Origin: an uncultured Gammaproteobacteria bacterium | GTDB lineage: Bacteria > Patescibacteriota > Microgenomatia > UBA8517 | Direction of reading: 5' to 3' | NCBI GenBank assembly: GCA_964599625.1 | Contig: CAZRGC010000001.1 | Span: 244,959 to 308,958, forward strand | DNA length: 64,000 nucleotides | Part shown: positions 1 through 64,000 of the stretch, piece by piece | How positions within the stretch are numbered: position 1 is the stretch's first letter | Layout: each line of letters starts with the position of its first letter | Made by a program: the position numbers and the translations under genes | Notes under the pieces: generated by a model | Told to the model about the DNA's origin: nothing | The model's input: only the letters and a program-made list of their open reading frames with translations | Databases searched by the model: none

Positions 1-724
1 GCATGGCATCTTGGAACCTTTGGTAGTTGCCAAGACTCCTGCTGGATTCCAACTTATTGCAGGTGAACGAAGATGGAGAGCCTCCAAACTTGCAGGTCTT
101 ACCCATGTCCCTGCAATCATAAGAGAAACTTCGCCAAAGGGAATGTTGGAAATGGCTTTGGTCGAAAATGTCCAAAGAGTTGACCTAAACCCCCTCGATA
201 GAGCCAAGGGCTTTGAGAGACTTATGAATGAATTCGGCCTCACAACCAGCGAAATTGCTGTCAGGATTGGTAAGTCTGTAGCTTATGTCAGTAATTCATT
301 AAGACTCCTTTCGCTTCCGGATGCTCTAAAAGACGGACTTTTGTCGGGTTTGATTAGCGAAGGTCACGCTAGGGCACTTGCAGCAATTGACGACAGTAAC
401 TTGATGATTGAAGCCTACAAGATAATTCTTCGCGAAAGTGGTTCAGTAAGACGGGCGGAGGAGTTGGCAAGAAGAATGAAGGTTAAATCCCAACAGGTAA
501 CAAAAGCCCCAACCGAACACATGAGGGTTATTTCTGAAGAAATTGACAAGATGCAGTCAGATATGGAACATGCCTTTGTAAATGGTGATCCGGACAATGC
601 TAAGAAATCGACAGTTAAACTTATAAGATCCAGGCGTGAAACCAGAGTTTTGTTTATTTTTAAAGGCGGCCTAGACGAAACAGAGGATAAACTTCAGAGA
701 ATCTACAAAGCGGTAACCGAATAA
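1..724 (+). CDS. parB: ParB/Spo0J chromosome-partitioning protein (5' partial; N-terminal ParB box missing, ORF open to window start)
   Basis: Translation contains the ParB core LIAGERRWRASKLAGL..VPAII and a C-terminal HTH region (TTSEIAVRIGKSVAYVSNSLRLL). The reading frame is open at position 1. Confidence 0.85.
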   Translation, partial: HGILEPLVVAKTPAGFQLIAGERRWRASKLAGLTHVPAIIRETSPKGMLEMALVENVQRVDLNPLDRAKGFERLMNEFGLTTSEIAVRIGKSVAYVSNSLRLLSLPDALKDGLLSGLISEGHARALAAIDDSNLMIEAYKIILRESGSVRRAEELARRMKVKSQQVTKAPTEHMRVISEEIDKMQSDMEHAFVNGDPDNAKKSTVKLIRSRRETRVLFIFKGGLDETEDKLQRIYKAVTE

Positions 725-785
725 AAGGGAGCTTTCAAATTGTTGCTAAATCGTTAACCGAATTTTTGATCTGGAATTTTGCGCT

Positions 786-1346
786 TTAGATCGAAGAATA
801 TACGGGAAGTTTTACGAATCTGGCATTCTTTATTGGCCAGTATGCAACCCAGGCTTTGCCGCTAATATCCTTTTTGGTAATCGGACCCCAAGCTCTAGAA
901 TCTGAGGAGTGCGGTCTATTGTCTCCCATTGTAAAATACTTTCCTTCGGGAACTGTATAGGTTGTGCCCTCCGGGAGGAAAAATCCATCATTTGTAAACA
1001 AATCGCTTGCAAGATAGGGTTCATCCAGAAGATTTCCATTAATATACACATGACCTTCTTTTATCATTACTGTTTCCCCGGGAAGTGCAATCACCCTTTT
1101 AATGTATTCGTCGGTTTCCGAAACGGGTGGTGTAAACACAACTACGTCGCCTCTTATTGGATCTCTTCTATAGTATGTGACCTTTTCCGTAAGAATATAT
1201 TCCGCGTCAGGGAAATTGGGATGCATTGATTGGCCCTTGATTTTGTGAGGCCTCATGATAAGCAGGTACACAAAAAAGAATATACCTACTGCGAAGACGA
1301 CTACTTCCAAAATATCAAGAAAAAAAGCGCCGAGTTTTCCAAACAT
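786..1346 (-). CDS. lepB: Signal peptidase I (S26 family)
   Basis: N-terminal TM helix, catalytic Ser box GQSMHPNF, KRVIALPGE, and the GDNRPHSSDSR box typical of SPase I. Confidence 0.85.
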   Translation of the reverse strand: MFGKLGAFFLDILEVVVFAVGIFFFVYLLIMRPHKIKGQSMHPNFPDAEYILTEKVTYYRRDPIRGDVVVFTPPVSETDEYIKRVIALPGETVMIKEGHVYINGNLLDEPYLASDLFTNDGFFLPEGTTYTVPEGKYFTMGDNRPHSSDSRAWGPITKKDISGKAWVAYWPIKNARFVKLPVYSSI

Positions 1347-1423
1347 AGTTAATTATGTTTACTTTTCTAGCAAAATACAAGTATATAGGGATTTGTGGAT
1401 GGTACGTGATAAAATATGCCTAC

Positions 1424-1497
1424 GGACGACTAGCTCAGTTGGTTAGAGCGTTGCATTCACATTGCAAAGGTCGCTGGTTCGAGTCCAGCGTCGTCCA
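1424..1497 (+). tRNA. tRNA-Val (anticodon CAC)
   Basis: Cloverleaf folds by hand. Acceptor GGACGAC/GTCGTCC, D-arm GCTC-AGTTGGTTA-GAGC, anticodon stem TTGCA/TGCAA with loop TTCACAT, T-loop GGTTCGAGTCC. CCA is not encoded. Confidence 0.8.
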
Positions 1498-1543
1498 CAA
1501 TTGGGTTGTTGTTTTTTGTTACTGAGGATATACTGAAAAAGAC

Positions 1544-4500
1544 GTGATCTCCCCATTCAAATATTTTAAAACTACCCATTCGCGCCTTTTTGCTTTATTT
1601 CTGGTGTTTGTTTTTCTTGTTGCCGGACTTTACACAAAGTTTTTTCAAAATAAACTTCAGACCGAGGCCGGGTACCAATCTCCACAAATCTTTGTTTATG
1701 GCGGTGAAAACAGTTTTAGTGCAGGTGGCCTTATATCCTTGGCATCTACCGACGAGGCTGCGGTCCAGGTGGGAGGTTATAACATTTCGGGAAGCGCAGT
1801 TATCGATGTATACAAAGCCAACAAAGACCTACTTTTGGATTATTTGATTCACGACAAAGAAGGCAAGCAAGTAAAATCCAAGCCTGATGTTTCCAAGTTG
1901 GAGTTTGTTGGAACCACAACTCATAACATAAATACGGGTTCGTATGAAGGATCAAAAGTTCCTCTGCCTTTGTCGGAAACTGGTATTTGGTATCTCAAAG
2001 TCAAAATTGGAAATGTAAATACTGACGCCTTTGTGCTTAGGACGGGATTTGGTGTCTTAGCTAAAGAAGGTGACAATGAGTTTGTTTTTTGGGGTCAGGA
2101 CTTTAAAACCAAAAGAAGTATCGGATCTGGAACGATTAGTGTTTTGAATCTTAAAGATTCGGTATCCAGCCTTTATCAGACAGATTTTGATAATAGTGGG
2201 TTGGCCCGAGGTAATATTTCGGAAAATGCCGACATTGCTTTGGCGCAATTTGGCGAACAACTGGCAGTTGTTCCTTTGAATCTTAAATACTTAAACGTCG
2301 CTTCATACAAATCATATGTAGAAAAAGCCAGGAATACAAACTACTTTGTATTTACTGACAGGCCTTTATATAGTCCTGGTGATAAAGTGTTTTTCAAAGC
2401 TGTTATCAGAAACGACGACGACGCGCGTTACACGATTCCCTCCGGAAGTGCCAAAGTAAAAATATCTTCGGGCTGGGGGGAAGAAGAGTTTGTTTTAGAG
2501 AAAAACTACCCCATATCCCCCGACGGAACAGTATCCGGTGAGTACAGCATACCCGCGGATGCAAAACTGGGTTGGTACAACATGCAAATTAGTACAGGTG
2601 AATCGACGACTGTTAATTGGGGCGAGTCACATTGGTACAACGGCAGTGTTAGCTTTGATGTCCAGTTTTATCAAAAACCAGAGTATTCTGTTGACGTTAC
2701 TACACCAAAAACAGAGCTTGTCGCGGGAGATATGGCTGCGTTCACAATAGAGGGTAATTATTTTTCCGGACAACCCATGAGTGGCCAAAAGGTCAAATAC
2801 AGAGTGGCAGCCTCTGATTATTACGACTACAACTACTTTAGCGATGCTTCTTCCTTGCGATCTGCAATTTCGTCTGAATATAGATATGGTTACTACGGAT
2901 CTCATACAGTTTTGGAAGGGACAACGGTGTTAGACAAAAACGGCAGAAAAGATATCGAATTTGAAACGAAGATGGACTTTAATAGCGGCAAAAGTCAGGT
3001 TTTCACTATAGAAACAACTCTTGAGGACAACTCTCAAACACCGTCTTTTGCCAGAAGAAACGTTTTGGTTTACGCAGGTCGATACGGGATTTACAGGACC
3101 GATTACTCATACGGAAGTAAAGTAAACACAAAGCTCGATCTTCCTGTGCGTCTTTATGCCTATGATCAGGATGCAAGTTTGGGGAATGTGCAACTGGTTG
3201 GGAAAGTGCACTGGGAAACTTGGGAAAAGTACACTGATCCAAATCAGAAATATCCTCAGTACAGAAAAGTTGAGTCAGATCTGTCTGATATTAAAGCCAC
3301 AACCGATTCGTCTGGCAAAGCGATTTTAAGTTTCGTCCCTGAAAAATTGGGTTATTACAGAATTACTGTTCAGGGCAAAGATTCCAGAGACAATCTTATT
3401 GCTAACACATTCTATTCATACGTCACCGATCAAGATCAGCCCGCCTTTACCCAAGGCGGTGGAGAAGAAATAACTGTCAGTGCTGACAAGCAGGTGTATA
3501 ACCCGGGTGAAACTGCAAAACTAGCAATTTATTCAAAAACACCAGATAGAGATGTGTTTCTTTCGATGGAACGCGGTAGGGTAAACAGGTTTCAGGTTTT
3601 GCATCTAAATGACAATAAATCAACTATAGACATGCCTGTTTTGGATACCGACATCCCAAATATCTTTGCCAAGGTGTCATCTTTTGCGGCTTCGGCACTT
3701 GATTCCAATTCCATAAACATTAAAGTCTCAACTCTCAGCAAAAAAGTAATAGTAGATCTGAACTTTGATAATAAAAAATACGCGCCGGGTGATGATGTAA
3801 ACGTAAAAGTAACAACAAAAGACGGCCTTGGTCAGCCTGTTTCTGCAGACGTTGCACTCTGGGCTGTAGACAAGGCCATATTCGAACTTTCAGACAATAC
3901 ACTGGGGGATATATTCGAAAACTTTTGGAATGAAAGAGGAAACACAACTCAGGAAGATCACTCGCTGGAAGGAATTGTTGCCTATAGCGCAGAAGGTGGA
4001 GGATGCTTCTTGCCCGGTACAAAGGTGCTTATGGCTGACGGAAGTCAAAAAAATATTGAGGATGTCAAAAAGGGTGATTTGGTGCTTACCCGTTCGTCCG
4101 AAGCAAACGACAAATTGGTAAAAGCAAAAGTTTTGTCTACCACAAAAGCCCGTGAGTCAGGTTATTTAACAATAAACGGCACCCTCAAAGTGACTCCTAA
4201 TCATATAATTTGGGCCAATGGTGTCTGGAGAGAGGCGGGAAGTATTGAACTGGGAGACACTCTCAGAAATTCCCAAAATCAGAATGTTTTGGTTTACTCC
4301 AAAGAATGGCAAAGATACACCACGGATGTATACAATTTGAGCGTAGAAAAATACCACACTTATTTTGCAGATGGAGTCTTTGTTCACAACCAAAAAGGTG
4401 ACGCCAGAAGTACGTTTAAAGACACTGCGTACTGGAATCCCAGTATCAAAACAAACGCAAGCGGTGTCGCAAACGTCACTTTCAAACTTCCGGATAATTT

Positions 4501-6667
4501 GACAACATGGACAGTTGCTGCTGTTGCCAACACAACCGACACCAAAGTGGGTCAGACAACCAGCGAAATTGTGGTTACCAAAGACGTGATAGTGAGACCG
4601 ATATTGCCCAATATAATGAGGCTTGGTGACAACATAGTTATATCTGCATTGATACAAAATTCTACAGATGCTGATAAAAACTTTGACATAGACCTGAAGT
4701 TTGACTCGGGTGAGGTGCTTTCAAGATCGTTCAAAAATGTTCAAGTTGGTTCGGGTAGCGTTGAACGTTTTGCTTGGGAGATAAAACCCTCCAAGGAGTC
4801 AGAGGGTTCCAGTCTGGAGATTTCCGCCAAAGCCACAGATAATTCAGAAGCTCAGGACACAATTATTTCCAAAGTTGCAGTGATCCCTTTTGGATTTTTT
4901 GAGAATTTTGCAGAAACTGGCGAGGGCAATAAAAATTTTAAGGTCAGTCTATCTTCAAATATATCCAAAACAAAATCAGATATCAGATTGTCGCTTTCAC
5001 CTTCGATATTGGGAACTTTGCCAACAGCAATGAAATATTTGGTGAATTATCCGTATGGTTGTACAGAACAGATAACCAGTCGGTTTGTACCCGCAATTAT
5101 TGCCAAAGCAAATCAACAGCTATTTTCTGAAGCGCTCCAAGACAAAGATGTGAATGAAATGATTGAGACCGGTGTTGCCAAATTGCTTAATTCTCAGATG
5201 GGTAATGGCGGGTGGACCTGGTGGTTTACGGGCAACGCAGATCCGTTTATCACTTCATACGTTGCTGAATATTTGTCATATGCAAACAAACTTGGATATA
5301 AAGTTGATAAAAATGCGATGAATAGGGTTAAGGGGTATTTGGCAAGCAAGACCTATTATGACTACAAACAGCAGAAAGAAGTTAGTTTTACTGACGCCGA
5401 GTTAACTGCCAAAAATTACGGGCTCGTGATGTTGGGAGAAACGAAAAATTTGTCCAAAGTAAATTTGGATAACCTTCAACCGGACATGTTGGCATTGGCT
5501 GTTATTGTAAACTCAATGTCCGGCAACAAAAATTCCGCAACAAACGGTCTGGATAAACTTATTTCAATGGCTCAAGTTCAGGGCGACACTGTTTATTGGA
5601 ACGAAGGTGACAAAGTTAATTTTGGATCAAAAGACGCCTCGACTGCTTTTGCGATAAGGGCAATAATTGCCTCCGGCGGAGACCGTGAATTAGCTGTAAA
5701 GGCGGCCAGATATTTAGTAAGAAACAGAAAGTCTGATTATTGGTCTAACACTTTTGCAACGGCACAGGTTGTGCGCGCGCTCACAGATCTCTCTAAAACA
5801 GCAGGCGAAGCAAACCCAAGTTTCCTTTACACGGTTACAATGGACGGAAAAGAGTTGGCAAATGGGCAAGTTAAAAATGTCAAAGATACAATTGAAGACA
5901 TTGTGATTGATCCGAACAAAATAAACCAAAAAGGTTCGGATATCAAAATTGTAATGGAAGGCGAGGGTCAGCTTTATTCCACATTGGTTTCCAAATTGTT
6001 TGTCACAGATACAAAAGCAGAACCTGTCAAAAACGAACTTTCAATCAAACGCGAATATATTAACGAGAAGGGCGAAGAGTATGCATTGGCCGTTGGGGAC
6101 AGTGTTGTTGTCAAGCTAACAGTAACAGGTCCGCAGGCGCCAGAGCGTTACGGTGCAATTACAGATGAGCTGCCGTCTGGAATGGTCCCTGTTAACCCTG
6201 GTTTCAAAAACGAACAATACGGGGAAAGCCCGCTGCCAAAGTACTTCTCCTCCTCTTATGTCACTGGAATGGATGTGACCCAAAATGGCGCAGTGCTCTC
6301 TTTGTACACAATAGAGCCTGGTGTAAGTACCTACACATATCGCGCTAGAGTTGTGAGTGCAGGAAAATTCACAGTTCCTCCTGCAACAGTTTCGCTAATG
6401 TACGCACCGGAAATATATGCCAGAACTGGCGTGCAGGTGGTGACAATTGCCAGTGAATCCAAACTGATACCTGCAGCAGCATTGGGAGTTTTTCTTAAAA
6501 AATATGTGGTAAGCATTGTAATTGCAGTGCTGGGAATGATTGGTGTTATATCCCTGGTCATAAAAGCCAAAAAGACAGGGTTTAGTCTAGCCAATCTAAA
6601 AACCAGACTCGCAAAGATCTTCAATAAAAAAAACGACCACCCGCCCATAACCCCTGACGTTCAATGA
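1544..6667 (+). CDS. Bacterial alpha-2-macroglobulin-like protein (1707 aa) with N- and C-terminal TM anchors and an inserted Hint domain
   Basis: Size and domain order match bacterial A2M (YfhM/ECAM-like). The thioester motif YPYGCTEQ is at nt 5057-5071. The post-bait A2M signature TFKDTAYWNPS...LPDNLTTWTVAAVA is present. N-terminal (LFALFLVFVFLVAGL) and C-terminal (VVSIVIAVLGMIGVISLVI) hydrophobic helices flank the protein. GTG start at 1544 follows a GAGGA about 16 nt upstream. Confidence 0.8.
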   Translation: MISPFKYFKTTHSRLFALFLVFVFLVAGLYTKFFQNKLQTEAGYQSPQIFVYGGENSFSAGGLISLASTDEAAVQVGGYNISGSAVIDVYKANKDLLLDYLIHDKEGKQVKSKPDVSKLEFVGTTTHNINTGSYEGSKVPLPLSETGIWYLKVKIGNVNTDAFVLRTGFGVLAKEGDNEFVFWGQDFKTKRSIGSGTISVLNLKDSVSSLYQTDFDNSGLARGNISENADIALAQFGEQLAVVPLNLKYLNVASYKSYVEKARNTNYFVFTDRPLYSPGDKVFFKAVIRNDDDARYTIPSGSAKVKISSGWGEEEFVLEKNYPISPDGTVSGEYSIPADAKLGWYNMQISTGESTTVNWGESHWYNGSVSFDVQFYQKPEYSVDVTTPKTELVAGDMAAFTIEGNYFSGQPMSGQKVKYRVAASDYYDYNYFSDASSLRSAISSEYRYGYYGSHTVLEGTTVLDKNGRKDIEFETKMDFNSGKSQVFTIETTLEDNSQTPSFARRNVLVYAGRYGIYRTDYSYGSKVNTKLDLPVRLYAYDQDASLGNVQLVGKVHWETWEKYTDPNQKYPQYRKVESDLSDIKATTDSSGKAILSFVPEKLGYYRITVQGKDSRDNLIANTFYSYVTDQDQPAFTQGGGEEITVSADKQVYNPGETAKLAIYSKTPDRDVFLSMERGRVNRFQVLHLNDNKSTIDMPVLDTDIPNIFAKVSSFAASALDSNSINIKVSTLSKKVIVDLNFDNKKYAPGDDVNVKVTTKDGLGQPVSADVALWAVDKAIFELSDNTLGDIFENFWNERGNTTQEDHSLEGIVAYSAEGGGCFLPGTKVLMADGSQKNIEDVKKGDLVLTRSSEANDKLVKAKVLSTTKARESGYLTINGTLKVTPNHIIWANGVWREAGSIELGDTLRNSQNQNVLVYSKEWQRYTTDVYNLSVEKYHTYFADGVFVHNQKGDARSTFKDTAYWNPSIKTNASGVANVTFKLPDNLTTWTVAAVANTTDTKVGQTTSEIVVTKDVIVRPILPNIMRLGDNIVISALIQNSTDADKNFDIDLKFDSGEVLSRSFKNVQVGSGSVERFAWEIKPSKESEGSSLEISAKATDNSEAQDTIISKVAVIPFGFFENFAETGEGNKNFKVSLSSNISKTKSDIRLSLSPSILGTLPTAMKYLVNYPYGCTEQITSRFVPAIIAKANQQLFSEALQDKDVNEMIETGVAKLLNSQMGNGGWTWWFTGNADPFITSYVAEYLSYANKLGYKVDKNAMNRVKGYLASKTYYDYKQQKEVSFTDAELTAKNYGLVMLGETKNLSKVNLDNLQPDMLALAVIVNSMSGNKNSATNGLDKLISMAQVQGDTVYWNEGDKVNFGSKDASTAFAIRAIIASGGDRELAVKAARYLVRNRKSDYWSNTFATAQVVRALTDLSKTAGEANPSFLYTVTMDGKELANGQVKNVKDTIEDIVIDPNKINQKGSDIKIVMEGEGQLYSTLVSKLFVTDTKAEPVKNELSIKREYINEKGEEYALAVGDSVVVKLTVTGPQAPERYGAITDELPSGMVPVNPGFKNEQYGESPLPKYFSSSYVTGMDVTQNGAVLSLYTIEPGVSTYTYRARVVSAGKFTVPPATVSLMYAPEIYARTGVQVVTIASESKLIPAAALGVFLKKYVVSIVIAVLGMIGVISLVIKAKKTGFSLANLKTRLAKIFNKKNDHPPITPDVQ
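4004..4390 (+). other. Hint (intein/BIL-like) domain embedded in the A2M ORF, 129 aa, Cys1 ... His-Asn, followed by Gln
   Basis: Intein blocks are readable in the translation: A = CFLPGTKVLMADGS, B = TPNHIIW, F = VYNLSVEKYHTYFADG, G = VFVHN. The next residue is Q (caa at 4391-4393), not C/S/T. No endonuclease domain, so it is mini-intein sized. Confidence 0.7.
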
Positions 6668-7572
6668 GAAAAGTGCAATCACTTTTCTCCACCTCCAGTG
6701 TGAAAAAGGTGGCGGCCTTTGTTATTTTTTTAATCATCATTTTTTGCGTTCCGTATTTTTTGGTTCAGGACAAAAAAGCGTTTACTCAGGAAAAAAAGTA
6801 TAACCAAATAATATATTTTGATCAGGAGGAATTTACGAAAGGTATTTCCAAAGCAGACAAACCCATAGAACCAAAAGACTATGCAATAAGGGGTGGTGTT
6901 GTTCCCCATCATCTTTTGGCGGGATATATAATTGCTGATTTTTTTCAGAAGTTGGCATATCAAAAACCCGGCACAATAATTTTGGTTGGGCCAAACCATT
7001 TGGAAGCAGGTGAATATAAAGTTTTATCCGGCACAAACTCTTGGAATACACAGTATGGCGTTATTGATGTCAACAAAAAAATTGTGGGAGATTTGGTGGA
7101 GAAAAATCTTGTGCAAATTAATGATAAAGTGTTGGAAGAAGACCAGTCGGTGTCCGCCCCCATGACCTTCATCGCATTTTTTATGCCATATGTAAAAGTT
7201 GTACCTTTGCTTCTGAGTTCACGGATGACAAATGATGATTTGATTAGTCTTTCAGACTCCCTCGGCGATTTGTTAAAAGATGAGAAAACTGTATTGGTGT
7301 CGTCGGTAGACTTTTCTCACTATCTAAGCTTTGACGAGGCTCAGGCGCGCGACTTGGAATCTATTACTTCAATCAAAAAATTCGGGTGCCAGAAACTACT
7401 TACTTATGATAGCCAACACATGGATTCTCCTGCTTCGATATGTACTCTTTTATATTCAATGTTAAATATAGGAGCCACAAATATAGAAGTGGACACACAC
7501 GACAATTCTGCAAACATCCAAAAGTCACAAAAAGATAACACCACAAGTTATTTTTCTATATATTTCCACTAA
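6664..7572 (+). CDS. Memo-like / AmmeMemoRadiSam system protein B family protein with N-terminal TM anchor
   Basis: Motifs GVVPHHLLAGY, LVGPNH and SVDFSHY resemble the MEMO1/extradiol-dioxygenase-like family signatures. N-terminal hydrophobic helix present. Confidence 0.5.
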   Translation: MRKVQSLFSTSSVKKVAAFVIFLIIIFCVPYFLVQDKKAFTQEKKYNQIIYFDQEEFTKGISKADKPIEPKDYAIRGGVVPHHLLAGYIIADFFQKLAYQKPGTIILVGPNHLEAGEYKVLSGTNSWNTQYGVIDVNKKIVGDLVEKNLVQINDKVLEEDQSVSAPMTFIAFFMPYVKVVPLLLSSRMTNDDLISLSDSLGDLLKDEKTVLVSSVDFSHYLSFDEAQARDLESITSIKKFGCQKLLTYDSQHMDSPASICTLLYSMLNIGATNIEVDTHDNSANIQKSQKDNTTSYFSIYFH

Positions 7573-7587
7573 TGTTAAAATAATTAG

Positions 7588-8280
7588 ATGAAGAACAAGT
7601 TTTTAGGTTTATCAATTGTTGCAGCTTGGACAATTTCAATCGGAATAGGTGTGTATTCCATATTTTCTGCAACTCCATTGAATGTCATAAAGTCACCAAC
7701 AATACTAACCAACCTTCTTCAGAGAGTTACGGGAATAGTGGCGTTTATTCTACTTTTTTATCAGATATTGTTTGGGGCTTTTATGCCGTATCTTGCAGAA
7801 AAAACTGGAGGCATTATCTACAAGATCCATATTTATCAAGGCGTTTTGATATACACATTGATCTTGGCTCATCCTGTTTTCTTCCTTCTGTTTAATCATT
7901 TTGCCGGCAGGGGAGTGGATCCTTATTACGTTTTTAGTCAGGTTTGTTTCATATGCCAAAGCAAAGGGGAGGCTTACTACACATTTGGAAGAATTTCTTT
8001 CTGGTTAATAAACATAACTGTTTTTGCGGGTCTTTTTAGAACAATCAATCATTTTATGAGGGTTAATTGGAAGAAGTTCCATTTGTTGAATTACCCGGTT
8101 TTTGTTTTGGTGGGTATTCATGGTTACTTTGTGGGAAGTGATTTTTCTACTCAGCCATTTTTTGGCATGGCAATTTTGTTTTCTTTAGTATTTATGTTTG
8201 TACTTATCAAGAAAGCTCCGGAGTTATTTGCAGATTTTATGAAGTGGTTAAAAAGAGTTGATCGGGTACCGGTCACTTAA
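7588..8280 (+). CDS. Multi-TM protein with ferric-reductase-like (FRD/MsrQ-like) bis-heme His pairs
   Basis: About six TM helices. Two His-x13/x12-His pairs sit in predicted helices (HIYQGVLIYTLILAH and FHLLNYPVFVLVGIH), as in FRD / cytochrome b-type domains. Confidence 0.5.
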   Translation: MKNKFLGLSIVAAWTISIGIGVYSIFSATPLNVIKSPTILTNLLQRVTGIVAFILLFYQILFGAFMPYLAEKTGGIIYKIHIYQGVLIYTLILAHPVFFLLFNHFAGRGVDPYYVFSQVCFICQSKGEAYYTFGRISFWLINITVFAGLFRTINHFMRVNWKKFHLLNYPVFVLVGIHGYFVGSDFSTQPFFGMAILFSLVFMFVLIKKAPELFADFMKWLKRVDRVPVT

Positions 8281-8300
8281 TTTCAAAATGTGACCGGTAC
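8266..8300. terminator. Perfect 11-bp inverted repeat (gtaccggtcac / gtgaccggtac) with 13-nt loop between convergent genes; likely bidirectional terminator
   Basis: Hairpin seen directly. It overlaps the stop codon of the 7588-8280 gene and lies 12 nt from the stop of the 8312-8860 minus gene. Confidence 0.5.
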
Positions 8301-8311
8301 TCCGTATCCGA

Positions 8312-8860
8312 TTATGGCTGATTGTAAAACCGATAGCCGGTGACTTCACCTTTTTTGTTCACGATTAGAACAATGTTTTGGGCTCCGTCAAAGCTTTGGT
8401 ACTCTCCGATATTATCGGGGTGATAAATATAAACGTTACCCGAGGTGTCTGTGAACGTGAGTTCGTAGGTCTCACCAAAGGTTCCGTTGTTTATCCGTTC
8501 GCCTGGTACCAAAACAGGTTGTTCCCATTTGGGTAGGAAGTCTGCTGCACCGGCTTGACCGTATCGGAAGTGGCGCCATTCGTCCATTGTGTAGTCGCAA
8601 TAGTAGTTGTAGACGGTTTCCTCGTCTTCCAGATGCGACTCGCTCCAGCAGTGTGTGTTGTATGCACCTGCGGGTGCATATGAACGTTCCTCGTGATTGT
8701 ATTCAACGGCTTGAATCGTTTCTATGGAAACGCTCATTTCCCACACTTTTGATGTCAGGTTAACATTGACTTCGTGTGTTGCTGAGTTTACGGCGCTTCG
8801 GATCAAAATGGCGATTCCTGCCAGAACCAAGATTACAAAGAATATGTTTCTGAGTTTCAT
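8312..8860 (-). CDS. Small secreted/membrane-anchored protein, paralog family member 1 (182 aa)
   Basis: N-terminal signal/TM (FFVILVLAGIAILI). C-terminal motif TFTDTSGNVYIYHPDN is shared with the two downstream paralogs. GGGAG RBS before the ATG. Locally GC-richer. Confidence 0.6.
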   Translation of the reverse strand: MKLRNIFFVILVLAGIAILIRSAVNSATHEVNVNLTSKVWEMSVSIETIQAVEYNHEERSYAPAGAYNTHCWSESHLEDEETVYNYYCDYTMDEWRHFRYGQAGAADFLPKWEQPVLVPGERINNGTFGETYELTFTDTSGNVYIYHPDNIGEYQSFDGAQNIVLIVNKKGEVTGYRFYNQP

Positions 8861-8991
8861 GGTAACTCCCGAAATCTTGTTAAAAAGTGCTACTGGGGGA
8901 TTTTAGCACAATCTGAAGCTAAAGTCAAACTATAGGGTTTTAATGGAAATACCGGTCAAATTGGCTGTCTGGCCGGCATTTCCAAATATTC

Positions 8992-9528
8992 TCACTTAAC
9001 GCTTATGAGAGCGCCCCAAATATTGAAGCCGCCTACATAAACCTCGTCTTCCTTGAAACTGACAAAACGGGCCTGGTCGTAGACCAGCTTTTGGTAGGTG
9101 TTACCTGCTGAGTCCTCGAAATACACCTGCATGAGTGTCTCCAAGCTGTCTTCATCCAGCTTCTCGCCGTTTGCGAGTTGAGCGGTTGGCTCGATGACAT
9201 TTTGGTCATGGTTGTCCAAGGTGACATATCTGGATGTTACCCAGTCCATGTATTCAAAGGTGTAGAGGATATACGCGTCTCCGTTGCAGGAGTCGGGGCT
9301 GATACATTTGCTCTTGTCGTACTCAGTTCGTTTCGAGGTAACCGTTGCGCCTTCGGGCACTTCTTTACCCTGGTCTACCACTTTCTGGTAGGTCAGAACG
9401 CTGTATTGTGTTTTCCAGTAGAAATCTGTGGCATGCATATCCACATATTTCACAGGTAATACAACCGAAAAAAACAAGCCGACAACAACGATTATCAAGG
9501 CACCAATGCCTAAATATTTTTTGTTCAC
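8992..9528 (-). CDS. Small membrane-anchored protein, paralog family member 2 (GTG start; 178 aa)
   Basis: GGAGG lies 6 nt upstream of GTG at 9526-9528. TM helix GALIIVVVGLFFSVVL. C-terminal motif VYFEDSAGNTYQKLVYDQ. Confidence 0.6.
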   Translation of the reverse strand: MNKKYLGIGALIIVVVGLFFSVVLPVKYVDMHATDFYWKTQYSVLTYQKVVDQGKEVPEGATVTSKRTEYDKSKCISPDSCNGDAYILYTFEYMDWVTSRYVTLDNHDQNVIEPTAQLANGEKLDEDSLETLMQVYFEDSAGNTYQKLVYDQARFVSFKEDEVYVGGFNIWGALISVK

Positions 9529-9630
9529 GCAAGCCTCCAAAATTGGAAAATGTGCTAATCGAAGCCTGAATGGTAGCACAAAAAGTGAGCAGTTTGCAAA
9601 CTATAGGGATATCATATGAAGTTTGATCGG

Positions 9631-9665
9631 GTACCGGTCACTTAATTTCAAAATGTGACCGGTAG
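9631..9665. terminator. Second copy of the gtaccggtcac hairpin (10-bp stem), part of a ~45-nt duplicated segment
   Basis: Positions 9624-9664 are near-identical to 8259-8299. The copy includes a relic mini-ORF MKFDRVPVT* (9615-9644) that mirrors the C-terminus ...RVDRVPVT* of the 7588-8280 gene. Confidence 0.45.
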
Positions 9666-9680
9666 CCCGTCCGATGATTG

Positions 9681-10220
9681 CTAATCAATGTCCAAGAGGA
9701 ACCCAAAAAGATTGTATTGGCCAACATACTCGCCAATCAAACTGTAGCTTTGGAATTCTTCTGGGTCAGATGGTTCCCACATGTATGCGTAGCCACTTGA
9801 GTCAACGAAGTATATAACCATGTAGAGAGTCTCGCTCCCCTCCACGATTTTTTCGTTTTCTGCAAGTACAGGCATGGGTGTGGTTGGGAGTTGATTGTAA
9901 CCGTAGGTTGAAACCTGTCGGACAAACTCCGTGTACGTTGTTGTAAACGTAAACCACTGATATGGATTACCAAGGCAATCATCTTCGCGTGTGGGGCATG
10001 TGGTGCGGTCCGTTTTGGTCTCCATCCCGGTGGGAAGAGAACCTGTAGGGATCTTTCTGCCCTGGCCTGTAAAGTCGTGTGACGCGGCCACGTCGGCAGT
10101 CATGCGCCAAAAGTACCCCTGAACCTTCATTGACCTGCGCTCGACAGGATAATAAGCTACCCCGAGCACAAAAATGGTCAATATAGTGATTGTTATAAGC
10201 AATCCTTTGTGGTTACTCAT
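9681..10220 (-). CDS. Small membrane-anchored protein, paralog family member 3 (179 aa)
   Basis: TM helix LLITITILTIFVLGVAYY. C-terminal motif IYFVDSSGYAYMWEPSDP. GAGAGG RBS upstream. Confidence 0.6.
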   Translation of the reverse strand: MSNHKGLLITITILTIFVLGVAYYPVERRSMKVQGYFWRMTADVAASHDFTGQGRKIPTGSLPTGMETKTDRTTCPTREDDCLGNPYQWFTFTTTYTEFVRQVSTYGYNQLPTTPMPVLAENEKIVEGSETLYMVIYFVDSSGYAYMWEPSDPEEFQSYSLIGEYVGQYNLFGFLLDID

Positions 10221-10312
10221 CTGAACCTCTCTTGAACAATGTTAATAAGTGCAATACGGAATACCTATAGTAACACAACCGAGGCTAAAAGTCAAGTATT
10301 ATGGGATACCGA

Positions 10313-12568
10313 TTACCTTCTGTAGTCGTCTTTCAAGCAGTCTTCCACTGGGGTCTTGCTTTGGAATTCAATCGTTTTGGACTTAGTTCCAAAACCTGAC
10401 AAATTGTACTCTTTGTATAATGTTCTGCCGTTTGATAAGAACTGGGCCACAATTACACTGGTTTTTGATTTGTCTGCAATTAGCCTGAACTTATATTTCC
10501 CGTCTTTTGGGTTAGTTATGGAGATCATTCCCTGTTCACTTTGGTAGGTTTTGCCGTATTTGTCGGTTATCCAAAAATTTCCAGATGATGCAACCACAAC
10601 AAGGGCGGATTTTGGATCGTGATATGGGGGATCAGGGATGCTGGGTGATCCTAAAAACTCAAGAATCGAAGAAATACCTTCGGTTGAAGCAACCAACCCT
10701 GAATGTGATTGGTTTATAACTTTATTGTCTGCATTGTCGATTTGAGCACTACTAACAAGAACCGCACCGTCTCCAGATGTTGTGTTAATTTCACCGACGG
10801 GTTTACCGTCTAGCCACAACCCCTTCTTAACATCAGATTTGGATGGATTAGTTACTCTAATTTTCTCTAAAGTTGGGAATCCTGATCCGGATAGAGTTCC
10901 AACCTTTACGTCCCAAAAAGGATAGCTAAAACTGGTTGGTAAGTAATTATTTTGGGCAATCATGGTATTTACCGGCTTTAGCGACCCATTTTTTTGAATA
11001 TAGTCAGTTGTCGGCAAAAGGTTTTGAATTGATTCAGGCACTCCACAGTGTTTCAAAAACAAAGTTTTGGAAATCCTATCAACTAAATCATTACCCCAAA
11101 CTTCGTGTCCGGAATAAAGTGGATAAGAAATCGCAGAACCTTTGTTTGGCGCACCTGCCATCAAAAGCTTTTTTGCCTTTCCACCTAATTCATTTTCAAC
11201 ATAAGCCCTGCCCAAAAGTCCGCCCATGCTGTGGCCAACTATGTTTACTTTTTCTGCGTTGGGCGCAACTGAATCAATGAATGTCGCCAGTTTTGGTTCA
11301 TTGTTTAATATCTTATCCCTCCAGTCAAAATAGAAAGGTATGGTGTTCCACCCAGCATTTTCTAGTGAAGTTGTAAGATCTGCATACACATCCTTTGCGT
11401 AAGGTGCCAATGTCCAGTTGCCAACATAACCTTCTTTTTTGCAGGAAATAAACGCGTCAAGATTCCAACTGGCACCAGTTCCGGGAATTAATACAACCTT
11501 ACTTGAAGTTACCGGTACAGGAGACGGACTTGGTGTTGGGGTTGGTGAGGGTGGTGTGTCAGGGGTATAACTCATTTTCCAAACATGGTTTGTGTAGTCA
11601 CCATTTGCAACACCGCCAATAAGATAAAGATTGTTTCCAGATGCAATAAGCTGCCCACAGCAGTTTGTCTCGGGTAATTGTGGTCCGTTTTGCCAAACAC
11701 CAATCGTTCCATCTGTGTTGATTTCTGAGTAATAAACATTTTGAGTTCCATCACCTGCGATCACTAATGTGTTTGCAACCCTTGCCAGTCCAAACCTCCA
11801 CATTCCCACAGGAAGATTTGTTAGGTTTTCCCATGTACCAATTGAACCATCAGGGTTTATTGGTGCTCTAATAACTTGGTTTGAATATCCAGAAGGTGTA
11901 AAACCACCAAAAACAACAAGATGGTTATTGATAACTATCATAGAATGACCTTCTGTTTTTTCTGGCAAATTTCCTGCTGTTCTCCATGCACCAATTGTTC
12001 CGTCTGGGTTAATGTCAGAGACGTAAACTGATGTGCTGGCAAGGTTTGGGTTGTTCGCCTGACTGGATAAGGTGTTTCCGCCAGAAAAGAAAATCATATT
12101 GTCTGATACAACACTGGCACCTAAAGAAAGTGTTTGTGGTAATGGTGTTAAGTTTGTCCAAGATGAAATGTTACTATTTTCAAGTAGACCTAGCCACACC
12201 TCACCTGTATTGTTGAAGGAAGTGTCTGCGCCACCGAGAAGATATACATAGTTGCCACTTGTTGCTCCACTCAACCAATATCTGTTTGGTGGTTGTGTAG
12301 CGTTTGTGTTCCAGGCGGACAATGTTCCCGAGACTGTGACTGTTGTATTGAATCCAGTGTTGGGAACAGTGTTGTTTGCACCCCCTAGGTTAAACAAGCT
12401 ATTATCATTTGAAAATGCAAAGTTACTTGCAATCTGTAGCGGCAGATTTTCTTCCTGGATCCAATTTGATAATCCACCAGTCGCAAAAACAAGTCCTGAA
12501 CCTAGTACAAAACAGACCAAAATTACTATCACCAGAGACAACGATCTAGTAAGATAATTTTTGCTCAC
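10313..12568 (-). CDS. Secreted Kelch-repeat beta-propeller protein fused via a Pro/Thr linker to an alpha/beta-hydrolase (lipase-like, GHSMGG) domain; GTG start
   Basis: Signal/TM at N-terminus. Repeated Kelch-like blades (YLLGGAD, MIFFSGGNT, HLVVFGGF, LYLIGGVANG). Linker TPDTPPSPTPTPSPSPVPV. C-terminal domain carries the nucleophile-elbow motif VNIVGHSMGGLLGRAY (GxSxG). Confidence 0.7.
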   Translation of the reverse strand: MSKNYLTRSLSLVIVILVCFVLGSGLVFATGGLSNWIQEENLPLQIASNFAFSNDNSLFNLGGANNTVPNTGFNTTVTVSGTLSAWNTNATQPPNRYWLSGATSGNYVYLLGGADTSFNNTGEVWLGLLENSNISSWTNLTPLPQTLSLGASVVSDNMIFFSGGNTLSSQANNPNLASTSVYVSDINPDGTIGAWRTAGNLPEKTEGHSMIVINNHLVVFGGFTPSGYSNQVIRAPINPDGSIGTWENLTNLPVGMWRFGLARVANTLVIAGDGTQNVYYSEINTDGTIGVWQNGPQLPETNCCGQLIASGNNLYLIGGVANGDYTNHVWKMSYTPDTPPSPTPTPSPSPVPVTSSKVVLIPGTGASWNLDAFISCKKEGYVGNWTLAPYAKDVYADLTTSLENAGWNTIPFYFDWRDKILNNEPKLATFIDSVAPNAEKVNIVGHSMGGLLGRAYVENELGGKAKKLLMAGAPNKGSAISYPLYSGHEVWGNDLVDRISKTLFLKHCGVPESIQNLLPTTDYIQKNGSLKPVNTMIAQNNYLPTSFSYPFWDVKVGTLSGSGFPTLEKIRVTNPSKSDVKKGLWLDGKPVGEINTTSGDGAVLVSSAQIDNADNKVINQSHSGLVASTEGISSILEFLGSPSIPDPPYHDPKSALVVVASSGNFWITDKYGKTYQSEQGMISITNPKDGKYKFRLIADKSKTSVIVAQFLSNGRTLYKEYNLSGFGTKSKTIEFQSKTPVEDCLKDDYRR

Positions 12569-12607
12569 TATATTAATATAGTTTATACTCCGTGCAAGCT
12601 GTCAAGT

Positions 12608-13264
12608 ATGTTGATAAAAAATACGCCATCTTTTTGGAACAAGGCACTAAGAGTCAATAAAAAAAGCATTATTTCTAGTCCAATTTATAACGCCAAAAAC
12701 AAATTGGTAATTAAACTGATTAAGCGTTTAAATCCACCATCAATTCTCGACATTGGTGCAGGTTATGGAAATATTGAAGACTTAGTTTTGCTCGAGAGAA
12801 TTCCCACAAAACTCTTTGGAACAGACTTTGCCGGTGACGCAGTTAAGGATTTGAATAAAAGGTTCGGACCTGGCTTTAAAAAATCAAAATTGCCAAATAT
12901 CCCATTTACTAAAGATAAATTTGATTGTGTTCTTATGTTAGATGTAATCGAACATATCCCAAGTAGACTTAGTAAGAAAACCTATTTTAATATCAATCGG
13001 GTTCTCAAAAAAAATGGCCACCTAATTGTTTCAGTTCCGATAAACGAATCCCAGTCTGACACTTTGAAAAACATGCACCATCGTAAATATGACGAGGATA
13101 GCATAGTAACTGAGTTAAAGAAAAACAACTTTGATATTGTAAACGTTAAAACATTTTTTGCATTCAACAATTTTTTTTATTTAAAAAATTTTATTGTGAA
13201 CATTGGATTGTTTGGTAAAAGGAAAAGACCAAACCTTGCTGTTATTTTGGCCCAAAAGAAATGA
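12608..13264 (+). CDS. Class I SAM-dependent methyltransferase
   Basis: Motif I ILDIGAGYGNIE and post-I CVLMLDVIEHIP. Confidence 0.75.
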   Translation: MLIKNTPSFWNKALRVNKKSIISSPIYNAKNKLVIKLIKRLNPPSILDIGAGYGNIEDLVLLERIPTKLFGTDFAGDAVKDLNKRFGPGFKKSKLPNIPFTKDKFDCVLMLDVIEHIPSRLSKKTYFNINRVLKKNGHLIVSVPINESQSDTLKNMHHRKYDEDSIVTELKKNNFDIVNVKTFFAFNNFFYLKNFIVNIGLFGKRKRPNLAVILAQKK

Positions 13265-14148
13265 ACATACTTTTTCTCTCCAGATATTTTTATCCCCATA
13301 TTGGTGGGGTGGAGACGCATGTCTTGGAACTTTCCCAAGAACTTTCCAAAAACCATTCTGTTGTAGTGCTCACTCAAAATTACGACAAACTTCCCGCCCA
13401 CGAAGAATACAAAGAAATAGAAATTCACAGGTTTAAATATCCCCAAATAAAATTTTTAGGACTTTTTTCTATTTGGTCCCACTTATATAAAAACAAAAAA
13501 TTGATTGAGGAGGCAGAAATTATTCACTGCCATGATGTGTTTATCTGGTATTTGCCATTCAAATTTTTATTACCATTCAAAAAGGTATACACGACGTTCC
13601 ATGGGTGGGAAGGAGTTTGGCCAATACCCTACAAAAATATCGTTCTCAAAAAAGTATCCGCATATTTATCAAAAGGAAAAATATCTGTGGGCAAATATAT
13701 CGAAAAGTATTATGGAATAAAATCCGATTTTGTTATTTATGGCGGAGCAGTGGCGAAAATTAAAAAGCCCAAAAAGGTTAAAGATTCTGTTGTCTTTTTG
13801 GGCAGATTGGACAAAGACACGGGTGTTTTGCAATTTTTGGAATATCTGAAAAATCACAAATTTAAAAAAGTTATTTTTGTGGGGGATGGGGAATACAAAA
13901 ATGAATGTGCCAAATACGGCAAAGTTACTGGTTTTACAAACCCCAATGCTTATCTTGAGGATTCTGAGTTTGCTGCTGTTGGTGGATATTTGGGTTATAT
14001 TTCTGCCCAAACATATGGCTGCAAGATACTTACATTTTCAGACAATCCCCTGAAAAGGGACTATTGGAACGAAATAAAAAAGCAGAAGGAATTCCTCTCC
14101 TGGAAAGATGTATCCAAAGTTTATAAAAATCTTTGGGGTTTAGTATAA
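13261..14148 (+). CDS. Glycosyltransferase, GT4-like (compact, 295 aa)
   Basis: N-terminal MNILFLSRYFYPHIGGVETHVLEL is typical of GT4 N-domains. The C-terminal part resembles the GT1/GT4 core. Confidence 0.65.
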   Translation: MNILFLSRYFYPHIGGVETHVLELSQELSKNHSVVVLTQNYDKLPAHEEYKEIEIHRFKYPQIKFLGLFSIWSHLYKNKKLIEEAEIIHCHDVFIWYLPFKFLLPFKKVYTTFHGWEGVWPIPYKNIVLKKVSAYLSKGKISVGKYIEKYYGIKSDFVIYGGAVAKIKKPKKVKDSVVFLGRLDKDTGVLQFLEYLKNHKFKKVIFVGDGEYKNECAKYGKVTGFTNPNAYLEDSEFAAVGGYLGYISAQTYGCKILTFSDNPLKRDYWNEIKKQKEFLSWKDVSKVYKNLWGLV

Positions 14149-14155
14149 TTCTCTA

Positions 14156-15091
14156 ATGAAAGTTTCTGTCTGTGTGACAGTATTAAACGAAGAAAAATCG
14201 ATAGCAGAACTTCTGGAGGCGATTTTGTATCAAACCAGAAAACCCGACGAAATTGTGATTGTAGATGGCGGTTCCACGGATGGTACATTGGAAATAATTT
14301 CCAAATTTCAAAAAAGATCCAAAAAAATAAAACTTCTTACAGAAAGGTCTAGCCGTGCGAAAGGCCGCAATCTTTCTGTTGAGATTTCCAATTCGGAAAT
14401 AATCGCAATGACGGATGCCGGATGTGTTCCCCAAAAAGACTGGCTCAAAAACATTGTAAAACCGTTCCAATACAAGGTAGATGTTGTTGCAGGTTTTTAC
14501 AAAATGAAAACAACCAATAGGTTCCAAAAAGCCCTTTCTGCATTTTTGGGAATTCTTCCCCAGAATTTTGATGAAAAGTTTTTGCCTTCTACCAGGTCGA
14601 TTGCGTTTACCAAAGAAGTATGGGAAAAAGTCGGAGGTTTTCCCGAAAAAATGGACGGTACTGCGGAAGATACTGTTTTCAATTTGAAGTTAATAAGTTA
14701 TGGAATAAGGTTGTCACGCGTGAAAAATGCGGTAGTGGAGTGGGGGATGCCGGTAGATTTTAAAGAATTTTTTTGGAAAATTTACAACTATGCATTGGGT
14801 GACTCAAAATCCAAAGTGTGGGCATTTCCGGGAAAAGGACTTACGTCGCACAACATTAAAGCACTTTTTGTGGTAATCAGATATCTTTTGGGAATCTGGA
14901 TTGCCTGGGTTTGTTTTATGTATGGTCTGACTCCCCTAGTTTTGGTTCTTGTTCTTATTTATATAATTTGGTCATTCAAAAAAATTTATGATTTATTTGG
15001 GGATTGGCGCACTGCTTTGTGGGGCCCGCCGGTTCAGCTTGTTTGTGATATTGCAGTAATAGGAGGATTTATTTTGGGGCTTTTTAAGTGA
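14156..15091 (+). CDS. Glycosyltransferase family 2 with C-terminal TM helices
   Basis: VSVCVTVLNEEKSI...IVIVDGGSTDGT signature of GT2. Hydrophobic C-terminus. Confidence 0.8.
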   Translation: MKVSVCVTVLNEEKSIAELLEAILYQTRKPDEIVIVDGGSTDGTLEIISKFQKRSKKIKLLTERSSRAKGRNLSVEISNSEIIAMTDAGCVPQKDWLKNIVKPFQYKVDVVAGFYKMKTTNRFQKALSAFLGILPQNFDEKFLPSTRSIAFTKEVWEKVGGFPEKMDGTAEDTVFNLKLISYGIRLSRVKNAVVEWGMPVDFKEFFWKIYNYALGDSKSKVWAFPGKGLTSHNIKALFVVIRYLLGIWIAWVCFMYGLTPLVLVLVLIYIIWSFKKIYDLFGDWRTALWGPPVQLVCDIAVIGGFILGLFK

Positions 15092-15107
15092 AAAAAAGCG
15101 ATCTGGA

Positions 15108-15141
15108 ATGAGACTTTTGTGTTTAACAAAAGGAGCTTCCT
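15108..15141 (-). terminator. Hairpin (cttttg..caaaag core) followed on the minus strand by a T-run; intrinsic terminator for the 15174-15524 gene
   Basis: Minus-strand reading is ggaagctccttttgttaaacacaaaagtctcattcc, then agatcgc, then ttttttt. A paralogous element is at 15616-15661. Confidence 0.45.
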
Positions 15142-15173
15142 GATCAGTACTGGTTTCCCAGCTCTTTGCCCAA

Positions 15174-15524
15174 CTAGTCGCCGCCTGCTCCGTAGAGCCT
15201 ACAGATCATTGGGCTGAATACGCCTGACGTACATCGTCCGGAAATCGGATCGGGTTTGTTCGTGCCATCATAGGTAATCTCCATCTCGAAGGTAACATCG
15301 TGTGAGTCACCAAACCACCATTGGTTGTTGTTCGAGTGGCGAATTACTTCGATCTGGCTGGTTTCAACCTCGGCAAGTTCCGCGAAGCGCGCAACTGCTT
15401 TTTCTTCCGTGACTTTGTTGATGCCGCCGACGAGGCCCGCGATGATGTAGAAGATCACCAGAAAAGCAACCGATATGGCAAGCTCGACATCAGCCTGTCC
15501 ACGTTCAGAGAGTTTGAATCTCAT
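15174..15524 (-). CDS. Hypothetical protein with TadE-like N-terminal segment (116 aa)
   Basis: N-terminal ERGQADVELAISVAFLVIFYIIAG resembles the TadE/pilin-like motif (G..VEFALv + hydrophobic helix). GC-richer than surrounding DNA. Confidence 0.4.
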   Translation of the reverse strand: MRFKLSERGQADVELAISVAFLVIFYIIAGLVGGINKVTEEKAVARFAELAEVETSQIEVIRHSNNNQWWFGDSHDVTFEMEITYDGTNKPDPISGRCTSGVFSPMICRLYGAGGD

Positions 15525-15615
15525 CGATATATTCTCCTTGTTATGTGCAAACGAACTGCATAATTATCTCACAAACAGGCACAAAAGTCAAGATTATGGG
15601 GTGTTTTTGACACAA

Positions 15616-15661
15616 AAAACCGGAAGTGAGACTTTTGCTTGTGGCAAAAGGAGTTCTTCCG
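15616..15661 (-). terminator. Intrinsic terminator (ccggaag...cttccgg outer stem, cttttg/caaaag inner stem) followed by T-run on the minus strand
   Basis: Minus-strand reading ends ...cttccgg then ttttttgtgtc. The sequence is paralogous to the 15108-15141 element. Confidence 0.5.
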
Positions 15662-15685
15662 GAATGGCTTTGAGCCAACTCTTTG

Positions 15686-15907
15686 TTAATCGGCACCTTC
15701 GACTTCGGGGATCATGAGGTCGGTATCTGTTATCGTCAGCGTCAAAAGTGACCCGTCGCGCGTTGAAAGCGTGATTTTGTACGGATCTTGGCCAAGATCT
15801 GCACCAATTGGCGGGATATGAGCTGACTTTACCTCGAAACCTGGGTGAAACCCGGTCAAAAGTACGCCAAAGGCAGTGATTTTGTCAGGGGTGTTTAGAT
15901 TGGGCAT
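15686..15907 (-). CDS. Hypothetical small protein (73 aa)
   Basis: GAGGAG RBS 2 nt before ATG. No recognisable domain. Confidence 0.45.
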   Translation of the reverse strand: MPNLNTPDKITAFGVLLTGFHPGFEVKSAHIPPIGADLGQDPYKITLSTRDGSLLTLTITDTDLMIPEVEGAD

Positions 15908-15913
15908 TTCTCC

Positions 15914-16096
15914 TCACGGTAAATGTATTCCGGCTGTTGCCATCCATATGGCGTAAAGAGTCAAGAATAGCAGAAAGACAAATAGACATGTGAATGCCGT
16001 CATACATCTCCAGATCAACCCCAGATCTCTTGAGTTTAGTGCAATGCTCAGAAGAGCGCACATTGATAGTGCAACGGACATTTGTAAAAGGAACAC
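15914..16096 (-). CDS. Hypothetical small two-TM membrane protein (60 aa, GTG start)
   Basis: AAGGAG RBS 5 nt upstream of GTG. Two hydrophobic helices. Confidence 0.4.
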   Translation of the reverse strand: MFLLQMSVALSMCALLSIALNSRDLGLIWRCMTAFTCLFVFLLFLTLYAIWMATAGIHLP

Positions 16097-16207
16097 ATTT
16101 ACTCCTTATTTGTGTCAAAAAGTGCAAGTCTAAATTCTAGCTCATTTCTCCTCCTAATTCAAATTATAGGGTATGAATTAATCTTGGGCATAGAGTAGAA
16201 TAAGGCA

Positions 16208-17446
16208 ATGAGTTATATAAAAGATGCCGCCAAGGGTGTGAGTTGGATGAGCCTTTTTAGAGTTTTGTACAGGGCAATTGGCGTTGCAAGGATAGCAATA
16301 ATTGCCCACATATTAACCCCCTCTTCACTGGGTGTCTTTGGGATAGTTGCAGTGGTATTGGCATTTTTGGAAATAATAACCGAAACAGGTATTAATATAT
16401 TTTTGATTCAGGAAAGAGAGGATTCGGACAAATACATCAATACCGCCTGGTTTGTCTCAATTATCAGAGGAATTGTGATATCTGTTGCAATCTATACTAT
16501 CGCAGGGCCAATTTCTCAATTTTTTAACTCAGCAGAGTCATTTAGTCTTTTGAGATGGGCTTCCCTAATACCTTTGATAAGGGGATTTATCAATCCGTCT
16601 ATTGTCAAATTTCAAAAAGATTTGCATTTCAACAAAGAATTTGCATACAGGATATCTGTGTTTTTGGTGGAGTCGGTTATTTCCGTTTCAATAGTCATGC
16701 TTACCAAAAACCCCTTCTCTTTGGTTCTGGGACTTATCGGAGGAGCTGTTTTCGAAGTTTTATTTACGTTTTTGGTTGCCAAACCCTTACCCAAGTTTGA
16801 ATTCGATCGTGTCAAAACCAAAAAAGTTATCAATCGCGGCAAGTGGGTGACTCTGTTTGGTGTCTTTGATTATTTATATACGCAGTGCGATAACATAATC
16901 GTTGGGAGAATGTTGGGGGTTGATGCTTTGGGTATTTACCAAAATGCCTACAAAATATCCACAGCTCCGCTTACGGAAGTTGGCGATGTTTTTTTCAGAG
17001 TAACATTTCCAGTATTTTCCAAAATGTCCGACGACAAGGATAGGTTAAAAAAAGCATTCATACAAAACACAATTGTAAATACTTTGTTGATGGTTCCTGC
17101 GGGGATTGTCATTTTTGCTTTTGCTGAACTAATCGTAAACGTTTTACTTGGTTCGGGTTGGGAGGCAGCTGTTCCTGTTACCAAACTTTTGTCCGTTTTG
17201 GGAGTTGTTAGGGGAATAGCTTCCTCAACAAATTCTCTAATGGTTTCAAGGGGTCTTCAAAAATATTCAGCAATAGTTACAATTGTGAGTACAATTGGGA
17301 TGTTTGCAACAATAGTGCCGTTAACAAAAAGTTATGGTATTATTGGGGCCGGAAGCGCGGCGATAATCGGCACATTAGTTTCTGTCCCACTCACAATTTA
17401 TTTTGTAGGTAAAACTTTAAAAGCCATTGCCCTTCCCCATCAATGA
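16208..17446 (+). CDS. Polysaccharide flippase, Wzx-like (MOP superfamily)
   Basis: About 12 TM helices and the general architecture of O-unit flippases. Sits within the glycan cluster. Confidence 0.6.
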   Translation: MSYIKDAAKGVSWMSLFRVLYRAIGVARIAIIAHILTPSSLGVFGIVAVVLAFLEIITETGINIFLIQEREDSDKYINTAWFVSIIRGIVISVAIYTIAGPISQFFNSAESFSLLRWASLIPLIRGFINPSIVKFQKDLHFNKEFAYRISVFLVESVISVSIVMLTKNPFSLVLGLIGGAVFEVLFTFLVAKPLPKFEFDRVKTKKVINRGKWVTLFGVFDYLYTQCDNIIVGRMLGVDALGIYQNAYKISTAPLTEVGDVFFRVTFPVFSKMSDDKDRLKKAFIQNTIVNTLLMVPAGIVIFAFAELIVNVLLGSGWEAAVPVTKLLSVLGVVRGIASSTNSLMVSRGLQKYSAIVTIVSTIGMFATIVPLTKSYGIIGAGSAAIIGTLVSVPLTIYFVGKTLKAIALPHQ

Positions 17447-18447
17447 AAAGTGTTTTTAGCGGAAAATCCATTGTAGTTACAGGAGGTACGGGTTCGTTCG
17501 GAAGTTATTTTGTAAAAGAAATATTAACCCAAAATCCCAAACAGGTAACAATTTTCTCCAGAGACGAAGACAAACAGTATGCGATGCAATTCGAGTTATC
17601 CAAATTTGTAAATAAGTTGAAATTTGTAATCGGAGATGTAAGGGATTTGCAAAGTCTGGTTAAAAATTTTCAGAATGCTGATTTTGTAATTCATGCCGCG
17701 GCACTAAAACAAATTCCCACCTCGGAATACAACATAAGTGAAACAATCAAAACGAATGTTTTGGGTGCTCAAAATGTTGTGGAAGCTGCACTGGCAAATA
17801 ATGTTTCCAAGGTTCTGTCTATAAGCACAGACAAAGCGGTGGAGCCTGTTAACGTAATGGGTATGACCAAAGCGCTTCAGGAAAGGATTTTTATTCTGGC
17901 AAACATCAACAGGGGTAAAAGTAAAACAAAATTCGCATCGGTAAGATATGGGAATGTTGCAAATTCCAGAGGTTCAATAATCCCTCTGTTCAAAAAACAA
18001 ATAGAAAAAGGTCTATCTCTGACAGTCACGGATCTGGAAATGACCAGATTTATTCTTACTCTAAAAGAAGCAACAGGGCTTGTCACTTATGCATTTGAAA
18101 ATATGAATGGCGGCGAGATATTTATACCAAACATAAAAGCTCTCAAGATTCACGACCTGGCAAAAGTTATGATAAAAAATTCGGGGAACAAAAAACTCAA
18201 AGTAGAAGAAATTGGCGTGCGCCCGGGAGAAAAACTACACGAAACACTCATTTCGGCCACAGAGTCCAAAAGAGCAATAAAAGCAAAAGGCTATTATATT
18301 CTGACGCCGGAAATAAAAACAAATAAGCTGGTCAAAAAGATTAAGACAAAAAATAAATATTCAGATTTTGTTTACTCATCCGACAAGGTTGAACTAATGA
18401 ACGGAAATGAAGTAGAACATCTTTTGGCTTCCCAAAAAATATTTTAA
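17443..18447 (+). CDS. UDP-GlcNAc 4,6-dehydratase (CapD/PseB/FlaA1 family)
   Basis: GKSIVVTGGTGSFGS Rossmann motif, ISTDKA and the downstream KxxxE region characteristic of CapD/PseB. Overlaps the preceding stop. Confidence 0.8.
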   Translation: MKSVFSGKSIVVTGGTGSFGSYFVKEILTQNPKQVTIFSRDEDKQYAMQFELSKFVNKLKFVIGDVRDLQSLVKNFQNADFVIHAAALKQIPTSEYNISETIKTNVLGAQNVVEAALANNVSKVLSISTDKAVEPVNVMGMTKALQERIFILANINRGKSKTKFASVRYGNVANSRGSIIPLFKKQIEKGLSLTVTDLEMTRFILTLKEATGLVTYAFENMNGGEIFIPNIKALKIHDLAKVMIKNSGNKKLKVEEIGVRPGEKLHETLISATESKRAIKAKGYYILTPEIKTNKLVKKIKTKNKYSDFVYSSDKVELMNGNEVEHLLASQKIF

Positions 18448-19166
18448 ATACTTTTTGGACCTTTCCATTTTTTGCTCCCCAGTGTCATATCCACCGTAAG
18501 CGGAGGCCCTTTGTATTCATTCAATGTAATTTTTCCAACTTTTGGGGACACCTTTTTGGCAAGTGTGTACATACTCATTTTTTTTGGTCCAACGATATGT
18601 AAAACACCTTTTCGTTTTTGGTTGATAACCTTCCTAATTTCCAAAGCAAGAGAGTCGGCAAATAAATAGTTTCCAAATCTGTCCGTAAACGCTTTGGGGT
18701 AAGGCCAAGGTTCGCGTTTTACAAAATTTGTTCTAATTATCAAAGTGTTTTTGATACCCGACTCTTTGGAAACCATCTCTGATGCAAGTTTGGTAAGCGA
18801 ATAAAAATTTTTGGGATATGGTATGTCGTTTTCAAAAAATGGGGCGTGTTTGCCGTCAAAAACACAGGCTGTGGAGATTAGAACAAAATAAATATTTTTA
18901 TCGACTTTTTTAATCGCTTCAACTATGTTTTGAGTGCCTTCGACGTTTACTGACCAGGCGTTGGTTTTTTTAAGTTCGCATTTTCTTATGTCGGTTGCAG
19001 CTGCAGTATGAACAATTATTTTTGGATTAACTTTTTTTATATATTTTAATACCTTGCGGTAGTCTGTTATATCCATTTCAGAATGTTTGGGAGCATAAGA
19101 ATTTGGGTATATTTTTAAAAGTTCAGAACCAAGTTTGCCACTGCCTCCTGTAATTAGAATACTCAT
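18444..19166 (-). CDS. NAD(P)-dependent sugar-nucleotide reductase/epimerase (RmlD-like)
   Basis: MSILITGGSGKLGSEL, IVHTAA and ISTACVFDG motifs. Confidence 0.65.
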   Translation of the reverse strand: MSILITGGSGKLGSELLKIYPNSYAPKHSEMDITDYRKVLKYIKKVNPKIIVHTAAATDIRKCELKKTNAWSVNVEGTQNIVEAIKKVDKNIYFVLISTACVFDGKHAPFFENDIPYPKNFYSLTKLASEMVSKESGIKNTLIIRTNFVKREPWPYPKAFTDRFGNYLFADSLALEIRKVINQKRKGVLHIVGPKKMSMYTLAKKVSPKVGKITLNEYKGPPLTVDMTLGSKKWKGPKSI

Positions 19167-19190
19167 GGTATTATATGTGCAAAGAATATC

Positions 19191-21428
19191 ATGAAATTGT
19201 CAAAAAATCCCGAAGTTTCTGTAATAATAGTGCATTACGGAGCAACAAAAGAAATTTTTGAGACCTTTAAACATTTGGCGCAAATACACTCCAAAAAGAA
19301 GAATGTGGAATTCTTGCTTGTAGACAATGATGAAAGAAAAACATCAGGAAAGAAAATTGCAAACAAGTATAAATGGGTCAAATATCTTAACCCGGGTAAA
19401 AATCTCGGTTTTGGGGGCGGAAGAAACTATGCGGAAAGATTTGCAAGTGGAAAGTACCTCTTGATGATGGATTCGGACGTCGTTCTTAAGAATAACGATT
19501 TTGTAAAACTTCTGAGTTTCATCAAAAGCAAAAAAGATTCCGGAATTGTTGCTCCCAAACTTGTTAACATTTCTGGCAAATATACTCCAAGTGCAACGTT
19601 GGAACTTACACCGCTCAGAGGGATTTATTACTTATCACTCATAAATAAATATTTTGGCAAAGTCAGATTGATTAAAAATTATCTTTTGTCGGATTGGGAT
19701 AGAAAAGGTGTTAAAAAAGTTGATGTTGCTCAACTTGGAGCCTTTTTTATATCCAGAAAAGATTTTATAAAGTCGGGGAAATTTGACGAGCAAATGTTTT
19801 TGTATTTCGAAGAAAATGATTTGGCCAAAAGAGTTCAAAATATTGGTAAAAAAGTTTATCTTTTGGGTGACACAACAGCAACACATCTTGAGTCCACGGG
19901 AACTCCAAAATCTTCCGATAAAATCCAAAGAGTTTTTCGTAAAAGCAGATTTAGATATTTCTCAAAACACTACGGATATCTGCAGGCCATGTTGGTTGAT
20001 TTTTTTGCCAATATAAACAAAGAATCATTGATTTTTGCTGCAATATTTATATTGGGGGCGTTTCTTAGGTTTTACAAAGTCACGGAGAACTTGGTTTTCA
20101 ACGGAGAAATGGGTTATGACTACCTTACAATCAAAGGGTTTGCTGATCGGGGAGAAATTCCATTAATTGGTCCCAGAACGTCTCATGAGTGGTTTTTTAT
20201 TGGGCCGATTTTTTACTGGATATTTGAATTACTTTTTATTTTTACCAATTATAAGGTGGAGTCTGGCGCATATTTCTTTGCAATTTTAGGGTCGCTTGCT
20301 GTGCCGATTTGTTACAAAGTGGTAAAGCATTTTTTTGGCAGCAGATCGGGTCTTGTTTCCTCATTTTTACTTAGTATTTCGCCGCTTTGGGTCGCACTTG
20401 GGAGAGATGCACGTTTTAATGCTTTTACCGCAATCTTGTTTTTCCCTTTTTACTATCTTTTGGTTAAAAACATTGAGGACAATAAAAATAACTATTTATT
20501 GCTTGGACTCTTGTTGGGTATTATGTTCAGTTTTTTTCCAAGTCCCATTCTTTTGGTACCTGCTGCCTTTGCAGCAATATATTTCTTCAGAAAAAAGTTT
20601 TTGTGGAAGGATGTTGCAACTGCCGCATTTGGGTTTTTGATACCTTTGGCAACTTACATTTATTACAATCTGACTACAGGTTTTGAAATAATTTCTAATT
20701 TGGCAAAATGGATACCGTACAGAATCTTGGGATTTGTCGGTTTGTATCAAAAGAACACGGTTTCCAAGGATATACTTGCATCGAATTTTAACGGTGTTTT
20801 TGATTTTTTTCGGTCTACATTTTTTAGGCAAGAAAACATAGCTGCCTATATATTGTTTTTTGTGGTAGTTGGTTTTTTTGTATATCGGCACAACAATTTA
20901 CGGCTAAAAATATTACTTATGGTTTCGGCGGTTAGTTATTTGGGTTTATTTTTGCATGGGGCCCCACCATCCCATTACTACCTTGTCATTTATCCCGTTC
21001 CTATAATTTTGACCGCAGTATTTTTGGACAGAATTATGGATAAATATATCTACATTGCTATAGCTTTTCTGATTTTTGTTTCCGCCACATCATTGAATTA
21101 TTACTTTTCGGATAAGTGGTTTTTTGTAAATAATAAAAAATCATCTGAAGACCTGACATACATACCATTTACTCTTCAAAAAGAAGTTGCTAGTTATATA
21201 GCAAAAGACTCTATGGGCGCCACGGTTGCCATTAATCGTGTTGGGCCCTTGGACCAATTCCGTGACGATTTCTCACTAAATTATCAATACCTTTTGAATT
21301 TGAAAGGAGTCAATATAAGTAAAGATTCCGATGTCTCCTACACTATTTATGAAGACACAAGATTTTTGGATACAAAAAACCCTGTTCACTGGGTAGGTAA
21401 CATTGCAGTCGTAAAATATGAAAAATAA
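19191..21428 (+). CDS. GT2 glycosyltransferase fused to a large C-terminal multi-TM (GT-C/ArnT-like) domain (745 aa)
   Basis: N-terminal VSVIIVHYGA...LLVDNDE...MMDSDV GT2 motifs. The C-terminal ~450 aa has >10 TM helices. Confidence 0.7.
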   Translation: MKLSKNPEVSVIIVHYGATKEIFETFKHLAQIHSKKKNVEFLLVDNDERKTSGKKIANKYKWVKYLNPGKNLGFGGGRNYAERFASGKYLLMMDSDVVLKNNDFVKLLSFIKSKKDSGIVAPKLVNISGKYTPSATLELTPLRGIYYLSLINKYFGKVRLIKNYLLSDWDRKGVKKVDVAQLGAFFISRKDFIKSGKFDEQMFLYFEENDLAKRVQNIGKKVYLLGDTTATHLESTGTPKSSDKIQRVFRKSRFRYFSKHYGYLQAMLVDFFANINKESLIFAAIFILGAFLRFYKVTENLVFNGEMGYDYLTIKGFADRGEIPLIGPRTSHEWFFIGPIFYWIFELLFIFTNYKVESGAYFFAILGSLAVPICYKVVKHFFGSRSGLVSSFLLSISPLWVALGRDARFNAFTAILFFPFYYLLVKNIEDNKNNYLLLGLLLGIMFSFFPSPILLVPAAFAAIYFFRKKFLWKDVATAAFGFLIPLATYIYYNLTTGFEIISNLAKWIPYRILGFVGLYQKNTVSKDILASNFNGVFDFFRSTFFRQENIAAYILFFVVVGFFVYRHNNLRLKILLMVSAVSYLGLFLHGAPPSHYYLVIYPVPIILTAVFLDRIMDKYIYIAIAFLIFVSATSLNYYFSDKWFFVNNKKSSEDLTYIPFTLQKEVASYIAKDSMGATVAINRVGPLDQFRDDFSLNYQYLLNLKGVNISKDSDVSYTIYEDTRFLDTKNPVHWVGNIAVVKYEK

Positions 21429-21996
21429 TTTGGAGATAATAACTCTTAAAAAAAACAACATTAAAAACTTTGCCAAAGAACGCAATATTCTTCTAAGAAA
21501 TTCAAAATCGGATTGGGTTTTTTTCAAAGATTCCGACGAGGTGATAAGTAAAAAACTTCTTAAAGAAATAAAGTCAGCAACCAGAAATGACAAAGTTAAC
21601 GGTTACTATGTTTTTAGGAAAAATTTTTTGTTTGGAAAGTATGCCGGAACTGACAAGATTTTACGCTTGGGTAGAAAGGAAAGAGGAAAATGGGTGCGGG
21701 CTGTCCACGAAGTTTGGATAGTAAGCGGAAACAAAGGAGAATTAAAAAACTTTCTGGTTCATCGCGACAACTCTTCTGTTTCGGACTTGGTCAAAAAAAT
21801 CAACAATTATTCCGATATTCACGCTTTGGAGAACAGAAAGGAAGGTAAAAGATCCGATCTTGTTAAGATAATATTTTTTCCCATTTTCAAATTTATTCAA
21901 AGTATATTCGAGGGCAGAAGTGTTGCAATGAGCGTGTTACAATCATTTCACTCGCTTTTGTCATGGTTAAAGTTATGGGAATTACAAAAAGACTAA
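21418..21996 (+). CDS. GT2-family C-terminal fragment (WaaE/KdtX-like region without the N-terminal Rossmann start); possibly truncated or split gene
   Basis: Translation starts inside the GT2 fold (NFAKERNILLRNSKSDWVFFKDSDEV matches the ...ARN...DWxxFLDADE region). The NEEKxI/DGGSTD N-terminus is absent. Overlaps the end of the previous gene. Confidence 0.45.
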   Translation: MKNNLEIITLKKNNIKNFAKERNILLRNSKSDWVFFKDSDEVISKKLLKEIKSATRNDKVNGYYVFRKNFLFGKYAGTDKILRLGRKERGKWVRAVHEVWIVSGNKGELKNFLVHRDNSSVSDLVKKINNYSDIHALENRKEGKRSDLVKIIFFPIFKFIQSIFEGRSVAMSVLQSFHSLLSWLKLWELQKD

Positions 21997-23108
21997 CACT
22001 CCAAAATATATTCATTTTTTTGTTCTTTGCGATTTTTCCTTTTGGCCAAATAATACGAGTTGGTGTTCTTCATCCATTGGACACTGTTGCGTTCATTGGT
22101 GGATTTATCGCTTTGGCTCTAAATTACAAAAAGCCAGCCCTTTTTAAGTTTCTGGAAAATTTTCTTGTGGTGCTTTTTTTTGGGTGGATATTCTCATTTT
22201 TTATTTTTGAGTCAACGGAAATATTGTACGGTTTTCTTTATTTGCTTCGACTGGCCGCCTATTTTTACTTCTTTTTGTACATTTACAACTTTGTAAAAAA
22301 GTCCGATAAAAACAAACAGCTTGTTTTAAATTCTTTACTTTTAATATCTGTTGTATCGGCATTTTTTGGGTGGATTCAATTTTTTTGGGTTCCGGATATT
22401 AAGCCGTTTTTTACGTACGGCTGGGACGAACATTTGTTTAGACTTGTTGGCACTTTTTTGGACCCCACATATTTGGGTCTAATAATAGTTTTTGGGTTGT
22501 TGCTTGCTATAGATAAAAAAATAAAAACACTATTTATTTTCCTTTTTGTATCATTAGCGTTTACTTATTCACGCGCTTCTTACTTGGCTTTTTTGGCAGG
22601 GGCGGGTTATTTGGCTTTTGCATCCGGGAAACTTGGCAGATGGGTTTTGATACTCGCAAGTTTGATTATTATTGTTTTGGCATTGCCCACATCCAAAAAT
22701 CACAGTATCGAAATCACCAGAATGTTTTCTGTTGTTGCACGTGTGGAGAATTACAAAACAACCCTTGGAATATTTAAAGAATCCCCGATTTTTGGTGTAG
22801 GCTTTAACAACCTTTGTCTTGCATATAACAGATTTGTCGGTTACCAGTCAGTTTCCTCGCACGCATGCTCGGGTTCAGACTCAAGTATTTTGTTTTTGCT
22901 GGCAACTGGAGGAATTGCGGGTTTGTTTTCGTTTCTCCTGATTGCAAGAGTTACCTGGAGGTTTACAAAAAGCAAGGTTTTTAGGTCTGTGCTTGTGGCA
23001 CTTATTGTTCACTCGTTATTTTCCAACTCTTTGTTTTATCCCTGGATATTATCTTTTGTGTTGGTGCTTCTGGCTATGTTTTTAGGTGACGAAATGAAGG
23101 GTGAGTGA
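21963..23108 (+). CDS. O-antigen ligase/polymerase-like (Wzy/WaaL family) membrane protein
   Basis: Ten or more TM helices with a large loop. Position at the end of the glycan cluster. Confidence 0.5.
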   Translation: MVKVMGITKRLTLQNIFIFLFFAIFPFGQIIRVGVLHPLDTVAFIGGFIALALNYKKPALFKFLENFLVVLFFGWIFSFFIFESTEILYGFLYLLRLAAYFYFFLYIYNFVKKSDKNKQLVLNSLLLISVVSAFFGWIQFFWVPDIKPFFTYGWDEHLFRLVGTFLDPTYLGLIIVFGLLLAIDKKIKTLFIFLFVSLAFTYSRASYLAFLAGAGYLAFASGKLGRWVLILASLIIIVLALPTSKNHSIEITRMFSVVARVENYKTTLGIFKESPIFGVGFNNLCLAYNRFVGYQSVSSHACSGSDSSILFLLATGGIAGLFSFLLIARVTWRFTKSKVFRSVLVALIVHSLFSNSLFYPWILSFVLVLLAMFLGDEMKGE

Positions 23109-23798
23109 GGTGTTGGTTTCGTTGCCGGCTTTGTCTTTGGCTTTTACGTCAAACTTATTTTCACCTTCGTTTAGAGTGGTTGTAAACTGAAACTTTCCTT
23201 CCTCGTCGACAGAAACAAATCGTTCATTAATTGTTATTTCCACTTCTGCCTCGGCTTTTCCTTGGATTGTCACCTGTCTTTGTTTGGAGCCAATATACTG
23301 GGCACCATCTAGTGGGGTTTCTATAGTGAGAGTTGGAGGTTTGTTGTCATAAAAAACTTTCCCGCTTGTGGAGTCTTGGCTGATGTTTCCTGCAGTGTCT
23401 ACAGCGGTTGCAGAAAAGGAATTCTCTCCGTCTGCCAGATCTAACGAAAAACTAAAATGCCCGTCTTTGTTTGCCAAAACTTCCTGCGCTACACCATTAA
23501 ATTCAAGTTTGATGGTTGCGCCTGCCTCGGAGTTACCTGAAAGGTCCAGTCTTTGGTTATTTGTGTTGTCGGGGTATGTATTAAATTTTGGAGGAGCCGG
23601 TGGGGTTTTGTCGTTTTGAGATATTGCTTTTCCGCTTTTTCCAAGGTCTGAAACAATTGTTGCAAACCTGCCCAATATTGGGCTACCGAAGAAAAATATC
23701 AAAGCAAGTGTTGCAATTGATACCAAAACAAGCGTGATTGCTTTTTTAATGTTGTTTTTTTCTTCTACTGCTTCACGTCTGGAATATAGTCGTCCCAT
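23082..23798 (-). CDS. Membrane-anchored protein with bacterial Ig-like (Big) repeats
   Basis: N-terminal TM. Repeated DxAGN-containing Ig-like segments (ATAVDTAGNIS, DVKAKDKAGNETN). Confidence 0.5.
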   Translation of the reverse strand: MGRLYSRREAVEEKNNIKKAITLVLVSIATLALIFFFGSPILGRFATIVSDLGKSGKAISQNDKTPPAPPKFNTYPDNTNNQRLDLSGNSEAGATIKLEFNGVAQEVLANKDGHFSFSLDLADGENSFSATAVDTAGNISQDSTSGKVFYDNKPPTLTIETPLDGAQYIGSKQRQVTIQGKAEAEVEITINERFVSVDEEGKFQFTTTLNEGENKFDVKAKDKAGNETNTSLTLHFVT

Positions 23799-23819
23799 TT
23801 GTTAGCCCAGTATACCAAA

Positions 23820-24029
23820 TTATGCAAAAAACGGATCAGGGTGATCTGTGCCGCCCATTTTTTCTATTTTATCTATATCTTCCAGTGTTAGGTTTTTGCC
23901 CTCTCTCAACCTTTTTACGCCAATTCTTATGGTTGGCGAAATTTGTTTATCGGGATCGTCAACATCAAAGCCTTTGGCATAGGCTTCTTGTATTGTTGAG
24001 AGTAATATTTCGGATAGTCTTCTTTCCAT
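23820..24029 (-). CDS. Hypothetical small protein (69 aa)
   Basis: ORF only; ends 5 nt from the tRNA-Thr. Confidence 0.35.
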   Translation of the reverse strand: MERRLSEILLSTIQEAYAKGFDVDDPDKQISPTIRIGVKRLREGKNLTLEDIDKIEKMGGTDHPDPFFA

Positions 24030-24033
24030 TTTG

Positions 24034-24104
24034 AGCCGATGGGGGGAATCGAACCCTCGTCCGCGGTTTACGATACCGCTGCTTTACCACTAAGCTACAT
24101 CGGC
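24034..24104 (-). tRNA. tRNA-Thr (anticodon CGT)
   Basis: Reverse complement folds. Acceptor GCCGATG/CATCGGC, D-arm GCTT-AGTGGTA-AAGC, anticodon stem GCGGT/ACCGC with loop ATCGTAA, T-loop TTCGATT. One A-C mismatch in the T-stem. No encoded CCA. Confidence 0.75.
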
Positions 24105-24275
24105 TTGTGAAGCCTCTTTCGCTCGGCTTCGCCTAAAGCTACATCGGCGCGTCGAAAATAGCTTCGTTTTCTGCAAAAAAATGATTTTTTGCATCATTAC
24201 TGCGCTTTTTCTCCTTTCAAAATCGTACCGATTTTGTTCCGAATTATAACACGCGGAGAGTGTGATGAATTAAAA

Positions 24276-24995
24276 TTAATACCCTGTAAATTTCTCTGTT
24301 CTAATCTTATCGTCTGAGATTTTCATCTTTTCCATGGTTTCTTCCATTGCGTCAACAAGCCCTGGAGGTCCGCAAAGCCAGTATGTGGGATTGTGTATAT
24401 TTCCGGCGGCTTTTCTTAGTAATTTTTCGTCAATCCTACCCGTTAATCCGTTCCATTTTCTTTTGCTCTCTTCGGGGTGGGAGACCGTAACAAACAGCTT
24501 TAAATTTTTCCACTGCTTTTCCCAGGTGGCTAGTTCGTCAAGAAAGGCGGTTTCTTCCGGGGTTGAATTTGAATACACCAAAGCAATTTTTGTGTCCAGA
24601 TTTTTATCGATTGCGTATTTGATCATGCTTCTGAATGGAGTTACGCCAATTCCTCCGGCAATAAATATGTGGTTTCCTGATTCTTTTTCGTCAAGGACAA
24701 AAGTGCCGCTTGGCCCCTCTGCATCAATGATTGTTCCAACCGGTAGAGTGTCTAAGGTTTGTTTGTACCCTGATTCTTCCCGTATTCGGGTAGTGACTCT
24801 TAAAATATTACCTTCCGTGGGTGAGGTGGATGTAGTAAAGTGTCTGGTGGCACCTCTTGGGTCGGGGAACTTGAGTTCTGGGAGAGTAAAGTAAAAATAT
24901 TGACCGGGAATCCAATCCAACTTCCTGTCTGGCTCCCAAAAAAATGATTTGGTTCCTTTTGCTTCTTCCGTGACTTTAATAAGCTTTAACTTCAT
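24276..24995 (-). CDS. FAD/NAD(P)-binding oxidoreductase, ferredoxin-NADP reductase-like
   Basis: RHFTTS (RxYS FAD-binding) and GGIGVTPF NAD(P)-binding motifs. Confidence 0.75.
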   Translation of the reverse strand: MKLKLIKVTEEAKGTKSFFWEPDRKLDWIPGQYFYFTLPELKFPDPRGATRHFTTSTSPTEGNILRVTTRIREESGYKQTLDTLPVGTIIDAEGPSGTFVLDEKESGNHIFIAGGIGVTPFRSMIKYAIDKNLDTKIALVYSNSTPEETAFLDELATWEKQWKNLKLFVTVSHPEESKRKWNGLTGRIDEKLLRKAAGNIHNPTYWLCGPPGLVDAMEETMEKMKISDDKIRTEKFTGY

Positions 24996-25159
24996 GTCTA
25001 CATTATACCCTAACGTTTTGGTTTGTCTTTGATGCCAAGTTGGTTCATGCGGTTTATCGCATCCGCTCTTTTTTTGTATGGACCTCCCAAATGAATTTTG
25101 GAGTGACTGCCTATTATGTAATAACCCTCTTTTCTTTTTATTATCACAATTAAAGTATA

Positions 25160-26434
25160 TCAGTCCAATATTTTGTTTTTTATAAAGAAAACAAAACCGT
25201 TATCCGTAACTGTTTTTATTGCGTCAACGGGAGATGTAAATTGCCCGACAACAAAATTTTTCATTGTCAGATTTTCATTTTTGATGAGATTTTTGCTGTC
25301 GTAATAAAAATGAAAAAGTGTAAGCATGTTCCATGCAAAAAGAAGCGAAAAAGTAACATATATAATATTTTTCCTGTAATTTTTCATAATTTCGGAAATT
25401 CCAAAAATAAAAAACGGCGACGCAGAGATTGCAAATCTTTGACCGTACCCCGCCGAGGTGTTGGCAGACCAAAAAGAACAAATCAAAAACAGGATTGAGA
25501 CAGTAAGTATAAAGATATATTTTTTGGTTTTGATAAGTCCCAAAAGACCCAATAAATAAACAGGTGTCCACACAAAAAGACCCCTTTTTGGTGAAAGGAA
25601 AAACTCAAAAATCTGTTCGAATGTAAAATTAAAAGTGCCGGAAGCTCCAGTTATGTAAGGAGAGGTAAACACACCCCCGTACATTAAGTAGTAACTTGCA
25701 AAAAGAGGTGCCGAAAAAATGATAAATCCGACAGGAAGCATGACTGCATGGTCCCATTTTGGCTTTACTTTTGTTAAATTAATCAAGGCTGGAATTGCAA
25801 GGACGACATCTGCCACTCTGGTTATCATTAATAACCCGGTCAGTCCTCCCATAAGAAAAAAGTTAAGAAATTTATCCTTTAACTTGTGAGATGCAAAAAG
25901 AAGCAATGACACAATAAAAAAAGCAGGTTGGTGAGAAAGTGCCGGCTCAAAAGAAGAATAATAAAAAAGGTTTGAGCAAACAAAAAACAGTAAAACTGCA
26001 AAAACGGAGGTTGTTTTATCGTAAAAATTCTCCAGATATTTTTGAGTGAAATAAATTCCGCCGATTGCGAACAGAATTCCTGTTATTCCCGGACCTATTT
26101 CCAAAAGCAAACTAAATTTATCTTGGACAAAAGTATAAATTATTGCCAACGAAGGTATCCAAAAAAGCCCTGTTCCAATTGGGAACGGGTTTTTGTATAT
26201 CCCCAACGGGCCCAGTGATGCATTCCAAAAGACTCTGCTAAAAACATATTTGGGGCCTTGGAAATTTTCCAGATGGTTGAATATCGGACCAAAGTTTAGG
26301 CTTTTTTCAAAGAAAATAGCGTTTGTGTAACTGTAATATCCGTTCCCGTCACCATAAATACCATGACCAGAAACTACAAAGTGGATTATGTAGATTATGA
26401 AGCAGGTGATAAAAATGAAAAAATATTTTTTCAA
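25160..26434 (-). CDS. Multi-TM membrane protein, putative GT-C-type glycosyltransferase (low confidence)
   Basis: About 12 TM helices. Resembles PMT/ArnT-like polytopic proteins; function not established. Confidence 0.5.
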   Translation of the reverse strand: MKKYFFIFITCFIIYIIHFVVSGHGIYGDGNGYYSYTNAIFFEKSLNFGPIFNHLENFQGPKYVFSRVFWNASLGPLGIYKNPFPIGTGLFWIPSLAIIYTFVQDKFSLLLEIGPGITGILFAIGGIYFTQKYLENFYDKTTSVFAVLLFFVCSNLFYYSSFEPALSHQPAFFIVSLLLFASHKLKDKFLNFFLMGGLTGLLMITRVADVVLAIPALINLTKVKPKWDHAVMLPVGFIIFSAPLFASYYLMYGGVFTSPYITGASGTFNFTFEQIFEFFLSPKRGLFVWTPVYLLGLLGLIKTKKYIFILTVSILFLICSFWSANTSAGYGQRFAISASPFFIFGISEIMKNYRKNIIYVTFSLLFAWNMLTLFHFYYDSKNLIKNENLTMKNFVVGQFTSPVDAIKTVTDNGFVFFIKNKILD

Positions 26435-26781
26435 GATTTAGACTGCTTACTTTCTTTTTGGATCAAGTTCCAATGATATTTATATAAAGGAATACCCACA
26501 AGGAGCATAGAAAGTGCGGTTGAAGCTTGTCTTTGGCGCTGTCTTTGGGTTTCTGTTTCCTGCATTCTTTTTTGTTCGGCAATTTCTTCGTCTGTTAGTT
26601 TTACTTCTTTTCCTTCGGGAGTGAATTTTGTTGGAACAGAATAATTTTCGTACCTGTCTGCACCTTTGAACAAATAAACTTTGATTCCCAAATCCACAAG
26701 TTGAATTGATCCAATTACCCCAACCAAAAGTCCAATAAAAGAAAAAAGATACAGGTATAAAAGTCTAATGGAGAATTTCAT
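26431..26781 (-). CDS. Small membrane protein (116 aa) with two TM helices and a charged RQRQRQ segment
   Basis: The ORF track shows a long N-terminal extension. The only in-frame ATG giving a TM start is MKFSIRLL at 26781. Confidence 0.45.
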   Translation of the reverse strand: MKFSIRLLYLYLFSFIGLLVGVIGSIQLVDLGIKVYLFKGADRYENYSVPTKFTPEGKEVKLTDEEIAEQKRMQETETQRQRQRQASTALSMLLVGIPLYKYHWNLIQKESKQSKS

Positions 26782-26800
26782 GAATTTAGTATAACAAAAA

Positions 26801-27787
26801 TTGTATAATTTGTGGATTATGTCGAATTTTTGGCAAAAATTAAGTAAGCCATTTACAGTTTTGGCGCCCATGGACGACGTTACCGATAACGTTTTTAGGC
26901 AAGTTGTACTTTCTTCTGCCCGCCCGGACGTCTTTTTTACAGAATTTACAAGCGCCGATGGGCTTGTTTTCAATAGCCATGGTGTACCCAGAAGAAAACT
27001 GACTTTTACCCAAAATCAAAGACCGATTGTAGCTCAGATTTGGGGAAATAACCCCGAAAATATGGAAAAAGCCGCCAAAATTGTAAAGGAGTTGGATTTT
27101 GACGGGATAGATATAAATATGGGTTGCCCGGTGCGTGAAGTCGTACGCGCAAAAGCAGGAGCAGGCCTCATTGGAGAGTATGATTCGGTGGGTAAAATTA
27201 TTGACGCGGTCAAAAAAGGGGCCAAGGGTCTACCTGTGTCTGTAAAAACCAGGTTAGGAATAAATCAAAACATAGCGGAGGAATGGGCAACTTTTTTGCT
27301 GCGACAAGAAATTACTGCCTTGACAATACATGGCCGTACTGCAAAGCAAATGTCCAAAGGCAGTGCAGATTGGGATGAAATTGGCAAAATTGTGAAAATT
27401 AAAAATCAAATTTCACCCGAAACTTTGGTTATCGGCAATGGTGATATCAAAAATTACTCAGAAGTGAAAATGGCGCGTGAAAATTATGATGTAGATGGAG
27501 TCATGGTGGGTCGTGGAATTTTTGATAACCCATGGGTTTTTGACAAAACAGATAGGACAAGAACCACAAAAGAGTATTTTGATTTAATGGAAATGCATAT
27601 TAACCTGTTCCAAAAAACATGGGGAGATTCTAAAAACTTTGCCATACTCAAAAAATTTTTTAAGATCTATATCAAAGATTTTCGTGGTGCGGCTGAGCTA
27701 AGACAGGAATTTATGGAAAGTAAAAGCAAGGAGGAAGTCTCTGTGTTAATGGAAAAATTTAGAGCTACCGCGATTTCAGGGACATAG
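26801..27787 (+). CDS. dus: tRNA-dihydrouridine synthase (Dus family)
   Basis: FTVLAPMDDVTD, IWGNNPE and DINMGCPVREV motifs of the FMN TIM-barrel Dus family. Start may be the ATG at 26819. Confidence 0.85.
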   Translation: MYNLWIMSNFWQKLSKPFTVLAPMDDVTDNVFRQVVLSSARPDVFFTEFTSADGLVFNSHGVPRRKLTFTQNQRPIVAQIWGNNPENMEKAAKIVKELDFDGIDINMGCPVREVVRAKAGAGLIGEYDSVGKIIDAVKKGAKGLPVSVKTRLGINQNIAEEWATFLLRQEITALTIHGRTAKQMSKGSADWDEIGKIVKIKNQISPETLVIGNGDIKNYSEVKMARENYDVDGVMVGRGIFDNPWVFDKTDRTRTTKEYFDLMEMHINLFQKTWGDSKNFAILKKFFKIYIKDFRGAAELRQEFMESKSKEEVSVLMEKFRATAISGT

Positions 27788-27815
27788 TCCGAAGAAGTCG
27801 CGGTAGCTTTTTGGG

Positions 27816-28067
27816 CTACTTGGTTTTGTAAAGCAGGAAGCCGAGTACGCCGATGGTGATAACATCCAGCCAGACAAAGCTGCCCGCGGCAATATGGTAC
27901 GAACCGCCGTTGACTAGCGCGCCGATGACTCCAATGGTCAGGCCCCCACAGATGCTGAGAACCAACAGAACTCCCAGGGGAATTAACCCGTGCCACCAAG
28001 GTCGGCCTGTGTCGCGATACCGCATACAGAGCCAGATGGTGAGTCCAACCTCGAGTAAAAACAACAT
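27816..28067 (-). CDS. Small two-TM membrane protein (83 aa), GC-rich
   Basis: AGGAG 8 nt upstream of the ATG at 28067. The longer ORF-track version lacks an RBS. Confidence 0.5.
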   Translation of the reverse strand: MLFLLEVGLTIWLCMRYRDTGRPWWHGLIPLGVLLVLSICGGLTIGVIGALVNGGSYHIAAGSFVWLDVITIGVLGFLLYKTK

Positions 28068-28166
28068 TCTACACACTCCTAGGGTGATTTTGACGTGCTG
28101 TCTTTTGCAAAGACAGGAAATTCTACCACAAAGTAGCATGTTGTCCGTGTTAGAATTGGGAAAATT

Positions 28167-29264
28167 ATGAAAAACACAATTCAGTGCCCATTTTGTAATA
28201 AAGAGTTTGAAGCCACTGATGCCCTTAAACATCAAATTGAGGAGCAGCTCAAAGAGTCATTGGATGTAAAACACAAACTGGATCTGGAACAGGCAAAAAA
28301 ACAGGCAGCAAGTGAAGCTTCTGCAAATATCACAAAAGATTTGGAAGCCGAACGCGAACGCTCAAAAAAGTTAACTTCGCAAATAGATGAACTTTTGGGA
28401 GAAGTGAGAAAACTAAGGGAAAAAGATGAAGAACGCGAGATAGAAATGAAAAAGCGATTATTGGAGGAGGAGGAAAAAATCAAAAAAGATGTCAGGCAGA
28501 AGTCCGAGGATGAGCACAAGCTTAAGGATTTGGAAAAAGACAAAAAACTTCAGGATGCTTTGGACCAAATAGAATCCTTAAAGACAAAAATCCAACAAGG
28601 CTCACAGCAAACTCAAGGTGAAACTTTGGAATTGGAAATGGAAACAAAATTGAGGTCCGAATTCCCAACTGATGTTATTACGGAGGTTAAAAAGGGTCAA
28701 AGGGGAGCGGACATCTCACAGGAGGTCATTGACAGAAACGGCAGAAACTGTGGAAAGATTTTGTGGGAAAGTAAAAATGCCCAGTGGAGCGAAGGTTGGC
28801 TGGACAAACTTAAGGAAGACCAGAGACAAGCAAAAGCAGACATTTCTGTGCTTGTAAGTGTCAACTTGCCCGAAGGAGTAGAAAGCTTTGTGTACAAAAA
28901 CGGCGTTTGGATTTGCGGTGTCAAATATTTTGTTGGTTTGGCTTTTGCTTTGCGATACAACTTGGTTAGTTTGCATAATGAGCGGATTTCAAGCGAAGGT
29001 AAGGATGAAAAAATGAAGATTTTATACTCATACCTTACCGGTTCTGAGTTTCGCAATAGGGTATCGGGAATTGTAGACGCATTTAGTAACCTGCAGGAAG
29101 AGTTGGAAAAAGAAAAACGGTATTTTAATGTTAAATGGGCAAAACAAGAAAAAGAAATCAGAAAAGTAATTGACCATACACACGGGATGTACGGCGACCT
29201 TCAGGCAGTAATTGGCAAGAGTTTACCCGAAATCAAGACCATGGAACTTGAGGGAGGTGACTAA
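28167..29264 (+). CDS. DUF2130-like protein: N-terminal zinc ribbon (CPFCNKEF), long Glu/Lys-rich coiled coil, conserved C-terminal domain
   Basis: Architecture and C-terminal block (GQRGADISQEV...NCGKILWESKN...WSEGWLDKLKEDQR) match the DUF2130 family as I recall it. Confidence 0.55.
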   Translation: MKNTIQCPFCNKEFEATDALKHQIEEQLKESLDVKHKLDLEQAKKQAASEASANITKDLEAERERSKKLTSQIDELLGEVRKLREKDEEREIEMKKRLLEEEEKIKKDVRQKSEDEHKLKDLEKDKKLQDALDQIESLKTKIQQGSQQTQGETLELEMETKLRSEFPTDVITEVKKGQRGADISQEVIDRNGRNCGKILWESKNAQWSEGWLDKLKEDQRQAKADISVLVSVNLPEGVESFVYKNGVWICGVKYFVGLAFALRYNLVSLHNERISSEGKDEKMKILYSYLTGSEFRNRVSGIVDAFSNLQEELEKEKRYFNVKWAKQEKEIRKVIDHTHGMYGDLQAVIGKSLPEIKTMELEGGD

Positions 29265-30013
29265 ATTTTCTTTGGCTTCCAATGACTTTTTGTGGGAACA
29301 ATAATTTCTCCAAGGGAAACAAAGTCCGAAGCTTGGGAATCTTTGAAATAGGAAACGTTTAAACCCAGTCTATTTGAAAAATCAGTGTTTAGTACGGCAA
29401 AGTAGTCGCCCTTTATTCTGCTTCTTGTGCGAACACCGCCTGTGTAAAATGCATCCAAAATCCCCCTGCCATGACGTGATTTGTAGGCAAGTTCCAAATC
29501 CACAAAATCCGCGACTTTTCCCAGAATGGCGGTTGTGCCGGGTATTTCTTTTTCTATTTGCTTTTTGAATTTAAGAAAAACTTTCTTTTGTTCCGGAAAA
29601 GTTTTTTCGTATGTGTCCCAAAGACTTATTTTATAAGGATTGACCGCAACCTCACCTTTAAAAGAAACCTCTTGTTCAAATGGAAGTCCTTTTTCCCAGG
29701 TCCTGACCACATGGTGGGCGTCAAGCATTTTTTCCAATGTTAATCCGTCGAGTCTGTATATCTCATACCCCTTTTCGGATAACTTAATTCTTTGTTCTTT
29801 GGAGAAGCTAGGGAAGTTGAGTCTGAGCTCTTCCTGTCTTTTAGCACCTTCTTCCAAAGCTTTTCTGAATTTTTCGGAAGCTTCCTGGCGCTCTTTGAAG
29901 GTGGTTACCGAATTTGCCGAAATTTCGGCAAGAATTTTGACTACCCCAGTCATATCCGGGCCCGGGTTGGCCCAGGATCTTCTGTGAGGATTGTCCCTAT
30001 CGGGATAAGACAT
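29261..30013 (-). CDS. Hypothetical protein (250 aa)
   Basis: Long ORF with no recognisable motif. Overlaps the previous stop. Confidence 0.5.
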   Translation of the reverse strand: MSYPDRDNPHRRSWANPGPDMTGVVKILAEISANSVTTFKERQEASEKFRKALEEGAKRQEELRLNFPSFSKEQRIKLSEKGYEIYRLDGLTLEKMLDAHHVVRTWEKGLPFEQEVSFKGEVAVNPYKISLWDTYEKTFPEQKKVFLKFKKQIEKEIPGTTAILGKVADFVDLELAYKSRHGRGILDAFYTGGVRTRSRIKGDYFAVLNTDFSNRLGLNVSYFKDSQASDFVSLGEIIVPTKSHWKPKKI

Positions 30014-30025
30014 GAGAGAAATATA

Positions 30026-30283
30026 TCACGTTCTGTCTTTCCAATTCCACCATTTCAGGAGTTCTGGTTTGTGAGTTTTATTTTCGGCAAAGTAAACCGC
30101 ACAGCGGAAAACATAAAGCATACATCTGTCTACATGTGTTCCCATTCTATTCATGAGTGCCCTGTACATTATTTCGGGGTTTTTGCCTTTGAGGTCTTCT
30201 ATTTTTTTGATTCCAATACTTTGTAAATCTTTTGCGATACTTTTTCCTACTCCCGGGATTTTTGTTAAAGGATCAAAGCCCAT
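30026..30283 (-). CDS. Small helix-hairpin-helix domain protein (85 aa)
   Basis: LTKIPGVGKSIAKDL is an HhH motif. The family resembles small HhH proteins (Cdd1/PF11731-like). Confidence 0.55.
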   Translation of the reverse strand: MGFDPLTKIPGVGKSIAKDLQSIGIKKIEDLKGKNPEIMYRALMNRMGTHVDRCMLYVFRCAVYFAENKTHKPELLKWWNWKDRT

Positions 30284-30286
30284 GTT

Positions 30287-31057
30287 TTGGAGATATTAGC
30301 AGGAAACGCCAAATTTTGCACCCGGAGGTATAATATGGGTATGAACGAGCAAAAAGGAGGTAGAAATTTTGGTGCAGGGACTTTTTTGGGAGACACGGGC
30401 ATTGATTTTTTTGACCAGGCAATCGACGTGCAAGTGGAACAAATGGGCTGGTCTCACGCATGCCCCGTGATTGATGAGGTTGTATCCAAGTACGGCGCAG
30501 AGTGGACTCTCAAAAGATATGCCGAAACAAATTTTGTTTTTGGAGTGATTACCTCTGAAGCCAAAAAACACAGACCAAACTTGCATGACCAGTTGACACA
30601 ACCTGTTAAAAGACTGGAGAATGAAGTTCCCGGCCGCAGTTTTAATATGCGTTTTATTCCGGAGACTTTTCCCAAAGAAATGTCGCCTCTTTCAACCCCT
30701 TGGGGGTATGCTCTACCCCGTGTGATTGTGGAACAAATGGGCAGGGGGGAAAACAACAAAGACAGGACAGAACTTAGAATTTTGCGAGCCCTGAGTGTGA
30801 TCGAAAGCGGAGTCAAAAAATCAAGATCTCCTGTTGAACTTTTGGTTCGTACGGGAGAGATGGTTACACATCTTGATGCAGATCCCAAAGCAGTTTTATC
30901 ACATATTTTGGCTGCTGGGATTTTGGAAGAAGAGGGCACAAAACAAATATTCAGAGAAATCAAAAGGCGTATTGATCAATGGGCACCCAACCTCAAGAAA
31001 GCATATAACTCAATGACCCCAGAGGAAAGAGTGGAGTTGGGAATAATAAGCTTCTAA
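30287..31057 (+). CDS. Hypothetical protein (256 aa)
   Basis: ORF only. Alternative start at MGMNEQ (30335). Confidence 0.5.
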   Translation: MEILAGNAKFCTRRYNMGMNEQKGGRNFGAGTFLGDTGIDFFDQAIDVQVEQMGWSHACPVIDEVVSKYGAEWTLKRYAETNFVFGVITSEAKKHRPNLHDQLTQPVKRLENEVPGRSFNMRFIPETFPKEMSPLSTPWGYALPRVIVEQMGRGENNKDRTELRILRALSVIESGVKKSRSPVELLVRTGEMVTHLDADPKAVLSHILAAGILEEEGTKQIFREIKRRIDQWAPNLKKAYNSMTPEERVELGIISF

Positions 31058-31072
31058 AAAGTAGGGTGGATA

Positions 31073-31312
31073 TTGATTTTTTGTTGTTACGGTTCTACTA
31101 TGAATATAGTTATGTCCAAAAGATCTGCCAAATCTGTTAAGTCCTCCAGGTCTACCTATCCCGTTGCCAATACCCATCACCTTTTGCTAGCGGGTGCCGC
31201 GGCCACATTGGCTGTTGCAGTTGGGCTTTTGACAATTCTTTTGCATCAAAAAGCGTTGGTTTCTCCAAAGGGTGTAGTCAGTGGGGTAAGCACCGAATCT
31301 TCGTTAAGATAG
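31073..31312 (+). CDS. Hypothetical small membrane-anchored protein (possibly starting at 31100)
   Basis: Single hydrophobic helix LLLAGAAATLAVAVGLLTILL. Weak support. Confidence 0.3.
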   Translation: MIFCCYGSTMNIVMSKRSAKSVKSSRSTYPVANTHHLLLAGAAATLAVAVGLLTILLHQKALVSPKGVVSGVSTESSLR

Positions 31313-31361
31313 TATTTATGCTTCGTTAGTAATACTTTATTTTATACACATTGTTTGTGTG

Positions 31362-31390
31362 TTGACATTTAAGTAAATTAGAGTTAAAAA
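31362..31390 (+). promoter_or_regulatory. Sigma-70-like promoter: TTGACA (31362-31367), 17-nt spacer, TAAAAA, in an AT-rich 87-nt intergenic region
   Basis: Read directly. Lies 10-20 nt upstream of the GHKL gene start, implying a near-leaderless transcript. Confidence 0.35.
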
Positions 31391-31399
31391 TAGTTAATT

Positions 31400-33166
31400 G
31401 TGATTAATATGAGTAAATTAAATACAAAAATAATTTCAACTGAAGAAGCAGCAAAACTATTGGGTGTTACCAGACAAACGCTTTACAAACTTGCGGACAA
31501 GAAAGAAATTCGCGGGCGGAAAGTTGGCAGGAAGTATAAGTTCATGGAACAAGATGTTTTATCCTACGTGAGTACACATTTTGAAAAAGAAGATGACGGA
31601 TACAGGGAGTGGGAACTCAAGGGAGACTTTGCAACCGAGGGAATTAAAAAGATGGCTAAGCGAACTTTTCAAGAACTTGCCTCCAATATTGAAGAGCTTA
31701 TAGCAAACTCATATGACGCCGACGCTACCAATGTTAAAGTTGTTGTTAATAACGACAAACGAACTTTAAGCATTATTGACAACGGTCTTGGTATGGACGA
31801 GGAAGCCTTGACTTCGTTTGTCGTCTATGGGAAAAGTGATAAAGACTCCAGCTATCATTCACCTAAATTTAAGAGATCTCCAATTGGCGAGTATGGAATG
31901 GGTGGAAAACTAGCCATCACAAATATATGTCGCAAATGCAAGATAATTACTAGGAAAAATGGTCTTGAACATATCTTTAACATGAATAGGGCCGACTTGG
32001 ACAAAGCAAAGTATATTAGCGACCTAAAGAGTAAAGTCATAACAAAGCGGTGTGACCCCACATTTACCGGCACGGAAATATACATGGAAGACTTGTTTTC
32101 GAGAACAATTGACACCGATAGGCTTCAGGAACGTTTTTCTACCAAGATGCCGTTGAGTCAGAACTTTAAAATTGAACTTTTGTTGGTGGAAAATAACGAA
32201 AAAGTTGACTTAGAAATACGTGAGCCAATATTTGATTTCGAAAAAAAGTTCGATTTTGATGACGTTTTGCCCAAGGTTGGAAATGTAAAAATGACTATCT
32301 TTTTTACAAAGGAGCCTATACCCGCAACGAAACAAGGTGTTTGGACAAAAGTTAACGGAAGAATAGTGAATGAAAAAGCCGAATGGTTTGATCTTTTTAA
32401 AGCAACATCAGGTCATAGATATAGGTACAGACTTTTCGGCTATGGCGAAGCAGATGGGTTGAAAGATTATGTAACTTTTTCCAAGAACGATTTTATAGAT
32501 TGCCCAGAATACAATGAATATTGGGAGTTTGGCCACAAAAACATCGTTAAAGTTCAAAACGCATTATTAAAAGAAGACGAAAATGCCAAAAAAGAACACG
32601 ATCGAACAGTGGTGAAGACGGTTGAAAAGGTTGTTAATGAAATAATTTCAAAATTAGATGATCCCCAAACACTTGGCCAGTTGGAAGCACGCATTAAAAA
32701 AGAATTCACCAAGGAAAAAGAAAATGCACCAGAAAATCCTTACCCAAATATTGACGTGATCGAAAAGGAGGCCGAAAAGGTGGCGTCAAATGTAAAACGT
32801 GGAAAGGACAAAAGGGAGAGGAGAAACCAATCAATTGCACCAAGCGATAGAGCTTCGTATTCAGGTAAAAACTATATTATCGTTCCCGTAGACCTTTCTG
32901 AAAATGGTGATATTGTAAAGTTTACAAAAGACAAAAATCTCATTGAAATAAACGAACGCCACCCATTGTATACACGAGCTTCACGCAATAGTTCATTGGA
33001 GGACTTAATAATGAACCTTTCCTTTACCGAAATTGCATATGATTACAGTGATGGAAATTTTGTAAGTTTTGACACTGTATTTAATGAACTTGCAAGAATT
33101 GCATCAAAACATGCCAAGGTGAACGAAGTTTTTGAAATGCCGGCCGACATTCAAAATGAAATCTGA
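31400..33166 (+). CDS. HTH (excisionase/MerR-type) - GHKL (Bergerat-fold, MORC/Hsp90-like) ATPase protein, 588 aa
   Basis: N-terminal EAAKLLGVTRQTLYKLADKKEIRGRKVGRKYKF HTH. N-box ELIANSYDADA, G1 box IIDNGLGM, G2 box IGEYGMGGKLA. Long C-terminal region has a possible transducer-like domain and a Lys/Glu-rich segment. ATG at 31409 is the likely start; the track uses GTG at 31400. Confidence 0.7.
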   Translation: MINMSKLNTKIISTEEAAKLLGVTRQTLYKLADKKEIRGRKVGRKYKFMEQDVLSYVSTHFEKEDDGYREWELKGDFATEGIKKMAKRTFQELASNIEELIANSYDADATNVKVVVNNDKRTLSIIDNGLGMDEEALTSFVVYGKSDKDSSYHSPKFKRSPIGEYGMGGKLAITNICRKCKIITRKNGLEHIFNMNRADLDKAKYISDLKSKVITKRCDPTFTGTEIYMEDLFSRTIDTDRLQERFSTKMPLSQNFKIELLLVENNEKVDLEIREPIFDFEKKFDFDDVLPKVGNVKMTIFFTKEPIPATKQGVWTKVNGRIVNEKAEWFDLFKATSGHRYRYRLFGYGEADGLKDYVTFSKNDFIDCPEYNEYWEFGHKNIVKVQNALLKEDENAKKEHDRTVVKTVEKVVNEIISKLDDPQTLGQLEARIKKEFTKEKENAPENPYPNIDVIEKEAEKVASNVKRGKDKRERRNQSIAPSDRASYSGKNYIIVPVDLSENGDIVKFTKDKNLIEINERHPLYTRASRNSSLEDLIMNLSFTEIAYDYSDGNFVSFDTVFNELARIASKHAKVNEVFEMPADIQNEI

Positions 33167-33989
33167 AAACATAGTTAAAAAACGAAAAAAGTACCGATTT
33201 ATAAACAGAAAACATTATCAGCCATCCGAGGTTGACAAAGAAAGGATGCGGTTGGTTAAGCGCCTTTACGACGAATACGGGACACTTAGTAAGGTTGGTA
33301 GCTTGTTGAAACTTACGCGCGAACGAGTTAGGCAGCTTTTGAACAAGGGGGAAAAATACAAACTGTTTACATATGAGTTAACAAGGGATAGGGTTTTGGG
33401 TGAAGCTGTAAATAGAATAAGTAAGGAACGGTTGAGGGATCTGATTTTTACTACTAAAAACCAATTTGATATATCTTCAATCTTGGAAATAGATATGCAC
33501 CTCCTTCAAAGGTTGATGAAATATTACAATATTGACCTGGAGTCATATAAGCAGGATGCAAGGTATAAAAAATGTATTTCTCAGTATTCAGAGATGGTTA
33601 GTCAGATTGGTTATCATCCTTCAACAACGGTTATGCAAAGGAACAAAGAATGGAGAAAGATTTGGGTAAAAATCGATAGGTTATGGGGAAGCTTCGACAA
33701 CTTTAGGAGGGAATTCGGAATCCAAAAACCAAAACATAAGATGCACCCAAACACTATTGTGGCCTGGCGTTTGAGTAAAGAGAAAAGAATGGCAAAAAAG
33801 AAAGAAAAAGTTAGCAATGTTTATAAACTTGTTAAAAACTCTGGCCCAATAGGTTGTTTGAAGATATCCAAACAGACTGGTTACAGGAGACAAAACGTAA
33901 ACATATACTTGAATCAGTTAATTAGCTCAGGAGTAATCCAAAGGATCGGCGAAGGAGTGAAGACACTTTATATCCCTGTAAGCAATTAG
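33132..33989 (+). CDS. Putative DNA-binding regulator with sigma-70 region-4-like HTH and C-terminal winged helix
   Basis: TLSKVGSLLKLTRERVRQLL resembles the sigma region 4 HTH. C-terminal VYKLVKNSGPIGCLKISKQTGYRRQNVNIYLNQLISSGVIQRIGEG is MarR/ArsR-like wHTH. Start may be MKSENIV at 33156. Overlaps the GHKL gene's end. Confidence 0.5.
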   Translation: MKCRPTFKMKSENIVKKRKKYRFINRKHYQPSEVDKERMRLVKRLYDEYGTLSKVGSLLKLTRERVRQLLNKGEKYKLFTYELTRDRVLGEAVNRISKERLRDLIFTTKNQFDISSILEIDMHLLQRLMKYYNIDLESYKQDARYKKCISQYSEMVSQIGYHPSTTVMQRNKEWRKIWVKIDRLWGSFDNFRREFGIQKPKHKMHPNTIVAWRLSKEKRMAKKKEKVSNVYKLVKNSGPIGCLKISKQTGYRRQNVNIYLNQLISSGVIQRIGEGVKTLYIPVSN

Positions 33990-34438
33990 TCTTCAGTTGG
34001 AGATATATAAGGAAGCATTAAGTTGAACAGATGTTCGTTGAGGAATATTTTTTGCATGATCAAAGTGTTTGCTTCTTCCTGCTTGTCTAATGCAGTCCAA
34101 AGTGGGTCTTTGTCAGCCATTACACTTTCCTCTACAACTTCCAAAGTTTTTCCCGAAAATTTATCTTCTCTAATGGACCAGGCGATTGCGCGATAAGCCA
34201 AAATATATGTTGCCCCTGTTTGTATGGTTCTGTGGGCGTGCTCGAACAATGCCCCAAGTGTTTCTGTTGTAAGATCATCGTTTCTTATGAGGGCCTCCAG
34301 AGTTCTGCTGCACGCTGCCAGTTCTTCACCCATTCTTTCAACCTCTGACGGATTACCAAAAGTTTCGTAAAAACGCCTTATTTGCTCTTTTGCGGGTAGT
34401 TCGCTTGGATCTTCTTCTTGGTGATTTTCCGGACTCAT
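33986..34438 (-). CDS. Hypothetical protein (150 aa)
   Basis: ORF only. Confidence 0.5.
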   Translation of the reverse strand: MSPENHQEEDPSELPAKEQIRRFYETFGNPSEVERMGEELAACSRTLEALIRNDDLTTETLGALFEHAHRTIQTGATYILAYRAIAWSIREDKFSGKTLEVVEESVMADKDPLWTALDKQEEANTLIMQKIFLNEHLFNLMLPYISPTED

Positions 34439-34482
34439 GGGTGAAGTGTAACACAGAAGATCCAGATTCCAAGGGGAAAGAC

Positions 34483-35127
34483 TTATCTCAAAAATTTCTG
34501 AAGGGCTTGGGTTGCCACCTCCAAGTCTTCTTTGTTAATTATGAAAGAAAACTCGGTGTAGGTGGAAATAACTTCCGTAAAATTGATTTTATGAACTGCC
34601 AAAGCGGCTTGAATTGTATATAGCACATTTGGCACTGGCAAGTATTCTTGGGAAAACCTAACAGTCACACCAACCCTGTCCCTGTAGCTTGCTTTGGGTT
34701 CCTGGCCAAAGTGTTCGACAATTGCATCAAAAAGCGATTGAGGAGCAATTACCGTAATTTCTGTCATGCTTTGTGTCACCGTAAAAAAGGCGTTTTCGGG
34801 AACTGTTATTTTTTGGTAAAGGCTGGCGAGTTTTTCCCTGGTTTCGGTAGTTTTGGCAAAAGAAATATCACACAGAGGGGATTTGATACTTAGGTCGTCC
34901 AGAGATACTTGCGGTCTAAGGTTTGTAAACCCACTCTCCTCCTGAGAAATCCTTGTTAGTGCCACAACAATAGTTCCTTTGTTCACTTTTTTGAAAGTTT
35001 TTTCTTCTACCTGCTGCAGGATTTTTTGGGCATAGGCGCTAAAGTTCAAAAGTCCCTCATTCATGGCCTGAAGTGCCACGTCGTCTTCCATAAGTATAGT
35101 TCTGGTTGCTTCGGTAATGGTCACCAT
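34483..35127 (-). CDS. Hypothetical protein, possible tandem ACT-like fold (214 aa)
   Basis: Weak resemblance to ACT-domain repeats. Not secure. Confidence 0.45.
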   Translation of the reverse strand: MVTITEATRTILMEDDVALQAMNEGLLNFSAYAQKILQQVEEKTFKKVNKGTIVVALTRISQEESGFTNLRPQVSLDDLSIKSPLCDISFAKTTETREKLASLYQKITVPENAFFTVTQSMTEITVIAPQSLFDAIVEHFGQEPKASYRDRVGVTVRFSQEYLPVPNVLYTIQAALAVHKINFTEVISTYTEFSFIINKEDLEVATQALQKFLR

Positions 35128-35224
35128 AATTGTTATATTTATTACAAATAATGTATTTTTGTTAAATACTTTTAGTTATTTTACATTATTCAATCTCAAA
35201 AGTACAATTCAAGTTTGTCTTACT

Positions 35225-36118
35225 ATGTCAAACGAACGATTGATAGAACAGGTGCAAGGTGTACAAAGCCTTTATAGCGGCGTAAACCATAATGCCAGTT
35301 GGGAGAGGAGTTACAACGCAGACGGGCGTGTTTACTCAAAACCCGCACACATAAATGAAGATTGGAGGGAATTTTTGTACGAGTCGGTTAATCAAAACCG
35401 CAGACGGGCGCTGATGCGCTGTTATGTAAGCAATGACATTTTGGGACAGCTGTCTGAGCTCCCTATAGAAGCAGCTGTGCCAATGGGTAAAGAGTATTTA
35501 ATTTGGGTTGGTCAAAACAGGCATCCAAAAGTGTCAAAAACACGTGACGTGGTAAATTTACCCGCTTCCCAAGACACTTTGCTTCCGGGCAGGTTTAGAG
35601 TTGATACGAGTCTTCGTGCGGAAGACGCTGTAAAGCTTACGGAACTTTGGGGGCAGTTTGGCTGGACCCGCGAGGCGGTTGGTGATTTTGTCACAAACAG
35701 CGCAAACGGAAACCCAATTGTATTGATAAGAAATAACGAGGGGGAAGTTGTTGGGGTAATGACTGCGGAGTCTGTGGAATTTGGCGCGCGCCGTTTGGTG
35801 GAAATCACGGAATTATCGGTGGACGCCAGATATCGGGGTAAACATTTGGCATCAATTCTTATTCGTGAGTTATCCAAACTCAGTTTGGAGCATTGGCAGG
35901 ATGCATTGGTGTTTGGTGAATACAATCTTACAACCCGTTCTTACCAGTCGGCTGCTCGGGCGGGGCAGCTTCCCGGACAAATTGGGGCAGTTGATGGGGT
36001 GTTACGAGATCATGTTGGCATAGAAACAGGCATGGGAAATCAAACGGTAGAAGATTGGGACACTCGTTGGCTGCATAATTTTCTTGTAATGTACCAACCA
36101 AACGGAAAAATCCGCTAA
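35225..36118 (+). CDS. Protein with C-terminal GNAT N-acetyltransferase domain
   Basis: GEVVGVMTAE...LSVDARYRGKHLASILIREL is the GNAT motif A (R-x-x-G-x-A) region. N-terminal 180 aa unassigned. The ORF-track start at 35117 is preceded by no RBS and encodes a hydrophobic junk extension. Confidence 0.6.
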   Translation: MSNERLIEQVQGVQSLYSGVNHNASWERSYNADGRVYSKPAHINEDWREFLYESVNQNRRRALMRCYVSNDILGQLSELPIEAAVPMGKEYLIWVGQNRHPKVSKTRDVVNLPASQDTLLPGRFRVDTSLRAEDAVKLTELWGQFGWTREAVGDFVTNSANGNPIVLIRNNEGEVVGVMTAESVEFGARRLVEITELSVDARYRGKHLASILIRELSKLSLEHWQDALVFGEYNLTTRSYQSAARAGQLPGQIGAVDGVLRDHVGIETGMGNQTVEDWDTRWLHNFLVMYQPNGKIR

Positions 36119-36122
36119 TAAT

Positions 36123-37136
36123 ATGAACGTTTATTACAATTCACATCACAAAAAACACAATCCGCCCAATGAAATATTTAACGGCAATCGTGATATGCAT
36201 CAGGAAGTGCCGGAAAGAGTGGATCAGATTTTGCGTGCCTTGGAAAATACCAACCACATAATTACCGACATCCGCCCAGACGCAACAGAAACAAAAGCTC
36301 TAACTTCAACTTTGTCCAAAATACACAAGCGGGAATATGTTGAATATTTGCAACAAACCGACTTTGGCGGTGAATATGTTTATCCTAGTGTTTTTCCGTA
36401 TCGTAACGAAACTTATTTTTCCGATCATCCCGTTGCTGCACGCGGTTATTATAGTTTTGATACATACACACCGTTAAGTGACACTACTTATGCTGCTGCG
36501 TTGGAGTCTGCATTTTTAGCACAAAAATCAGCAAGCGAGGTTCTTGTAACAGGTGAAACAAGTTATGCTCTTTGCAGACCCCCGGGACACCATGCCGAGC
36601 CAGCAAGAATGGGTGGGTATTGTTACTTTAATAATGGCGGTGTCGCCGCACAAACTTTATTGGATGCGGATCCCAAAAACCGTGTGACAATTTTGGATGT
36701 GGATTTTCATCACGGAAACGGTGCAGAAAAAATATTCGGAGAGACAGATCGCGTCCTGACAATTTCCATCCATGCGGACCCCAACCAAAAATTCCCTTTT
36801 TTTTCGGGACAAAAAACAAGCGAATACATTGGCAACGTTAATTATCCGATGTCTTTGGGAACTGGAAATATTGAATATGAAAAAGTTTTGCATTTGGCAC
36901 TAAAAGAAATAATAAAAAACAAAACAACACATCTTGTTGTATGTTTTGGTGCGGATACTCACGAAAGCGACCCTATTGGAGGTTTCAAACTTACAACTGA
37001 TTTTTATACAAAAATGGCCGGGCAAATTAACGAACCTGAAATTCCAACAGTCATTGTTCAGGAAGGTGGGTATAATACTTCTTTATTGGGGGATAATGTC
37101 GTCGCTTTTTTGGAGGGATTTAACCAGACTCTTTAA
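36123..37136 (+). CDS. Histone-deacetylase-family (HDAC/AcuC/acetylpolyamine amidohydrolase) zinc hydrolase
   Basis: LCRPPGHHAE, ILDVDFHHGNG and VVCFGADTHESDPIGG motifs of the arginase/deacetylase fold. Confidence 0.85.
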   Translation: MNVYYNSHHKKHNPPNEIFNGNRDMHQEVPERVDQILRALENTNHIITDIRPDATETKALTSTLSKIHKREYVEYLQQTDFGGEYVYPSVFPYRNETYFSDHPVAARGYYSFDTYTPLSDTTYAAALESAFLAQKSASEVLVTGETSYALCRPPGHHAEPARMGGYCYFNNGGVAAQTLLDADPKNRVTILDVDFHHGNGAEKIFGETDRVLTISIHADPNQKFPFFSGQKTSEYIGNVNYPMSLGTGNIEYEKVLHLALKEIIKNKTTHLVVCFGADTHESDPIGGFKLTTDFYTKMAGQINEPEIPTVIVQEGGYNTSLLGDNVVAFLEGFNQTL

Positions 37137-37786
37137 TCTCCGTATAAATAAACTAGGCCACCGACAATCACGTTTTTTACGTTCCTTATTAAATAAATTT
37201 GTTCTATCTCGCTCGGAAAGTCGTTGAGATATCGTCTGACGGGAAGAAAAAGATTGAGAATCGGAATTTCCGGCAAAATATCGTTACCGCCACAGCAGTT
37301 ATATTGCGGATAAGCAAACGGATCCCGTGTGCCGCTAAGCATCTCTGCAACCATTTTCTCTCCTTTGGTGTCTACAACTTCCTCTTTGAAACCACCGCCC
37401 TGATAAAGTTTTTCTATAGTGTTTTGGTCTTTTAACCTTATAAAGAATATGGGCAACCTTCCTGTTTCCTGGTCCCCGTAACCCAGAACTATTGTTAGTT
37501 TGTCATCTATCATTTTTCGAATATCCTGCTCACAGTTTTTGGTAACCGCTTTTGTATTGCACTCACTGGCCTTTGGAAATATATCGGTGAAGATGTACAT
37601 AATTTTGTCTTTATTGGATTGGAGCCAACCAGTCCTCATTTTGATTACTGATCGGTTATGCAAATCGTTGGAGTGTAAAAGAAATAGTGAAATGCCAAAA
37701 TATCCGGCAATTAAAATCCCTAGCAAAGCCAACAAAGACAGAAATGCAAGATTAATTTTCATAGTTTGGGACAATTTCTTATTCAT
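37133..37786 (-). CDS. Hypothetical secreted/membrane-anchored protein
   Basis: Signal/TM MKINLAFLSLLALLGILIAG. Start uncertain (37786 or 37762). Confidence 0.45.
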   Translation of the reverse strand: MNKKLSQTMKINLAFLSLLALLGILIAGYFGISLFLLHSNDLHNRSVIKMRTGWLQSNKDKIMYIFTDIFPKASECNTKAVTKNCEQDIRKMIDDKLTIVLGYGDQETGRLPIFFIRLKDQNTIEKLYQGGGFKEEVVDTKGEKMVAEMLSGTRDPFAYPQYNCCGGNDILPEIPILNLFLPVRRYLNDFPSEIEQIYLIRNVKNVIVGGLVYLYGD

Positions 37787-37796
37787 TAATTTTTGT

Positions 37797-38267
37797 TCAG
37801 TTGAGTATAACAATCGCTGCGTTGAGTATTGTGGCAAAACTCACCCATAGTAGATATGGCATAAGCAGGTAGGCCGCCAACCGGGATATGGGGTAAAATT
37901 TTTTAATCGTTGTTAAAATCAGCACCCACATTGTCACAATCACTATTAACCCCAACAAAGGAGATCTTAGCCCAAAAAAAATAGGTGACCAAATAAAATT
38001 AACTACCAGTTGTACTAGAAAATACTTTCCTGCCTCTCTTGTTTTCTTTTTTTGCCAGCCCTGTTTCCAAATTAAATAAAAAGCCACACCCATCAAAAAA
38101 TACAACAAAGTCCAAACTGGTCCAAAGATCCAGTTTGGCGGGGCAAAGAAGGGTTTTTCTAATGTGGAGTACCAAGTGGGAATAGCGTTGAGGGTAAATG
38201 GGGTTCCAAGAAAACCCACTAATTCACACGCAATTATGAAGATAATAAGTTTGGGAAAGTTTTTCAT
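37797..38267 (-). CDS. tspO: TspO/MBR family tryptophan-rich sensory protein
   Basis: Five TM helices. Conserved block LNAIPTWYSTLEKPFFAPPNWIFGPVWTLLYFLMG. Confidence 0.8.
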   Translation of the reverse strand: MKNFPKLIIFIIACELVGFLGTPFTLNAIPTWYSTLEKPFFAPPNWIFGPVWTLLYFLMGVAFYLIWKQGWQKKKTREAGKYFLVQLVVNFIWSPIFFGLRSPLLGLIVIVTMWVLILTTIKKFYPISRLAAYLLMPYLLWVSFATILNAAIVILN

Positions 38268-38407
38268 CGTTGTTTGATAAAAAATAACTTTACCTACGGC
38301 ACTGCTCACCTCAAAATTAATTGTACAACTTAAAAGGTTGAAACAACACCAAAATTATAAGGTTTTTAGTAAGTGTTATACTCGATCTAGAAACTAACCT
38401 TTGCGAT

Positions 38408-39043
38408 ATGAAGAAAAGAAAACGCTTGGTTTTGCCGCTTCTGGTTGGAGTTTTTGTTACTTTGGGGATCGGTTGTTTTTTACTTAAAAATTTACTCTTG
38501 AGGTTTGAAGCACCAAGACAAGATACTCCAGATATTCAGTACACAATAAGCAAGAATAAAACCTTAGATGCCATTGTCGGAGATTTAAAGTATTACGACT
38601 TTATCAAAGACGAAAGAGCATTTACTTTTGTACTGGAGCATACACAAGACAACACCAAGGGCGGAGAAAATTTTATCAAAGTAGGCAAAGGCAGTAAAAC
38701 AATTGAAAGGGGATCGGTTTATACAATTTCCCAAAGCATGAATGCCTGGGAGTTGGCTTCAGTTCTTCTTAATGACGGCATACACCAGGATTGTGATCAT
38801 GGTTGTCCTGAAAGTAATTTCATCCCGGAACTTCTTCCTGGTGGAGATTTGGCACCAACAATAAAAGAAAAATATTCCTGGGTAAAAACGTATGAAGATT
38901 GTGTCAAAGCAATAGGCCATGATGGTGGCCAGCTTTCAAGCGAGCAATATTATGAAAGAACAGGTATAAGAAGGTGTGTTTCTCCTGATGGTAGAGAATT
39001 TACCCAAGGCAAAGAAGGCTGGTCAGATAAGCCATCTCCATAA
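38408..39043 (+). CDS. Hypothetical membrane-anchored protein (211 aa)
   Basis: N-terminal TM. No clear family. Confidence 0.5.
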   Translation: MKKRKRLVLPLLVGVFVTLGIGCFLLKNLLLRFEAPRQDTPDIQYTISKNKTLDAIVGDLKYYDFIKDERAFTFVLEHTQDNTKGGENFIKVGKGSKTIERGSVYTISQSMNAWELASVLLNDGIHQDCDHGCPESNFIPELLPGGDLAPTIKEKYSWVKTYEDCVKAIGHDGGQLSSEQYYERTGIRRCVSPDGREFTQGKEGWSDKPSP

Positions 39044-39122
39044 TTTGTTTAAATCGTATGTAGATACCCCTACTTGAGGTCTCACCTCTATACAAAACAT
39101 ACCATCTTGGCTTCATGAAGAA

Positions 39123-39587
39123 CTAAAACTTCCAACCTTCGTTTTTGAAGAAGTCAAATCGATTGAAACATTCAATTTTTTCCTGTTTACAAACAAATGG
39201 AATCTTCGTCTTTAATGAATTTTCTGAGTATCTCTCATCGCTAATCATGCTTAACTTATCGACTTTTGCAAGTGCAATCAAATAAGGGTCAGCTTGGTCA
39301 TTGGGATTGTTAACATCTACAAGATTAGGATATTTGTTAATTATCAATTTGGCTTCAACAACAATGTCAGGCTCTAATGTTTTTCGATATAGTGATTTAT
39401 ACTTTCCAACCCATTTTTTGAGCTGATCAACTTTCGCTGAGATTTCATCAACAACAGCATCACAAATGATTATTTTACCACTAATTATCGCTTCATCCAG
39501 CTTATTCCAAAAAGATGGAAAGTAGTCAAATGGAGTATTATTGGCACAGGTTATTAGAACACTAGAATCAATCAAATACTTTTTCAT
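39123..39587 (-). CDS. DUF4411-like PIN-fold protein (putative nuclease/toxin component)
   Basis: Starts MKKYLIDSSVLI with acidic residues spaced as in PIN-like domains. Overlaps the upstream ImmA gene stop by 4 nt (ATGA coupling). Confidence 0.6.
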   Translation of the reverse strand: MKKYLIDSSVLITCANNTPFDYFPSFWNKLDEAIISGKIIICDAVVDEISAKVDQLKKWVGKYKSLYRKTLEPDIVVEAKLIINKYPNLVDVNNPNDQADPYLIALAKVDKLSMISDERYSENSLKTKIPFVCKQEKIECFNRFDFFKNEGWKF

Positions 39588-40735
39588 AATCTAGCTTCCA
39601 GTTTGGTTAACGTTTCACTTTTTATACTTAAATAATCAAGTGCCTCGCTGTAGTCGATCCTATTAATTCTGTAGGCATCAAGTATGTTTTCGACAAAGGA
39701 CCTACTATTATTTTTCAAATATTTAATGTAAAAATTTCCACCCTTTGCTTTCGGTTTTTCTCTATAGTTATTTTTAAACTTATGATTATGTAGTTCAAAA
39801 ATGTCCTTATTTATTTTCTTATTAATGAGAAGTCTTCTAAGAACAACTTCTCTACTTACATTAAATACTTTCCCTAATACTTCTAAGTCCGTATCAAAGT
39901 TGCTGAAGTCTAAATCTAACGTCAGAAGTTTTTGATTCAAAATATTAGTTGGGACTAAAACAGAACCAGCTATATAATTGCAAGCAACTTCAACCCTGTC
40001 GTTAGATTGAAAATTGAGAACATTATTTTCGTCAGAAATTGCGTCCTTGCCGAAAATAAAATGTGCAAGTTCATGAATTAGCGTGAAGATTCTGGGATTC
40101 GGGTAGTCATTGGTGTTGAGGACAATAACAGGTGCGGCATCATCATAAATTGCGAAACCTTTAGCTTCAACTGTGGGGAATCCTAACTCAAGAATGTAAA
40201 TACCTTTAGCTTCAACTATCTTTTTCCAATAATTAAGTTGATCGAATGCACCTTTATTTCTCGTTACATCATCAAAATTTACCTCTAATAATTTAAGGAT
40301 CTTTTTACCGATTTCCTCATAACTGTTAACGTTGCTTAACTTTCGTAACTCATTAACAAATTTATTATCACCATCACCAAAGACGTCCTTAGCAATATTT
40401 TGAATTCTCACAGCCTTTCGTATCGCAAGTATGGTATCAGGGGTAAATTCACCACTGTGAAGATCAATTAACTTCCTAAATTTGGCAGGTATTTTTTCAG
40501 ATGGTTCTTTATCGAGTAAAAAAACTACAGAAGGTCGTTTATACACTTTTGCCAAAAGCCTTAGATTGGCTATCGGTACTTCTTCTTCACCATTTTCCCA
40601 AGCAAGTAATTTGTTGCTGTCGATTTTTAACTTTGTGGCCGCTTGTTGTTCAGTTAGGCCCAAGGTCTTCCTAGCCCATTTTAGTAGAACGGGATTGATT
40701 AACATCTCGCTAGTTGCACCCATTTTGTCCACCAT
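39584..40735 (-). CDS. XRE-family HTH fused to ImmA/IrrE-family zinc metallopeptidase (COG2856)
   Basis: N-terminal LLKWARKTLGLTEQQAATKLKIDSNKLLAWENGE is the HTH_XRE segment. The HExxH IHELAHFIFG sits in the ImmA/IrrE-like core. Confidence 0.8.
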   Translation of the reverse strand: MVDKMGATSEMLINPVLLKWARKTLGLTEQQAATKLKIDSNKLLAWENGEEEVPIANLRLLAKVYKRPSVVFLLDKEPSEKIPAKFRKLIDLHSGEFTPDTILAIRKAVRIQNIAKDVFGDGDNKFVNELRKLSNVNSYEEIGKKILKLLEVNFDDVTRNKGAFDQLNYWKKIVEAKGIYILELGFPTVEAKGFAIYDDAAPVIVLNTNDYPNPRIFTLIHELAHFIFGKDAISDENNVLNFQSNDRVEVACNYIAGSVLVPTNILNQKLLTLDLDFSNFDTDLEVLGKVFNVSREVVLRRLLINKKINKDIFELHNHKFKNNYREKPKAKGGNFYIKYLKNNSRSFVENILDAYRINRIDYSEALDYLSIKSETLTKLEARL

Positions 40736-40782
40736 ACTTCTATAATACTAGTTATTAAAATTCATGTCCAAACAAAAACGGG

Positions 40783-40812
40783 TTCGATTCCCATCACCAG
40801 TATCACTAATCT
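40783..40812 (+). other. tRNA 3'-half-like fragment (AAAACGGGTTCGATTCCCATCACC), inverted relative to the adjacent tRNA-Gly
   Basis: Matches the T-arm consensus GGTTCGATTCC and is 14/15 identical to the tRNA-Gly T-arm. No complete cloverleaf. Confidence 0.35.
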
Positions 40813-40835
40813 CCAGGCCAATGCCCAAAAACAAA

Positions 40836-40862
40836 AAAACCTGGCTCGACCAGGTTTTTAAG
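40836..40862. terminator. Palindromic hairpin cctgg-ctcga-ccagg flanked by an A-run and a T-run (bidirectional intrinsic terminator)
   Basis: aaaaaaacctggctcgaccaggttttt read directly. Downstream of the tRNA-Gly 3' end on the minus strand. Confidence 0.5.
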
Positions 40863-40896
40863 GCTAAATATGAAGCTTTTTTGTTTTATTACCGTA

Positions 40897-40970
40897 TGGA
40901 GCGGGATACGGGAGTCGAACCCGTTTTTATACCTTGGGAAGGTATCGTTAGACCGTTTAACTAATCCCGC
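40897..40970 (-). tRNA. tRNA-Gly (anticodon CCC), CCA encoded
   Basis: Reverse complement GCGGGAT-TA-GTTA-AACGGTC-TAAC-G-ATACC-TTCCCAA-GGTAT-AAAA-ACGGG-TTCGACT-CCCGT-ATCCCGC-T-CCA folds as a canonical cloverleaf. Confidence 0.8.
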
Positions 40971-41037
40971 AATATATGGCTATTATAACATTCACGCAAG
41001 CACAGCCAACAAAGATTTATTGTTGTAATATTTACAT

Positions 41038-44000
41038 ATGGATGTTTTGGAAAAACCCTTGTTTATGAAGCGCGAAAGGGTGGTGATAGACTCCAAAGTC
41101 GAAGTTAAGTATCCCGAAAAAACCTGGTCTGTGGAGCAGTCGTATAGGGATATATATCAAAATCATTTAGACGCACAAGTGAAACGAAGTGTGGACGGAC
41201 TGTTGGCCGATGTTTCTGGTGCGGTTGACGGTGACACGGAAGCTGTGCTGCAAAACGACAGTCTAAGAAAAGTTGCCTACGAATATCTTGCCACAAAAGG
41301 CCACACACCAAGAGAGATGCGTGAGCAAATGGTTGATTTTCTTACCCAAAACATCACGGGTAAAACCAAGAGGGAACAATCTGAACTTGCAGAAATAGTT
41401 GAAAACCACAACATTCTTCTTCCTAAAGTCGAAGTCCTGGCAAGGGATGACCATGGAAACGAAAGCTGGATTGATAAAGATACTTTGGAATTGGACCCGC
41501 TTAGGGATTTGCGGATTATCGGGTTTAGGATAAGCGATGACGGCGAAGGATACGACGCAAACCTTAAAACAATTTTTTACTCATCCGGCAAGGATTCCCT
41601 TGACCAGGTGGGTAAATTCGGTGAAGGCGGAAAAATGAGCGAAATTCTTTTGCAGCAAAAAGGTTTCACAATAGAATCACGGTCTGCATATTCATATGAT
41701 GACAAAGAAGGGCATCATGACATGCTTTGGAAAGGGCGCCCCAGAGTGTCCAAAGAAGGCTCAATGGAACTTCATGTCACCCAGGTGGAACTATCGGCCC
41801 CGATTCCCAAAGGATCAGTTACGGAGGTTGTCTTTCGCGGTCCAGACATCGAAGATCAAGACGTAAAACAAATCACGGAATGTGTTAAATCTTTGGGGCA
41901 ACCTCAAATAATTTATGACAAACATAGGCGCGCGGGAGATTGGTTTTATTATTCCTCGTATGACCCTGCTAAGCCACTTGTTGGTGTGAGCAGGGATTAT
42001 GATGCCCTAATGGTTCAGGGAATTAGAGTAGTGCCCGTAAACACCGAAAGCAATTTACTTTTTGGTTATAGCACCTTTGACAAGAATGCTCTTAATGCAC
42101 GCGACAGGAATAAATACACCCCTGAATTTTTGGAATCGGTGAAAGACTTCTGGCTGCATGCGCCGCGGCACACTATTAAGTTGTATTTTGACGCAATGGA
42201 ACCAAAAAATGGTAAAAAGGTTTTTAATTCATTTGAGCAGGGAGTTTTTAAACACCTGCTGACAATGTACCCACCCGAGGATGGAGGAAGCCCTACACAT
42301 GCGGAACTTCAAAAATTCCGCAAGAGTGTTCTTGCAGAAGTTTTGGAAAGAACAAAAGGCAGTCATTTCAAAAGATTGTACTTTGCAACCGGAGATGAAA
42401 GACATGATTTTGGATTTTATCTGGATTCTAATGTTATTGTTGTAGATCCGCGCAGATGGGGTTTGGATTTTGAAGAAGATTTTTTGGCGGAGGAGCTGGG
42501 TAATCGGTTTGTATCCCGGGATGAACTCAGGAAAAATTTAAGAAGACACAAGGGGTGGGAAAATTCAGTTGAGTTGAGTGACGAAGAAAAGCTAAATGCA
42601 GAAGTCTGGTTTGACAATATAAAGGAGTTTGTCTTTTCGCAGATCGAAGGTAAAGATGATGAACTTTTTGGCGGCAGATTTGTTTTTGCCAAGTTTGTTA
42701 ACGGGGGAGACTTGGTTAGAGTTGAAAAAGAAGGCGGAGACGAACTGACAGATGACTACTACCATAACAACTCAGAAATGCTGGTAATAAATTGGGAATT
42801 GGCTAAAACTTTTCATGACCCGGAAGCATTGAAAAGATTGGTTGCAGTTTACATTATGGCCCAGGACGGATATCTGAATTCAAGCTTCCACTTTGGGGGA
42901 CCTCAGGAGACTGCCAACAAGTTTATTCAAAAAAGGTGGGAGGGTGTTGTTGATTACAAAAAAGCCGAAATAAATCATAGAGTAGACCCGGAAGAGTTTA
43001 TGCGGATGTTTGAGGCTTTGTGGTCCAGAGAAACTGATGAATCGGTTTTTGCGTTTAATACTTTCAGAAATCTGTCGGAGAGGGTTGTTGATACAGGTGA
43101 TATAGATGACGGACTTTTTCTCCTAAATGAACACAAGGATGTTGATCCAAGAATTATTGCAGTACTCACACAAAATGTATTTAGAACAAAAGATGGTTTT
43201 GCCCGGTATGTGGCGGAAGAAGGCTCGTACAAAGTCGAGCTTTTTGGGTTTGATGATATGCAGCTAATATCGGAAAAAGGCGGAAACAAAACTTACTACT
43301 ACAAAGATCATGTATTTATGGAACTTCCCGAATTTGATTATGTTAAGTATAAAAAAGATATTGTCTACAGACACGACAAAACACTTTACAGGTCGTCACC
43401 CGAAAATGTAATTGAATGGGAGGTTGAATCCAAAAAATATCTTAAATTTGGCGAAGGTTTTTGCTACGCAAGAGTTGGGCATATTAGTTTTGCACAGGAG
43501 CAAATTGACGATATTGTCGGAAATTTGAAAGTTGTTGACAGAAATAGCCAAACTTTAAAACAAACGGAACTTCTGGACGGGCATATTGACACTTCGGTTC
43601 CCCTTAAATACGGCAAAGGCAATTGGGATAAACCTGTAAGATTTTTTGAGGATGTTGTTCAAAATCATTTGAACGCGGGTAAGGTTGAAATCAGATTTCT
43701 ATTAGAGAGAAATGGCGAAAATGTTTGGGTTGAGGCGGCAGAGCTTTCTGATAGAGACTTGATTTTGGGCATAAAGTTTGAGGATGATGGACGGGGTTAT
43801 GCACCGGAAAGCCTGGAGAGGATGGGCAGGTCCGAAAAAGACAGTCCCTTGGACGAAGGTAAATATGGTGAGGGAACCAAAATGTTAATGGCTGCGGCAT
43901 GCAGAAATCAGATTGGTCTGGTTTTTGACTCTTATTGCGTCCGAAACGGAGAAAAAATAAGTTGGCAGGCAACAGCCGAAACGGGCACACGGCAGATTGT

Positions 44001-45150
44001 CGAAAAAGGCGGGGTGACAGATGTAAATATGGCAGGATTTGATTTGCAGTCAACTGGTGCAAACAAAAATACTTCTGCGACAACAATATATTTTAAAGAC
44101 TTAGAGTCCGATTTTTATAAAAAATGCATGGAAGTTGTGGATCCCAGGGCTGAAAACGGCGGGCTATCTAGATATGTAAGGACACTTGCCGGTGGAGTTG
44201 GAGTTTTGCATTCGGTAGGGCCTGTAAAAGTTTTGGCAGACGAAAAAGGCGATGTCTACGAAAACGGAATACTAATGAGTACAGAGTCAACTGCTTTGGG
44301 CAGTTTGGATGTTCCGGACATTTCGGCAAACAGGGAACGCGACACAATAAAACCGGAAAGATTGAAACAATATGTTGATTTTCTGATGTCACACACCGGT
44401 GATCCTGTTTTGGTTGAAAAGGTTCTAGAAAGGATTGTGAAAGGTGGTATTTATGATTACCAGGACATAAGTGATATTTTTAACAACATAGAAGGCACCC
44501 CGCTGAATATCGGTGTTTGGAAAGAAGTTGCGCACGAAAAGTTTGGTAATGTGATTATTTTCAATGGAATAATTGTTCCGGAGTCTAAAAGATATTTAGA
44601 GTACCACGGATACGACACAATAATTTACGCATCTGGCTCAAAGGGAAAGGAAAGGTTGGCAAAGGCATGTTTTCCGAGTGTCAAAGAGCTGATAAAAAGG
44701 AGTAAACTTGAACCTGTCATAATACCCGAACCAACAAGACAAAAAGTTGAGGCTGTTGTTGACACGCTTGCAGATAAAGTTTTGGAAATAATTGACCAAG
44801 GGGGATTGGCGGAGGCAACAAACAGACAGTTTGTGGCACTTCTTAGAGATAAAAATAGGCTGCATGAAACTATTGAATACTCCAAATTGGACCCGTTCAT
44901 TTTGGGTGAAGCCAAAGGCGAAATGAAGACTGTGATAAGCGAATACCTGCTTCACAATACACACGACTTAAACATGGTTCTTTTGCATGAGTGGGCACAT
45001 CATTTGAGCGGGGGAAGCGATCTGGAGCCAAAGTTTGTTGCAACACTTCTGGCGATAGGTTTGGGTATTAAACCAGTACCCGTAAATACGGCAAACCCGT
45101 CACCTGCAAAGAATTACAGACGTAGTAGAAGAAGGAAATCTAACAACTGA
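41038..45150 (+). CDS. Giant hypothetical protein (1370 aa) with two degenerate GHKL-ATPase-like modules and a C-terminal HExxH motif
   Basis: Module 1 has N-box-like DIYQNHLDAQ, then ISDDGEGYD and GKFGEGGKMSE. Module 2 has VVQNHLNAGK, then FEDDGRGYA and GKYGEGTKMLM. These match the order N-box, DxGxG, GxxGxG of Bergerat-fold ATPases. C-terminal LLHEWAHHLSGGSD. Confidence 0.6.
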   Translation: MDVLEKPLFMKRERVVIDSKVEVKYPEKTWSVEQSYRDIYQNHLDAQVKRSVDGLLADVSGAVDGDTEAVLQNDSLRKVAYEYLATKGHTPREMREQMVDFLTQNITGKTKREQSELAEIVENHNILLPKVEVLARDDHGNESWIDKDTLELDPLRDLRIIGFRISDDGEGYDANLKTIFYSSGKDSLDQVGKFGEGGKMSEILLQQKGFTIESRSAYSYDDKEGHHDMLWKGRPRVSKEGSMELHVTQVELSAPIPKGSVTEVVFRGPDIEDQDVKQITECVKSLGQPQIIYDKHRRAGDWFYYSSYDPAKPLVGVSRDYDALMVQGIRVVPVNTESNLLFGYSTFDKNALNARDRNKYTPEFLESVKDFWLHAPRHTIKLYFDAMEPKNGKKVFNSFEQGVFKHLLTMYPPEDGGSPTHAELQKFRKSVLAEVLERTKGSHFKRLYFATGDERHDFGFYLDSNVIVVDPRRWGLDFEEDFLAEELGNRFVSRDELRKNLRRHKGWENSVELSDEEKLNAEVWFDNIKEFVFSQIEGKDDELFGGRFVFAKFVNGGDLVRVEKEGGDELTDDYYHNNSEMLVINWELAKTFHDPEALKRLVAVYIMAQDGYLNSSFHFGGPQETANKFIQKRWEGVVDYKKAEINHRVDPEEFMRMFEALWSRETDESVFAFNTFRNLSERVVDTGDIDDGLFLLNEHKDVDPRIIAVLTQNVFRTKDGFARYVAEEGSYKVELFGFDDMQLISEKGGNKTYYYKDHVFMELPEFDYVKYKKDIVYRHDKTLYRSSPENVIEWEVESKKYLKFGEGFCYARVGHISFAQEQIDDIVGNLKVVDRNSQTLKQTELLDGHIDTSVPLKYGKGNWDKPVRFFEDVVQNHLNAGKVEIRFLLERNGENVWVEAAELSDRDLILGIKFEDDGRGYAPESLERMGRSEKDSPLDEGKYGEGTKMLMAAACRNQIGLVFDSYCVRNGEKISWQATAETGTRQIVEKGGVTDVNMAGFDLQSTGANKNTSATTIYFKDLESDFYKKCMEVVDPRAENGGLSRYVRTLAGGVGVLHSVGPVKVLADEKGDVYENGILMSTESTALGSLDVPDISANRERDTIKPERLKQYVDFLMSHTGDPVLVEKVLERIVKGGIYDYQDISDIFNNIEGTPLNIGVWKEVAHEKFGNVIIFNGIIVPESKRYLEYHGYDTIIYASGSKGKERLAKACFPSVKELIKRSKLEPVIIPEPTRQKVEAVVDTLADKVLEIIDQGGLAEATNRQFVALLRDKNRLHETIEYSKLDPFILGEAKGEMKTVISEYLLHNTHDLNMVLLHEWAHHLSGGSDLEPKFVATLLAIGLGIKPVPVNTANPSPAKNYRRSRRRKSNN

Positions 45151-45672
45151 GTCCAGACTGTGAATTTTTAACCCCGCAGCATTGGCAATTTCTACAATCT
45201 CAGACTTGGATATTCCTTTTTGGAACATGCCACGGCTCTCGCTGGACCAAAAACCGTCTTTGTGTTTTTTCCAATAACCTGCCTCCGCCACTTTTTGCAC
45301 TTCAGATTTTGAACGTGTGAGTAGAACCATTACACCGGATTTACTAAGGTACTTAGACGATTTGGCAAGAACAGAAACACGATCATCTGCATCAGCTAAA
45401 ACGTTAAGAACAAACGCATTAACCACAATGTCAAACTTCCCGTAAGGTTTTTCCGAAAACCCGAATGGTGGGTAAGGATCGTACCCGACCGCGTCGAATC
45501 CAAGATTTTGATAATAAGGAATATCAATTCCCTTTCCGCAACCGTAATCCAGAATACGCCTGGCACTTATCAGTTTGGCAAAACCTGTCTCTGTGACAAA
45601 TCTTGCAACAACTGACGGACCCCGTCTACCTGGAACAGTCCGTTCCGGATGATATTCAAACTCACGAGTCAT
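45100..45672 (-). CDS. Class I SAM-dependent methyltransferase (190 aa)
   Basis: Motif I ILDYGCGKG and post-I FDIVVNAFVLNVL. Its 3' end overlaps the giant gene's 3' end by 51 nt (convergent). Confidence 0.65.
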   Translation of the reverse strand: MTREFEYHPERTVPGRRGPSVVARFVTETGFAKLISARRILDYGCGKGIDIPYYQNLGFDAVGYDPYPPFGFSEKPYGKFDIVVNAFVLNVLADADDRVSVLAKSSKYLSKSGVMVLLTRSKSEVQKVAEAGYWKKHKDGFWSSESRGMFQKGISKSEIVEIANAAGLKIHSLDSVVRFPSSTTSVILCR

Positions 45673-46151
45673 TATCTTGGTAGTGTTAGTACGTTCCCAG
45701 GATGAATACTGTTGGGGTTAACCAACTTGTTTGCTTTTGCAATTTCCACCCATTTGTACCCGTCACCATATGATCTGACTGCAATTTTCCAAAGACTGTC
45801 ACCTTTTTCAACTGTGTATGTGTCTTTTGATATTGCTGTTTGTGTGCTGGTTTGCGAAATTGTGTTGGTTGCTGTTGGTTTTTTTGCAGCAGCTTCCGGG
45901 ATCATCAACTTTTGACCGACTTCAAGCTTTTGGCTTGTAAGTTTATTGGCAGAGTAAATATCAACCCAGTTGTAACCTGAGCCGTATGAATCTTCTGCAA
46001 TCGACCAAAGTGTTTCACCTTTTTTAACAACATATTCTCCAGAAACTTCGGTTTTGGTGTCGGTGTTGGTAACTATTTCTCCGTTTTTGTCTTTGAAATA
46101 ATTAACCACAAGGATTCCCGTTACGATAATTACCAATGCACCCAAAAACAT
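45672..46151 (-). CDS. LysM-domain protein (two LysM repeats) with N-terminal TM anchor
   Basis: YVVKKGETLWSIAEDSYGSGYNWVDIYSANKL and YTVEKGDSLWKIAVRSYGDGYKWVEIAKANKL. Confidence 0.75.
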   Translation of the reverse strand: MFLGALVIIVTGILVVNYFKDKNGEIVTNTDTKTEVSGEYVVKKGETLWSIAEDSYGSGYNWVDIYSANKLTSQKLEVGQKLMIPEAAAKKPTATNTISQTSTQTAISKDTYTVEKGDSLWKIAVRSYGDGYKWVEIAKANKLVNPNSIHPGNVLTLPR

Positions 46152-46362
46152 ACTAATTTCACTTTCGTTAAGTTTGAGAGTTTTGAGGAACTTTTGTAAA
46201 TTAAAATTCAGATATATTCACCGCCTTCCGCCTTCGATTATGTTTGGAGCAGTGAACAGGGCAGTGTCGAATTAGTTGAATTTACTTGAGAGATCAAAAC
46301 CAGTCAAGGGGATTTTGACCAAAAAAAACTCCGGCAAGTTTTTATTCTTACCGGAGATTGTC

Positions 46363-46563
46363 CTACGACTCTTTGTAAAGAGAATACCCTTCGCGTTTTT
46401 CCACAAGTATGTCTGTTTCATTGGGCCCGGTTTGGCAGGCGTCAATAATGACATATGCTTTTGGGGTCATTGCAGCAATGTCCATTGCAACGCCAAAAGG
46501 CAGATTTATGCACTTCGTGCACTCAAACGATTCGCATTCGCAAAAAACATCGATCGTTTCCAT
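46363..46563 (-). CDS. Small Cys-motif protein, paralog 1 (66 aa; CEC-x3-EC-x3-C ... DAC)
   Basis: METIDVFCECESFECTKCINLPFG...IIDACQTGPNETD...EGYSLY. Similar to the adjacent paralog. Confidence 0.5.
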   Translation of the reverse strand: METIDVFCECESFECTKCINLPFGVAMDIAAMTPKAYVIIDACQTGPNETDILVEKREGYSLYKES

Positions 46564-46574
46564 TTTGACCTTAA

Positions 46575-46778
46575 TTAATCGGGCCTGATGTAAACGGTGT
46601 AGCCGTCTTCTGAGGATGACAATTTGTCTTCTGTCTGCGGTCCGCGGGTGCAGTCGTCGACTATTACAATCGCGCCTGCAATTTCGGTGATGTTTTTGAG
46701 TGTGTCAACGGTGACACGGACTGAAAGCCCGCATTCAGGGTCGCCGCATTCGCAAACCAGATTCGTTGTTGAAACCAT
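46575..46778 (-). CDS. Small Cys-motif protein, paralog 2 (67 aa)
   Basis: AGGAGG RBS 5 nt before the ATG at 46778. VCECGDPECGLSV...IVDDCTRGPQTED...DGYTVY. Confidence 0.55.
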   Translation of the reverse strand: MVSTTNLVCECGDPECGLSVRVTVDTLKNITEIAGAIVIVDDCTRGPQTEDKLSSSEDGYTVYIRPD

Positions 46779-46786
46779 TGATCCTC

Positions 46787-46969
46787 CTAGAAAAAACTTG
46801 GTGGTTTGATTGAGAAGATCCCAATCCATTGGATAATAAGCCCGAGTGCAAAAACTCCCAACACAACATAGAAACCGATTTCGAATTGGTTGAGGTTTGT
46901 GAGCTTAAGTACCAGTGCCGCGACAACCGACAGAATCATTAGGCCTGTGCCTATGAAAATGTTTTTCAT
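46787..46969 (-). CDS. Small two-TM membrane protein (60 aa)
   Basis: ATGA stop/start overlap with the upstream gene. Confidence 0.45.
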   Translation of the reverse strand: MKNIFIGTGLMILSVVAALVLKLTNLNQFEIGFYVVLGVFALGLIIQWIGIFSIKPPSFF

Positions 46970-47277
46970 GAACTTTCGCTCATGTTGTCGTTGTAAAGAC
47001 GGTAGGTGATTGTCCCTTCTAGAAACTCCTTGCTTGATGCCGGTTTGAACACTGCTTTCACCTGGCCGTTGTGGTTGCCGTTTTCATCCCACAACATTGT
47101 GTTGAATGTATGTGTGGAATCGGCGATTGTGTGTTCGGAGCATCCCCGCAAGATCACTTTGATCTGTTTTTCGCCATCTTTGGCGAGAAAATCAATGCTT
47201 TCGCCACGGACAAGAAGTTTTTCCAAAAGATCAACCCAGAGGTTGTCAAACTTGAGCTCAACTGTTCGGAAGCCCAT
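46966..47277 (-). CDS. Hypothetical protein (103 aa)
   Basis: AAGGAG RBS 5 nt before ATG. Confidence 0.55.
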   Translation of the reverse strand: MGFRTVELKFDNLWVDLLEKLLVRGESIDFLAKDGEKQIKVILRGCSEHTIADSTHTFNTMLWDENGNHNGQVKAVFKPASSKEFLEGTITYRLYNDNMSESS

Positions 47278-47369
47278 TTTTACTCCTTATGCTTTGTGGA
47301 TAAATGTCGGAAAGTGCAAAACTGAAGGCTGAATACTAGCATTTCTGAACCTGAAGTGTCAATTAATCT

Positions 47370-47942
47370 TCACAAAATAGTAAGCAGAAATTTTGAATCA
47401 TCGGTAAGTGACACCCCAACTTCTTGTATGCTGACACCTGATTTTTCTGCCTCTTTTTTTAGATAACGTTCGAAAGACTCATGCGGGTTACCAAGATACC
47501 TTTTTGCCAATTTCTCCGGATCGGCTGCGGCTAGTGCGATTTGTGATAGTTTTCCGTGTGGGGTGGAAATTATGGACATATCTTTTATATACATTCTTTT
47601 TGTGTCGGCTGGGGCGGATATTTGTATTTGGGTTGCAATATCCGCAGATATCGGAAAATCCATTTTCACGGACAGTTGCACAGCCAAAAAACCTTGTTCA
47701 ATTTTTGTATCCAAAGTCAAAAGCGACGCTCTTATGGGCGGATTTGAATCAATAGCTTCCTTGAATGTTTTTGAAAGAAGTGCTGATATTTCGGAAGCGT
47801 CCAACTCCACGCAAAATGAATTTCCTTGGGATAAGGTTTCTATTGCCTGTGTTACCAAATCTGGTTTGGGAATATTTATTTCTTTAAACATTTTTTCAAA
47901 AAAAACGCCTGGTGGTTTTTGTGCCTCCAGGCGCGGGAACAT
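47370..47942 (-). CDS. Hypothetical protein (190 aa)
   Basis: ATG at 47942 overlaps the stop of the upstream 79-aa gene (TAATG), supporting this start over 47999. Confidence 0.5.
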   Translation of the reverse strand: MFPRLEAQKPPGVFFEKMFKEINIPKPDLVTQAIETLSQGNSFCVELDASEISALLSKTFKEAIDSNPPIRASLLTLDTKIEQGFLAVQLSVKMDFPISADIATQIQISAPADTKRMYIKDMSIISTPHGKLSQIALAAADPEKLAKRYLGNPHESFERYLKKEAEKSGVSIQEVGVSLTDDSKFLLTIL

Positions 47943-48181
47943 TATTTCTTTATGAGTTTTACGATTTCGTATATAAAAAGGCCGAACCCGACCATGCAAA
48001 CGAAACCGCCAATGGCAAATCCTGCCATAGCACCCAGGTGTCCAACAAACATCGTAGCGATGCTTTGGAAGTTGCCGTTAAAGGCGCTGAGAGCCCCAAA
48101 GCCCATGTTGAGAAGGGCAAAGAGAAAACTCCCAATTTCGATAACACAACCTGAAATAAAAACTATCAATGCGCGCTTCAT
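47942..48181 (-). CDS. Small multi-TM membrane protein (79 aa)
   Basis: AAGGAG RBS 4 nt before the ATG at 48181. Gly-rich helices. Confidence 0.5.
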   Translation of the reverse strand: MKRALIVFISGCVIEIGSFLFALLNMGFGALSAFNGNFQSIATMFVGHLGAMAGFAIGGFVCMVGFGLFIYEIVKLIKK

Positions 48182-48325
48182 AGATTCTCCTTGAATCCGT
48201 GATTCACAACAAAATTTGTGATATTGAATTTTACAATATAACAAGTTCGAAGTCAAGATTATAGGCCAATTTTTAGGCACAAAAAACCTGGAGGGGCTTT
48301 AATATCCTTTCTCCAGGTTGGATTC

Positions 48326-48682
48326 TTAGCAGGCAGGGTAGTAGTTTGTCGAGAAAATTCCCCGACGTTCGTAGACTTGGATTTCTTGACCGACCGCAAG
48401 TGTTTGAAAACAGGCCTGGCTTACGTCGGAGGTTACACGGTAGTTTTCGATGACGTAAGTTACGCTCCAATACGGCCGTGTAATTGGTATCAGTACTTTG
48501 CCTGCGGGCAAAAGCGTAGTTCTGGTACCGGAGTCTTTGCTTTCAACATGCGAAATGCCTGCGAATTCGGGTTTGGCAAGGGACTGATCGATGCTGTATG
48601 CAACAATATATCCCAGCAGGGCGATGGCCACCACCAAAAGCATCATGATAACGATTTCTGTTATGTCAAATCTCATTATCAT
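48326..48682 (-). CDS. Hypothetical TM-anchored protein (118 aa)
   Basis: AGGA before ATG. N-terminal hydrophobic helix. Confidence 0.5.
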   Translation of the reverse strand: MIMRFDITEIVIMMLLVVAIALLGYIVAYSIDQSLAKPEFAGISHVESKDSGTRTTLLPAGKVLIPITRPYWSVTYVIENYRVTSDVSQACFQTLAVGQEIQVYERRGIFSTNYYPAC

Positions 48683-48683
48683 C

Positions 48684-49100
48684 CTAGCCTTCGGGCTCTA
48701 CATTTGCCTCGGATTTCCAGTCTCCTTGCGGGCGCCATTGTGAAACATCCAAACCATTTTCCAATGCCGCATTTAAAGCCTCGAAATCTTCGTCGCTCAG
48801 CGAATGGATGTAGTTGTTCCACCAGTGATACCATTTCCAGTATTCTGCTGTTGGTGCATCGTTTTCGCCTGTTGGGTTTTGGACCCCAAACCTTGTGAGC
48901 ATCTTGACTGCCGATTTTTGCTGTTCTTTGGCCGCAAGTATGTCGGCGTAGACTCCTTCAGACTGGCTTTCGGGAATTCTTCCATGGGTGAGCTCGTGCC
49001 GCATCCCAAAGGTGAACGCTCCGATCTGGTCGATTATGAAATAAACCAGAACTTCTGAGCCCTCTTCAATGGCTTTTTCAAACCATTCTTGTTGGAACAT
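48684..49100 (-). CDS. Hypothetical protein (138 aa) with HExxH-like motif (FGMRHELTHG)
   Basis: GGAGGA RBS 3 nt before ATG. Trp-rich C-terminus. Confidence 0.5.
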   Translation of the reverse strand: MFQQEWFEKAIEEGSEVLVYFIIDQIGAFTFGMRHELTHGRIPESQSEGVYADILAAKEQQKSAVKMLTRFGVQNPTGENDAPTAEYWKWYHWWNNYIHSLSDEDFEALNAALENGLDVSQWRPQGDWKSEANVEPEG

Positions 49101-49112
49101 TTGTCCTCCACA

Positions 49113-49451
49113 CTATTTGATGGCCAAAAGCGCTTGCCGAAGATCTCCCGTGGTGACAGAAACGGTCGCCTCTTTGTCGGCTGTGACAAAATACAAGTCG
49201 AGCGTGCTTGGGGTTGACCCTTGGCGAACACGTTTTTGTGTTTCTCCCAGGCGGGAATCGGCTTTTTTGGACTTTTTATCCTTGAGAAACGTGGAGGTCC
49301 AGAGGATTCTCCAAGGAATGCTGGCGGTAATTTGGACCTCAGAATTGACCGTTGCGGTCAAACTCACCTGGGGACCATTTTTCTCCAGCCTGACGTCAAG
49401 AGCACCACTTGAGGGAGTGATACTGGCAAATTTCTGTAAGGTTACAGACAT
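49113..49451 (-). CDS. Hypothetical protein (112 aa), first gene of the small-protein operon
   Basis: AGGAG RBS upstream. Ser/Thr-rich. Confidence 0.5.
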   Translation of the reverse strand: MSVTLQKFASITPSSGALDVRLEKNGPQVSLTATVNSEVQITASIPWRILWTSTFLKDKKSKKADSRLGETQKRVRQGSTPSTLDLYFVTADKEATVSVTTGDLRQALLAIK

Positions 49452-49623
49452 TTGAAATCTCCTATTAATGAGCTAGATTTGAATACTATCGGTAAACTTG
49501 CGTAGTATACCAAATACCCTTGGAAATGACATTAAAAAACAACTGGAGTGGTAGCTAATAAACTAGTTGGCTAGTTTTTGGCCATAAGTTTGACCAACAT
49601 GGAATTTGTGGTAAATTTTAAAA

Positions 49624-50259
49624 ATGGACGGAAGCTCAAAAATTGACCACGATCCCACATTCGATGTGGTGGAGATTGTAAAAATCAAATACAAAAATAT
49701 TGAGTTCAACGTTTCTGCTGGTGATATCATGAAGGAATTTAGAAGTTCAGATGCCATAGTTATTCCTTCGTCCCCCGAGCTTGACTTGCAAAGTGGTGTA
49801 ATCGAAAACCTGGTTGATGATGAATATGGAGATGGGCCATTTAAGGCACTCGCGGCAAAGAAAAAACAGATGAGCATACCGGATCATGTTCCGATGTGTA
49901 CCGCCGTCGATGCAATTTATCAAGGAAAAGACTTTGTATTTGTAAACATTCAACCCCCGTATGATGAGGATGATCAAACTTTTGAAGGTGTTAGGGAGTC
50001 TGCATTCAACTGTTTCAAAGAAGCCAACTTCAACGAGGCTCAATCCATAGTTGTTCCTGCACTGGGTAATGGTATGTGGCACGTTCCTATAAATGAAAGT
50101 GTTTCGGCTATTGCCGAAGCAGCAAAATCTTTTATAGATGAGATGACTAAGGAGGGTAACGAACCTGCACTAAGAAAGATAAGTATTGTTTTATATAAAC
50201 CCAAGACTGAAGACGGACCATTGATTAAAGACTCCGTAATCAAACTATTTTCCCAGTGA
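49624..50259 (+). CDS. Macro-domain protein (ADP-ribose binding/processing)
   Basis: DAIVIPSSPELDLQSGVIENL and IVVPALGNGMWHVP correspond to the Macro-domain ligand-binding loops. TTGACC-16-TAAATT promoter upstream. Confidence 0.65.
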   Translation: MDGSSKIDHDPTFDVVEIVKIKYKNIEFNVSAGDIMKEFRSSDAIVIPSSPELDLQSGVIENLVDDEYGDGPFKALAAKKKQMSIPDHVPMCTAVDAIYQGKDFVFVNIQPPYDEDDQTFEGVRESAFNCFKEANFNEAQSIVVPALGNGMWHVPINESVSAIAEAAKSFIDEMTKEGNEPALRKISIVLYKPKTEDGPLIKDSVIKLFSQ

Positions 50260-50298
50260 AGCTTCAATACAAACGGTATCGACGAGACATATATGACA

Positions 50299-50538
50299 TT
50301 AAACTAAATTGTGTTTTTTGATAAACGCTCGGCCCGACCCAGACTTGAGATATTTTTCAAATTTAAAAGCTGTAATCTTTTCACTAAAAGCGAAATACGA
50401 AATCAGTTTCAAGGGTTTTAGATTTCTTGTTGTATTAATTTGGCCAGAATTGTGGCGTTTTAACCTGTCCTTTAAGTTATTTGTACAACCAATGTAGGTC
50501 CGTCCATTTGAACAAAACAGTATGTAAATATAATACAT
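50299..50538 (-). CDS. GIY-YIG nuclease-family small protein (YhbQ/UPF0213-like, 79 aa)
   Basis: YYIYILFCSNGRTYIGCTNNLKDRLKRHNSG is a GIY-x10-YIG ... R ... N catalytic core. No additional DNA-binding domain. Confidence 0.7.
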   Translation of the reverse strand: MYYIYILFCSNGRTYIGCTNNLKDRLKRHNSGQINTTRNLKPLKLISYFAFSEKITAFKFEKYLKSGSGRAFIKKHNLV

Positions 50539-50612
50539 ATTGTTTCAGTATATCCGCTTTCGCTCTGACGGCGGGTAAACCTCGCCGTAGTCGAGCTTCA
50601 GCGAGACGAAGG

Positions 50613-50903
50613 CGGGATCGACGAGACTCGAACTCGCAACCTCTTCCGTGCTAAACCCAAGTCGGGTTTTGGACTATCTCATCATCCAGTTTTTCAACTT
50701 AGGACGCCAGGTATATAGTCTCTACACATTTATCCTTCGATTACGCTCAGGACTTACAGCCCTAAACATCATCTAGAAATTTAGCTCGGGATTCTCTTCT
50801 TTCGAAGTATTTTCCGAATTAGCCTGGTTTTACATCCCGGTATTACTACCAGGAGCTGCCACTTTTGACAGGGAAGCGCTCTAGCCAATTGAGCTACGAC
50901 CCC
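50613..50903 (-). tRNA. tRNA-Asp (anticodon GTC) interrupted by a 217-nt group I intron in the anticodon loop
   Basis: 5' exon (50868-50903) is GGGGTCG-TA-GCTC-AATTGGCTA-GAGC-G-CTTCC-CTGT. 3' exon (50613-50650) is CAC-GGAAG-AGGTT-GCGAG-TTCGAGT-CTCGT-CGATCCC-G. Joined, they give a canonical 74-nt tRNA with anticodon loop CUGUCAC, as in bacterial tRNA-Asp. Confidence 0.65.
50651..50867 (-). ncRNA. Group I self-splicing intron (217 nt) within tRNA-Asp
   Basis: 5' exon ends in U, pairing with internal guide GCAG 8 nt into the intron (P1 with U.G). The intron ends in G. Core elements R-like GUGUAGAGACUAUA and S-like GAGAUAGUCCAAA are present, with GACUA/UAGUC able to form P7. Size is similar to the smallest known tRNA introns. 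Confidence 0.6.
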
Positions 50904-50913
50904 AGATTTATCT

Positions 50914-50989
50914 GGGTATACAAGGCGAATGCCTTACGACCCCTTTTAGCTTCTAAAAGGGTATACAAGGCGAATGCCTTACGACCCCT
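50914..50989 (-). repeat. Two tandem 31-nt direct repeats (gggtatacaaggcgaatgccttacgacccct), separated by a 14-nt palindrome, immediately upstream of tRNA-Asp
   Basis: Each repeat ends with tacgacccc, the reverse complement of tRNA-Asp nt 1-9 (GGGGTCGTA). Each contains the hairpin aaggc-gaat-gcctt. The spacer ttttagcttctaaaa is itself palindromic. Confidence 0.6.
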
Positions 50990-51209
50990 AACTCTGAGTA
51001 TTTTATCACGGTACAAGCAAATTTCCGAGTGGCAAGCTTTGCTCACCAATAATAGTCTTTGGCAGCGTTAAGTTTTCACCTTGCGTTTGGTAAACATTCA
51101 GGCCGAAGTTTTTTTATCCTATAACTTGATTTTCTACACAATAAGGGGTAAAATTTGGCCTTAGTTTTTAATTGCACATTTCAAGAAAATTACGCGAAAG
51201 GACATATCT

Positions 51210-52244
51210 ATGTTCAAGAAAATTTTGCCCGTCATTTTTGCGGTTTCGCTCTTGATCACCGCATGCGGGGCCGGAATGGGCGAAGCGCCTGTTAACCCAG
51301 ACGGCTGTTCGTACGATTACAGCGTCACTTTTTACGGCGCGAACGTTGATCCGTTGGAACTCAAAATCACATCCCACGCAAGTTGGGTGCAGGACGAGGA
51401 TGATCCAGAATATTACCATCTTGTCGTTGATAACGACGAAGTTTGGCAGGGTCTGGTTGCCCGTCACAATGACGTTGTTGCCAAGCTCAACGCTGGCCTT
51501 TCGTTGTTGTTTGTGGATTCAGAATTCCTTCAAGGAGCCAAGTATTCCGAGATGGACGGTGAACCTGTTTCACTCACCTCCTCAAGCTATCGTGAGTGTC
51601 CAAACCCCGAGCAGTATGGGTTCTGGGACAACGGTTTTTATCACGGTTTGCCTTTTGAGGAGATGGACAACAACGGATACCTCACTTCAACCCGTATTGG
51701 TGACACAACGACGTTTGTCGAAGTGCGATCGGCGAAGAACAGTGTTGTGAACTATTCGTTCCCAACGGCTTATCTTGAGACGATTTACAACTACGCTTTC
51801 GGCCGCGGTGAGACAAACCTTTCACTCGATGCCCAATATGTGGAAATACCCCGCCCCGACATGCCCGACGGACTCACTTACTCGCAAGCAATGCTTGATC
51901 AAATGGTGAATGCCGACGCAGACGGCCGCGAAGCTGTTTCTTTCACCCTTAACATCGAGGACTTTGAAGGACGCGCCCAGCTTAAGCCTGTGATAGCCAA
52001 AGGCATCGAACTTGCCGCGGCGCAAGAAGGCAGTCCTGTACTTGCGACCATTCATGCGATGATGAGTTCGGGTCAGCGCCAGATCGCATATGCCAGTATG
52101 CACGGAAGTTTCTCCATCAAAGGAGCCTTCTTCCTTGGTATTGGTGGAGTCAATGGCGGCGGCTATATCGACGGTCAGGCCGGCAGTAATGCCTGGTTCG
52201 AAGATGTGGTGAAGGCTTCGGTCTACATCACTCCGCAAGAGTAA
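51210..52244 (+). CDS. Hypothetical lipoprotein (signal peptide + lipobox LITAC), GC-rich
   Basis: MFKKILPVIFAVSLLITAC|GAG. Confidence 0.6.
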   Translation: MFKKILPVIFAVSLLITACGAGMGEAPVNPDGCSYDYSVTFYGANVDPLELKITSHASWVQDEDDPEYYHLVVDNDEVWQGLVARHNDVVAKLNAGLSLLFVDSEFLQGAKYSEMDGEPVSLTSSSYRECPNPEQYGFWDNGFYHGLPFEEMDNNGYLTSTRIGDTTTFVEVRSAKNSVVNYSFPTAYLETIYNYAFGRGETNLSLDAQYVEIPRPDMPDGLTYSQAMLDQMVNADADGREAVSFTLNIEDFEGRAQLKPVIAKGIELAAAQEGSPVLATIHAMMSSGQRQIAYASMHGSFSIKGAFFLGIGGVNGGGYIDGQAGSNAWFEDVVKASVYITPQE

Positions 52245-52270
52245 TTTTTTTGTGGTAAGTCAAACCGCTT

Positions 52271-54106
52271 TTGGAGAAATCTGGAAGCGGTTTTTTTGTG
52301 GTAAAAATCCTGTTGTATACTAAACTCGTGACGGATAAAAAATTCCTCAACAATATAGAGATATCAGAACTTCTTAGGGATGTAGCTGCAGCCTACCAAC
52401 TCAAAGATTCGGGTGGTGCTAGATTCAAAATAATTGCATACCAACGTGCTGCCGATGCAGTGGAGCACGCAACAAGTGAACTCAAAGATTTGTGGGATGA
52501 CGGAAAACTCAAAGAAATTCCGGGAGTTGGTGCGAGTATTGCGGAACATCTTTCCGAACTTTTTTCTACAGGTAGATCAAAACATTTTGATGAATTAATG
52601 GAAGGGTTACCAAAAAGCATGTTTGAATTTATGAAAGTTCCCGGAATTGGACCCAAAACCGCATATAAGTTGGCACATGATTTGAGTCTAAAATCTCTGA
52701 GCGATCTGGAAAAAGCCGCCAAAAAAGGAAGAATTGCAGAACTTGAAGGATTTGGAGAACAGTCGCAAAAAGACATATTGGATTCCATTGGAACAGTTCG
52801 CAAAAGGATCAAACGACACCTTCTTCCATACGCAATGGAAATTTCAGGAAGGGTTATTGATTATCTATTGGCCAATAAAGCCGTTAAAAAAGCCGATACT
52901 TTGGGAAGTTTAAGGCGCAAAGTTTCCACAATTGGCGATATTGATATTGCAGCAGCAACGGAAGATCCGGAGAAAGTGTTGGAATATTTTACAAAGTTTC
53001 CCAATACTCAAAAAATTTTGGAAAAAGGAACAAGAACTGCGGCAATAATTTTACCTGGTGCGGTGCAGGTTGATTTAATGGTAGAAACGCCCGAGGCTTA
53101 CGGCAGTTTGTTGCAGCATTTCACGGGTTCCAAACATCATAACATTGCACTTCGTGAGTTGGCTCTCAAAAAAGGTTTTAGTTTGTCGGACTACGGTGTC
53201 AAAAAAGTCGGGTCCGAAAAACTTATCAAGTTTGACGGCGAAGAAAAGCTTTACAACTTTTTCGGTTTGGATTTTATTCCACCGGAGATGCGCGAAGATA
53301 CAGGAGAGATTAGTGTTTCAATGGAACACAAACTTCCAAAACTTGTTGAAATAAAAGACATAAAAGCCGACCTCCAGATTCATTCGGATTTTGATGTAGA
53401 AACAAGCCACGACGTTGGTGCCTCTTCGATGGAAGAACTTGTTAAAAAAGCTGACGAAAAGGGATATGAGTATATTGCATTTACGGATCACAACCCAAGC
53501 CAAAAGGGACATTCTGCAAAAGATTTTGTGGAAATTCTCAAAAAACGCCGTGAAAGAATTGAAAAATTAAATTACTCACTCAAAAATATGAATATAAAAA
53601 ATGTTCAAAAAGTTTTCAATAGCCTTGAAATAGACATAATACCAAATGGGGATCTACCTGTGCCGCAGGAGGCCTTGGATGAATTAGATTTTGCACTGGT
53701 TTCCATACATTCAAGTTTTGAAGGCGAACGCGATGCCAATACAAAAAGGGTCTTAAAAGCACTTTCAAATCCCAAAGTCAAAATATTTGCCCATCCAACC
53801 GGAAGGAAACTAAATGAACGGGAAGGCGTGGATCTTAATTGGCCCGAGATATTTGAATTTTGCCTTAAGAGGGGCAAGTGGATTGAAATAAACTGCGACC
53901 CGATGAGGTTGGATCTGCCTGACATATTGGTGCGTGAAGGCGTTAAGCTTGGTATCAAATTTAGTTTGGGTACAGACTCGCATCACAAAGACATGATGAA
54001 TAATATTCCGTTCGGTATAACTGTTGCCAGACGCGGGTGGGCAGAAAAAAAGGATATTGTAAACACACTTTCGTACGTGGATTTTTGCAAAGCTTTCGCA
54101 GTATAA
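52271..54106 (+). CDS. polX: DNA polymerase X family protein with C-terminal PHP domain
   Basis: Pol-beta-like HhH motifs (IPGVGASIAEHL, VPGIGPKTAYKL). Nucleotidyltransferase motif GSLRRKVSTIGDIDIAA. PHP-domain histidines (IHSDFD, AFTDHN). The true start is probably downstream of the annotated ATG. Confidence 0.85.
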   Translation: MEKSGSGFFVVKILLYTKLVTDKKFLNNIEISELLRDVAAAYQLKDSGGARFKIIAYQRAADAVEHATSELKDLWDDGKLKEIPGVGASIAEHLSELFSTGRSKHFDELMEGLPKSMFEFMKVPGIGPKTAYKLAHDLSLKSLSDLEKAAKKGRIAELEGFGEQSQKDILDSIGTVRKRIKRHLLPYAMEISGRVIDYLLANKAVKKADTLGSLRRKVSTIGDIDIAAATEDPEKVLEYFTKFPNTQKILEKGTRTAAIILPGAVQVDLMVETPEAYGSLLQHFTGSKHHNIALRELALKKGFSLSDYGVKKVGSEKLIKFDGEEKLYNFFGLDFIPPEMREDTGEISVSMEHKLPKLVEIKDIKADLQIHSDFDVETSHDVGASSMEELVKKADEKGYEYIAFTDHNPSQKGHSAKDFVEILKKRRERIEKLNYSLKNMNIKNVQKVFNSLEIDIIPNGDLPVPQEALDELDFALVSIHSSFEGERDANTKRVLKALSNPKVKIFAHPTGRKLNEREGVDLNWPEIFEFCLKRGKWIEINCDPMRLDLPDILVREGVKLGIKFSLGTDSHHKDMMNNIPFGITVARRGWAEKKDIVNTLSYVDFCKAFAV

Positions 54107-54133
54107 CTTGCAACATTGTGTTAACATATAATC

Positions 54134-54718
54134 ATGCCTTTTTTGATAATTCTTGGAATTCTCGCAATTATTGGCCTCTGGCTTGTTGGTGAATATAATT
54201 TTTTTGTTACCACAAAGACCCGAGTTGGCGCTGCAATTCAAGAAATCGGAAACCAGCTCAAACGCCAAGCAGAACTTATCCCCAACCTGGAAGCCTCCGT
54301 CAAAGGTTATCTTAAACACGAAAAATCAATTTTTGATGAACTTACAGAAGCTCGCAAAGATGTTGTGAGTGCAGCAAAAAGTGGTGATCTGAACAAGATG
54401 GCAGATGCAGGAGCCAGATTTTCCGAAGTTCTCCCCAGGCTTCAGGTAGTTTTGGAGAGCAATCCGGAAATAAAAGGTGCGCAAGTTGTCGAAAATTTGA
54501 TGGGTGAACTTAGAGACACCTCCGACAAAGTTATGTATTCCAGAAGGCTTCTTATAGATCTCACTGCTGATTACAACGTCAAAAGAGTAACGTTTCCAAG
54601 CAATATCGTTGCGGGAATGTTTAAGTTTGACGAGCTTAAGGGTTTGGAAACTCCAACATCTGGTGGTGCATTTTCGGTCTCTGAGTCCGAAATGAAATCG
54701 CCAAAAGTTAACCTCTAA
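54134..54718 (+). CDS. lemA: LemA family protein
   Basis: N-terminal TM plus the conserved LemA block FFVTTKTRVGAAIQEIGNQLKRQAELIPNL. Confidence 0.8.
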   Translation: MPFLIILGILAIIGLWLVGEYNFFVTTKTRVGAAIQEIGNQLKRQAELIPNLEASVKGYLKHEKSIFDELTEARKDVVSAAKSGDLNKMADAGARFSEVLPRLQVVLESNPEIKGAQVVENLMGELRDTSDKVMYSRRLLIDLTADYNVKRVTFPSNIVAGMFKFDELKGLETPTSGGAFSVSESEMKSPKVNL

Positions 54719-55927
54719 ATGAGTTCAGAGAGATTCAATGAGTTAAGACGTAATAAATTTAATCTTTTTTGGTGCAGATTTTTTGTTGATTTGAATGCTT
54801 TGAATTCTGTTGTTCAACTTTTTTACTTGCAGCGCGGCGTAACACCAGCCCAGATATTTTGGACAGGTGTTGCCTGGTCGGTGGGAACGCTCCTTTTTGA
54901 TATTCCATCCAGTTATTTAGCAGACAGGTGGGGAAGACGAAAGACCATACTTACGGGGGTTGTAATAAATGTAATTGCCAATGCATATCTTTTTTGGGCG
55001 TATGGGTTTTGGTCGTTTTTCCTTTACACGTTTATTTTTGCTATTTCTTATTCATTCTTTTTTGGGGTTGAAGACGCCCTTTTGTACGACACTTTAAAAG
55101 AGATGAAACAGGAGCGTGTGGTTATGAAAACTGCCGGCAAATATGCCTCCGCCGGGAGAATCTCAAAAATTTTATTACCAATTGTGGGAATGTTTATCGC
55201 AAAAGATCTGGCCCCAGAGCAGTTTAATATTTTGCTTTCAATAAACTTGATTAGTTCGGTGGTGGCGGTTTATTTTGCTTGGGTACTGGTTGAGCCTAAA
55301 AGATTTGAGGAAAAACTGAAGATGAAATTAAATGCCTTTACAGACGGTATTTTTACTTTTTTGAAGTCTGAGGCGCTTAGGTCGTTTGCCTTCAATAAAA
55401 GCTTAATTTTTATCGGGAGTTTTGTGTTTTGGAGGTTTTATCAAAACGCACTTTTGGAACGAGGATTTTCTGTTTTGTACTTGGGTCTTATATATCCAGT
55501 AAGTAATGCGCTTTTGGTAATTTTCTTTATTCTAGTCCCAAAAATTACGGAAAAAATTGAAAGGCTACATATTTTGAACGGAGTTGCCTATGTTATGCTT
55601 TTTTCACTTTTTATTTTTATATTTACAGAAAACCAACTTGCCTTATACCTTACATCTATCTCCATTTTGACAGTAGCAACAATCAGAGATCCGCTTTTTA
55701 CGCAACAAATACAATGGCGGCTCAAGTCAGTTAATAGAGCCACGACAGGATCAATCTTGGGGATTTTCAAAGGGGTTAGCGACATACCCGTTTTGATATT
55801 GTCGGGATATTTGGCCAGCTACGGAGGAAAGCTGGTTCTTGTTTTACCTGTTCTTCTTACCCTGGCTGTCTTGGTTTTATTTAGGATTAAGAAAGAATAT
55901 ATAATATCTGGAGTAGCAAACGAATAA
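54719..55927 (+). CDS. MFS transporter
   Basis: Twelve TM helices with the MFS loop motif DRWGRRK. Confidence 0.7.
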   Translation: MSSERFNELRRNKFNLFWCRFFVDLNALNSVVQLFYLQRGVTPAQIFWTGVAWSVGTLLFDIPSSYLADRWGRRKTILTGVVINVIANAYLFWAYGFWSFFLYTFIFAISYSFFFGVEDALLYDTLKEMKQERVVMKTAGKYASAGRISKILLPIVGMFIAKDLAPEQFNILLSINLISSVVAVYFAWVLVEPKRFEEKLKMKLNAFTDGIFTFLKSEALRSFAFNKSLIFIGSFVFWRFYQNALLERGFSVLYLGLIYPVSNALLVIFFILVPKITEKIERLHILNGVAYVMLFSLFIFIFTENQLALYLTSISILTVATIRDPLFTQQIQWRLKSVNRATTGSILGIFKGVSDIPVLILSGYLASYGGKLVLVLPVLLTLAVLVLFRIKKEYIISGVANE

Positions 55928-56862
55928 TGAAAAATATTTACGAAGTACAATCTGCAAATAAAACAAAAAGTGCTTTGATAGTGGCGTTCTTTTTGGTTTT
56001 TGTATTTTTGGCAACTTACGTAATCACAAAAGCATTTGGATATTACATGGGTTACGAGCCGGGCGGTTTAGGTTATTTTGGAATGGCTTTTATAATTTCC
56101 GGAATTTCCAGTTTTGTAAGTTATTACTATTCCGACAAAATTGTGTTGGGGATTTCAGGTGCCCGCCCGGCAAATAAAGCTGAGGATAAAATTTTCTCGC
56201 AAGTTGTGGAGAATTTGTGTATTGGGGCAGGAATCCCAAAACCCAAACTTTATGTGATTGAAGATACTGCCATGAATGCATTTGCAACAGGGCGTGACCC
56301 CGAACACGGAGTAGTTTGTGCAACCACGGGAATTTTGGGCACTTTAAATAGAACCGAGCTGGAAGGTGTTATGGCGCATGAGTTGAGCCATATCAGAAAC
56401 TATGACACACGTCTAATGTCCGTTGTCTCTGTAATGGTAGGACTTATTGCACTTTTGGCTGACTGGTTTATGCGCAGTATGTGGTGGGGAGGAGGAAGAC
56501 GCGACAGAGACGACGACAAAGGAAATATCGGTGCAATAATAATGGTGGTGGGTATAATTTTTGCAATCATCTCGCCAATCATTGGACAGCTTATACAGTT
56601 AGCAATATCAAGAAGGCGTGAGTTTATGGCAGACGGCGGGTCGGTGGAACTAACCAGGCAGCCACAGGGACTTATTTCTGCACTTCAAAAAATTTCCGCG
56701 GATAGGGAGCCCTTGGAAGCAGCCAACAAAGCCACAGCACACCTATACATAATGAATCCGTTCAAAGAGAAGTCTCACGGGACAGTTGGCTGGTTTTCGG
56801 GCCTTTTTAACACACATCCACCGGTGGCCGAACGCATCAAGGCACTACAAAATATGCTTTGA
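55927..56862 (+). CDS. htpX: Zinc metalloprotease HtpX (M48)
   Basis: HELSHIRNYD HExxH in an M48 membrane-protease context. N-terminal TM helices. Confidence 0.85.
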   Translation: MKNIYEVQSANKTKSALIVAFFLVFVFLATYVITKAFGYYMGYEPGGLGYFGMAFIISGISSFVSYYYSDKIVLGISGARPANKAEDKIFSQVVENLCIGAGIPKPKLYVIEDTAMNAFATGRDPEHGVVCATTGILGTLNRTELEGVMAHELSHIRNYDTRLMSVVSVMVGLIALLADWFMRSMWWGGGRRDRDDDKGNIGAIIMVVGIIFAIISPIIGQLIQLAISRRREFMADGGSVELTRQPQGLISALQKISADREPLEAANKATAHLYIMNPFKEKSHGTVGWFSGLFNTHPPVAERIKALQNML

Positions 56863-56874
56863 GTAAAGTATGAT

Positions 56875-57192
56875 ATGGGCATGGCAAAGCTAACCAAGCA
56901 GGATGTTTTGCATGTTGCAAACCTGGCTAATCTAAAACTTACAGAAGAAGAAATTTCAATATTTTTTTCTCAGCTTTCTTCCGTTGTTGAATTTGTGAGT
57001 CAGCTTAACGAAGTTGACACTGAAGGCATCGAGCCTACAAGCCAAACCACAGGGCTTGAAAATGTATTGAGAGAAGATTCACCCGATTCAGAAATATGTT
57101 TTTCTCAAGACGCGGCACTTAGTGGAACCGATTCTGTTTATAACGGACTTTTCAAGGTAAAGGCTATTCTTTCGGAAAGGAGTACAAAATAA
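56875..57192 (+). CDS. gatC: Asp-tRNA(Asn)/Glu-tRNA(Gln) amidotransferase subunit C
   Basis: Small protein LTKQDVLHVANLANLKL...VDTEGIEP typical of GatC, directly preceding gatA. Confidence 0.8.
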   Translation: MGMAKLTKQDVLHVANLANLKLTEEEISIFFSQLSSVVEFVSQLNEVDTEGIEPTSQTTGLENVLREDSPDSEICFSQDAALSGTDSVYNGLFKVKAILSERSTK

Positions 57193-57193
57193 T

Positions 57194-58591
57194 ATGAAGC
57201 TCCCGCTTACAATTAAAGAAACACAGGGCGGCCTTGTAAATAAAGATTTTTCTGCTGTGGAACTTGTTGACGGTTATCTTTCGCAAATAGAAAAATACAA
57301 CAAAGAATACAATGTGTTTTTGACAATAACCGATGAAGAGGCTTACAAAAAAGCTAAGGTTGTAGACGCTACACTGGCAAACGACCCCAAAGCTTTGGAA
57401 AATTTTCCGCTTTTGGGAGTAACTGTTTCCTACAAAGACATTTTTTCCACAAAAGGAATGCGCACAACCGCCTCTTCCAAAGTATTAGAAAGTTATGTTC
57501 CGCAGTATTCGGCAACAGCGGTGAAAAGGATGGAAAACGCTGGGACAATAATGATTGGAAAAACCAACTGTGACGCATGGGCCCATGGCGCGAGCGGCGA
57601 AAATAGTGACTTTGGAGTAACACTGAATCCTTGGAATAAAGAATATGTTCCCGGGGGCAGTAGTAGTGGTAGTGCGGCTTCGGTAAGTGCAAACATGTCT
57701 TTGGTTTCTTTGGGTACGGACACGGGTGGCTCTGTAAGGCAGCCGGCAAATTTTACATACACTGTGGGGCTTAAACCCACGTACGGAGCTATTCCCCGTT
57801 TTGGTGTTATTTCTATGGCATCGTCTTTGGACACAGTTGGTTCGTTTGCACACTCGGTTTCCGATATAGAAAAAATATTTGATGTGTTGAAAGGCGAAGA
57901 CGGTTTTGATGCGGTTGTAAAAAATACGGAATATAAAGAACCCAAGCCCAAATACAAAATTGGAATTGCAAAAGAATATTTTGGTGAAGGTATCAATAAA
58001 GAAGTAGGGGATGAAATCGAGAAAGTTAAAAAGGTTTATGAGTCAGTGGGTGCAGAATTTGTGGAAGTATCCCTTCCGCATACAAAATATGCTGTGCCTG
58101 TTTATTATATTGTTCAACCCGCCGAGGTTTCTTCGAATTTAGGGAGATTTGACGGAATAAGGTATGGAAACGGTAGGGAAAGTTTTGGACAGGAAGCTAA
58201 AAGAAGGATAATGCTTGGGACATACGTTCTGTCTTCGGGGTATTATGATGCCTACTATCTTAAAGCACAAAAAGTCAGGTCAAAACTTATTCAAGACTTT
58301 GATAATGCTTTCGATAAAGTGGATGCAATACTTTCCCCCGTCTCTCCAACCCCGCCATTCAAAATTGGAGAAAACGCGAGTGATCCACTGGCCATGTATT
58401 TGGCCGATGTTTATACCTGCGCCATAAATCTGGCAGGAATTCCCTCGTTGGCAATTCCCTCGGGTTTTACCAAAAATAAGCTTCCTTTAGGTTTTCAGCT
58501 TATCGGTCCAAGATTTTCGGAGCCTGTACTTTTTGACTTGGGTAAAGCTTTTGAAACAGAAACAGATTACAAACCGCAAGCCGCCTTATGA
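57194..58591 (+). CDS. gatA: Glu-tRNA(Gln) amidotransferase subunit A (amidase signature)
   Basis: Amidase signature GGSSSGSAASV...GTDTGGSVRQPA. Confidence 0.9.
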   Translation: MKLPLTIKETQGGLVNKDFSAVELVDGYLSQIEKYNKEYNVFLTITDEEAYKKAKVVDATLANDPKALENFPLLGVTVSYKDIFSTKGMRTTASSKVLESYVPQYSATAVKRMENAGTIMIGKTNCDAWAHGASGENSDFGVTLNPWNKEYVPGGSSSGSAASVSANMSLVSLGTDTGGSVRQPANFTYTVGLKPTYGAIPRFGVISMASSLDTVGSFAHSVSDIEKIFDVLKGEDGFDAVVKNTEYKEPKPKYKIGIAKEYFGEGINKEVGDEIEKVKKVYESVGAEFVEVSLPHTKYAVPVYYIVQPAEVSSNLGRFDGIRYGNGRESFGQEAKRRIMLGTYVLSSGYYDAYYLKAQKVRSKLIQDFDNAFDKVDAILSPVSPTPPFKIGENASDPLAMYLADVYTCAINLAGIPSLAIPSGFTKNKLPLGFQLIGPRFSEPVLFDLGKAFETETDYKPQAAL

Positions 58592-59853
58592 CGATCACCG
58601 GAGAATATACAAAATTATTTAAGAAAACAAAGTTTGGATATTTGTGGGGTTCACAAATTCTTTCGCAAGTGACTATCCACATAATGAACTTCCTGCTTCT
58701 TGCCAAGCTTTATGAAACAACCGGATCTTCGATTGCCACTGCGCTTTTGTGGGTGGCTTATTCTTTGCCTGCTTTATTTTTTGGCCCGATCGGAGCCGCG
58801 GTTGTTGACATAGTGTCCAGAAGAAAACTTCTGATGTATACAAATATTTTACAAGCGGCTGCAGTGTTTCTTTTTGTATTGGTTCATTCCCAAAATATAT
58901 TTATCCTTTATGCGTTGGTATTGATATATTCACTTTTTAATCAGTTTTATGTTCCAGCAGAAGCTTCATACCTTCCGTCTGCCGTGAATAAAGACGACCT
59001 TCCTCAGGCAAACAGTTTGTTTTTTATTAGCCAGCAAGGCTCTTTGATTTTGGGTTTTGGGCTCGCAGGAATAATACAAAAGTTGGTCGGCTTTGAGGGT
59101 GCGATGATTTTGTGCGGTGTCTTGTTGTTCTTTGCTTTTGTGTGCACCTACTTACTGCCGGAGGTGAAACCACAGACTGAGCTTCCAGAAAAAATTGAGA
59201 AGGCGCTCAAACAGTTTTTTGACAGCATATTCGAAGGATACGATTTTATAAAGGCAAACAAGTTGGTTCTTTACCCGCTCGCTCTTCTTTTGGGTATTCA
59301 AACCGCCTTGAATATAATTGTTGTGAGTTTGCCTGTGATAGCGGTGCAGATTTTGGGGATTTCAGTTAACTATTCAGGTCTTTCTATAGTGGTGCCGGCG
59401 GGAATCGGTGCGATGTTGGGATCGGTTGCAATACCGAGGTTGTTGTCAAAACAAAAGCGAAAGAAAAAAGTTATTGAAAGCTCTTTGTTGTTTATTGCGG
59501 TAGCTTTTTTGTCTATGACTTTGGGGATACCACTGCTCCCGGTTTATATGAGAGTTATTGTTACACCGCTTTTGATAATGCTTGTGGGTTTTGGGTTTGT
59601 GGGTGTAAATATTCCCACACTCACTTTTTTGCAGTCAGTGACTCCCACATGGCTTTTGGGTAGAGTTATGGGGAACATGTTTTTCTTTTTAACAATAATT
59701 TCTTTGTTCCCTGTGCTTTTTTCGGGAACAATTACAGAAATATTTGGAATAAGGACTCTTCTGACTATAATCGGAATTGGGGCCTTTGCTGTTTATATGT
59801 TTTCCAAAAGAAACGGTACAGCTTTTATCAGGGAGGAAATGAAAAATGTCTAA
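58588..59853 (+). CDS. MFS transporter inserted between gatA and gatB
   Basis: Twelve TM helices. Overlaps both neighbours. Confidence 0.7.
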   Translation: MTITGEYTKLFKKTKFGYLWGSQILSQVTIHIMNFLLLAKLYETTGSSIATALLWVAYSLPALFFGPIGAAVVDIVSRRKLLMYTNILQAAAVFLFVLVHSQNIFILYALVLIYSLFNQFYVPAEASYLPSAVNKDDLPQANSLFFISQQGSLILGFGLAGIIQKLVGFEGAMILCGVLLFFAFVCTYLLPEVKPQTELPEKIEKALKQFFDSIFEGYDFIKANKLVLYPLALLLGIQTALNIIVVSLPVIAVQILGISVNYSGLSIVVPAGIGAMLGSVAIPRLLSKQKRKKKVIESSLLFIAVAFLSMTLGIPLLPVYMRVIVTPLLIMLVGFGFVGVNIPTLTFLQSVTPTWLLGRVMGNMFFFLTIISLFPVLFSGTITEIFGIRTLLTIIGIGAFAVYMFSKRNGTAFIREEMKNV

Positions 59854-61153
59854 CAAATTTACACCCATAATCGGATTGGAAATACACATTGAGCCGAACA
59901 CAAAAAGTAAAATGTTCTGCAGATGTCCTCAGGATCATTTTGGCAAAAAACCAAATACTCAGACATGTCCTATTTGTTTGGGTCTTCCGGGTGCACTTCC
60001 GTTTGCAAACAAAGAAGCCATAAGAAAAACTATAAAGTTGGGTTTGGCGTTGGGGGCTTCGATAAGCAAGTTTTCAAAGTTTTACAGGAAGAACTATTTT
60101 TATCCGGACTTACCCAAAGCTTTTCAGACTTCACAGCTTGATTCCCCGCTTTGTGTGGGGGGTGAGCTTTTGGGGAAACATATAAACCATATTCATTTGG
60201 AAGAAGATGCAGGCAAACTTATGCATGAGAATTTGGATGGGGAAAAAGTTTCTTTGGTTGATTTCAACCGTAGCGGATGTGCACTTATCGAAATTGTAAC
60301 AGAACCGGACTTTCACGACACAGAAAGTGTAACCGCTTTTGTAAAAGAAATGCAGCTTATTGCCAAATACTTAGATGTGAGCGGTGCGGATATGGAAAAG
60401 GGTTCGATGAGATTGGAAGCAAACGTTTCTTTGAGTCCGGATGGCAACCTTCCCGACTACAAAGTTGAACTTAAAAACATAAACTCGTTTAAGTTTCTTG
60501 GCAAGGCAATTTCTGCAGAACTGACAAGACAGGAAAATGCACTTTTGAATGGAGAAAAACTTGTTCAGGAGACACGTGGTTATGACGAAATTAAACAAAC
60601 AACTTTTTCCCAGAGAACCAAGGCAGACGCTCATGATTACAGATATTTCCCCGAAGCCGACTTGCCCCCTATGCGTTTTAACGATGCCGAGATTGAACAA
60701 ATAAAAGATCAGATCACAGAACTTCCATCGGACAGAAGATCTAGATTTACCAACCTCTACAGGATATCCAAGGATTTCGCAGACATTCTTGTGTCTGACC
60801 CAGTACGTGCAGAATATTTTGAAGAAGCGGTCAAAGTAGGGGCAAAAGAAAATTTGGATCCTAAATCTATTGCTGACTTTATGATAAATAAAAAGTTGGA
60901 CTCAGAATTTCCTGAGCCCGCAGGCCTGGTTAAAAAAGTTTATGAACTTGGAAAAGTTGAGTATGCAAATCAGGAAGATACACTTTCTGCAGTGAGGGCT
61001 GTAGTTGTCGAAAATTCTAAGGCAGTAACCGACTATCAAAACGGCAATGGAAATGTGATAGGATTTTTGATTGGTATGGTGCAGAAGAAACTTGGAGGTA
61101 AGGGAAATGTAAACGTAGTACGTGAAGGGCTTTTAAAAGAACTGCAAAAATGA
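59846..61153 (+). CDS. gatB: Asp-tRNA(Asn)/Glu-tRNA(Gln) amidotransferase subunit B
   Basis: N-terminal PIIGLEIHIEPNTKSKMFCRCP and C-terminal GatB/YqeY region. Confidence 0.9.
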   Translation: MSNKFTPIIGLEIHIEPNTKSKMFCRCPQDHFGKKPNTQTCPICLGLPGALPFANKEAIRKTIKLGLALGASISKFSKFYRKNYFYPDLPKAFQTSQLDSPLCVGGELLGKHINHIHLEEDAGKLMHENLDGEKVSLVDFNRSGCALIEIVTEPDFHDTESVTAFVKEMQLIAKYLDVSGADMEKGSMRLEANVSLSPDGNLPDYKVELKNINSFKFLGKAISAELTRQENALLNGEKLVQETRGYDEIKQTTFSQRTKADAHDYRYFPEADLPPMRFNDAEIEQIKDQITELPSDRRSRFTNLYRISKDFADILVSDPVRAEYFEEAVKVGAKENLDPKSIADFMINKKLDSEFPEPAGLVKKVYELGKVEYANQEDTLSAVRAVVVENSKAVTDYQNGNGNVIGFLIGMVQKKLGGKGNVNVVREGLLKELQK

Positions 61154-61836
61154 GTGACAAAAAAGAGGTATCAAATCTAACTCTAATAGCTGCCAGAAAA
61201 GCAAACAACGAATTGGGCAAAGTCCTGGGGGAAGATGGGAAACCATTATTAGGAAGTGAAGCAGGAGTAAAAATTCTGAACAAATACGAAGAGTCTGAAG
61301 TAAATAGAGATAATTCTCACAAAGATCCGCTCACGGAACTTCTCAATAGACGAGGTGTTAAGGAGGAATCAGAACGTGTGTTGGGTATATTGCGACGTGA
61401 GAAAGATTATAGAGGTTTCACCGTTATCGTTGCTGACATGATCGGGCTTAAAAAAATAAACCAAGATCTTGGAGAAATTGGTGCAGATCGAATTTTGATT
61501 CAGTCTTCTCAAGCTTTAAAATCTAGCGCAACAAGAGCAACTGATTTGGTTTCCAGATGGGGAGGGGATGAGTTTGTGTTAATTCTTTTTAACCAGGATC
61601 CTGATAGCGTTGCAAACGTTTGCGATAGAGTTGTATCTACACAACCTTTTGTAGATTTTACAGACAAAAAAGTTCAGTTCAATGTTGGATACAAGACATT
61701 TGGTCCCGAAATCACTGACGTATACAGCGCGGTGGAGCATTGTGTTAACTTAATTGATGATGTTAAAGCCACCAGACCCAAAGATGATACGGGAAGAGTT
61801 GTTGGTGATGGTGTTATAGTCAAATTAGATGAGTAA
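61150..61836 (+). CDS. GGDEF-domain protein (putative diguanylate cyclase) without obvious sensor domain
   Basis: RWGGDEFVLIL with upstream RRGVKEE...FTVIVADMIGLKKIN. Confidence 0.75.
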   Translation: MSDKKEVSNLTLIAARKANNELGKVLGEDGKPLLGSEAGVKILNKYEESEVNRDNSHKDPLTELLNRRGVKEESERVLGILRREKDYRGFTVIVADMIGLKKINQDLGEIGADRILIQSSQALKSSATRATDLVSRWGGDEFVLILFNQDPDSVANVCDRVVSTQPFVDFTDKKVQFNVGYKTFGPEITDVYSAVEHCVNLIDDVKATRPKDDTGRVVGDGVIVKLDE

Positions 61837-64000
61837 ATTTGTCCACCTGCATTGTCATACAGAGTATTCCCTTTTGGATGGCCTAAGCAATATCAAAAAA
61901 CTTATTGGTTACGCCAAAGAGCAGGGGATGGACTCGATTGCCATAACAGATCATGGCGTAATGTACGGTGAGATTGAATTTTATAAACAAGCCCAAAAAC
62001 AGGGTATAAAACCAATCTTGGGAATGGAAGGCTATATTGTGCCTGGAGATTTAAAGGAAAGAGCGGAAAAAGGCAGAGGGAAAAACTATCACCTTCTGCT
62101 TTTAGCCAAAGATTTGGAGGGTTATAAAAATTTAATGAAGCTTTCTTCAATTGCGCATTTGGATGGATATTATTACAGACCAAGATTTGATCGGGAAACA
62201 CTTAAAAAATACTCAAAAGGGTTGATTGCAACGTCTACTTGTCCTCAGGGGGAGATTGGGCAAGCTTTATTAAATGACGACTATAAGGAAGCAAAAAAAA
62301 TAACCGAGTGGTATTTGGATGTTTTTAAAGACGACTACTACATGGAGATTCAAAGGCATGAATACAATAAATGGACAGACAAAGCGCCTACAGACGAAAT
62401 ACGTAATAACTTGATTGAGCTTTTGAGTAGCGAAAATAAATGGAATGACGGAATAATCAAACTGAGCAGGGATCTTGGTATTCCTCTTGTTGCTACCAAT
62501 GACGCACACTATATAAAACAGGAAGACGCATTTGCTCAGGACGTTTTGGTTTGTATTGCGACCGGGAAAAACGTCACCGACACAAAAAGATTGAGATATA
62601 TCGATGCACAGACATTTGACGTTAAAACCCCCGATTCTATGGAAGCGCTTTTTGCAGATCATCCAGATGCAATATCAAATACTGTAAAAGTTGCAGAAAA
62701 GTGCAATGTAGAAATTGAGCTAGGTAAGTGGTTTTTCCCAATATATCCGTTAGAAAAAGATCAGACTGCAGACCAAGTCCTCAGGGATCTTGCACACGAA
62801 AAGTTGACCGAGAAATTTCCTAACGCAACCGACGAAATGAAAAGCCGTATTGATTATGAGTTGGATATTATTTGCACAAAAGGTTACGCGCCTTACTTTT
62901 TGATAGTTAGGGCATTGGTCAATTGGGCCAATAGCGCCGGAATTATTACCAACACAAGGGGCTCGGCCGCGGGTAGTTTTGTATCATTTTGTTTGGGAAT
63001 TACAACTGTAGATCCTATTAAATATTATCTTCCTTTTGAGCGTTTTCTTAACCCGTTTAGGCCTAGTCCTCCCGATATTGATTTTGATGTTTCCGATATA
63101 AAGCGTGATCAAGTTATCAAATACATGGCAGATACATATGGCCATGATAAAGTGGCCCAAATTTGTACTTTTGGAAGGATGTTAAGTAGGGCAGCCGTAC
63201 GTGACGTTGCCCGCGTATTGGGTTATTCCTATTCAATTGGGGACAGGATTGCCAAAATGATTCCACCGCCTAAACAGGGATTTCCCATAACCATACCCAA
63301 AGCTTTGGCAGAAGTCCCCGACCTCAAAAAAGCCTACGACGAAGACTCTGACACCAAAAAGATTATGGATTTGGCAATTCAGTTAGAAGGAAGTGCGAGG
63401 CATATTTCGGTTCACGCCGCGGGTGTTGTTGTTGCCCCAACAGATATTACAGATTTTAGCCCGGTACAAAGGGAGCCTTCAGGGGAAAAAATAATTACAC
63501 AGTACGAAATGCATGCCAGTGAAGATGTTGGGCTTATCAAATTTGATATCTTGGGTATAAGAAACCTTTCTATTCTCGGACGTGCAGTGGAGATTGTTGA
63601 GGGGATTCGTGGGACCAAGGTAGATCTTAGAAAAATTCCTTTGGATGACGGTAAGACTTTTGAAATGCTTGCTAGGGGTGAGACGATGGGAGTTTTTCAG
63701 ATGGCGGGTGGGGGAATGACAAAGCATCTAAAGGATTTGAAGCCGACCAGAATAGAAGATCTGATGGCTATGGTTGCACTTTACCGACCTGGTCCGATGT
63801 CGCAAATACCAGAATATATAAAAAGGAAAAGAGATCCGGGATTGGTTAAATATCTCGACCCCCGAATGGAAAAGTTTTTGGGGGCTTCGTATGGCTTAAT
63901 TGTTTATCAGGACGACCTTTTGTTCTGCGCCCTAGACTTGGCAGGATACACTTGGGAAGAAGCAGACAAATTCAGAAAAGCTGTTGGTAAAAAAATTCCG
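61829..64000 (+). CDS. dnaE: DNA polymerase III alpha subunit (3' partial, continues beyond window)
   Basis: Hand translation from the ATG at 61829 gives MSKFVHLHCHTEYSLLDGLSNIKKLIGYAKEQGMDSIAITDHGVMYGEIEFYK (PHP domain) in a frame open to the window end. Not in the ORF track because no stop falls within the window. Confidence 0.85.
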   Translation, partial: MSKFVHLHCHTEYSLLDGLSNIKKLIGYAKEQGMDSIAITDHGVMYGEIEFYKQAQKQGIKPILGMEGYIVPGDLKERAEKGRGKNYHLLLLAKDLEGYKNLMKLSSIAHLDGYYYRPRFDRETLKKYSKGLIATSTCPQGEIGQALLNDDYKEAKKITEWYLDVFKDDYYMEIQRHEYNKWTDKAPTDEIRNNLIELLSSENKWNDGIIKLSRDLGIPLVATNDAHYIKQEDAFAQDVLVCIATGKNVTDTKRLRYIDAQTFDVKTPDSMEALFADHPDAISNTVKVAEKCNVEIELGKWFFPIYPLEKDQTADQVLRDLAHEKLTEKFPNATDEMKSRIDYELDIICTKGYAPYFLIVRALVNWANSAGIITNTRGSAAGSFVSFCLGITTVDPIKYYLPFERFLNPFRPSPPDIDFDVSDIKRDQVIKYMADTYGHDKVAQICTFGRMLSRAAVRDVARVLGYSYSIGDRIAKMIPPPKQGFPITIPKALAEVPDLKKAYDEDSDTKKIMDLAIQLEGSARHISVHAAGVVVAPTDITDFSPVQREPSGEKIITQYEMHASEDVGLIKFDILGIRNLSILGRAVEIVEGIRGTKVDLRKIPLDDGKTFEMLARGETMGVFQMAGGGMTKHLKDLKPTRIEDLMAMVALYRPGPMSQIPEYIKRKRDPGLVKYLDPRMEKFLGASYGLIVYQDDLLFCALDLAGYTWEEADKFRKAVGKKIP

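Follow-up and report, generated by a model that had tools for sequence, protein, structure and literature searches.

The 64,000-nucleotide stretch of DNA analyzed here (the window) contains, at positions 1544-6667, a gene for a 1707-residue bacterial alpha-2-macroglobulin (A2M) of the thioester-bearing ECAM/YfhM type, as identified from its open reading frame and from Pfam, hhalign and Foldseek; this and all of the features described below lie on the plus strand. The start codon is uncertain, with the frame opening at a GTG at 1544 and gene callers beginning 20 codons further in. Alignment with E. coli YfhM by hhalign extended over 1351 columns (probability 99.9, E = 2e-33), and the best Foldseek matches of a 1200-residue model of the host protein were native Sa-A2M (4u48) and ECAM (5a42), with E values of about 1e-47. 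Pfam, hhalign and Foldseek together reveal an array of MG domains, a bait-region domain, a TED and a C-terminal MG10. Specifically, Pfam placed MG2 at residues 267-352, the bait-region domain A2M_BRD at 643-782 (3470-3889; PF07703, E = 8.9e-17), PT-HINT at 829-949, the post-bait A2M domain, with its DTAYWNP and LPDNLTTW motifs, at 961-1050 (4424-4693; PF00207, E = 1.3e-19), TED at 1159-1284, and bMG10, the C-terminal MG domain, at 1499-1623 (6038-6412; PF17973, E = 3.8e-21). Within MG10 is a conserved LMYAPE segment whose M and Y are invariant. The TED carries the classical A2M thioester motif G-C1173-T-E-Q1176 (GCTEQ, residues 1172-1176; 5057-5071), the C, E and Q of which were unchanged in 121 of 121 sequences; one Hint-bearing subclade lacks the CxEQ thioester and yet retains a catalytic Hint.

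The protein has no lipoprotein anchor and instead has hydrophobic helices at both ends. Residues 15-33 (1586-1642; Kyte-Doolittle mean of 2.26 in a 19-residue window) form a signal peptide or signal anchor, and residues from about 1655 to 1673 (6506-6562; window mean of 2.98) form a transmembrane helix that is followed by a basic tail. A transmembrane-like N-terminus was found in 206 of 231 full-length relatives and a transmembrane-like C-terminus in 216 of 231. The start of a Memo-like gene with an N-terminal transmembrane anchor (6664-7572; PF01875, E = 4e-27) overlaps the A2M stop codon. In this A2M clade, the conserved neighbor within the operon is this gene rather than pbpC: it is located directly 3' of the A2M gene in at least 13 Patescibacteria loci, Hint-less ones included. 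Because the same host protein is present in two independent sources, an NCBI genome and a Logan assembly, the open reading frame is not an assembly artifact; the existence of hundreds of homologues likewise disposes of a frameshift.

Residues 821-949 (4004-4390) are a complete HINT superfamily domain of the BIL/PT-HINT type, 129 residues in length, with all of the catalytic blocks and without an endonuclease insert, as judged by Pfam, by sequence matches in the PDB, and by AF2 and Foldseek. A Pfam profile search gave PT-HINT (PF07591; E = 2.2e-12) a score of 47.8 bits, the cutoff being 27.7, with a match that covered profile positions 3-136 of 137, and PF07591 is precomputed for all 120 homologues among the matches listed. 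The C-terminus matched the NCBIfam model intein_Cterm (TIGR01443; 28 bits, cutoff 15.6), and the Pfam Hint model PF01079 scored 24.8 bits, under its cutoff of 29.7. In searches of the PDB by sequence, the UmbC PT-HINT (8w20; 1e-15) and the C. thermocellum BIL (2lwy; 1e-10) were better matches than the RecA mini-intein (1e-5). An AF2 model of residues 806-964 had pLDDT values above 90 across the Hint domain, and its top Foldseek matches, ahead of inteins and Hedgehog, were BIL2 (6y75/6tmm) and the BIL 2lwy (TM 0.77-0.85); the 50 best PDB matches listed comprised BILs, inteins, Vint and Hedgehog Hog and nothing else.

Conservation was counted in 259 distinct Hints from A2Ms of Patescibacteria, which are tiny and uncultured, and, for some blocks, in 121 sequences. 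Cys821 (Cys1; codon tgc at 4004-4006), the predicted nucleophile of an N-S acyl shift, is invariant (259 of 259). In block B, a TxxH motif that reads TPNH (residues 884-887; 4193-4204), T884 and H887 are invariant in 121 of 121 sequences, as are V929 and N931 of block F, VYNLSVEKYHTYFADG (residues 929-944; 4328-4375), and the terminal His948-Asn949 of block G (4385-4390), where cyclization of the asparagine is predicted. Indeed, His-Asn is present in every full-length Hint among the 259, and the DNA at 4385-4393 reads cac aac caa, that is, His-Asn-Gln. From the invariance of these residues, autocatalytic cleavage and/or ligation by the domain is predicted.

These results bear on what had been proposed from a sequence-only reading of the locus. 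The complete Hint domain that it placed at 4004-4390 is upheld by the profile search, and the motifs that it quoted are all present (GGG/CF, TPNH, the block F sequence, VHN/Q, GCTEQ, TFKDTAYWNPS and LPDNLTTWTV). It was right that the Hint lies upstream of the thioester but not about the distance, given as some 270 residues: Cys1173 is 224 residues past the end of the Hint and 352 past its start. The domain is closer to BILs than to canonical inteins, as had been suggested, both by sequence (UmbC, 2lwy) and by structure (BIL2, 2lwy). Nor did we find a frameshifted copy or a loss of key Hint residues, either of which would have spoken against the proposal: the two sources give the same protein, and the residues are invariant. 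On one point the earlier reading must be abandoned. It had offered, as an alternative, a degenerate intein by which the protein would be split for good, and nothing in the Hint is degenerate: across 259 distinct copies, its catalytic residues do not vary.

Where in the host protein does the Hint lie? The bait linker on its N-side comprises residues 799-820 (3938-4003; defined by AF2 pLDDT and alignment) and ends HSLEGI..AEGGG, with Gly820 at the -1 position; pLDDT is below 50 over residues 799-819. On the C-side is the linker QKGDARSTFKDT (residues 950-961; 4391-4426; alignment and AF2), which begins with Gln950 (+1), Lys951 (+2) and Gly952 (+3). There, pLDDT is below 50 over residues 953-961, and Arg955 is shared by all of the A2M relatives. 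The N-junction, G820/C821, aligned by hhalign with G940/R941 of ECAM, within the bait. The C-junction was taken from a MAFFT alignment with Hint-less relatives because, toward the C-terminal end, the hhalign alignment ran ECAM residues into the Hint; DSSP assigns H-N-Q-K to the final strand of the modeled Hint. In elastase-cleaved ECAM, R923-L942 is disordered and R956, G958 and N963 dock onto the C-terminal MG domain (PMC4498604). As judged by alignment and modeling, then, the Hint occupies the A2M bait loop, the usual target of attacking proteases, and the bait-region position that had been read from the sequence is borne out by the ECAM alignment, the low-pLDDT flanks and the Hint-less relatives. 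Outside the Hint, the loop consists of about 15 residues and is Gly-rich, with conserved flanks and essentially no indels; a long, variable, protease-sensitive bait region of the ECAM/YfhM type was not found in the host A2M. The only two cysteines of the protein, 821 and 1173, are both thioester-forming residues, and a single protein would appear to combine two different thioester chemistries, that of the Hint and that of CxEQ.

The residues on either side of the Hint are also constrained. Gly is found at -1 in 259 of 259 Hints and at -2 in 250 of 259. The +1 residue is Q in 135, D in 62, E in 36, G in 15, N, K and S in three each, and L and A in one each; a Cys, Ser or Thr is thus found at +1 in only three of the 259, each time as Ser. 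The sequence-only reading had noted that the Gln at +1 is not a nucleophile, and this holds for nearly the whole family. The +2 residue is Lys in 254 of 259, and the remaining five carry a Lys at +1 or +5 instead, so that one is found somewhere in +1 to +5 in every one of the 259 Hint-bearing proteins. We considered that this Lys might be a feature of A2Ms that docks on MG10, and we discarded the idea because Gly is present at this position in Hint-less orthologues and in outgroups. The Hint-specific junction signature with Lys at +2 is absent from the six PT-HINTs of polymorphic toxins that we examined. The loops at residues 851-870 and 908-920 are the most variable parts of the Hint.

As the earlier proposal had suggested, homologues were examined for the presence of the insert, which turned out to belong to a large, vertically inherited family that also has Hint-less orthologues. 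Pairwise identities of the Hints and of their hosts were correlated (r = 0.78, 26,106 pairs). The residual standard deviation, 0.047, is close to the 0.044 expected from binomial noise, and no pair stood out as an outlier. Since the divergence of the Hint tracks that of its host, these comparisons indicate that the Hint was gained once, by clean insertion into a short Gly-rich bait loop in the ancestor of a Patescibacteria (CPR) clade of membrane-anchored thioester A2Ms, and has since been inherited vertically. A recent horizontal insertion can be dismissed on the basis of this co-divergence and of a GC content over the Hint (0.41-0.43) that is the same as that of the flanks. At deep divergence, the Hints have 44% identity where the hosts have 27%. 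The Hint has been kept in about 86% of representatives, and these are from streamlined genomes.

The Hint-less proteins are polyphyletic (13-17 Fitch changes over 60 neighbor-joining bootstraps), and one of them (P0264) was sister to a Hint-bearing protein (P0208) in 100% of the 60. Clean loss of the Hint thus appears to have occurred about 12 times at the least, a count that is approximate because the neighbor-joining trees are crude. In the proteins that lack it, the loop is poly-Gly and of unchanged length (a median of 15 residues as compared with 16), the thioester motif is kept in all but one (P0238), and the gene stays in the same A2M-Memo operon. Branch lengths are equal to those of Hint-bearing proteins (p = 0.34), which excludes the idea that these are decaying genes, just as polyphyly and the shared operon exclude a separate clade of paralogues. 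Because Hint-less orthologues keep the operon, the loop length and the evolutionary rate, these comparisons suggest that a Hint-bearing protein, once processed, ends up equivalent to one with a continuous bait.

How, then, might the Hint act? That it is chemically active seems to us highly probable. The explanation that we favor, although we would put it at no better than an even chance, is that it is an active BIL that, after export, excises itself and re-joins the bait by attack of an amine on a glycyl thioester. The A2M precursor would be exported and fold; Cys821 would attack the carbonyl of Gly820 in an N-S acyl shift, creating the glycyl thioester; cyclization of Asn949 would cut the C-side junction; and an amine would then attack the thioester, re-joining the halves of the bait and freeing a 14-kDa Hint. 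The mature A2M would be a normal protease trap, like the Hint-less orthologues. The attacking amine could be the side chain of Lys951, in which case an isopeptide would form, a reaction reported for Tetrahymena BIL2; or it could be the alpha-amine that cleavage frees on residue 950, the route proposed for type A BILs. Passages in PMC4031507 describe type A BILs as able to ligate their flanks without a side-chain nucleophile. That Lys951 is the acceptor we hold to be less likely than not, and we judge re-joining of the flanks, as opposed to cutting alone, to be evenly balanced. Two observations count against the favored explanation: the Hint is better conserved than its host at deep divergence, and a catalytic Hint is still present in the subclade without CxEQ. 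Moreover, because the Hint has been kept in so many representatives though it can be cleanly lost, there is a hint of some benefit beyond harmless self-removal.

A serious rival, put forward in the sequence-only reading and possible but in our estimation doubtful, is that the Hint is a built-in trigger, which cuts the bait without re-joining it, either constitutively or conditionally (in response to pH, redox state, metal, thiol or contact). According to passages in PMC7664689 and PMC4031507, the products of BIL domains are predominantly those of N- and C-cleavage and not of splicing, and this prevalence favors a trigger; because BILs mainly give cleaved products, cutting of the bait alone is at least as likely by homology. 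The insertion point, too, is exactly where cleavage activates ECAM. Conceivably, cyclization of Asn949 would free the segment QKG..R..FKDTAYW, which would displace the TED from the C-terminal MG domain, as happens in ECAM cleaved by elastase, and CxEQ would fire. The product might, again tentatively, be a self-activating A2M that serves as a timer, as a conditional trap, or as a C3-like self-opsonizing or adhesive protein, and the Hint could perhaps be regarded as standing in place of the anaphylatoxin domain of C3. Conserved flanks and the absence of indels over residues 783-960, which are atypical of a broad-spectrum bait, are consistent with such a role, as are a conservation of the Hint that equals or exceeds that of the host and its retention in most representatives. 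Conditional control has a precedent in BIL2, whose activity is modulated by metal (PMC8616854). Meanwhile, the repeated appearance of Hint-less orthologues that keep the operon, the loop length, the thioester and the rate of evolution is hard to square with a different logic of activation, and constitutive cutting would use up a short-lived thioester ahead of any target. The thioester-less subclade that has the Hint implies a role for the domain that is independent of firing the TED thioester, and the invariant Lys at +2 has no obvious role in simple cleavage. On balance, the evolutionary data lean away from a trigger.

On a bolder reading, the Hint is no passenger but contributes to the working of the trap, as a thioester generator that is built into the bait and may act conditionally. 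Its Gly-Gly/Cys thioester would be resolved by the invariant Lys951, leaving an isopeptide-bridged bait, or, where it is left unresolved, the Hint would cut the bait and fire CxEQ. We advance this as a possibility that we would not expect to hold. If true, these proteins would be self-arming or self-tripping thioester A2Ms with their own "convertase," and an isopeptide via Lys951 would be a bacterial extracellular counterpart of the "enzyme-free ubiquitination" of BUBL.

Two further explanations are improbable. In the first, the thioester at the Gly-Gly/Cys junction is passed to an external nucleophile (a Lys of an attacking protease, a cell-wall amine or a lipid), in the manner of ubiquitin-like dispensing by BIL2 or of cholesterol transfer by Hedgehog, so as to provide a second covalent capture or anchoring at the bait. 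A glycyl thioester is the acyl donor with the least hindrance, and the invariance of Gly at -1 fits such a transfer, as does a GG/CF junction that is the same as that of BIL2 and akin to the G/CF of Hedgehog. Indeed, the N-flank of BIL2 is conjugated to lysines of several substrates (PMC8616854). An invariant Lys in cis two residues past the Hint, however, indicates an intramolecular acceptor; there is no region resembling a sterol-recognition or adaptor region after the Hint; and the Hint-less orthologues do without such chemistry. The second, which we consider marginally less probable still, is that the Hint undergoes no self-processing in vivo and remains part of the protein, where it serves as a folded plug or is itself the bait that proteases cut. 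Its variable loops (residues 851-870 and 908-920) could be accessible to proteases, and oxidation of an extracellular Cys could silence the chemistry, but invariance of Cys1, Gly at -1, TxxH and HN in 259 copies is unlike a passive plug, and Cys has otherwise been purged from the host A2M.

Least credible of all is an ordinary mobile class 1 intein that splices via a Cys, Ser or Thr at +1 and is spread by homing: although the insertion is clean, relatives with an empty site exist, and intein N- and C-terminal models match weakly to moderately, the +1 residue is Q, D, E or G in 248 of 259 and Ser in only three, the 129 residues hold no endonuclease domain, Hint and host co-diverge without excess scatter, and sequence and fold are nearer to BILs. 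A canonical intein is thus rejected on the +1 residue, the missing endonuclease and the closer similarity to BILs. A toxin-releasing PT-HINT is rejected as well, since only A2M domains, and no toxin domain, follow the Hint.

We found no description in the searchable literature of an A2M with a Hint, BIL or intein at its bait. To our knowledge, the natural function of BIL domains has been unclear since they were described in 2003, and the present family supplies, for a single host protein that is well understood, hundreds of natural sequences with the Hint as well as orthologues that lack it independently; for a host of this type, the effect of cutting at the bait site is known structurally. 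If Lys951 re-joins the loop, this would be the first isopeptide-forming protein splicing in bacteria and a compact, nucleophile-free ligation tool. If the Hint only cuts, this would be the first case, among alpha-macroglobulins and thioester proteins, of an activator carried within the protein, which bears on the evolution of the A2M/complement switch. In either case, a large, conserved surface protein and its Memo-like partner are marked out in CPR episymbionts, a group about whose cell surface little is known.

Comparison with known systems begins with the host. ECAM/YfhM and Salmonella A2M (5a42, 4ziq, 4rtd and 4u48) have the same MG domains, BRD, TED with CxEQ, and MG10 in the same order and, like the present protein, are anchored at the cytoplasmic membrane, facing outward. 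Whereas the bait of ECAM is a protease-sensitive loop of about 40 residues, here it is a short, conserved, Gly-rich loop with a Hint; anchoring is by transmembrane helices rather than a lipobox, and the partner is Memo-like rather than PBP1c. In complement C3, C4 and C5, a folded domain, ANA, is located at the position equivalent to the bait, and structures of C5 and C3 were among the fold matches. Complement precursors are cut at this site into two chains that stay associated, and a conformational change is set off when ANA is removed from the downstream chain, whose N-terminus it forms. The cutting in complement is by external proteases (furin and convertases), whereas here, in what is an analogy only, the inserted domain would do the cutting.

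As for the Hint, the PT-HINTs of polymorphic toxins (Streptomyces UmbC 8w20, Rhs and CdiA) belong to the same Pfam family and include the best sequence match (1e-15); tblastn matches on plasmids had 26%-40% identity. In toxins, the domain lies just before a C-terminal toxin that it is thought to release, whereas here it is followed by about 750 residues of A2M and no toxin. The junctions differ as well, with K, N, Y or A at -1 and SNC, CSI, DSL, TKC, DDC or SSG at +1 to +3 in the six toxins compared. Hedgehog Hog has the Hint fold (1at0; E = 2e-6) and a Gly/Cys-Phe N-junction, and it carries out the thioester step only, with transfer of the N-fragment to a nucleophile. The A2M Hint differs from it in having no sterol-recognition region, in retaining an intein-like His-Asn C-terminus, and in being directly followed by A2M sequence.

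Most similar are the BILs. Type A BILs, known from Amitai 2003, Dassa 2004 and Aranko 2013 (as cited in passages of PMC4031507), resemble the A2M Hint, as seen in C. thermocellum 2lwy, in their length of about 130 residues, their lack of an endonuclease, their Cys1, TxxH, block F (VYN..V...HTY) and C-terminal His-Asn, their lack of a nucleophile at +1, and their secreted or surface host proteins. The Foldseek match to 2lwy has a TM of 0.85, an rmsd of 1.8 Å and 31% identity (sequence E = 1e-10). The differences are that here the host is an A2M, the site is the bait loop, and Gly at -1 and Lys at +2 are invariable features; the Hint is also ancient, having passed by vertical descent through an entire clade, whereas BILs are scattered among hypervariable proteins. 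The best structural match is the BIL2 of Tetrahymena thermophila BUBL (6y75/6tmm; E = 1.5e-11, TM 0.77-0.82), which has the same Gly-Gly/Cys-Phe N-junction (its alignment reads GG(A)F, the crystallized variant being C1A). BIL2 is eukaryotic and intracellular, with ubiquitin-like flanks and an acceptor Lys in a downstream Ubl or in other proteins, whereas the flanks of the A2M Hint are the two halves of a bait loop. As passages in PMC8616854 describe the work of Chiarini 2021, BIL2 resolves its thioester by means of a lysine epsilon-amine, forming an isopeptide; a Lys is invariant just past the Hint in the Patescibacteria A2Ms, and an isopeptide is, by analogy, a possible bond there.

The window encodes, in a single long open reading frame (1544..6667, + strand), an α2-macroglobulin (A2M) homologue of 1707 residues. 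On this strand Pfam recognizes, in order, MG2 (residues 267-352), A2M_BRD (643-782), PT-HINT (PF07591, 829-949), the A2M domain (961-1050), the thioester domain TED (1159-1284), and bMG10 (1499-1623). The PT-HINT match (47.8 bits; E 2.2e-12) exceeded its gathering score of 27.7, and the intein C-terminal model of NCBIfam was also above its cutoff. In the DNA, the Hint opens with a TGC codon for Cys821 (4004-4006, + strand), and CAC AAC CAA (4385-4393, + strand) encodes the terminal His948-Asn949 and the +1 residue, Gln950. Hint and flanks have the same GC content, and the identical protein is recorded in both an NCBI genome and an independent Logan assembly. Together with the presence in the frame of every motif quoted in the sequence-only reading, these observations establish that a complete Hint does reside in an A2M homologue, as that reading had maintained. 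Its sole inaccuracy was the spacing of about 270 residues between Hint and thioester: Cys1173 of the CxEQ motif lies 224 residues past the Hint end. Cys821 (Cys1 of the Hint) and Cys1173 are the only cysteines in the protein, two being also the family median, and about 90% of family members carry hydrophobic helices at both termini. A tRNA-Val(CAC) gene (1424-1498, + strand) ends 46 nt upstream of the GTG start; gene callers place the start 20 codons downstream of this GTG, so that the hydrophobic segment at the N-terminus would be cut short. A 163-aa antisense frame (4166-4657, - strand) overlapping the Hint coding region is most likely spurious, since the sense frame is conserved across hundreds of homologues.

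Among bacterial A2Ms, the host belongs to the ECAM/YfhM type, ECAM being the A2M of E. coli. Alignment to YfhM with hhalign covered ~1350 columns at 99.9% probability, and a 1200-residue model (residues 441-1640; mean pLDDT 81.7) best matched native Salmonella A2M and native ECAM (E ~1e-47). The profile alignment paired Gly940-Arg941 of ECAM with Gly820-Cys821. In ECAM, elastase cleavage leaves residues 923-942 of the bait disordered, and the cut bait docks onto the C-terminal MG domain through R956, G958, and N963 (PMC4498604). In the model, the Hint is well folded and bordered by linkers of low confidence (799-819 and 953-961); two short helices (777-782 and 790-797) precede the first linker, and the second leads into the opening strand of the following MG domain. 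Thus, both the pairing with ECAM and the flanking linkers locate the Hint in the bait loop, where it had been proposed to lie.

The inserted domain is a type A bacterial intein-like (BIL) or PT-HINT domain. It comprises 129 residues and lacks an endonuclease. Among PDB sequences it matched the Clostridium thermocellum BIL domain 2lwy at 1e-10 and a RecA mini-intein only at 1e-5. An AlphaFold model of residues 806-964 had pLDDT >90 across the Hint and disordered tails; its top Foldseek match was BIL2 of Tetrahymena BUBL (6y75/6tmm; E 1.5e-11, TM ~0.8), 2lwy superimposed with a TM of 0.85 and an rmsd of 1.8 Å, and inteins (~1e-8) and Hedgehog (~1e-6) came next. A tblastn search of plasmids returned only 'polymorphic toxin-type HINT' proteins (26-40% identity). 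A canonical intein was considered as the identity of the domain and rejected.

PF07591 was present in each of the 120 homologues listed (45-100% identity), which come from Gottesman-, Davies-, Woese-, Woyke-, and Blackburnbacteria. A search with residues 640-1300 against 1.84 billion cluster representatives gave, among the best 150 representatives, to which our view of the family is limited, 149 further proteins, 128 with and 21 without a Hint. Scanning GTDB species genomes, we found Hint-bearing A2Ms in Daviesbacteria, WWE3, Microgenomates, Moranbacteria, Roizmanbacteria, and further Patescibacteria, and no Hint in the A2Ms of Chloroflexota, Peribacteria, Acidobacteriota, or Armatimonadota; these taxon labels are MAG titles, some clearly wrong. 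A2M-Hint genes clearly of the Patescibacteria type occur at loci (L008, L014, L017, and L021-L023) whose GTDB titles read Gammaproteobacteria, Nevskiaceae, or Bathyarchaeia, and the bins holding them are probably mislabelled or contaminated.

The junctions were compared in 259 distinct full-length Hints. Cys1 and the preceding glycine are invariant (259/259 each), Gly-2 occurs in 250, and no Hint lacks His-Asn. The +1 residue varies (135 Gln, 62 Asp, 36 Glu, 15 Gly, three each of Asn, Lys, and Ser, and one each of Leu and Ala); +2 is lysine in 254, the remaining five having lysine at +1 or +5, and +3 is glycine in 241. Thr884, His887, Asn931, and the CxEQ thioester were invariant in a 121-sequence alignment. 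Hint-less orthologues have glycine at the +2 position, and the lysine is missing from outgroup loops; judged by these comparisons, the lysine behind the Hint is tied to the presence of the domain. DSSP places His-Asn-Gln-Lys of the small model (806-964) within the last Hint strand. A deep-branching Hint-bearing subgroup (L017, L020, L021, L023, and P0260; 2100-2285 aa) has a long N-terminal extension, the junction KGGSGGG/CF (a slash marks the Hint boundary), and Tyr, Trp, Glu, or Asp, not Gly, ahead of the thioester motif. A Woesebacteria-like subclade (P0243-P0251; L016, 2534-7645; L019, 2564-7219), with junctions GGG/CF...HN/DKG, has kept a catalytic Hint and lost CxEQ.

Pairwise identities of Hint and host are correlated (r = 0.78; 26,106 pairs), the residual scatter stays at the level of binomial sampling over 129 sites rather than exceeding it (0.047 versus 0.044), and none of these pairs has an unexpectedly similar Hint, which together indicate that the Hint was gained once and then inherited vertically. 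Between deeply diverged proteins the Hint is the better conserved part (44% identity where the host has 27%). Hint-less relatives do not form a single clade: the nearest relative of 15 of 17 Hint-less proteins is a Hint-bearing one, and Fitch parsimony required 13-17 changes on 60 bootstrapped trees, which were built by neighbour joining from corrected p-distances and have long branches. The flanks of Hint-less proteins are exactly those of Hint-bearing ones (...SLxGI..AE(K/G)GGG-GG(D/E)xR.vFKDTAYWNP), and the loops, less the Hint, are equally long (medians 16 and 15 residues, respectively). A Hint-less protein, P0264 (loop GAEMGG-GGDDGPR), and a Hint-bearing one, P0208 (TAESGG[Hint]GKDGGAR), were sisters in 100% of bootstrap replicates and share a Memo-like gene directly 3' of A2M, and are thus orthologues. 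Terminal branches are equally long in Hint-less and Hint-bearing representatives (p = 0.34), and all Hint-less representatives except P0238 keep the thioester motif. Since poly-Gly loops occupy the bait position also in Hint-less A2Ms of Chloroflexota and Peribacteria, the Hint evidently entered a loop that was already Gly-rich, and glycine codons on either side of it could make clean loss feasible. In L026, L028, L030, L032, L064, L081, and L082, loci of these two groups, the run GGGGG-GGGGGGG precedes R..F.DxAYW; the A2Ms of Acidobacteriota have ...YQLADFKNE... and no poly-Gly at the bait position. A pentaglycine-like bait might, speculatively, imitate the substrates of Gly-Gly endopeptidases.

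In the HINT superfamily, Cys1 and the block B Thr and His drive an N-S acyl shift that leaves a thioester on the -1 residue, and the C-terminal Asn, aided by the penultimate His, cyclizes to cut the C-junction; where +1 is not a nucleophile, no branched intermediate can form. Type A BILs are reported to end either in hydrolysis, with cleavage products predominating, or in ligation through the freed α-amine (PMC4031507; PMC7664689). In the A2M the thioester would be a glycyl one and the reactions would be extracytoplasmic, and amine attack would re-join the two bait halves, an outcome to which we give even chances. We favour it because independent orthologues that lack the Hint, and whose uninterrupted loop is equally long, look functionally interchangeable, because constitutive cutting would discharge the trap, and because the conserved features tied to the Hint (Gly-Gly ahead of it and Lys-Gly behind it, with any residue at +1) are those that amine-mediated ligation would require. 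The amine could be that of Lys951, though we think this rather doubtful; BIL2 is reported to perform a modified form of splicing in which the C-terminal Gly of its upstream ubiquitin-like domain becomes linked to a lysine ε-amine by an isopeptide bond (PMC8616854). Alternatively, the acceptor would be the α-amine of residue 950.

The main rival to re-joining is the built-in trigger raised by the sequence-only reading, in which the Hint cuts the bait and so activates the A2M. This is possible but, in our estimate, less likely. ECAM is activated by cleavage at this exact site, BILs for the most part cleave, the bait flanks are conserved rather than hypervariable, and the Hint, though losable, is kept in ~86% of lineages (best 150 representatives) with streamlined genomes. 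Complement proteins might offer a structural analogy: in C3, C4, and C5 the topologically equivalent site is occupied by an anaphylatoxin domain, and the switch is triggered when that domain is removed. Against a trigger stand the interchangeability of Hint-bearing and Hint-less orthologues and the catalytic Hint of the subclade without CxEQ. Conjugation of the glycyl thioester in trans and a Hint serving as a non-reactive plug are minor alternatives to re-joining.

The Memo-like gene of the window (PF01875; 6664-7572, + strand) encodes an N-terminal TM anchor and starts on the A2M stop codon. At no fewer than 13 Patescibacteria loci such a gene lies directly 3' of A2M (for example L002, 11066-11938; L086, 6572-7477; L088, 7964-8854), whether or not Hint or thioester is present, and beside no A2M of Chloroflexota or Acidobacteriota; it apparently takes the place of pbpC as conserved partner of A2M. 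It is followed by a gene for a 230-aa polytopic membrane protein (7588-8280, + strand) with His in predicted TM segments, which had no Pfam match and was seen elsewhere only in the identical contig L001. A membrane protease is encoded just 5' of A2M at two loci (signal peptidase S26, 786-1346, - strand, in the window; a rhomboid, L002 5302-5958, in Daviesbacteria), which may be coincidence. A 1370-aa frame farther along the window (41038-45150, + strand) had no Pfam match at E <= 0.01.

The literature searched contained no macroglobulin with a BIL, Hint, or intein domain and no PT-HINT in this architecture; in papers on CPR bacteria, surface proteins with A2M domains figure only as a putative defence against host proteases (PMC8080830). 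Databases tag the A2M-Hint proteins automatically with Pfam domains, and one UniRef name starts 'Int...'; the combination is therefore visible there, yet uninterpreted. The domain class (BIL/PT-HINT) and the host family (bacterial A2M) are already known, and what is new is the insertion site, the depth of conservation, the GG/C...HN/xK signature, and the natural series of orthologues with and without the Hint. Among known systems, type II (thioester-less) bacterial A2Ms lack CxEQ, as does the Woesebacteria-like Hint-bearing subclade. By PDB sequence search the nearest relative of the Hint is the PT-HINT of the Streptomyces umbrella toxin UmbC (8w20; 1e-15). Six polymorphic-toxin PT-HINTs, unlike the A2M Hints, lack both the Gly at -1 and the x-K-G behind His-Asn, and Tetrahymena BIL2 has an N-junction, Gly-Gly/Cys-Phe, identical to that of the A2M Hint.

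Follow-up and report, generated by a model that had tools for sequence, protein, structure and literature searches.

A stretch of 64,000 nucleotides (the window) contains three consecutive minus-strand genes for small proteins, and a short sequence beside the first of them recurs almost unchanged beside the third. The question raised by this locus is whether the three genes are copies of one another, what kind of proteins they encode, and what the repeat tells about the way the array arose. The first-pass annotation had described the genes as tandem paralogues coding for small secreted proteins, expanded by a segmental duplication which carried flanking sequence along.

Three diverged genes in tandem

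The three genes are the following:

8312..8860, minus strand: gene A, 182 aa; short N-terminus, one TM helix, beta ectodomain, ending in ...GYRFYNQP (ORF; family HMM E=3.6e-45)
8992..9528, minus strand: gene B, 178 aa; GTG start preceded by GGAGG; identical to database protein P0001
9681..10220, minus strand: gene C, 179 aa (ORF); the type nearest to the single-copy genes of related genomes

For gene B a longer ORF of 195 aa, extending to 9579, is an alternative. Pairwise protein alignment, which the first-pass annotation had proposed as a check, revealed similarity in all three pairs (BLASTP): between B and C with E=2e-19 (29% identity), between A and C with E=1e-6, and between A and B, the weakest pair, with E=3e-3. 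Each ORF translation has an N-terminal hydrophobic helix, thus the description as three tandem minus-strand paralogues with an N-terminal TM or signal segment was correct. Judged from these alignments A, B and C are true tandem paralogues, which diverged long ago (17-28% protein identity to one another), A being the most divergent of the three types. The C-terminal motif suggested earlier, (Y/F)x(D/E)(D/T)SGNxY, was roughly right; the actual sequences are FTDTSGNVY, FEDSAGNTY and FVDSSGYAY, and the family-wide form is F.D..G..Y.Y.

The protein family and its architecture

The family was defined by a library search at E<1e-3, which yielded 199 cluster representatives (clusters at 50% identity). 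A profile made from a 36-sequence alignment matches A, B and C from end to end (E=4e-45, 8e-47 and 9e-45, respectively). Members of the family have 0, 2 or 3 N-terminal zinc ribbons, a single TM helix, and a beta ectodomain of ~150 aa, which always directly follows the helix. In A, B and C a hydropathy scan places the start of the helix at residues 1-4 and that of the domain at residues 25-27, the same spacing as in the long relatives, and a helix was predicted by AF2 at residues 3-23. No CxxC motif precedes the domain in any of the three proteins; the zinc ribbon is optional in the family, many short members also lack it. The window proteins represent the short form, consisting of 3-6 cytosolic residues, an anchor and the ectodomain.

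The long forms are single-pass membrane proteins with a zinc ribbon (DZR PF12773, Zn_ribbon_RanBP PF00641 or Zn_Ribbon_1 PF13240), followed by the TM helix and the C-terminal ectodomain. Their ectodomain is homologous to that of the window proteins (HMM E to 1e-12 for long forms), shares the conserved W...IE, P.GA, Y.Y...W..R, G.D..P.WP, ER, F.D..G..Y.Y and N..G elements, and likewise starts right after the helix. The window proteins differ in having no zinc ribbon and almost no cytosolic part, and in that the variable Cys-rich middle insertion has shrunk to a C-x5-7-C loop, which is found in B and C. The long forms are uncharacterised, and curated models cover only their zinc ribbons: searching Pfam, NCBIfam and PHROGs with A, B, C and 50 relatives gave no match on the ectodomain, all significant curated matches in the relatives falling in the zinc-ribbon region. 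A word-indexed homologue search with the 36-sequence domain alignment returned 14 matches, all "hypothetical" or without a name.

It is interesting to compare the long members with TcaA of Staphylococcus aureus (NCBIfam NF053815) and Lactococcus Llmg_0526, which PMC4628341 (citing McCallum 2007) describes as envelope-stress or cell-wall-associated proteins. They have a similar layout: a Cys4 zinc motif in the cytosol, a single TM helix, and then a long chain outside the cell. Long relatives score 17-25 bits against the TcaA model (cut-off 550 bits), and only at profile positions 3-72, i.e. in the zinc ribbon and the TM helix, whereas A, B and C, which lack the zinc ribbon, do not match it, and the ectodomains have no detectable sequence similarity. 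We regard the likeness as an analogy of layout, not as family membership. Type IV pilins and pseudopilins were also considered, using as criterion a class III signal with G at -1 and a hydrophobic N-terminus with Glu at +5. Sequence-profile searches of the PDB gave only noise or weak matches to pilin hydrophobic helices (6xxe, 7tgg and 8qqj, E=0.1-0.3, restricted to the helix), and E5 is absent from all three N-termini (MKLRNIFFVIL, MNKKYLG/IGALI, MSNHKG/LLITI).

A structure model computed with the 36-sequence alignment was confident (pLDDT 95.8, pTM 0.77), and the model has no convincing match among solved structures: the best PDB match found by Foldseek had TM <=0.24 and E >=0.04. Long-beta-hairpin look-alikes (MspA, secretins, class II fusion proteins), which came up when two models were compared with the PDB, were rejected at the same TM limit. 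The only high-probability structural match was the BFVD model of A0A2U7N8F9, an uncharacterized protein of Pseudomonas phage PspYZU05 (Foldseek probability 1.00, E=2.5e-3, TM 0.42 over 169 columns). This protein is of similar size (162 aa) and only 14% identical; because the E-value is above 1e-3, the match can be considered suggestive only.

Probable membrane anchoring and possible role

Most likely, A, B and C are surface proteins anchored in the membrane in type-II orientation (N-in, C-out). The corresponding hydrophobic segment is internal in more than 100 relatives: there it comes after 60-200 cytosolic residues carrying the zinc ribbons, and the domain starts 2-5 residues later. Because the segment follows a cytosolic region in so many relatives, it probably serves as a membrane anchor also in the window proteins, and the earlier label "secreted" could not be upheld. 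That the three proteins are secreted soluble factors (e.g. effectors, toxins or bacteriocin-like proteins) whose N-terminus is a cleaved signal peptide seems unlikely to us. The N-termini, short and positively charged ahead of 16-20 hydrophobic residues, the G-V-A of C as a plausible cleavage site, and the adjoining genes for secreted enzymes (Kelch-lipase, A2M) would fit such a reading, but besides the position of the segment in the long homologues, A and B have no A-x-A-type site, and no toxin, immunity or defence family was matched in Pfam, NCBIfam or PHROGs.

The array is flanked by two genes:

7588..8280, plus strand: convergent membrane gene, 230-aa polytopic protein; last gene of an A2M-Memo-membrane operon; syntenic in every related locus
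10313..12568, minus strand: upstream co-directional gene, exported protein with Kelch beta-propeller and alpha/beta-hydrolase (lipase-like) domains (Pfam); syntenic in related loci

Ferric-reductase-domain (FRD) proteins have six TM helices and carry two bis-histidine motifs for haem (H-x13-H, H-x12/13-H). The convergent membrane gene encodes an H-x13-H (IHIYQGVLIYTLILAH) and an H-x12-H motif (FHLLNYPVFVLVGIH), which resemble this pattern, and, as noted earlier, it ends in ...DRVPVT*. Profile searches with its product gave no Pfam match and a weak match to MsrQ (E=0.084, 12 bits vs. a cut-off of 130).

These neighbours suggest that A, B and C might be extracytoplasmic partners or substrates of the operon products (a surface A2M protease trap, an exported Memo-like protein and the bis-histidine FRD-like membrane protein), handled e.g. 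by redox chemistry via the Cys pair. A family gene is strictly convergent with and adjacent to the FRD-like gene in 6/6 lineages, with one hairpin in common, and the C-x5-7-C loop of B and C as well as the histidine motifs would suit such a role. We nevertheless consider this very unlikely: distant family members lack such a neighbourhood, the A-type gene of the related locus L009 encodes no cysteine, the FRD assignment is weak, and convergent adjacency does not imply co-regulation. As to their role, we infer that the membrane-anchored proteins act at the envelope as structural or adaptor components and not as enzymes, and that the three types may form a hetero-oligomer.

Cassette organization

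By its sequence signals each gene forms an autonomous cassette of ~670 bp with its own promoter, leader, Shine-Dalgarno site, gene and hairpin. The predicted promoters are:

8900..8935, minus strand: promoter of A, CCCTATAG-TTGACT-17 nt-TGcTAAAAT; scores highest of the sigma-70-like sites in the region (10/12 with TG)
9570..9608, minus strand: promoter of B, CCCTATAG-TTGCAA-18 nt-TGcTACCAT; read by eye, under the scan threshold
10267..10304, minus strand: promoter of C, CCCATAATAC-TTGACT-17 nt-TGtTACTAT; 9/12 with TG

The promoters of A and B have the 12-nt motif CCCTATAGTTTG in common; that of A is homologous to the promoters of C, L001 and L005, and that of C aligns over ~70 nt with promoter-leader sequence of L005 and L010, both single-copy loci. 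The homology of leader and promoter thus extends both between the cassettes and to single-copy loci, and the likeness of the promoters in part reflects a promoter class which serves other genes of this genome. A cassette would be read from a sigma-70-type promoter with extended -10 through a conserved leader, the Shine-Dalgarno site and the gene to a G+C-rich stem-loop, which would mark or stabilise the 3' end of the transcript.

The hairpins and the 48-nt repeat

The stem-loops are:

8258..8305, unstranded: hairpin hp1, copy 1; arms 8266-8276 and 8290-8300, 13-nt loop; -27 kcal/mol, z=-6.2
8944..8984, unstranded: hairpin hp2, 3' end of cassette B; inverted repeats GGAAAUGCCGG...CCGGUAUUUCC; -21.1 kcal/mol, z=-5.7
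9623..9670, unstranded: hairpin hp1, copy 2, 3' end of cassette C; -25.7 kcal/mol, z=-6.0

Copy 1, which closes cassette A at its 3' end, is common to this cassette and the convergent membrane gene; the last 7 codons of the latter cross the left arm of the hairpin. The inverted repeat of copy 1 (GTACCGGTCAC / GTGACCGGTAC) is extended by CGG/CCG and GAU/AUC pairs. The two hp1 copies make up a direct repeat of 48 nt (8258-8305 and 9623-9670) with 46/48 identical positions (96%) and an identical loop. The repeat of ~45 nt with a perfect 11-bp hairpin reported in the first-pass annotation is thus real, although the stem is perfect only in the first copy, the second having one mismatch (CTACCGGTCAC). 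The 48-nt repeat corresponds exactly to the full extended stem-loop which ends cassettes A and C. The hp1 11-mer occurs six times in the window at <=1 mismatch (0.32 expected by chance), four of the six being hairpin arms, and the hp1 hairpin is found at just two places in the 64 kb. Hairpin hp2 has TGACCGGTA in common with hp1, of which it may be a diverged copy. Copy 2 of hp1 has orthologous copies in L009 and L001; the hp2 orthologues in the same two loci differ in stem sequence and are still predicted to fold into a hairpin.

The folded hairpins of the locus have stems of 11-17 bp and loops of 11-13 nt (-20 to -27 kcal/mol, z -3.4 to -6.2). In a covariation analysis of eight hairpins 92% of the cells were paired, compared with <=38% in slid controls, and three pairs showed double changes. 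These compensatory pairs show that the stem is maintained by selection across related genomes.

Being stable, G+C-rich, located right after the stop codons and shared by two convergent genes, the hp1 hairpin resembles intrinsic bidirectional terminators. In contrast to these, the loops are long and no U-tract adjoins the hairpins on either strand, the gene strand continuing with CCCGAUCAA and the plus strand with UCCGUAUCC; since there is no adjacent U-tract, the hairpins are not canonical intrinsic terminators. A terminator scan picked out nothing but a minor 7-bp sub-stem of the plus strand, and an Rfam search of the window found three tRNAs and no match in the locus. A terminator or stabiliser role would be consistent with the position of the hairpins, which may act as 3'-end stabilisers, factor-dependent terminators or protein-binding palindromes.

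A relic of the membrane gene

The first-pass annotation took a mini-ORF, which runs from an ATG at 9616 to a TAA at 9645 and reads MKFDRVPVT*, as a relic of the membrane gene. This ORF is probably not expressed. A TGA located ahead of the stem or at its foot ends the membrane gene in L001, L005 and L010; reading through into the loop is limited to the clade of the window and L009, and is caused by a 1-nt frame difference. Because the repeat is the stem-loop itself and the membrane gene reads into it only in this clade, the "last 7 codons" (DRVPVT) represent the 5' arm of the hairpin, and MKFDRVPVT* is not a gene relic in itself. The opposite reading, that no coding sequence was co-duplicated, as the repeat is a hairpin and the L001 gene stops before it, was overturned by the sequences beyond the hairpin in L009 and L001. 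In the window the corresponding segment is:

9609..9625, unstranded: membrane-gene tail relic; short and degenerate, between hp1 copy 2 and the B promoter, overlapping mini-ORF 9616-9645

Local alignment of the relic with the tail of the membrane gene gave p=0.049 in the window, p=0.0016 in L009 and p=0.17 in L001, modest values from three genomes which are not independent. The L009 relic contains an 11-nt exact match, CTTCAACCATT, in which TGG TTG AAG reads W L K. The presence of membrane-gene codons beyond the C hairpin implies that the duplication carried flanking sequence along, as claimed earlier from the mini-ORF.

History of the array

Copy number varies at this locus, a point that had been marked for checking. 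There are three copies in the window, L001 and L009 (the latter with two complete genes and a partial C-type gene at the contig edge), and one copy in L005/L006, L010/L011 and L014. A genome-contig profile search with the close alignment returned only an already known relative. All three types have orthologues in other genomes. The A orthologue in L001 (P0006) is 61-62% identical to A, the gene in the A slot of L009 only 34%; the B orthologues are 67% (L001) and 76% (L009) identical, and C, which groups in an NJ tree with P0011 and P0012, both single-copy genes, is 34-37% identical to them. In this tree, which is weak at 17-20% identity, the A type falls outside the B/C/single-copy group, among distant relatives. 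A could be an older paralogue which was recruited to the locus and did not arise in the same duplication event.

Between the window and L001 the orthologues are 49-67% and the neighbouring genes 47-70% identical. Synonymous sites are saturated, thus dN/dS cannot be estimated; pN of 0.21-0.34 vs. pS of ~0.75 indicates that A, B and C are under purifying selection. The triplication is old because the paralogues are only 17-28% identical, and since, in addition, all three types have orthologues elsewhere, the 96% identity of the repeat does not mean recent duplication. The near-identity of the hairpin copies is due to selected pairing and probably also to gene conversion.

The array would have originated in the ancestor of a sub-lineage from a single-copy order in which the lipase gene was followed by the family gene and the hairpin, the membrane gene converging on the same hairpin. 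We propose a tandem duplication whose right-hand breakpoint lay a few codons inside the membrane gene, so that cassette C kept a copy of the hairpin and a tiny relic of the gene tail; the direction of the duplication is part of this proposal. Taken together, it is probable that A, B and C are old tandem paralogues of an uncurated family, membrane-anchored, organized as autonomous cassettes, and produced by a duplication carrying the hairpin and the relic.

Instead, the repeated hairpin might be a mobile element or a site of recombination, resembling REP/MITE or the attC of integrons, at which the genes were captured as exchangeable cassettes without being local duplicates. There is an imperfect palindrome after each gene of the uni-directional array, the A slot is hyperdivergent between the window and L009 (51% nucleotide identity vs. 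70-85% in the flanks), the A type clusters with distant relatives, and the conserved flanks could serve as homology arms. We give this explanation little chance: a promoter precedes the gene in each cassette, the called genes within 10 kb on either side in the syntenic locus include no integrase or transposase, the single-copy loci carry the same hairpin at the same place, and the B and C orthologues follow the genome relationships. The hairpin is confined to two places in the window, and a scan of metagenome contigs with the exact pattern gave two matches, both unrelated high-GC terminators of actinobacterial type. When the features of attC cassettes were looked for (R''/L''-L'/R' boxes, extrahelical bases, promoterless cassettes, a nearby intI), sequence inspection found neither an RYYYAAC/GTTRRRY pair nor extrahelical bases in the stems, and there was no integrase domain in the syntenic 20-kb locus.

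The region, noted at first pass as GC-richer than the housekeeping genes, is richer than its surroundings: the three genes rank 2nd-4th among 50 ORFs (GC 0.46-0.48 vs. a mean of 0.40), and their GC3 is 0.51-0.59 vs. 0.38 (sd 0.06; z about +2 to +3.4). High expression of A, B and C seems likely. A recent horizontal acquisition, e.g. of phage-derived membrane proteins such as superinfection-exclusion factors, for which one could cite this composition, the phage protein as best BFVD match, and the family member P0160 on a phage-like contig beside Acb2/Tad1, D12 methylase, dNMP kinase and thymidylate synthase genes, is highly improbable: synteny of the locus extends to at least six related lineages, whose synonymous divergence is saturated, its promoter/leader module is common to other native genes, including a lipoprotein gene likewise high in GC3, tblastn of C and P0160 against 50,697 phage genomes gave no match, and neither did an IMG/VR scan with P0160.

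Implications

Small envelope proteins are commonly encoded in tandem arrays of paralogues, and the present array overturns nothing. Like arrays of variable surface proteins, it consists of co-oriented paralogues with conserved promoter/terminator flanks, differs in copy number between relatives, and has one slot (A) far more divergent than its flanks; it differs from them in having only three copies, which are old and under purifying selection, and in that it offers no evidence of switching, silent copies or a recombinase. A bolder interpretation, which we mention as speculation and think distinctly unlikely as a whole, is that the ectodomain is a new fold and a widespread, unrecognised juxtamembrane surface module of bacteria and phages, that the three copies hetero-oligomerise into an envelope structure with the products of the A2M/Memo/haem-membrane-protein operon, and that the A slot is a hot spot of allelic replacement, driven by phage/host conflict, with promoter and hairpin as recombination arms.

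Having one or three copies at the same site, the locus amounts to a natural experiment on the duplication of a cassette. Along with the gene went the hairpin and a few codons of its neighbour, and the hairpins stayed near-identical while the proteins fell to ~20% identity, which cautions against reading a near-identical short repeat as a sign of recent duplication. The work also draws attention to a sizeable family (bacteria, apparently also phages), whose ectodomain, having no model in Pfam, NCBIfam or PHROGs, a confident predicted structure and no solved match, is an obvious candidate both for structural work and for a new domain entry.

A tandem array of three paralogous genes

The three minus-strand open reading frames (ORFs) reported in the first-pass annotation were found as follows:

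8312-8860, minus strand: gene A, 182-aa ORF
8992-9528, minus strand: gene B, 178-aa ORF, counted from a GTG with GGAGG upstream
9681-10220, minus strand: gene C, 179-aa ORF

The proposed paralogy, for which pairwise alignment had been suggested as the check, was borne out by BLASTP: B and C were 29% identical across 154 residues (E=2e-19), A matched C with E=1e-6 and B with E=3e-3, and the three-way alignment had 22 invariant columns. The genes are also GC-rich, as had been noticed, ranking second to fourth among the window's 50 ORFs, and their GC3 is 0.51-0.59 (window mean 0.38, sd 0.06). The locus is a tandem paralogue array, an ordinary kind of feature, built of cassettes (promoter, leader, gene and 3' hairpin) with a unit length of about 670 bp (spacing of repeat D4, 671 bp). 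The original interpretation largely holds, except as regards secretion of the proteins, the nature of a repeat, and age.

Synteny and age of the array

Several related metagenomic lineages keep the gene order of this locus: glycosyltransferases and a methyltransferase, the Kelch/lipase-like gene, then the family gene or genes, convergent with genes for a membrane protein, Memo and an alpha-2-macroglobulin that contains an intein. In the window the last of these (1544-6667, plus strand; 1707 aa) carries an inserted Hint/intein domain (CFLPGTKV...VHNQ), kept in the orthologues of loci L001, L010 and L014 (Pfam PT-HINT, Hom_end_hint), and overlaps by 4 nt an exported Memo-like gene (6664-7572). 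The deposited label of the closest sequenced relative (L015/L001, CAZRJH010000001.1), 'uncultured Gammaproteobacteria bacterium', may deserve checking; no outer-membrane biogenesis genes were noticed in the examined stretches.

The family has three copies at this site in the window and in L001 (GCA_964600575.1), and one in L005/L006, in L010/L011 and in L014. L009 has two complete genes and a C-type gene truncated where the contig ends, which we took as three copies. The single-copy genes cluster with C (34-42% identity). Because orthologues of each of A, B and C occur in the three-copy genomes, the triplication is older than the split of these genomes, and the duplication is old, not recent. 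Synonymous sites have reached saturation between window and L001 (pS about 0.75), and identities are 62% for A, 67% for B and 49% for C, inside the 47-70% span of the neighbours; pN is far under pS for all three genes, a substitution pattern indicating ordinary purifying selection.

A separate observation concerns the A slot, which is hyperdivergent between the otherwise close genomes of the window and L009 (8312-8860 vs. 1147-1695). Nucleotide identity is 85% in C, 81% in the C-B spacer, 74% in B, 70% in the B-A spacer, 51% in A (protein 34%), 82% in the hairpin and 76% in the membrane gene, and the A-type protein of L009 lacks both cysteines. Judged from these values, it looks like allelic replacement or accelerated evolution limited to one cassette.

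Hairpins and the probable duplication breakpoint

The direct repeat described earlier is real (8258-8305 vs. 9623-9670, 48 nt, 96% identical), and both copies hold GTACCGGTCAC ... GTGACCGGTAC. On either strand each copy folds as RNA into a single long hairpin (-26 to -27 kcal/mol, z about -6), in which the 11-bp core is lengthened by CGG/CCG and GAU/AUC pairs, thus the 48-nt repeat is a complete stem-loop. The hairpin-arm motif has six matches in place of the 0.32 expected, four of the six being hairpin arms. The hairpin after gene B (8944-8984) differs from this stem-loop yet has TGACCGGTA in common with it, and is possibly related.

Related contigs carry orthologous hairpins at equivalent positions. 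When eight of these were aligned, 92% of the cells were paired (slid controls, at most 38%), with compensatory double changes in three pairs (GC to AU/UA, GC to AU, CG to UA); stem pairing is therefore selected. There is no U-tract after the stem of the repeated hairpin on either strand. We call it a putative 3'-end hairpin, a terminator or stabiliser, and not a canonical intrinsic terminator. The near-identity of its two copies, loop included, is common to the window and L009; the L001 copies are 80-93% alike with different loops. This pattern fits selection plus occasional gene conversion.

The window's membrane gene (7588-8280, plus strand) ends with GAT CGG GTA CCG GTC ACT TAA, running across the left arm of the hairpin with the stop in the loop, and its L009 counterpart likewise reads through. 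The L001 gene has a TGA stop within TTGATCGGG, and in single-copy L005 and L010 the gene stops at GAT TGA, 7 nt ahead of the stem. The C-terminus is six codons longer in the window's clade, via a 1-nt frame change. Since L009 alone reads through like the window, 'DRVPVT' is, on this comparison, a clade-specific read-through and not copied ancestral coding sequence. The idea that duplication carried flanking sequence along survives at its core, and the 'DRVPVT' evidence cited for it, being hairpin arm, does not. Beyond the C hairpin, toward the B promoter, the sequence does resemble the last codons of the membrane gene: L009 has an 11-nt exact match with TGG TTG AAG (W L K; p=0.0016), the window an 8-nt match following a 12-nt gap (p=0.049), and L001 a gapped match with an A-run ahead of the Trp codon (p=0.17). 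Judging by these relics, the breakpoint of the duplication probably fell some 8-10 codons within the membrane gene.

The protein encoded by this gene (230 aa) carries H-x13-H and H-x12-H motifs on two predicted helices, a pattern resembling the bis-haem motif of ferric-reductase-domain proteins. It has no Pfam match, and its MsrQ match is weak.

Promoters and leaders

Each cassette has a sigma-70-like promoter with a TGn-extended -10:

Gene A: TTGACT-17-TAAAAT
Gene B: TTGCAA-18-TACCAT (read by eye)
Gene C: TTGACT-17-TACTAT

All three genes have an upstream CCCTATAG-type motif, the conserved leader motif (T/A)GCAC(A/T)TTT and a Shine-Dalgarno site. The promoter/leader regions of A and C align in the window (p=0.0045) and in L001 (p<0.0005), and that of window C aligns over about 70 nt with those of single-copy L005 or L010 (p<0.0005). 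It must be noted that the module is also found ahead of three or more further small envelope-type genes of the window, so the similarity partly reflects promoter class, not common descent.

The module reads CC[C/T]ATA[A/G]..TTGA, 17 nt, extended -10 and, about 10-20 nt later, (T/A)GCAC(A/T)T. Besides the A, B and C promoters it lies at 51119-51179 (plus), 15543-15599 (minus) and about 16120-16170 (minus), so that it stands ahead of six or more of the window's genes whose products are small and of envelope type; a strict regular expression found three sites (0.04 expected). In this organism it may be the mark of a regulon or of a class of strong promoters. One such gene (51210-52244, plus) encodes a 344-aa predicted lipoprotein with the lipobox LITAC and no Pfam match; its GC (0.51) is the highest of the window's ORFs, and its GC3 is 0.57. 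Small minus-strand ORFs (15174-15524, 15686-15907, 15914-16096) occupy a GC-rich interval, roughly 1.1 kb long, that separates the glycosyltransferase and flippase genes; one encodes 116 aa with an N-terminus like that of type IV pilins (G/QADVE, Glu at +5), and another is hydrophobic and 60 aa long. High GC3, together with a strong promoter type common to a lipoprotein gene, suggests that A, B and C are probably well expressed.

An undescribed ectodomain family

A word-indexed search gave close relatives only; when 1.84 billion representatives were searched exhaustively with a profile, 199 proteins matched at E<1e-3. Their architecture is uniform: one hydrophobic helix is followed directly by the domain and preceded by nothing or by two to three zinc ribbons (four or six CxxC motifs; DZR, RanBP-type, Zn_Ribbon_1), and a mid-domain insertion is variable and often Cys-rich. 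The first-pass annotation described the proteins as secreted. In the zinc-ribbon forms the homologous segment lies inside the protein, and we therefore read the hydrophobic segment as a probable uncleaved N-in/C-out anchor.

Pfam, NCBIfam and PHROGs have no model for the ectodomain. NCBIfam 'TcaA' matches are limited to the zinc ribbon and TM helix (17-25 bits, cut-off 550 bits), and TcaA, which combines a Cys motif and a TM helix with a long extracellular chain and is induced by envelope stress (PMC4628341), is an architectural analogue only. AlphaFold2 with a 36-sequence alignment (pLDDT 95.8, pTM 0.77) predicted three long strands in the N-terminal half (residues 5-32, 40-49 and 63-85 of the mature domain) and a compact C-terminal half of five strands and one short helix. 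None of the Foldseek matches in the PDB was credible (best TM 0.24, E >=0.04). The domain family on which A, B and C are built is undescribed, and its fold had no match in the libraries searched.

Among viral models Foldseek pointed to one probable relative by predicted fold, from Pseudomonas phage PspYZU05 (162 aa; prob 1.0, E=2.5e-3, TM 0.42), and family member P0160 is located in a phage-like contig. On that contig (L016; Logan SRR26786814, 82 kb) this 186-aa member at 5001-5561, whose sequence is present on at least 24 contigs, accompanies an array of an Acb2/Tad1-hairpin protein, an RF-1-like protein, a D12 methyltransferase, a dNMP kinase and a thymidylate synthase. No recurrent gene neighbourhood was found among distant family members.

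The array comprises three conserved, autonomous genes, A, B and C, whose single-TM products have a predicted beta ectodomain that is well folded. Neither a catalytic motif nor membership of an enzyme family could be detected in these proteins, so our best guess, made with low confidence, is that they serve the envelope as structural or adaptor proteins. Conserved adjacency alone makes a tie to the alpha-2-macroglobulin-Memo-membrane operon possible, and the long retention of three types suggests subfunctionalisation or a hetero-oligomer.

What the first reader, a model, noticed from the sequence alone, without database searches (positions are those of the whole stretch)
31362..33989. HTH-GHKL (MORC/Hsp90-like) ATPase plus sigma-r4/winged-helix protein as a candidate two-gene conflict or regulatory system
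A 588-aa protein combines an excisionase/MerR-type HTH with a complete Bergerat ATPase (N-box, G1 and G2 boxes intact). It is expressed from what looks like a strong TTGACA-17-TAAAAA promoter. It is followed, with overlap, by a protein carrying a sigma-region-4-like HTH and a MarR-like winged helix. GHKL ATPases with nucleic-acid-binding partners occur in prokaryotic MORC-type restriction/defence contexts. This pair sits in an island of hypothetical genes between tRNA-Thr and tRNA-Gly.
Basis: partly seen in the sequence, partly recalled or inferred. Interest (0 to 1): 0.7.

Follow-up and report, generated by a model that had tools for sequence, protein, structure and literature searches.

The report
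Self-regulated MORC-like ATPase and multi-HTH partner cassette
Two overlapping genes, a DNA-binding MORC-type ATPase and a fast-evolving protein built from DNA-binding helix-turn-helix modules, form an uncharacterised cassette that moves between bacterial phyla with its own promoter and phased operator repeats, and is most likely a nuclease-free system used in conflicts between genomes and mobile DNA.

Summary

The two genes are adjacent and co-oriented in 30 of 30 informative non-redundant loci, from CPR phyla, Omnitrophota, Margulisiibacteriota and Eubacteriales. No other neighbour is conserved. ORF1 is conserved (63% mean identity). ORF2 evolves fast (36%) and gains and loses HTH modules. 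A natural fusion of an ORF1-like protein to sigma-r4 plus DnaA-C HTH domains exists.

New here: the cassette carries a perfect TTGACA promoter in 22 of 29 loci (0.27 expected). It also carries 3-6 GTTAA direct repeats at exact 10-nt phasing over the -10 and start codon (z = 17).

The tRNA-bounded "island" is not supported.

I read it as an autoregulated, mobile MORC/paraMORC-class conflict module without nuclease, helicase or methylase. It belongs to no named defence system. Its function is inferred, not shown.

The parts
31362..31367 (+). -35 hexamer TTGACA of the cassette's own promoter
   Evidence: Read directly from the sequence. A perfect TTGACA with a 16-18 nt spacer and TAnnn[TA] lies upstream of ORF1 in 22 of 29 loci, against 0.27 expected from shuffles.
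31385..31390 (+). -10-like hexamer TAAAAA, 17 nt after the -35; it overlaps one GTTAA repeat
   Evidence: In the anchored alignment the consensus here is gTTAaaa.
31373..31417 (+). Five direct repeats (GTAAA, GTTAA, GTTAA, aTTAA, GTAAA) at exactly 10-nt phasing, starting at 31373, 31383, 31393, 31403 and 31413. They span the -10, the likely transcription start and the start codon. Putative operator array.
   Evidence: Across 28 upstream regions GTTAA occurs 55 times on the coding strand, 11 times on the reverse strand, and 7.6 times in shuffles (z = 17). 42 successive spacings are exactly 10 nt. At least 3 GTTA per 100 nt are seen in 61% of these regions against 1.2% of 4120 background windows. 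The repeat finder D1 shows copies 40 nt apart. The repeat type tracks the ORF1 recognition helix.
31409..33166 (+). ORF1: HTH-GHKL-S5-coiled coil-CTD protein (585 aa from ATG 31409; an alternative GTG start at 31400 gives 588 aa)
   Evidence: About 108 full-length homologues share 45-99% identity.
31430..31579 (+). ORF1 N-terminal Xis/BldC/MerR-type winged HTH (aa 11-60)
31601..32098 (+). ORF1 GHKL (Bergerat) ATPase domain (aa ~68-233)
   Evidence: HATPase_c_3 E 9e-21. Invariant E99, N103, D106, D127, G129, G131 and G163-K170. PDB sequence hits: MORC3 E 2e-7, then MORC2 and MutL.
32114..32473 (+). ORF1 S5-fold transducer-like domain (aa ~239-358) with the invariant stretch Q312-G-x-W-T-K-x-N-G-R321-x-V-N-E-K326
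32504..32851 (+). ORF1 long helical / coiled-coil segment (aa ~369-484)
   Evidence: The AF2 model has helices 366-416, 419-439, 448-463 and 465-474.
32876..33154 (+). ORF1 conserved C-terminal alpha/beta domain (aa ~493-585) with signature E516-[IV]-N518-[ED]-x-H521-P-x-[LF]Y524
33156..33989 (+). ORF2: multi-HTH partner (277 aa from ATG 33156; overlaps ORF1 by 11 nt)
   Evidence: A homologue lies immediately downstream of ORF1 on the same strand in 30 of 30 informative loci.
33240..33350 (+). ORF2 sigma-70 region-4-like HTH (invariant L-T-R-E-R-V-R-Q)
   Evidence: Sigma70_r4 at 24.0 bits in the window and 26-35 bits in homologues. Invariant R55, E56, R57, R59 and Q60.
33615..33722 (+). ORF2 conserved middle helical module (G-H-x-P-S-T-T-E ... 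R-L-W-G-S-x-x-x-F-R-x-E-F-G-I)
   Evidence: Invariant G152, T158, W177 and F183, with nearly invariant H154 and P155. It is all-helical in the model. It matches no Pfam family.
33819..33983 (+). ORF2 C-terminal winged helix (MarR/ArsR/TrmB-like)

Best explanation
This is a self-contained, autoregulated two-gene operon that spreads horizontally. It most likely serves in genetic conflict, either defending a host against invading DNA or defending a mobile element against competitors.

Shown:
- ORF1 is a MORC/MutL-class GHKL+S5 ATPase with intact catalytic motifs. It is preceded by a Xis/BldC-type HTH and followed by a long coiled coil and a conserved C-terminal domain.
- ORF2 is a chain of helix-turn-helix modules (sigma-region-4-like HTH, a helical middle module, winged helix). 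The number and type of these modules vary between loci.
- The two genes are always adjacent.
- The cassette carries a consensus -35 promoter plus 10-nt-phased GTTAA direct repeats over the -10 and start codon.

Inferred mechanism:
1. ORF1 molecules bind head-to-tail on the phased repeats through the BldC/Xis-like HTH and repress their own promoter. ORF2's sigma-4-like HTH may instead, or additionally, occupy the TTGACA. This keeps expression low and makes the cassette portable between hosts.
2. ORF1 dimerises constitutively through its coiled coil and C-terminal domain, and transiently through ATP-bound GHKL heads, as MORC and MutL do. This forms an ATP-gated clamp on DNA.
3. ORF2, the fast-evolving subunit, provides target recognition or sensing.
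4. The clamp obstructs, compacts or silences the bound DNA, or it activates the conserved C-terminal domain or, in some loci, an appended third gene (a trypsin-like protease or a RuvB-like AAA+ protein). It does not cut DNA, because no nuclease, helicase or methylase is associated with the pair.
For: - Strict pairing: 30 of 30 informative non-redundant loci, with gaps of -51 to +57 nt.
- Fusion: an ORF1-like protein fused to Sigma70_r4 and Bac_DnaA_C HTH domains, with no separate partner gene.
- Engine versus specificity: ORF1 averages 63% identity and ORF2 36%, and the two are correlated (Spearman rho 0.68). ORF2 has variable RNA_pol_A_CTD or HTH_23 N-termini and 1-4 C-terminal wHTH domains.
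- Mobility: 60-80% identity across CPR phyla, Omnitrophota, Margulisiibacteriota and Eubacteriales. Neighbours are not conserved. Serine or tyrosine recombinases lie within 10 kb in at least 7 of 30 loci. The pair is also found inside two ~99-kb contigs of short unidirectional ORFs. It sits as a bare 2-gene insert between comM and ruvB in a Levybacteria chromosome.
- Variable third gene: non-homologous Trypsin_2 proteases follow the pair directly in two loci and hit PADLOC protease effectors RT-Protease_XI, PDC-S45 and LmuA.
- Cis-element: promoter in 22 of 29 loci against 0.27 expected; GTTAA repeats at z = 17, 42 spacings of exactly 10 nt, strand-specific; repeat type co-varies with the ORF1 recognition helix.
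- Precedent: BldC-type domains bind variable numbers of direct repeats head-to-tail (PMC5859096). MORC/paraMORC GHKL+S5 proteins were assigned to conflict systems from gene context (PMC2292703).
Against: - No experiment exists. PADLOC recognises no system here: the best hits are generic GHKL matches to 'REase_II', and MzaB scores only 14.8 bits.
- No recognisable effector is conserved. The C-terminal domain lacks the zincin HExxH motif.
- Known defence genes are not obviously enriched around the pair in the ~14 annotated neighbourhoods read.
- In the window's lineage the pair sits in a syntenic chromosomal neighbourhood and looks vertically inherited.
- Proximity to recombinases and the Xis-type HTH fit a role in mobile-element biology equally well.
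- Which protein binds the repeats is not known.
- Dimerisation and clamping are extrapolated from MORC and MutL.
Confidence: 0.45

Rival explanations
1. This is a mobile-element housekeeping module, not defence. The pair would control excision, integration, transfer or gene expression of integrative elements and phage-like elements. ORF1 would act as an ATP-driven architectural factor or recombination-directionality-like factor that assembles on phased repeats. ORF2 would be the element's transcription factor.
For: - The N-terminal domain belongs to the excisionase family (TIGR01764, 51 bits) and resembles RdfS and Pukovnik Xis.
- Large serine recombinases with a small HTH_17 gene sit divergently upstream in four independent loci.
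- Tyrosine integrases or Xis genes lie nearby in L051 and L054.
- The pair is embedded in the ~99-kb elements L050 and L052.
- RdfS-type proteins bind both attP and their own promoter (PMC11963761).
Against: - About three quarters of the loci have no recombinase within 10 kb. These include the window, the comM-ruvB insertion, and L049, L053 and L055. Both genes and all catalytic residues are nevertheless intact in those loci.
- The recombinase type varies (serine or tyrosine), as expected for cargo rather than a cognate partner.
- In the small serine-recombinase elements a separate small HTH_17 gene already occupies the RDF position.
- GTTAA arrays were found only at the cassette's own promoter. 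The window has no array at a plausible att site.
Confidence: 0.25
2. This is a host nucleoid or transcription regulator. In this reading a bacterial MORC-like chromatin ATPase and a DNA-binding partner organise or silence regions of the resident chromosome in small-genome CPR bacteria.
For: - In the window's lineage the pair lies in a conserved chromosomal neighbourhood next to ordinary genes.
- The fusion variant lies between the rpoA/ribosomal-protein cluster and hrcA-grpE-dnaK.
- Eukaryotic MORCs are chromatin compaction and silencing ATPases (established knowledge; PMC2292703 discusses the link).
Against: - The distribution is patchy, with 60-80% identity across different phyla, which indicates lateral transfer rather than a lineage-wide housekeeping role.
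- Only 8 of 185,579 species-representative genomes matched.
- Neighbours are not conserved.
- There is a pseudogenised copy in L037.
Confidence: 0.1
3. This is an ATP-dependent restriction enzyme of the BbrUII/HgiDII type, or a paraMORC3/5-like GHKL-nuclease. In this reading the ORF1 C-terminal domain is a cryptic nuclease and ORF2 is its specificity or control (C-protein-like) subunit.
For: - The best NCBIfam hit is the BbrUII/HgiDII family restriction enzyme (E 2.5e-23). The best PADLOC hits are REase_II models.
- The C-terminal domain keeps invariant polar residues N518, H521, Y524, D548 and N562 in a beta-beta-alpha-like setting.
- A DUF2130 gene carrying a D...ExK-like motif lies within 0.2-3 kb in four loci.
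- Autoregulated promoters with operators are typical of R-M control systems (established knowledge).
Against: - The restriction-enzyme match covers only profile positions 21-209 of 659, which is the GHKL domain, at 82 bits against a cutoff of 550.
- No methyltransferase is adjacent in any locus.
- The DUF2130 association is confined largely to one lineage's synteny.
Confidence: 0.07

Closest known systems
Prokaryotic MORC / paraMORC GHKL+S5 ATPases of restriction-modification-like systems (Iyer, Abhiman and Aravind 2008, PMC2292703)
   Same: - An N-terminal GHKL domain with all ATP-binding motifs, followed by an S5-fold transducer.
- A family-specific C-terminal extension.
- A sporadic, laterally transferred distribution.
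- A predicted role of manipulating DNA in genetic conflicts.
- The best structural matches are MORC3, MORC2 and MutL.
   Different: - It carries an N-terminal Xis/BldC-type HTH and a long coiled coil.
- Its obligate partner is a multi-HTH protein.
- It has its own promoter and operator array.
- The C-terminal extension is none of the described ones (RE nuclease, TIR, HxH).
Mza five-gene defence system (PADLOC; NCBIfam MzaA = sigma-70-family protein, MzaB = GHKL ATPase)
   Same: It combines a sigma-70-related HTH protein with a MutL/MORC-like GHKL ATPase in one locus.
   Different: - Mza has five genes and this cassette has two.
- ORF1 scores 14.8-20 bits on the MzaB models against an NCBIfam cutoff of 850.
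- ORF2 has no MzaA hit.
- ORF2 lacks sigma region 2.
- Gene order and domain content differ.
Eukaryotic MORC ATPases (MORC2/MORC3; PDB 5ix1, 5of9)
   Same: - A GHKL + S5 + coiled-coil layout combined with a nucleic-acid or chromatin-reading module.
   Different: - There is no CW zinc finger. The reader module here is a Xis-type HTH placed N-terminally.
- The S5 region has no detectable sequence similarity to MORC.
- The cassette is prokaryotic and operon-encoded, with a separate DNA-binding partner.
BbrUII/HgiDII-family type II restriction enzymes and GHKL-Shedu (VcSduA, PMC12137116)
   Same: An N-terminal HATPase_c_3-type GHKL domain is thought to gate a DNA-directed activity. These give the best NCBIfam and PADLOC hits.
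   Different: - The similarity stops after the GHKL domain.
- There is no PD-(D/E)xK/DUF4263 or other nuclease domain.
- There is no methyltransferase partner.
BldC / Xis / RdfS family of small MerR-like winged-HTH proteins (PMC5859096, PMC11963761)
   Same: The N-terminal domain has the same fold. The conserved phased direct repeats at the promoter are the kind of site these proteins bind head-to-tail as cooperative multimers.
   Different: Here the domain is fused to a ~530-residue ATPase rather than standing alone. Binding to the repeats has not been demonstrated.

Membership tests
GHKL (Bergerat-fold) ATPase superfamily | Motifs I-III: N-box ExxxNxxD, G1 box DxGxG, and a G2 glycine-rich lid | tested here: met
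   E99-x3-N103-x2-D106, D127-x-G129-x-G131 and G163-E-Y-G-M-G-G-K170 are invariant in 20 sequences and kept in 98. HATPase_c_3 scores 74.8 bits against a cutoff of 25.
MORC family sensu Iyer et al. 2008 | GHKL domain followed by an S5-fold transducer domain | tested here: met
   [not shown]
MORC family sensu Iyer et al. 2008 | MORC-specific GhXhhpXXRhl motif in the S5 domain | tested here: inconclusive
   [not shown]
MORC/paraMORC restriction-modification-type systems | Operon context with a superfamily-II helicase, a nuclease and/or a DNA methyltransferase | tested here: not met
   None of these is present next to the pair in ~14 annotated neighbourhoods. No conserved neighbour was found in 41 loci.
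paraMORC1-5 (specific family assignment) | Family-specific C-terminal extension: RE-fold nuclease (paraMORC3), TIR (paraMORC4), HxH domain (paraMORC5), or ExxxH in S5 (paraMORC2) | tested here: not met
   The C-terminal domain has the N-x-[DE]-H-P-x-Y signature on a zincin-like topology. No RE nuclease, TIR or HxH domain was detected. Profiles of the original families were not available, so assignment by homology could not be tested.
Mza defence system | MzaA-E gene set, with MzaB and MzaA model scores above threshold | tested here: not met
   MzaB scores 14.8 bits in PADLOC and 20.1 bits in NCBIfam (cutoff 850). ORF2 has no MzaA hit. There are no further conserved genes.
BbrUII/HgiDII family restriction enzyme (NF050001) | Full-length match above 550 bits, with a cognate methyltransferase | tested here: not met
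   The score is 82.5 bits and covers profile positions 21-209 of 659 only. No methyltransferase is adjacent.
Excisionase / BldC-type HTH (HTH_17, TIGR01764) | Domain model above threshold and a Xis/MerR-like winged-HTH fold | tested here: met
   [not shown]
Excisionase / BldC-type HTH | Binds phased direct repeats head-to-tail | not testable with these tools
   Suitable 10-nt-phased GTTAA repeats are conserved at the promoter and co-vary with the recognition helix. Binding itself needs EMSA or footprinting.
Sigma-70 family sigma factor (for ORF2) | Region 2 (core binding and -10 recognition) together with region 4 | tested here: not met
   Only region 4 is detected: 24.0 bits in the window and 26-35 bits in homologues. 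No Sigma70_r2 hit appears in any of 11 proteins scanned. ORF2 is therefore not a sigma factor.
Zincin metalloproteases (Wss1/SprT, minigluzincins) for the ORF1 C-terminal domain | HExxH zinc-binding and catalytic motif in the active-site helix | tested here: not met
   [not shown]

The most novel reading that the evidence does not exclude
The most novel reading is a prokaryotic, nuclease-free 'MORC silencing' immune system. ORF1 would be an ATP-gated DNA clamp. It would be loaded onto foreign DNA by a partner assembled from copies of the cell's own promoter- and origin-reading modules: sigma region 4, RNAP alpha-CTD, DnaA domain IV and winged helices. The clamp would occlude or compact promoters and origins of invading elements.

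Alternatively, those modules could act as decoys for phage takeover proteins that target sigma-4, alpha-CTD or DnaA, and so trigger the ATPase.

Either version would be a bacterial counterpart, and possible evolutionary relative, of MORC-mediated transposon silencing in eukaryotes.
Probability: 0.15. Interest if true: 0.85.

Novelty: new variant of a known kind. Interest (0 to 1): 0.62.

Why it matters
Bacterial MORC/paraMORC ATPases have been tied to restriction-like systems only through gene context, and always alongside nucleases, helicases or methylases. This cassette pairs a MORC-class engine with nothing but DNA-binding modules, and it is conserved at 60-80% identity across distant, mostly uncultured phyla. 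It is therefore a compact (2.6 kb), clonable test case for a specific question: can a GHKL clamp restrain foreign DNA or regulate mobile elements without cutting DNA, as eukaryotic MORCs silence transposons?

The conserved consensus promoter and the 10-nt-phased GTTAA array give an immediate biochemical handle through EMSA, footprinting and reporter assays. The modular partner offers a natural series of specificity variants.

If the function turns out to be ordinary autoregulated mobile-element housekeeping, the finding still defines an uncharacterised, widespread protein family and its cis-element.

Tried and rejected
- IMG/VR viral contigs, annotated phage genomes and plasmids. No family member was found, only distant GHKL hits, one of them annotated 'ParaMORC3' in an E. 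coli phage. The cassette is not a recognised phage or plasmid gene.
- PADLOC on both proteins and on neighbours. No system-level match.
- C-terminal domain as an active zincin protease. Rejected: there is no HExxH anywhere in the superfamily.
- Sequence-level test of the MORC S5 motif. It returned only chance hits, so the test stays inconclusive.
- tRNA-bounded genomic island. No recombinase homologue in the window, no att-like direct repeats, and synteny with a related genome. Rejected.
- DUF2130 as a third component. It recurs near the pair in four loci, but three of these are closely related and syntenic, with variable distance and orientation. I treat it as a lineage neighbour, not a component.
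- The 78-aa gene in front of the fusion variant as a split-off HTH. It has no similarity to the ORF1 N-terminus.
- One literature query ('MzaA/MzaB') was wasted on journal-code matches. 'bacterial MORC' plus 'phage' found no paper.
- The single-site promoter scan in the window alone was not above chance. Only the comparative test was informative.


Full report
**1. The observation**

ORF1 runs from 31400 (GTG) or 31409 (ATG) to 33166 on the + strand. ORF2 runs from 33132 (TTG) or 33156 (ATG) to 33989. Gene callers on identical public contigs use ATG 31409 (585 aa) and ATG 33156 (277 aa), which gives an 11-nt overlap.

ORF1 matches HTH_17 (E 1e-11), the excisionase domain TIGR01764 (51 bits, cutoff 28.8) and HATPase_c_3 (E 9e-21). 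ORF2 matches Sigma70_r4 at 24.0 bits against a gathering score of 24.1, and a TrmB-type winged helix at E 8e-4. tRNA-Thr (24033-24104) and tRNA-Gly (40897-40970) are real. TTGACA, a 17-nt spacer and TAAAAA are present at 31362-31390.

**2. ORF1 is a conserved family with intact catalysis**

A database search found about 108 full-length relatives at 45-99% identity. Nearly all carry HTH_17 plus HATPase_c_3. Where named, their sources are Margulisiibacteriota, Omnitrophota, Peregrinibacteria, Pseudomonadota and a Planctomycetota MAG. Species-representative genomes add Amesbacteria, Levybacteria, Roizmanbacteria and Eubacteriales.

In alignments of 20 and 98 sequences the Bergerat motifs are invariant (588-aa numbering): E99-x3-N103-x2-D106, D127-x-G-x-G131 and G163-EYGMGG-K170. 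The C-terminal 350 residues are as well conserved as the ATPase.

**3. Structure of ORF1**

- Then SMCHD1, TRAP1, MLH1, ParE and Topo VI-B.

The aligned lengths cover GHKL plus the S5-fold transducer. By sequence alone the nearest solved proteins are also MORC3 and MORC2, followed by MutL.

The MORC-specific S5 motif of Iyer et al. is GhXhhpXXRhl. A candidate counterpart exists at G313-VWTKVNG-R321-IV. I could not confirm the correspondence, because the S5 region gives no sequence-level hit to any solved MORC.

**4. ORF2**

The family is smaller and more divergent, with 33 word-search hits. Its invariant core is L-Y-D-x-x-G-T-L-x-x-V-G-x-x-L-x-L-T-R-E-R-V-R-Q-L-L. This is a sigma region 4.2-type HTH. 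It is followed by a conserved helical module (G-H-x-P-S-T-T-E ... R-L-W-G-S-x-x-x-F-R-x-E-F-G-I) and a C-terminal winged helix.

Homologues in other loci score above threshold for Sigma70_r4 in 8 of 10 cases. They differ in what else they carry: an RNAP alpha-CTD-like or HTH_23 N-terminus, and between one and four C-terminal winged helices. No region 2 is ever present, so ORF2 is not a sigma factor.

**5. The pair is the unit**

I built HMMs of both families and searched six-frame ORFs of every fetched locus. Every locus with enough DNA after the ORF1 homologue has an ORF2 homologue immediately downstream on the same strand, with gaps of -51 to +57 nt. After removing duplicates, and including four loci added later, this is 30 of 30 informative loci. 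The loci without ORF2 all end within about 260 nt of the ORF1 stop, or inside ORF1.

All-against-all comparison of neighbours within 7 kb found no other universally conserved gene.

Across the same loci ORF1 averages 63% pairwise identity. ORF2 averages 36% over its shared core. The two track each other (Spearman 0.68), as expected for co-inherited partners of which one evolves fast.

An exhaustive profile search showed that the strict family sits within a wider superfamily. That superfamily has 36 representatives below E 1e-30 and 821 below 1e-10. Many members are about 500-aa proteins that lack the HTH but match from the GHKL domain through the C-terminal domain.

One member, P0184, is a natural fusion of such a protein to Sigma70_r4 and a DnaA C-terminal HTH. 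No separate ORF2-like gene follows it. This fusion independently supports a functional link between this ATPase and sigma-4-type DNA-binding modules.

**6. Context and mobility**

The annotated neighbourhoods differ widely:
- A bare two-gene insert between comM and ruvB-ruvA-ruvC in a Levybacteria chromosome.
- A position beside ABC-transporter and LysM genes in a relative of the window's organism.
- A divergent arrangement next to a large serine recombinase and a small HTH_17 gene in Omnitrophota and in three further loci.
- A tyrosine integrase nearby in Eubacteriales.
- An element carrying a primase, a resolvase, Xis and an integrase.
- Two ~99-kb contigs filled with short unidirectional ORFs, where a RuvB-like AAA+ gene follows the pair.

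In two serine-recombinase loci a Trypsin_2 protease follows directly. The two proteases are not detectably homologous to each other. Both hit defence-associated protease models: RT-Protease_XI, PDC-S45 and LmuA.

Recombinases lie within 10 kb in at least 7 of 30 loci. No member was found in IMG/VR, in annotated phages or in plasmids. Only a generic GHKL+S5 PHROG of unknown function matched.

The window itself has no recombinase and no att-like repeat between the tRNAs. Its upstream genes (PMT_2, Wzy_C, Big_6, NAD_binding_1) are syntenic with the 80%-identical locus L049. The 'island between two tRNAs' is therefore not supported. In this lineage the cassette looks resident.

**7. A conserved cis-element**

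Taken alone, the window's promoter-like site is not above chance. Comparatively it is: a perfect TTGACA with a 16-18 nt spacer and TAnnn[TA] occurs within 150 nt upstream of ORF1 in 22 of 29 loci, against 0.27 expected from shuffles.

I anchored the upstream regions on that hexamer. This revealed 3-6 direct repeats of GTTAA (variants GTTAT, GTTAG, GTAAA) between the -35 and the start codon. The statistics are as follows:
- GTTAA occurs 55 times on the coding strand, 11 times on the other strand, and 7.6 times in shuffles (z = 17).
- 42 of the successive spacings are exactly 10 nt, with minor peaks at 20 and 30.
- At least three same-strand GTTA per 100 nt occur in 61% of these regions, against 1.2% of 4120 background windows.

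In the window the sites start at 31373, 31383, 31393, 31403 and 31413. They cover the -10, the likely transcription start and the ATG.

The repeat sequence follows the ORF1 recognition helix:
- Clades with [ST]RQTLYKL have GTTAA chains.
- The S[RK]PTLYKL clade has (G/A)TAAA chains.
- The two loci with a divergent HTH, embedded in the 99-kb elements, have none.

BldC, the closest structural relative of the N-terminal domain, binds variable numbers of direct repeats head-to-tail as a cooperative multimer (PMC5859096). RdfS binds its own promoter as an oligomer (PMC11963761). I infer that the array is an autoregulatory operator, most likely for the ORF1 HTH. ORF2's sigma-4-like HTH is a candidate reader of the conserved TTGACA. 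Neither binding has been shown.

**8. Most likely mechanism**

Shown:
- The domain architecture and the intact ATPase motifs.
- The obligate gene pairing.
- The asymmetric evolutionary rates.
- The portable promoter and operator.
- The lateral spread.

Inferred:
- ORF1 forms an ATP-gated dimeric clamp on DNA, by analogy with MORC and MutL. The coiled coil and C-terminal domain would hold the dimer together.
- ORF2 supplies target recognition or sensing.
- The outcome is obstruction, compaction or silencing of the bound DNA, or activation of the C-terminal domain or of an appended third gene.
- The outcome is not restriction, because no nuclease, helicase or methyltransferase is ever linked.

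I put 0.45 on this conflict-module reading. The main rival is a housekeeping or regulatory module of integrative elements (0.25). The Xis-type HTH and the recombinase neighbours favour it. The many recombinase-free but intact loci, and the presence of a separate small HTH_17 gene in the RDF position, weaken it. A host chromatin role (0.1) and a cryptic restriction enzyme (0.07) are less likely.

**9. Comparison with what is known**

The cassette works most like the MORC/paraMORC GHKL+S5 proteins that Iyer et al. placed in restriction-like systems (PMC2292703). It lacks their defining gene context and has a different C-terminal extension.

It recalls Mza, which also combines a sigma-70-like protein with a GHKL ATPase. 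It fails both Mza models, and Mza has five genes (PMC11551731).

Its similarity to the BbrUII/HgiDII enzymes and to GHKL-Shedu (PMC12137116) stops at the GHKL domain.

I found no paper or curated model describing this family. Sources call it 'excisionase family DNA binding protein' or 'ATP-binding protein'.

**10. Verdict**

This is a new variant of a known kind, with moderate to high interest (0.62). It is a compact, experimentally tractable MORC-like system with a clear cis-element. Its biological role still rests on inference.

Noticed in passing
window 39584-40735 (-), next to tRNA-Gly 40897-40970: This gene encodes an XRE-type HTH_3 fused to Peptidase_M78 (ImmA/IrrE-like), a typical prophage or mobile-element regulator. 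It lies directly beside the tRNA-Gly gene.
   Followed up: partly
window 41038-45150 (+): A 1370-aa ORF with no Pfam hit at E<=0.001 sits in a stretch of strong positive GC skew (0.22-0.27). A strain-variant contig (L042) carries different genes at the corresponding position: a 573-aa ORF, a SLFN_AlbA_2 gene and an ORF of more than 767 aa. This suggests a variable hotspot just beyond the tRNA.
   Followed up: partly
window 28167-29264 (+); also L001 5610-6755, L009 8763-9809, L022 7780-9018: A DUF2130 protein with an N-terminal C2H2-like zinc finger, a coiled coil and a D...ExK-like motif recurs within 0.2-3 kb of the pair in four loci. Three of the four loci are closely related, so this may be lineage synteny rather than a functional link.
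   Followed up: partly
L007/L047 9570-9878 (+) and 19800-20135 (+); L017 9640-9948 (+): Fragments of about 100 aa resembling a large serine recombinase lie on the opposite strand, about 1 kb from each full-length serine recombinase gene. One of them sits right upstream of the cassette. They could be remnants of nested insertions or of inverted duplications.
   Followed up: no
L037 9811-11417: The ORF1 homologue is split into two overlapping reading frames (9811-10701 and 10686-11417). This is either a frameshifted, probably pseudogenised copy or an assembly error.
   Followed up: no
L003 about 3465-3573 (upstream of ORF1 homologue, Peregrinibacteria): This locus lacks the TTGACA/GTTAA element. 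It has a different repeat structure instead (CCCTATTT CCCTATTT CCCC AAAATAGG AAAATAGG), which is an inverted pair of direct repeats. Its ORF2 homologue is the longest found, at 560 aa with four winged helices.
   Followed up: no
L050 and L052 (contigs of 99.6 and 98.6 kb): Both contigs are densely packed with short unidirectional ORFs that have almost no Pfam hits. They also carry an integrase, an HNH_3 gene, a MoxR-like AAA gene with DUF2201, and a RuvB-like AAA+ gene right after the pair. They are probably an unclassified phage or plasmid of uncultured bacteria.
   Followed up: partly
L056 6945-7501: The GHKL-sigma4-DnaA_C fusion gene is preceded by a DUF7718 plus DUF5647 gene pair and a 78-aa basic protein. 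The whole group is wedged between the rpoA/ribosomal-protein cluster and hrcA-grpE-dnaK.
   Followed up: no
window 40327-40349 (-): This is the only other run in the 64-kb window with three GTTA at 9-12 nt spacing (GTTACGAAAGTTAAGCAACGTTA). It lies inside the HTH_3-Peptidase_M78 gene and is probably a chance match.
   Followed up: no
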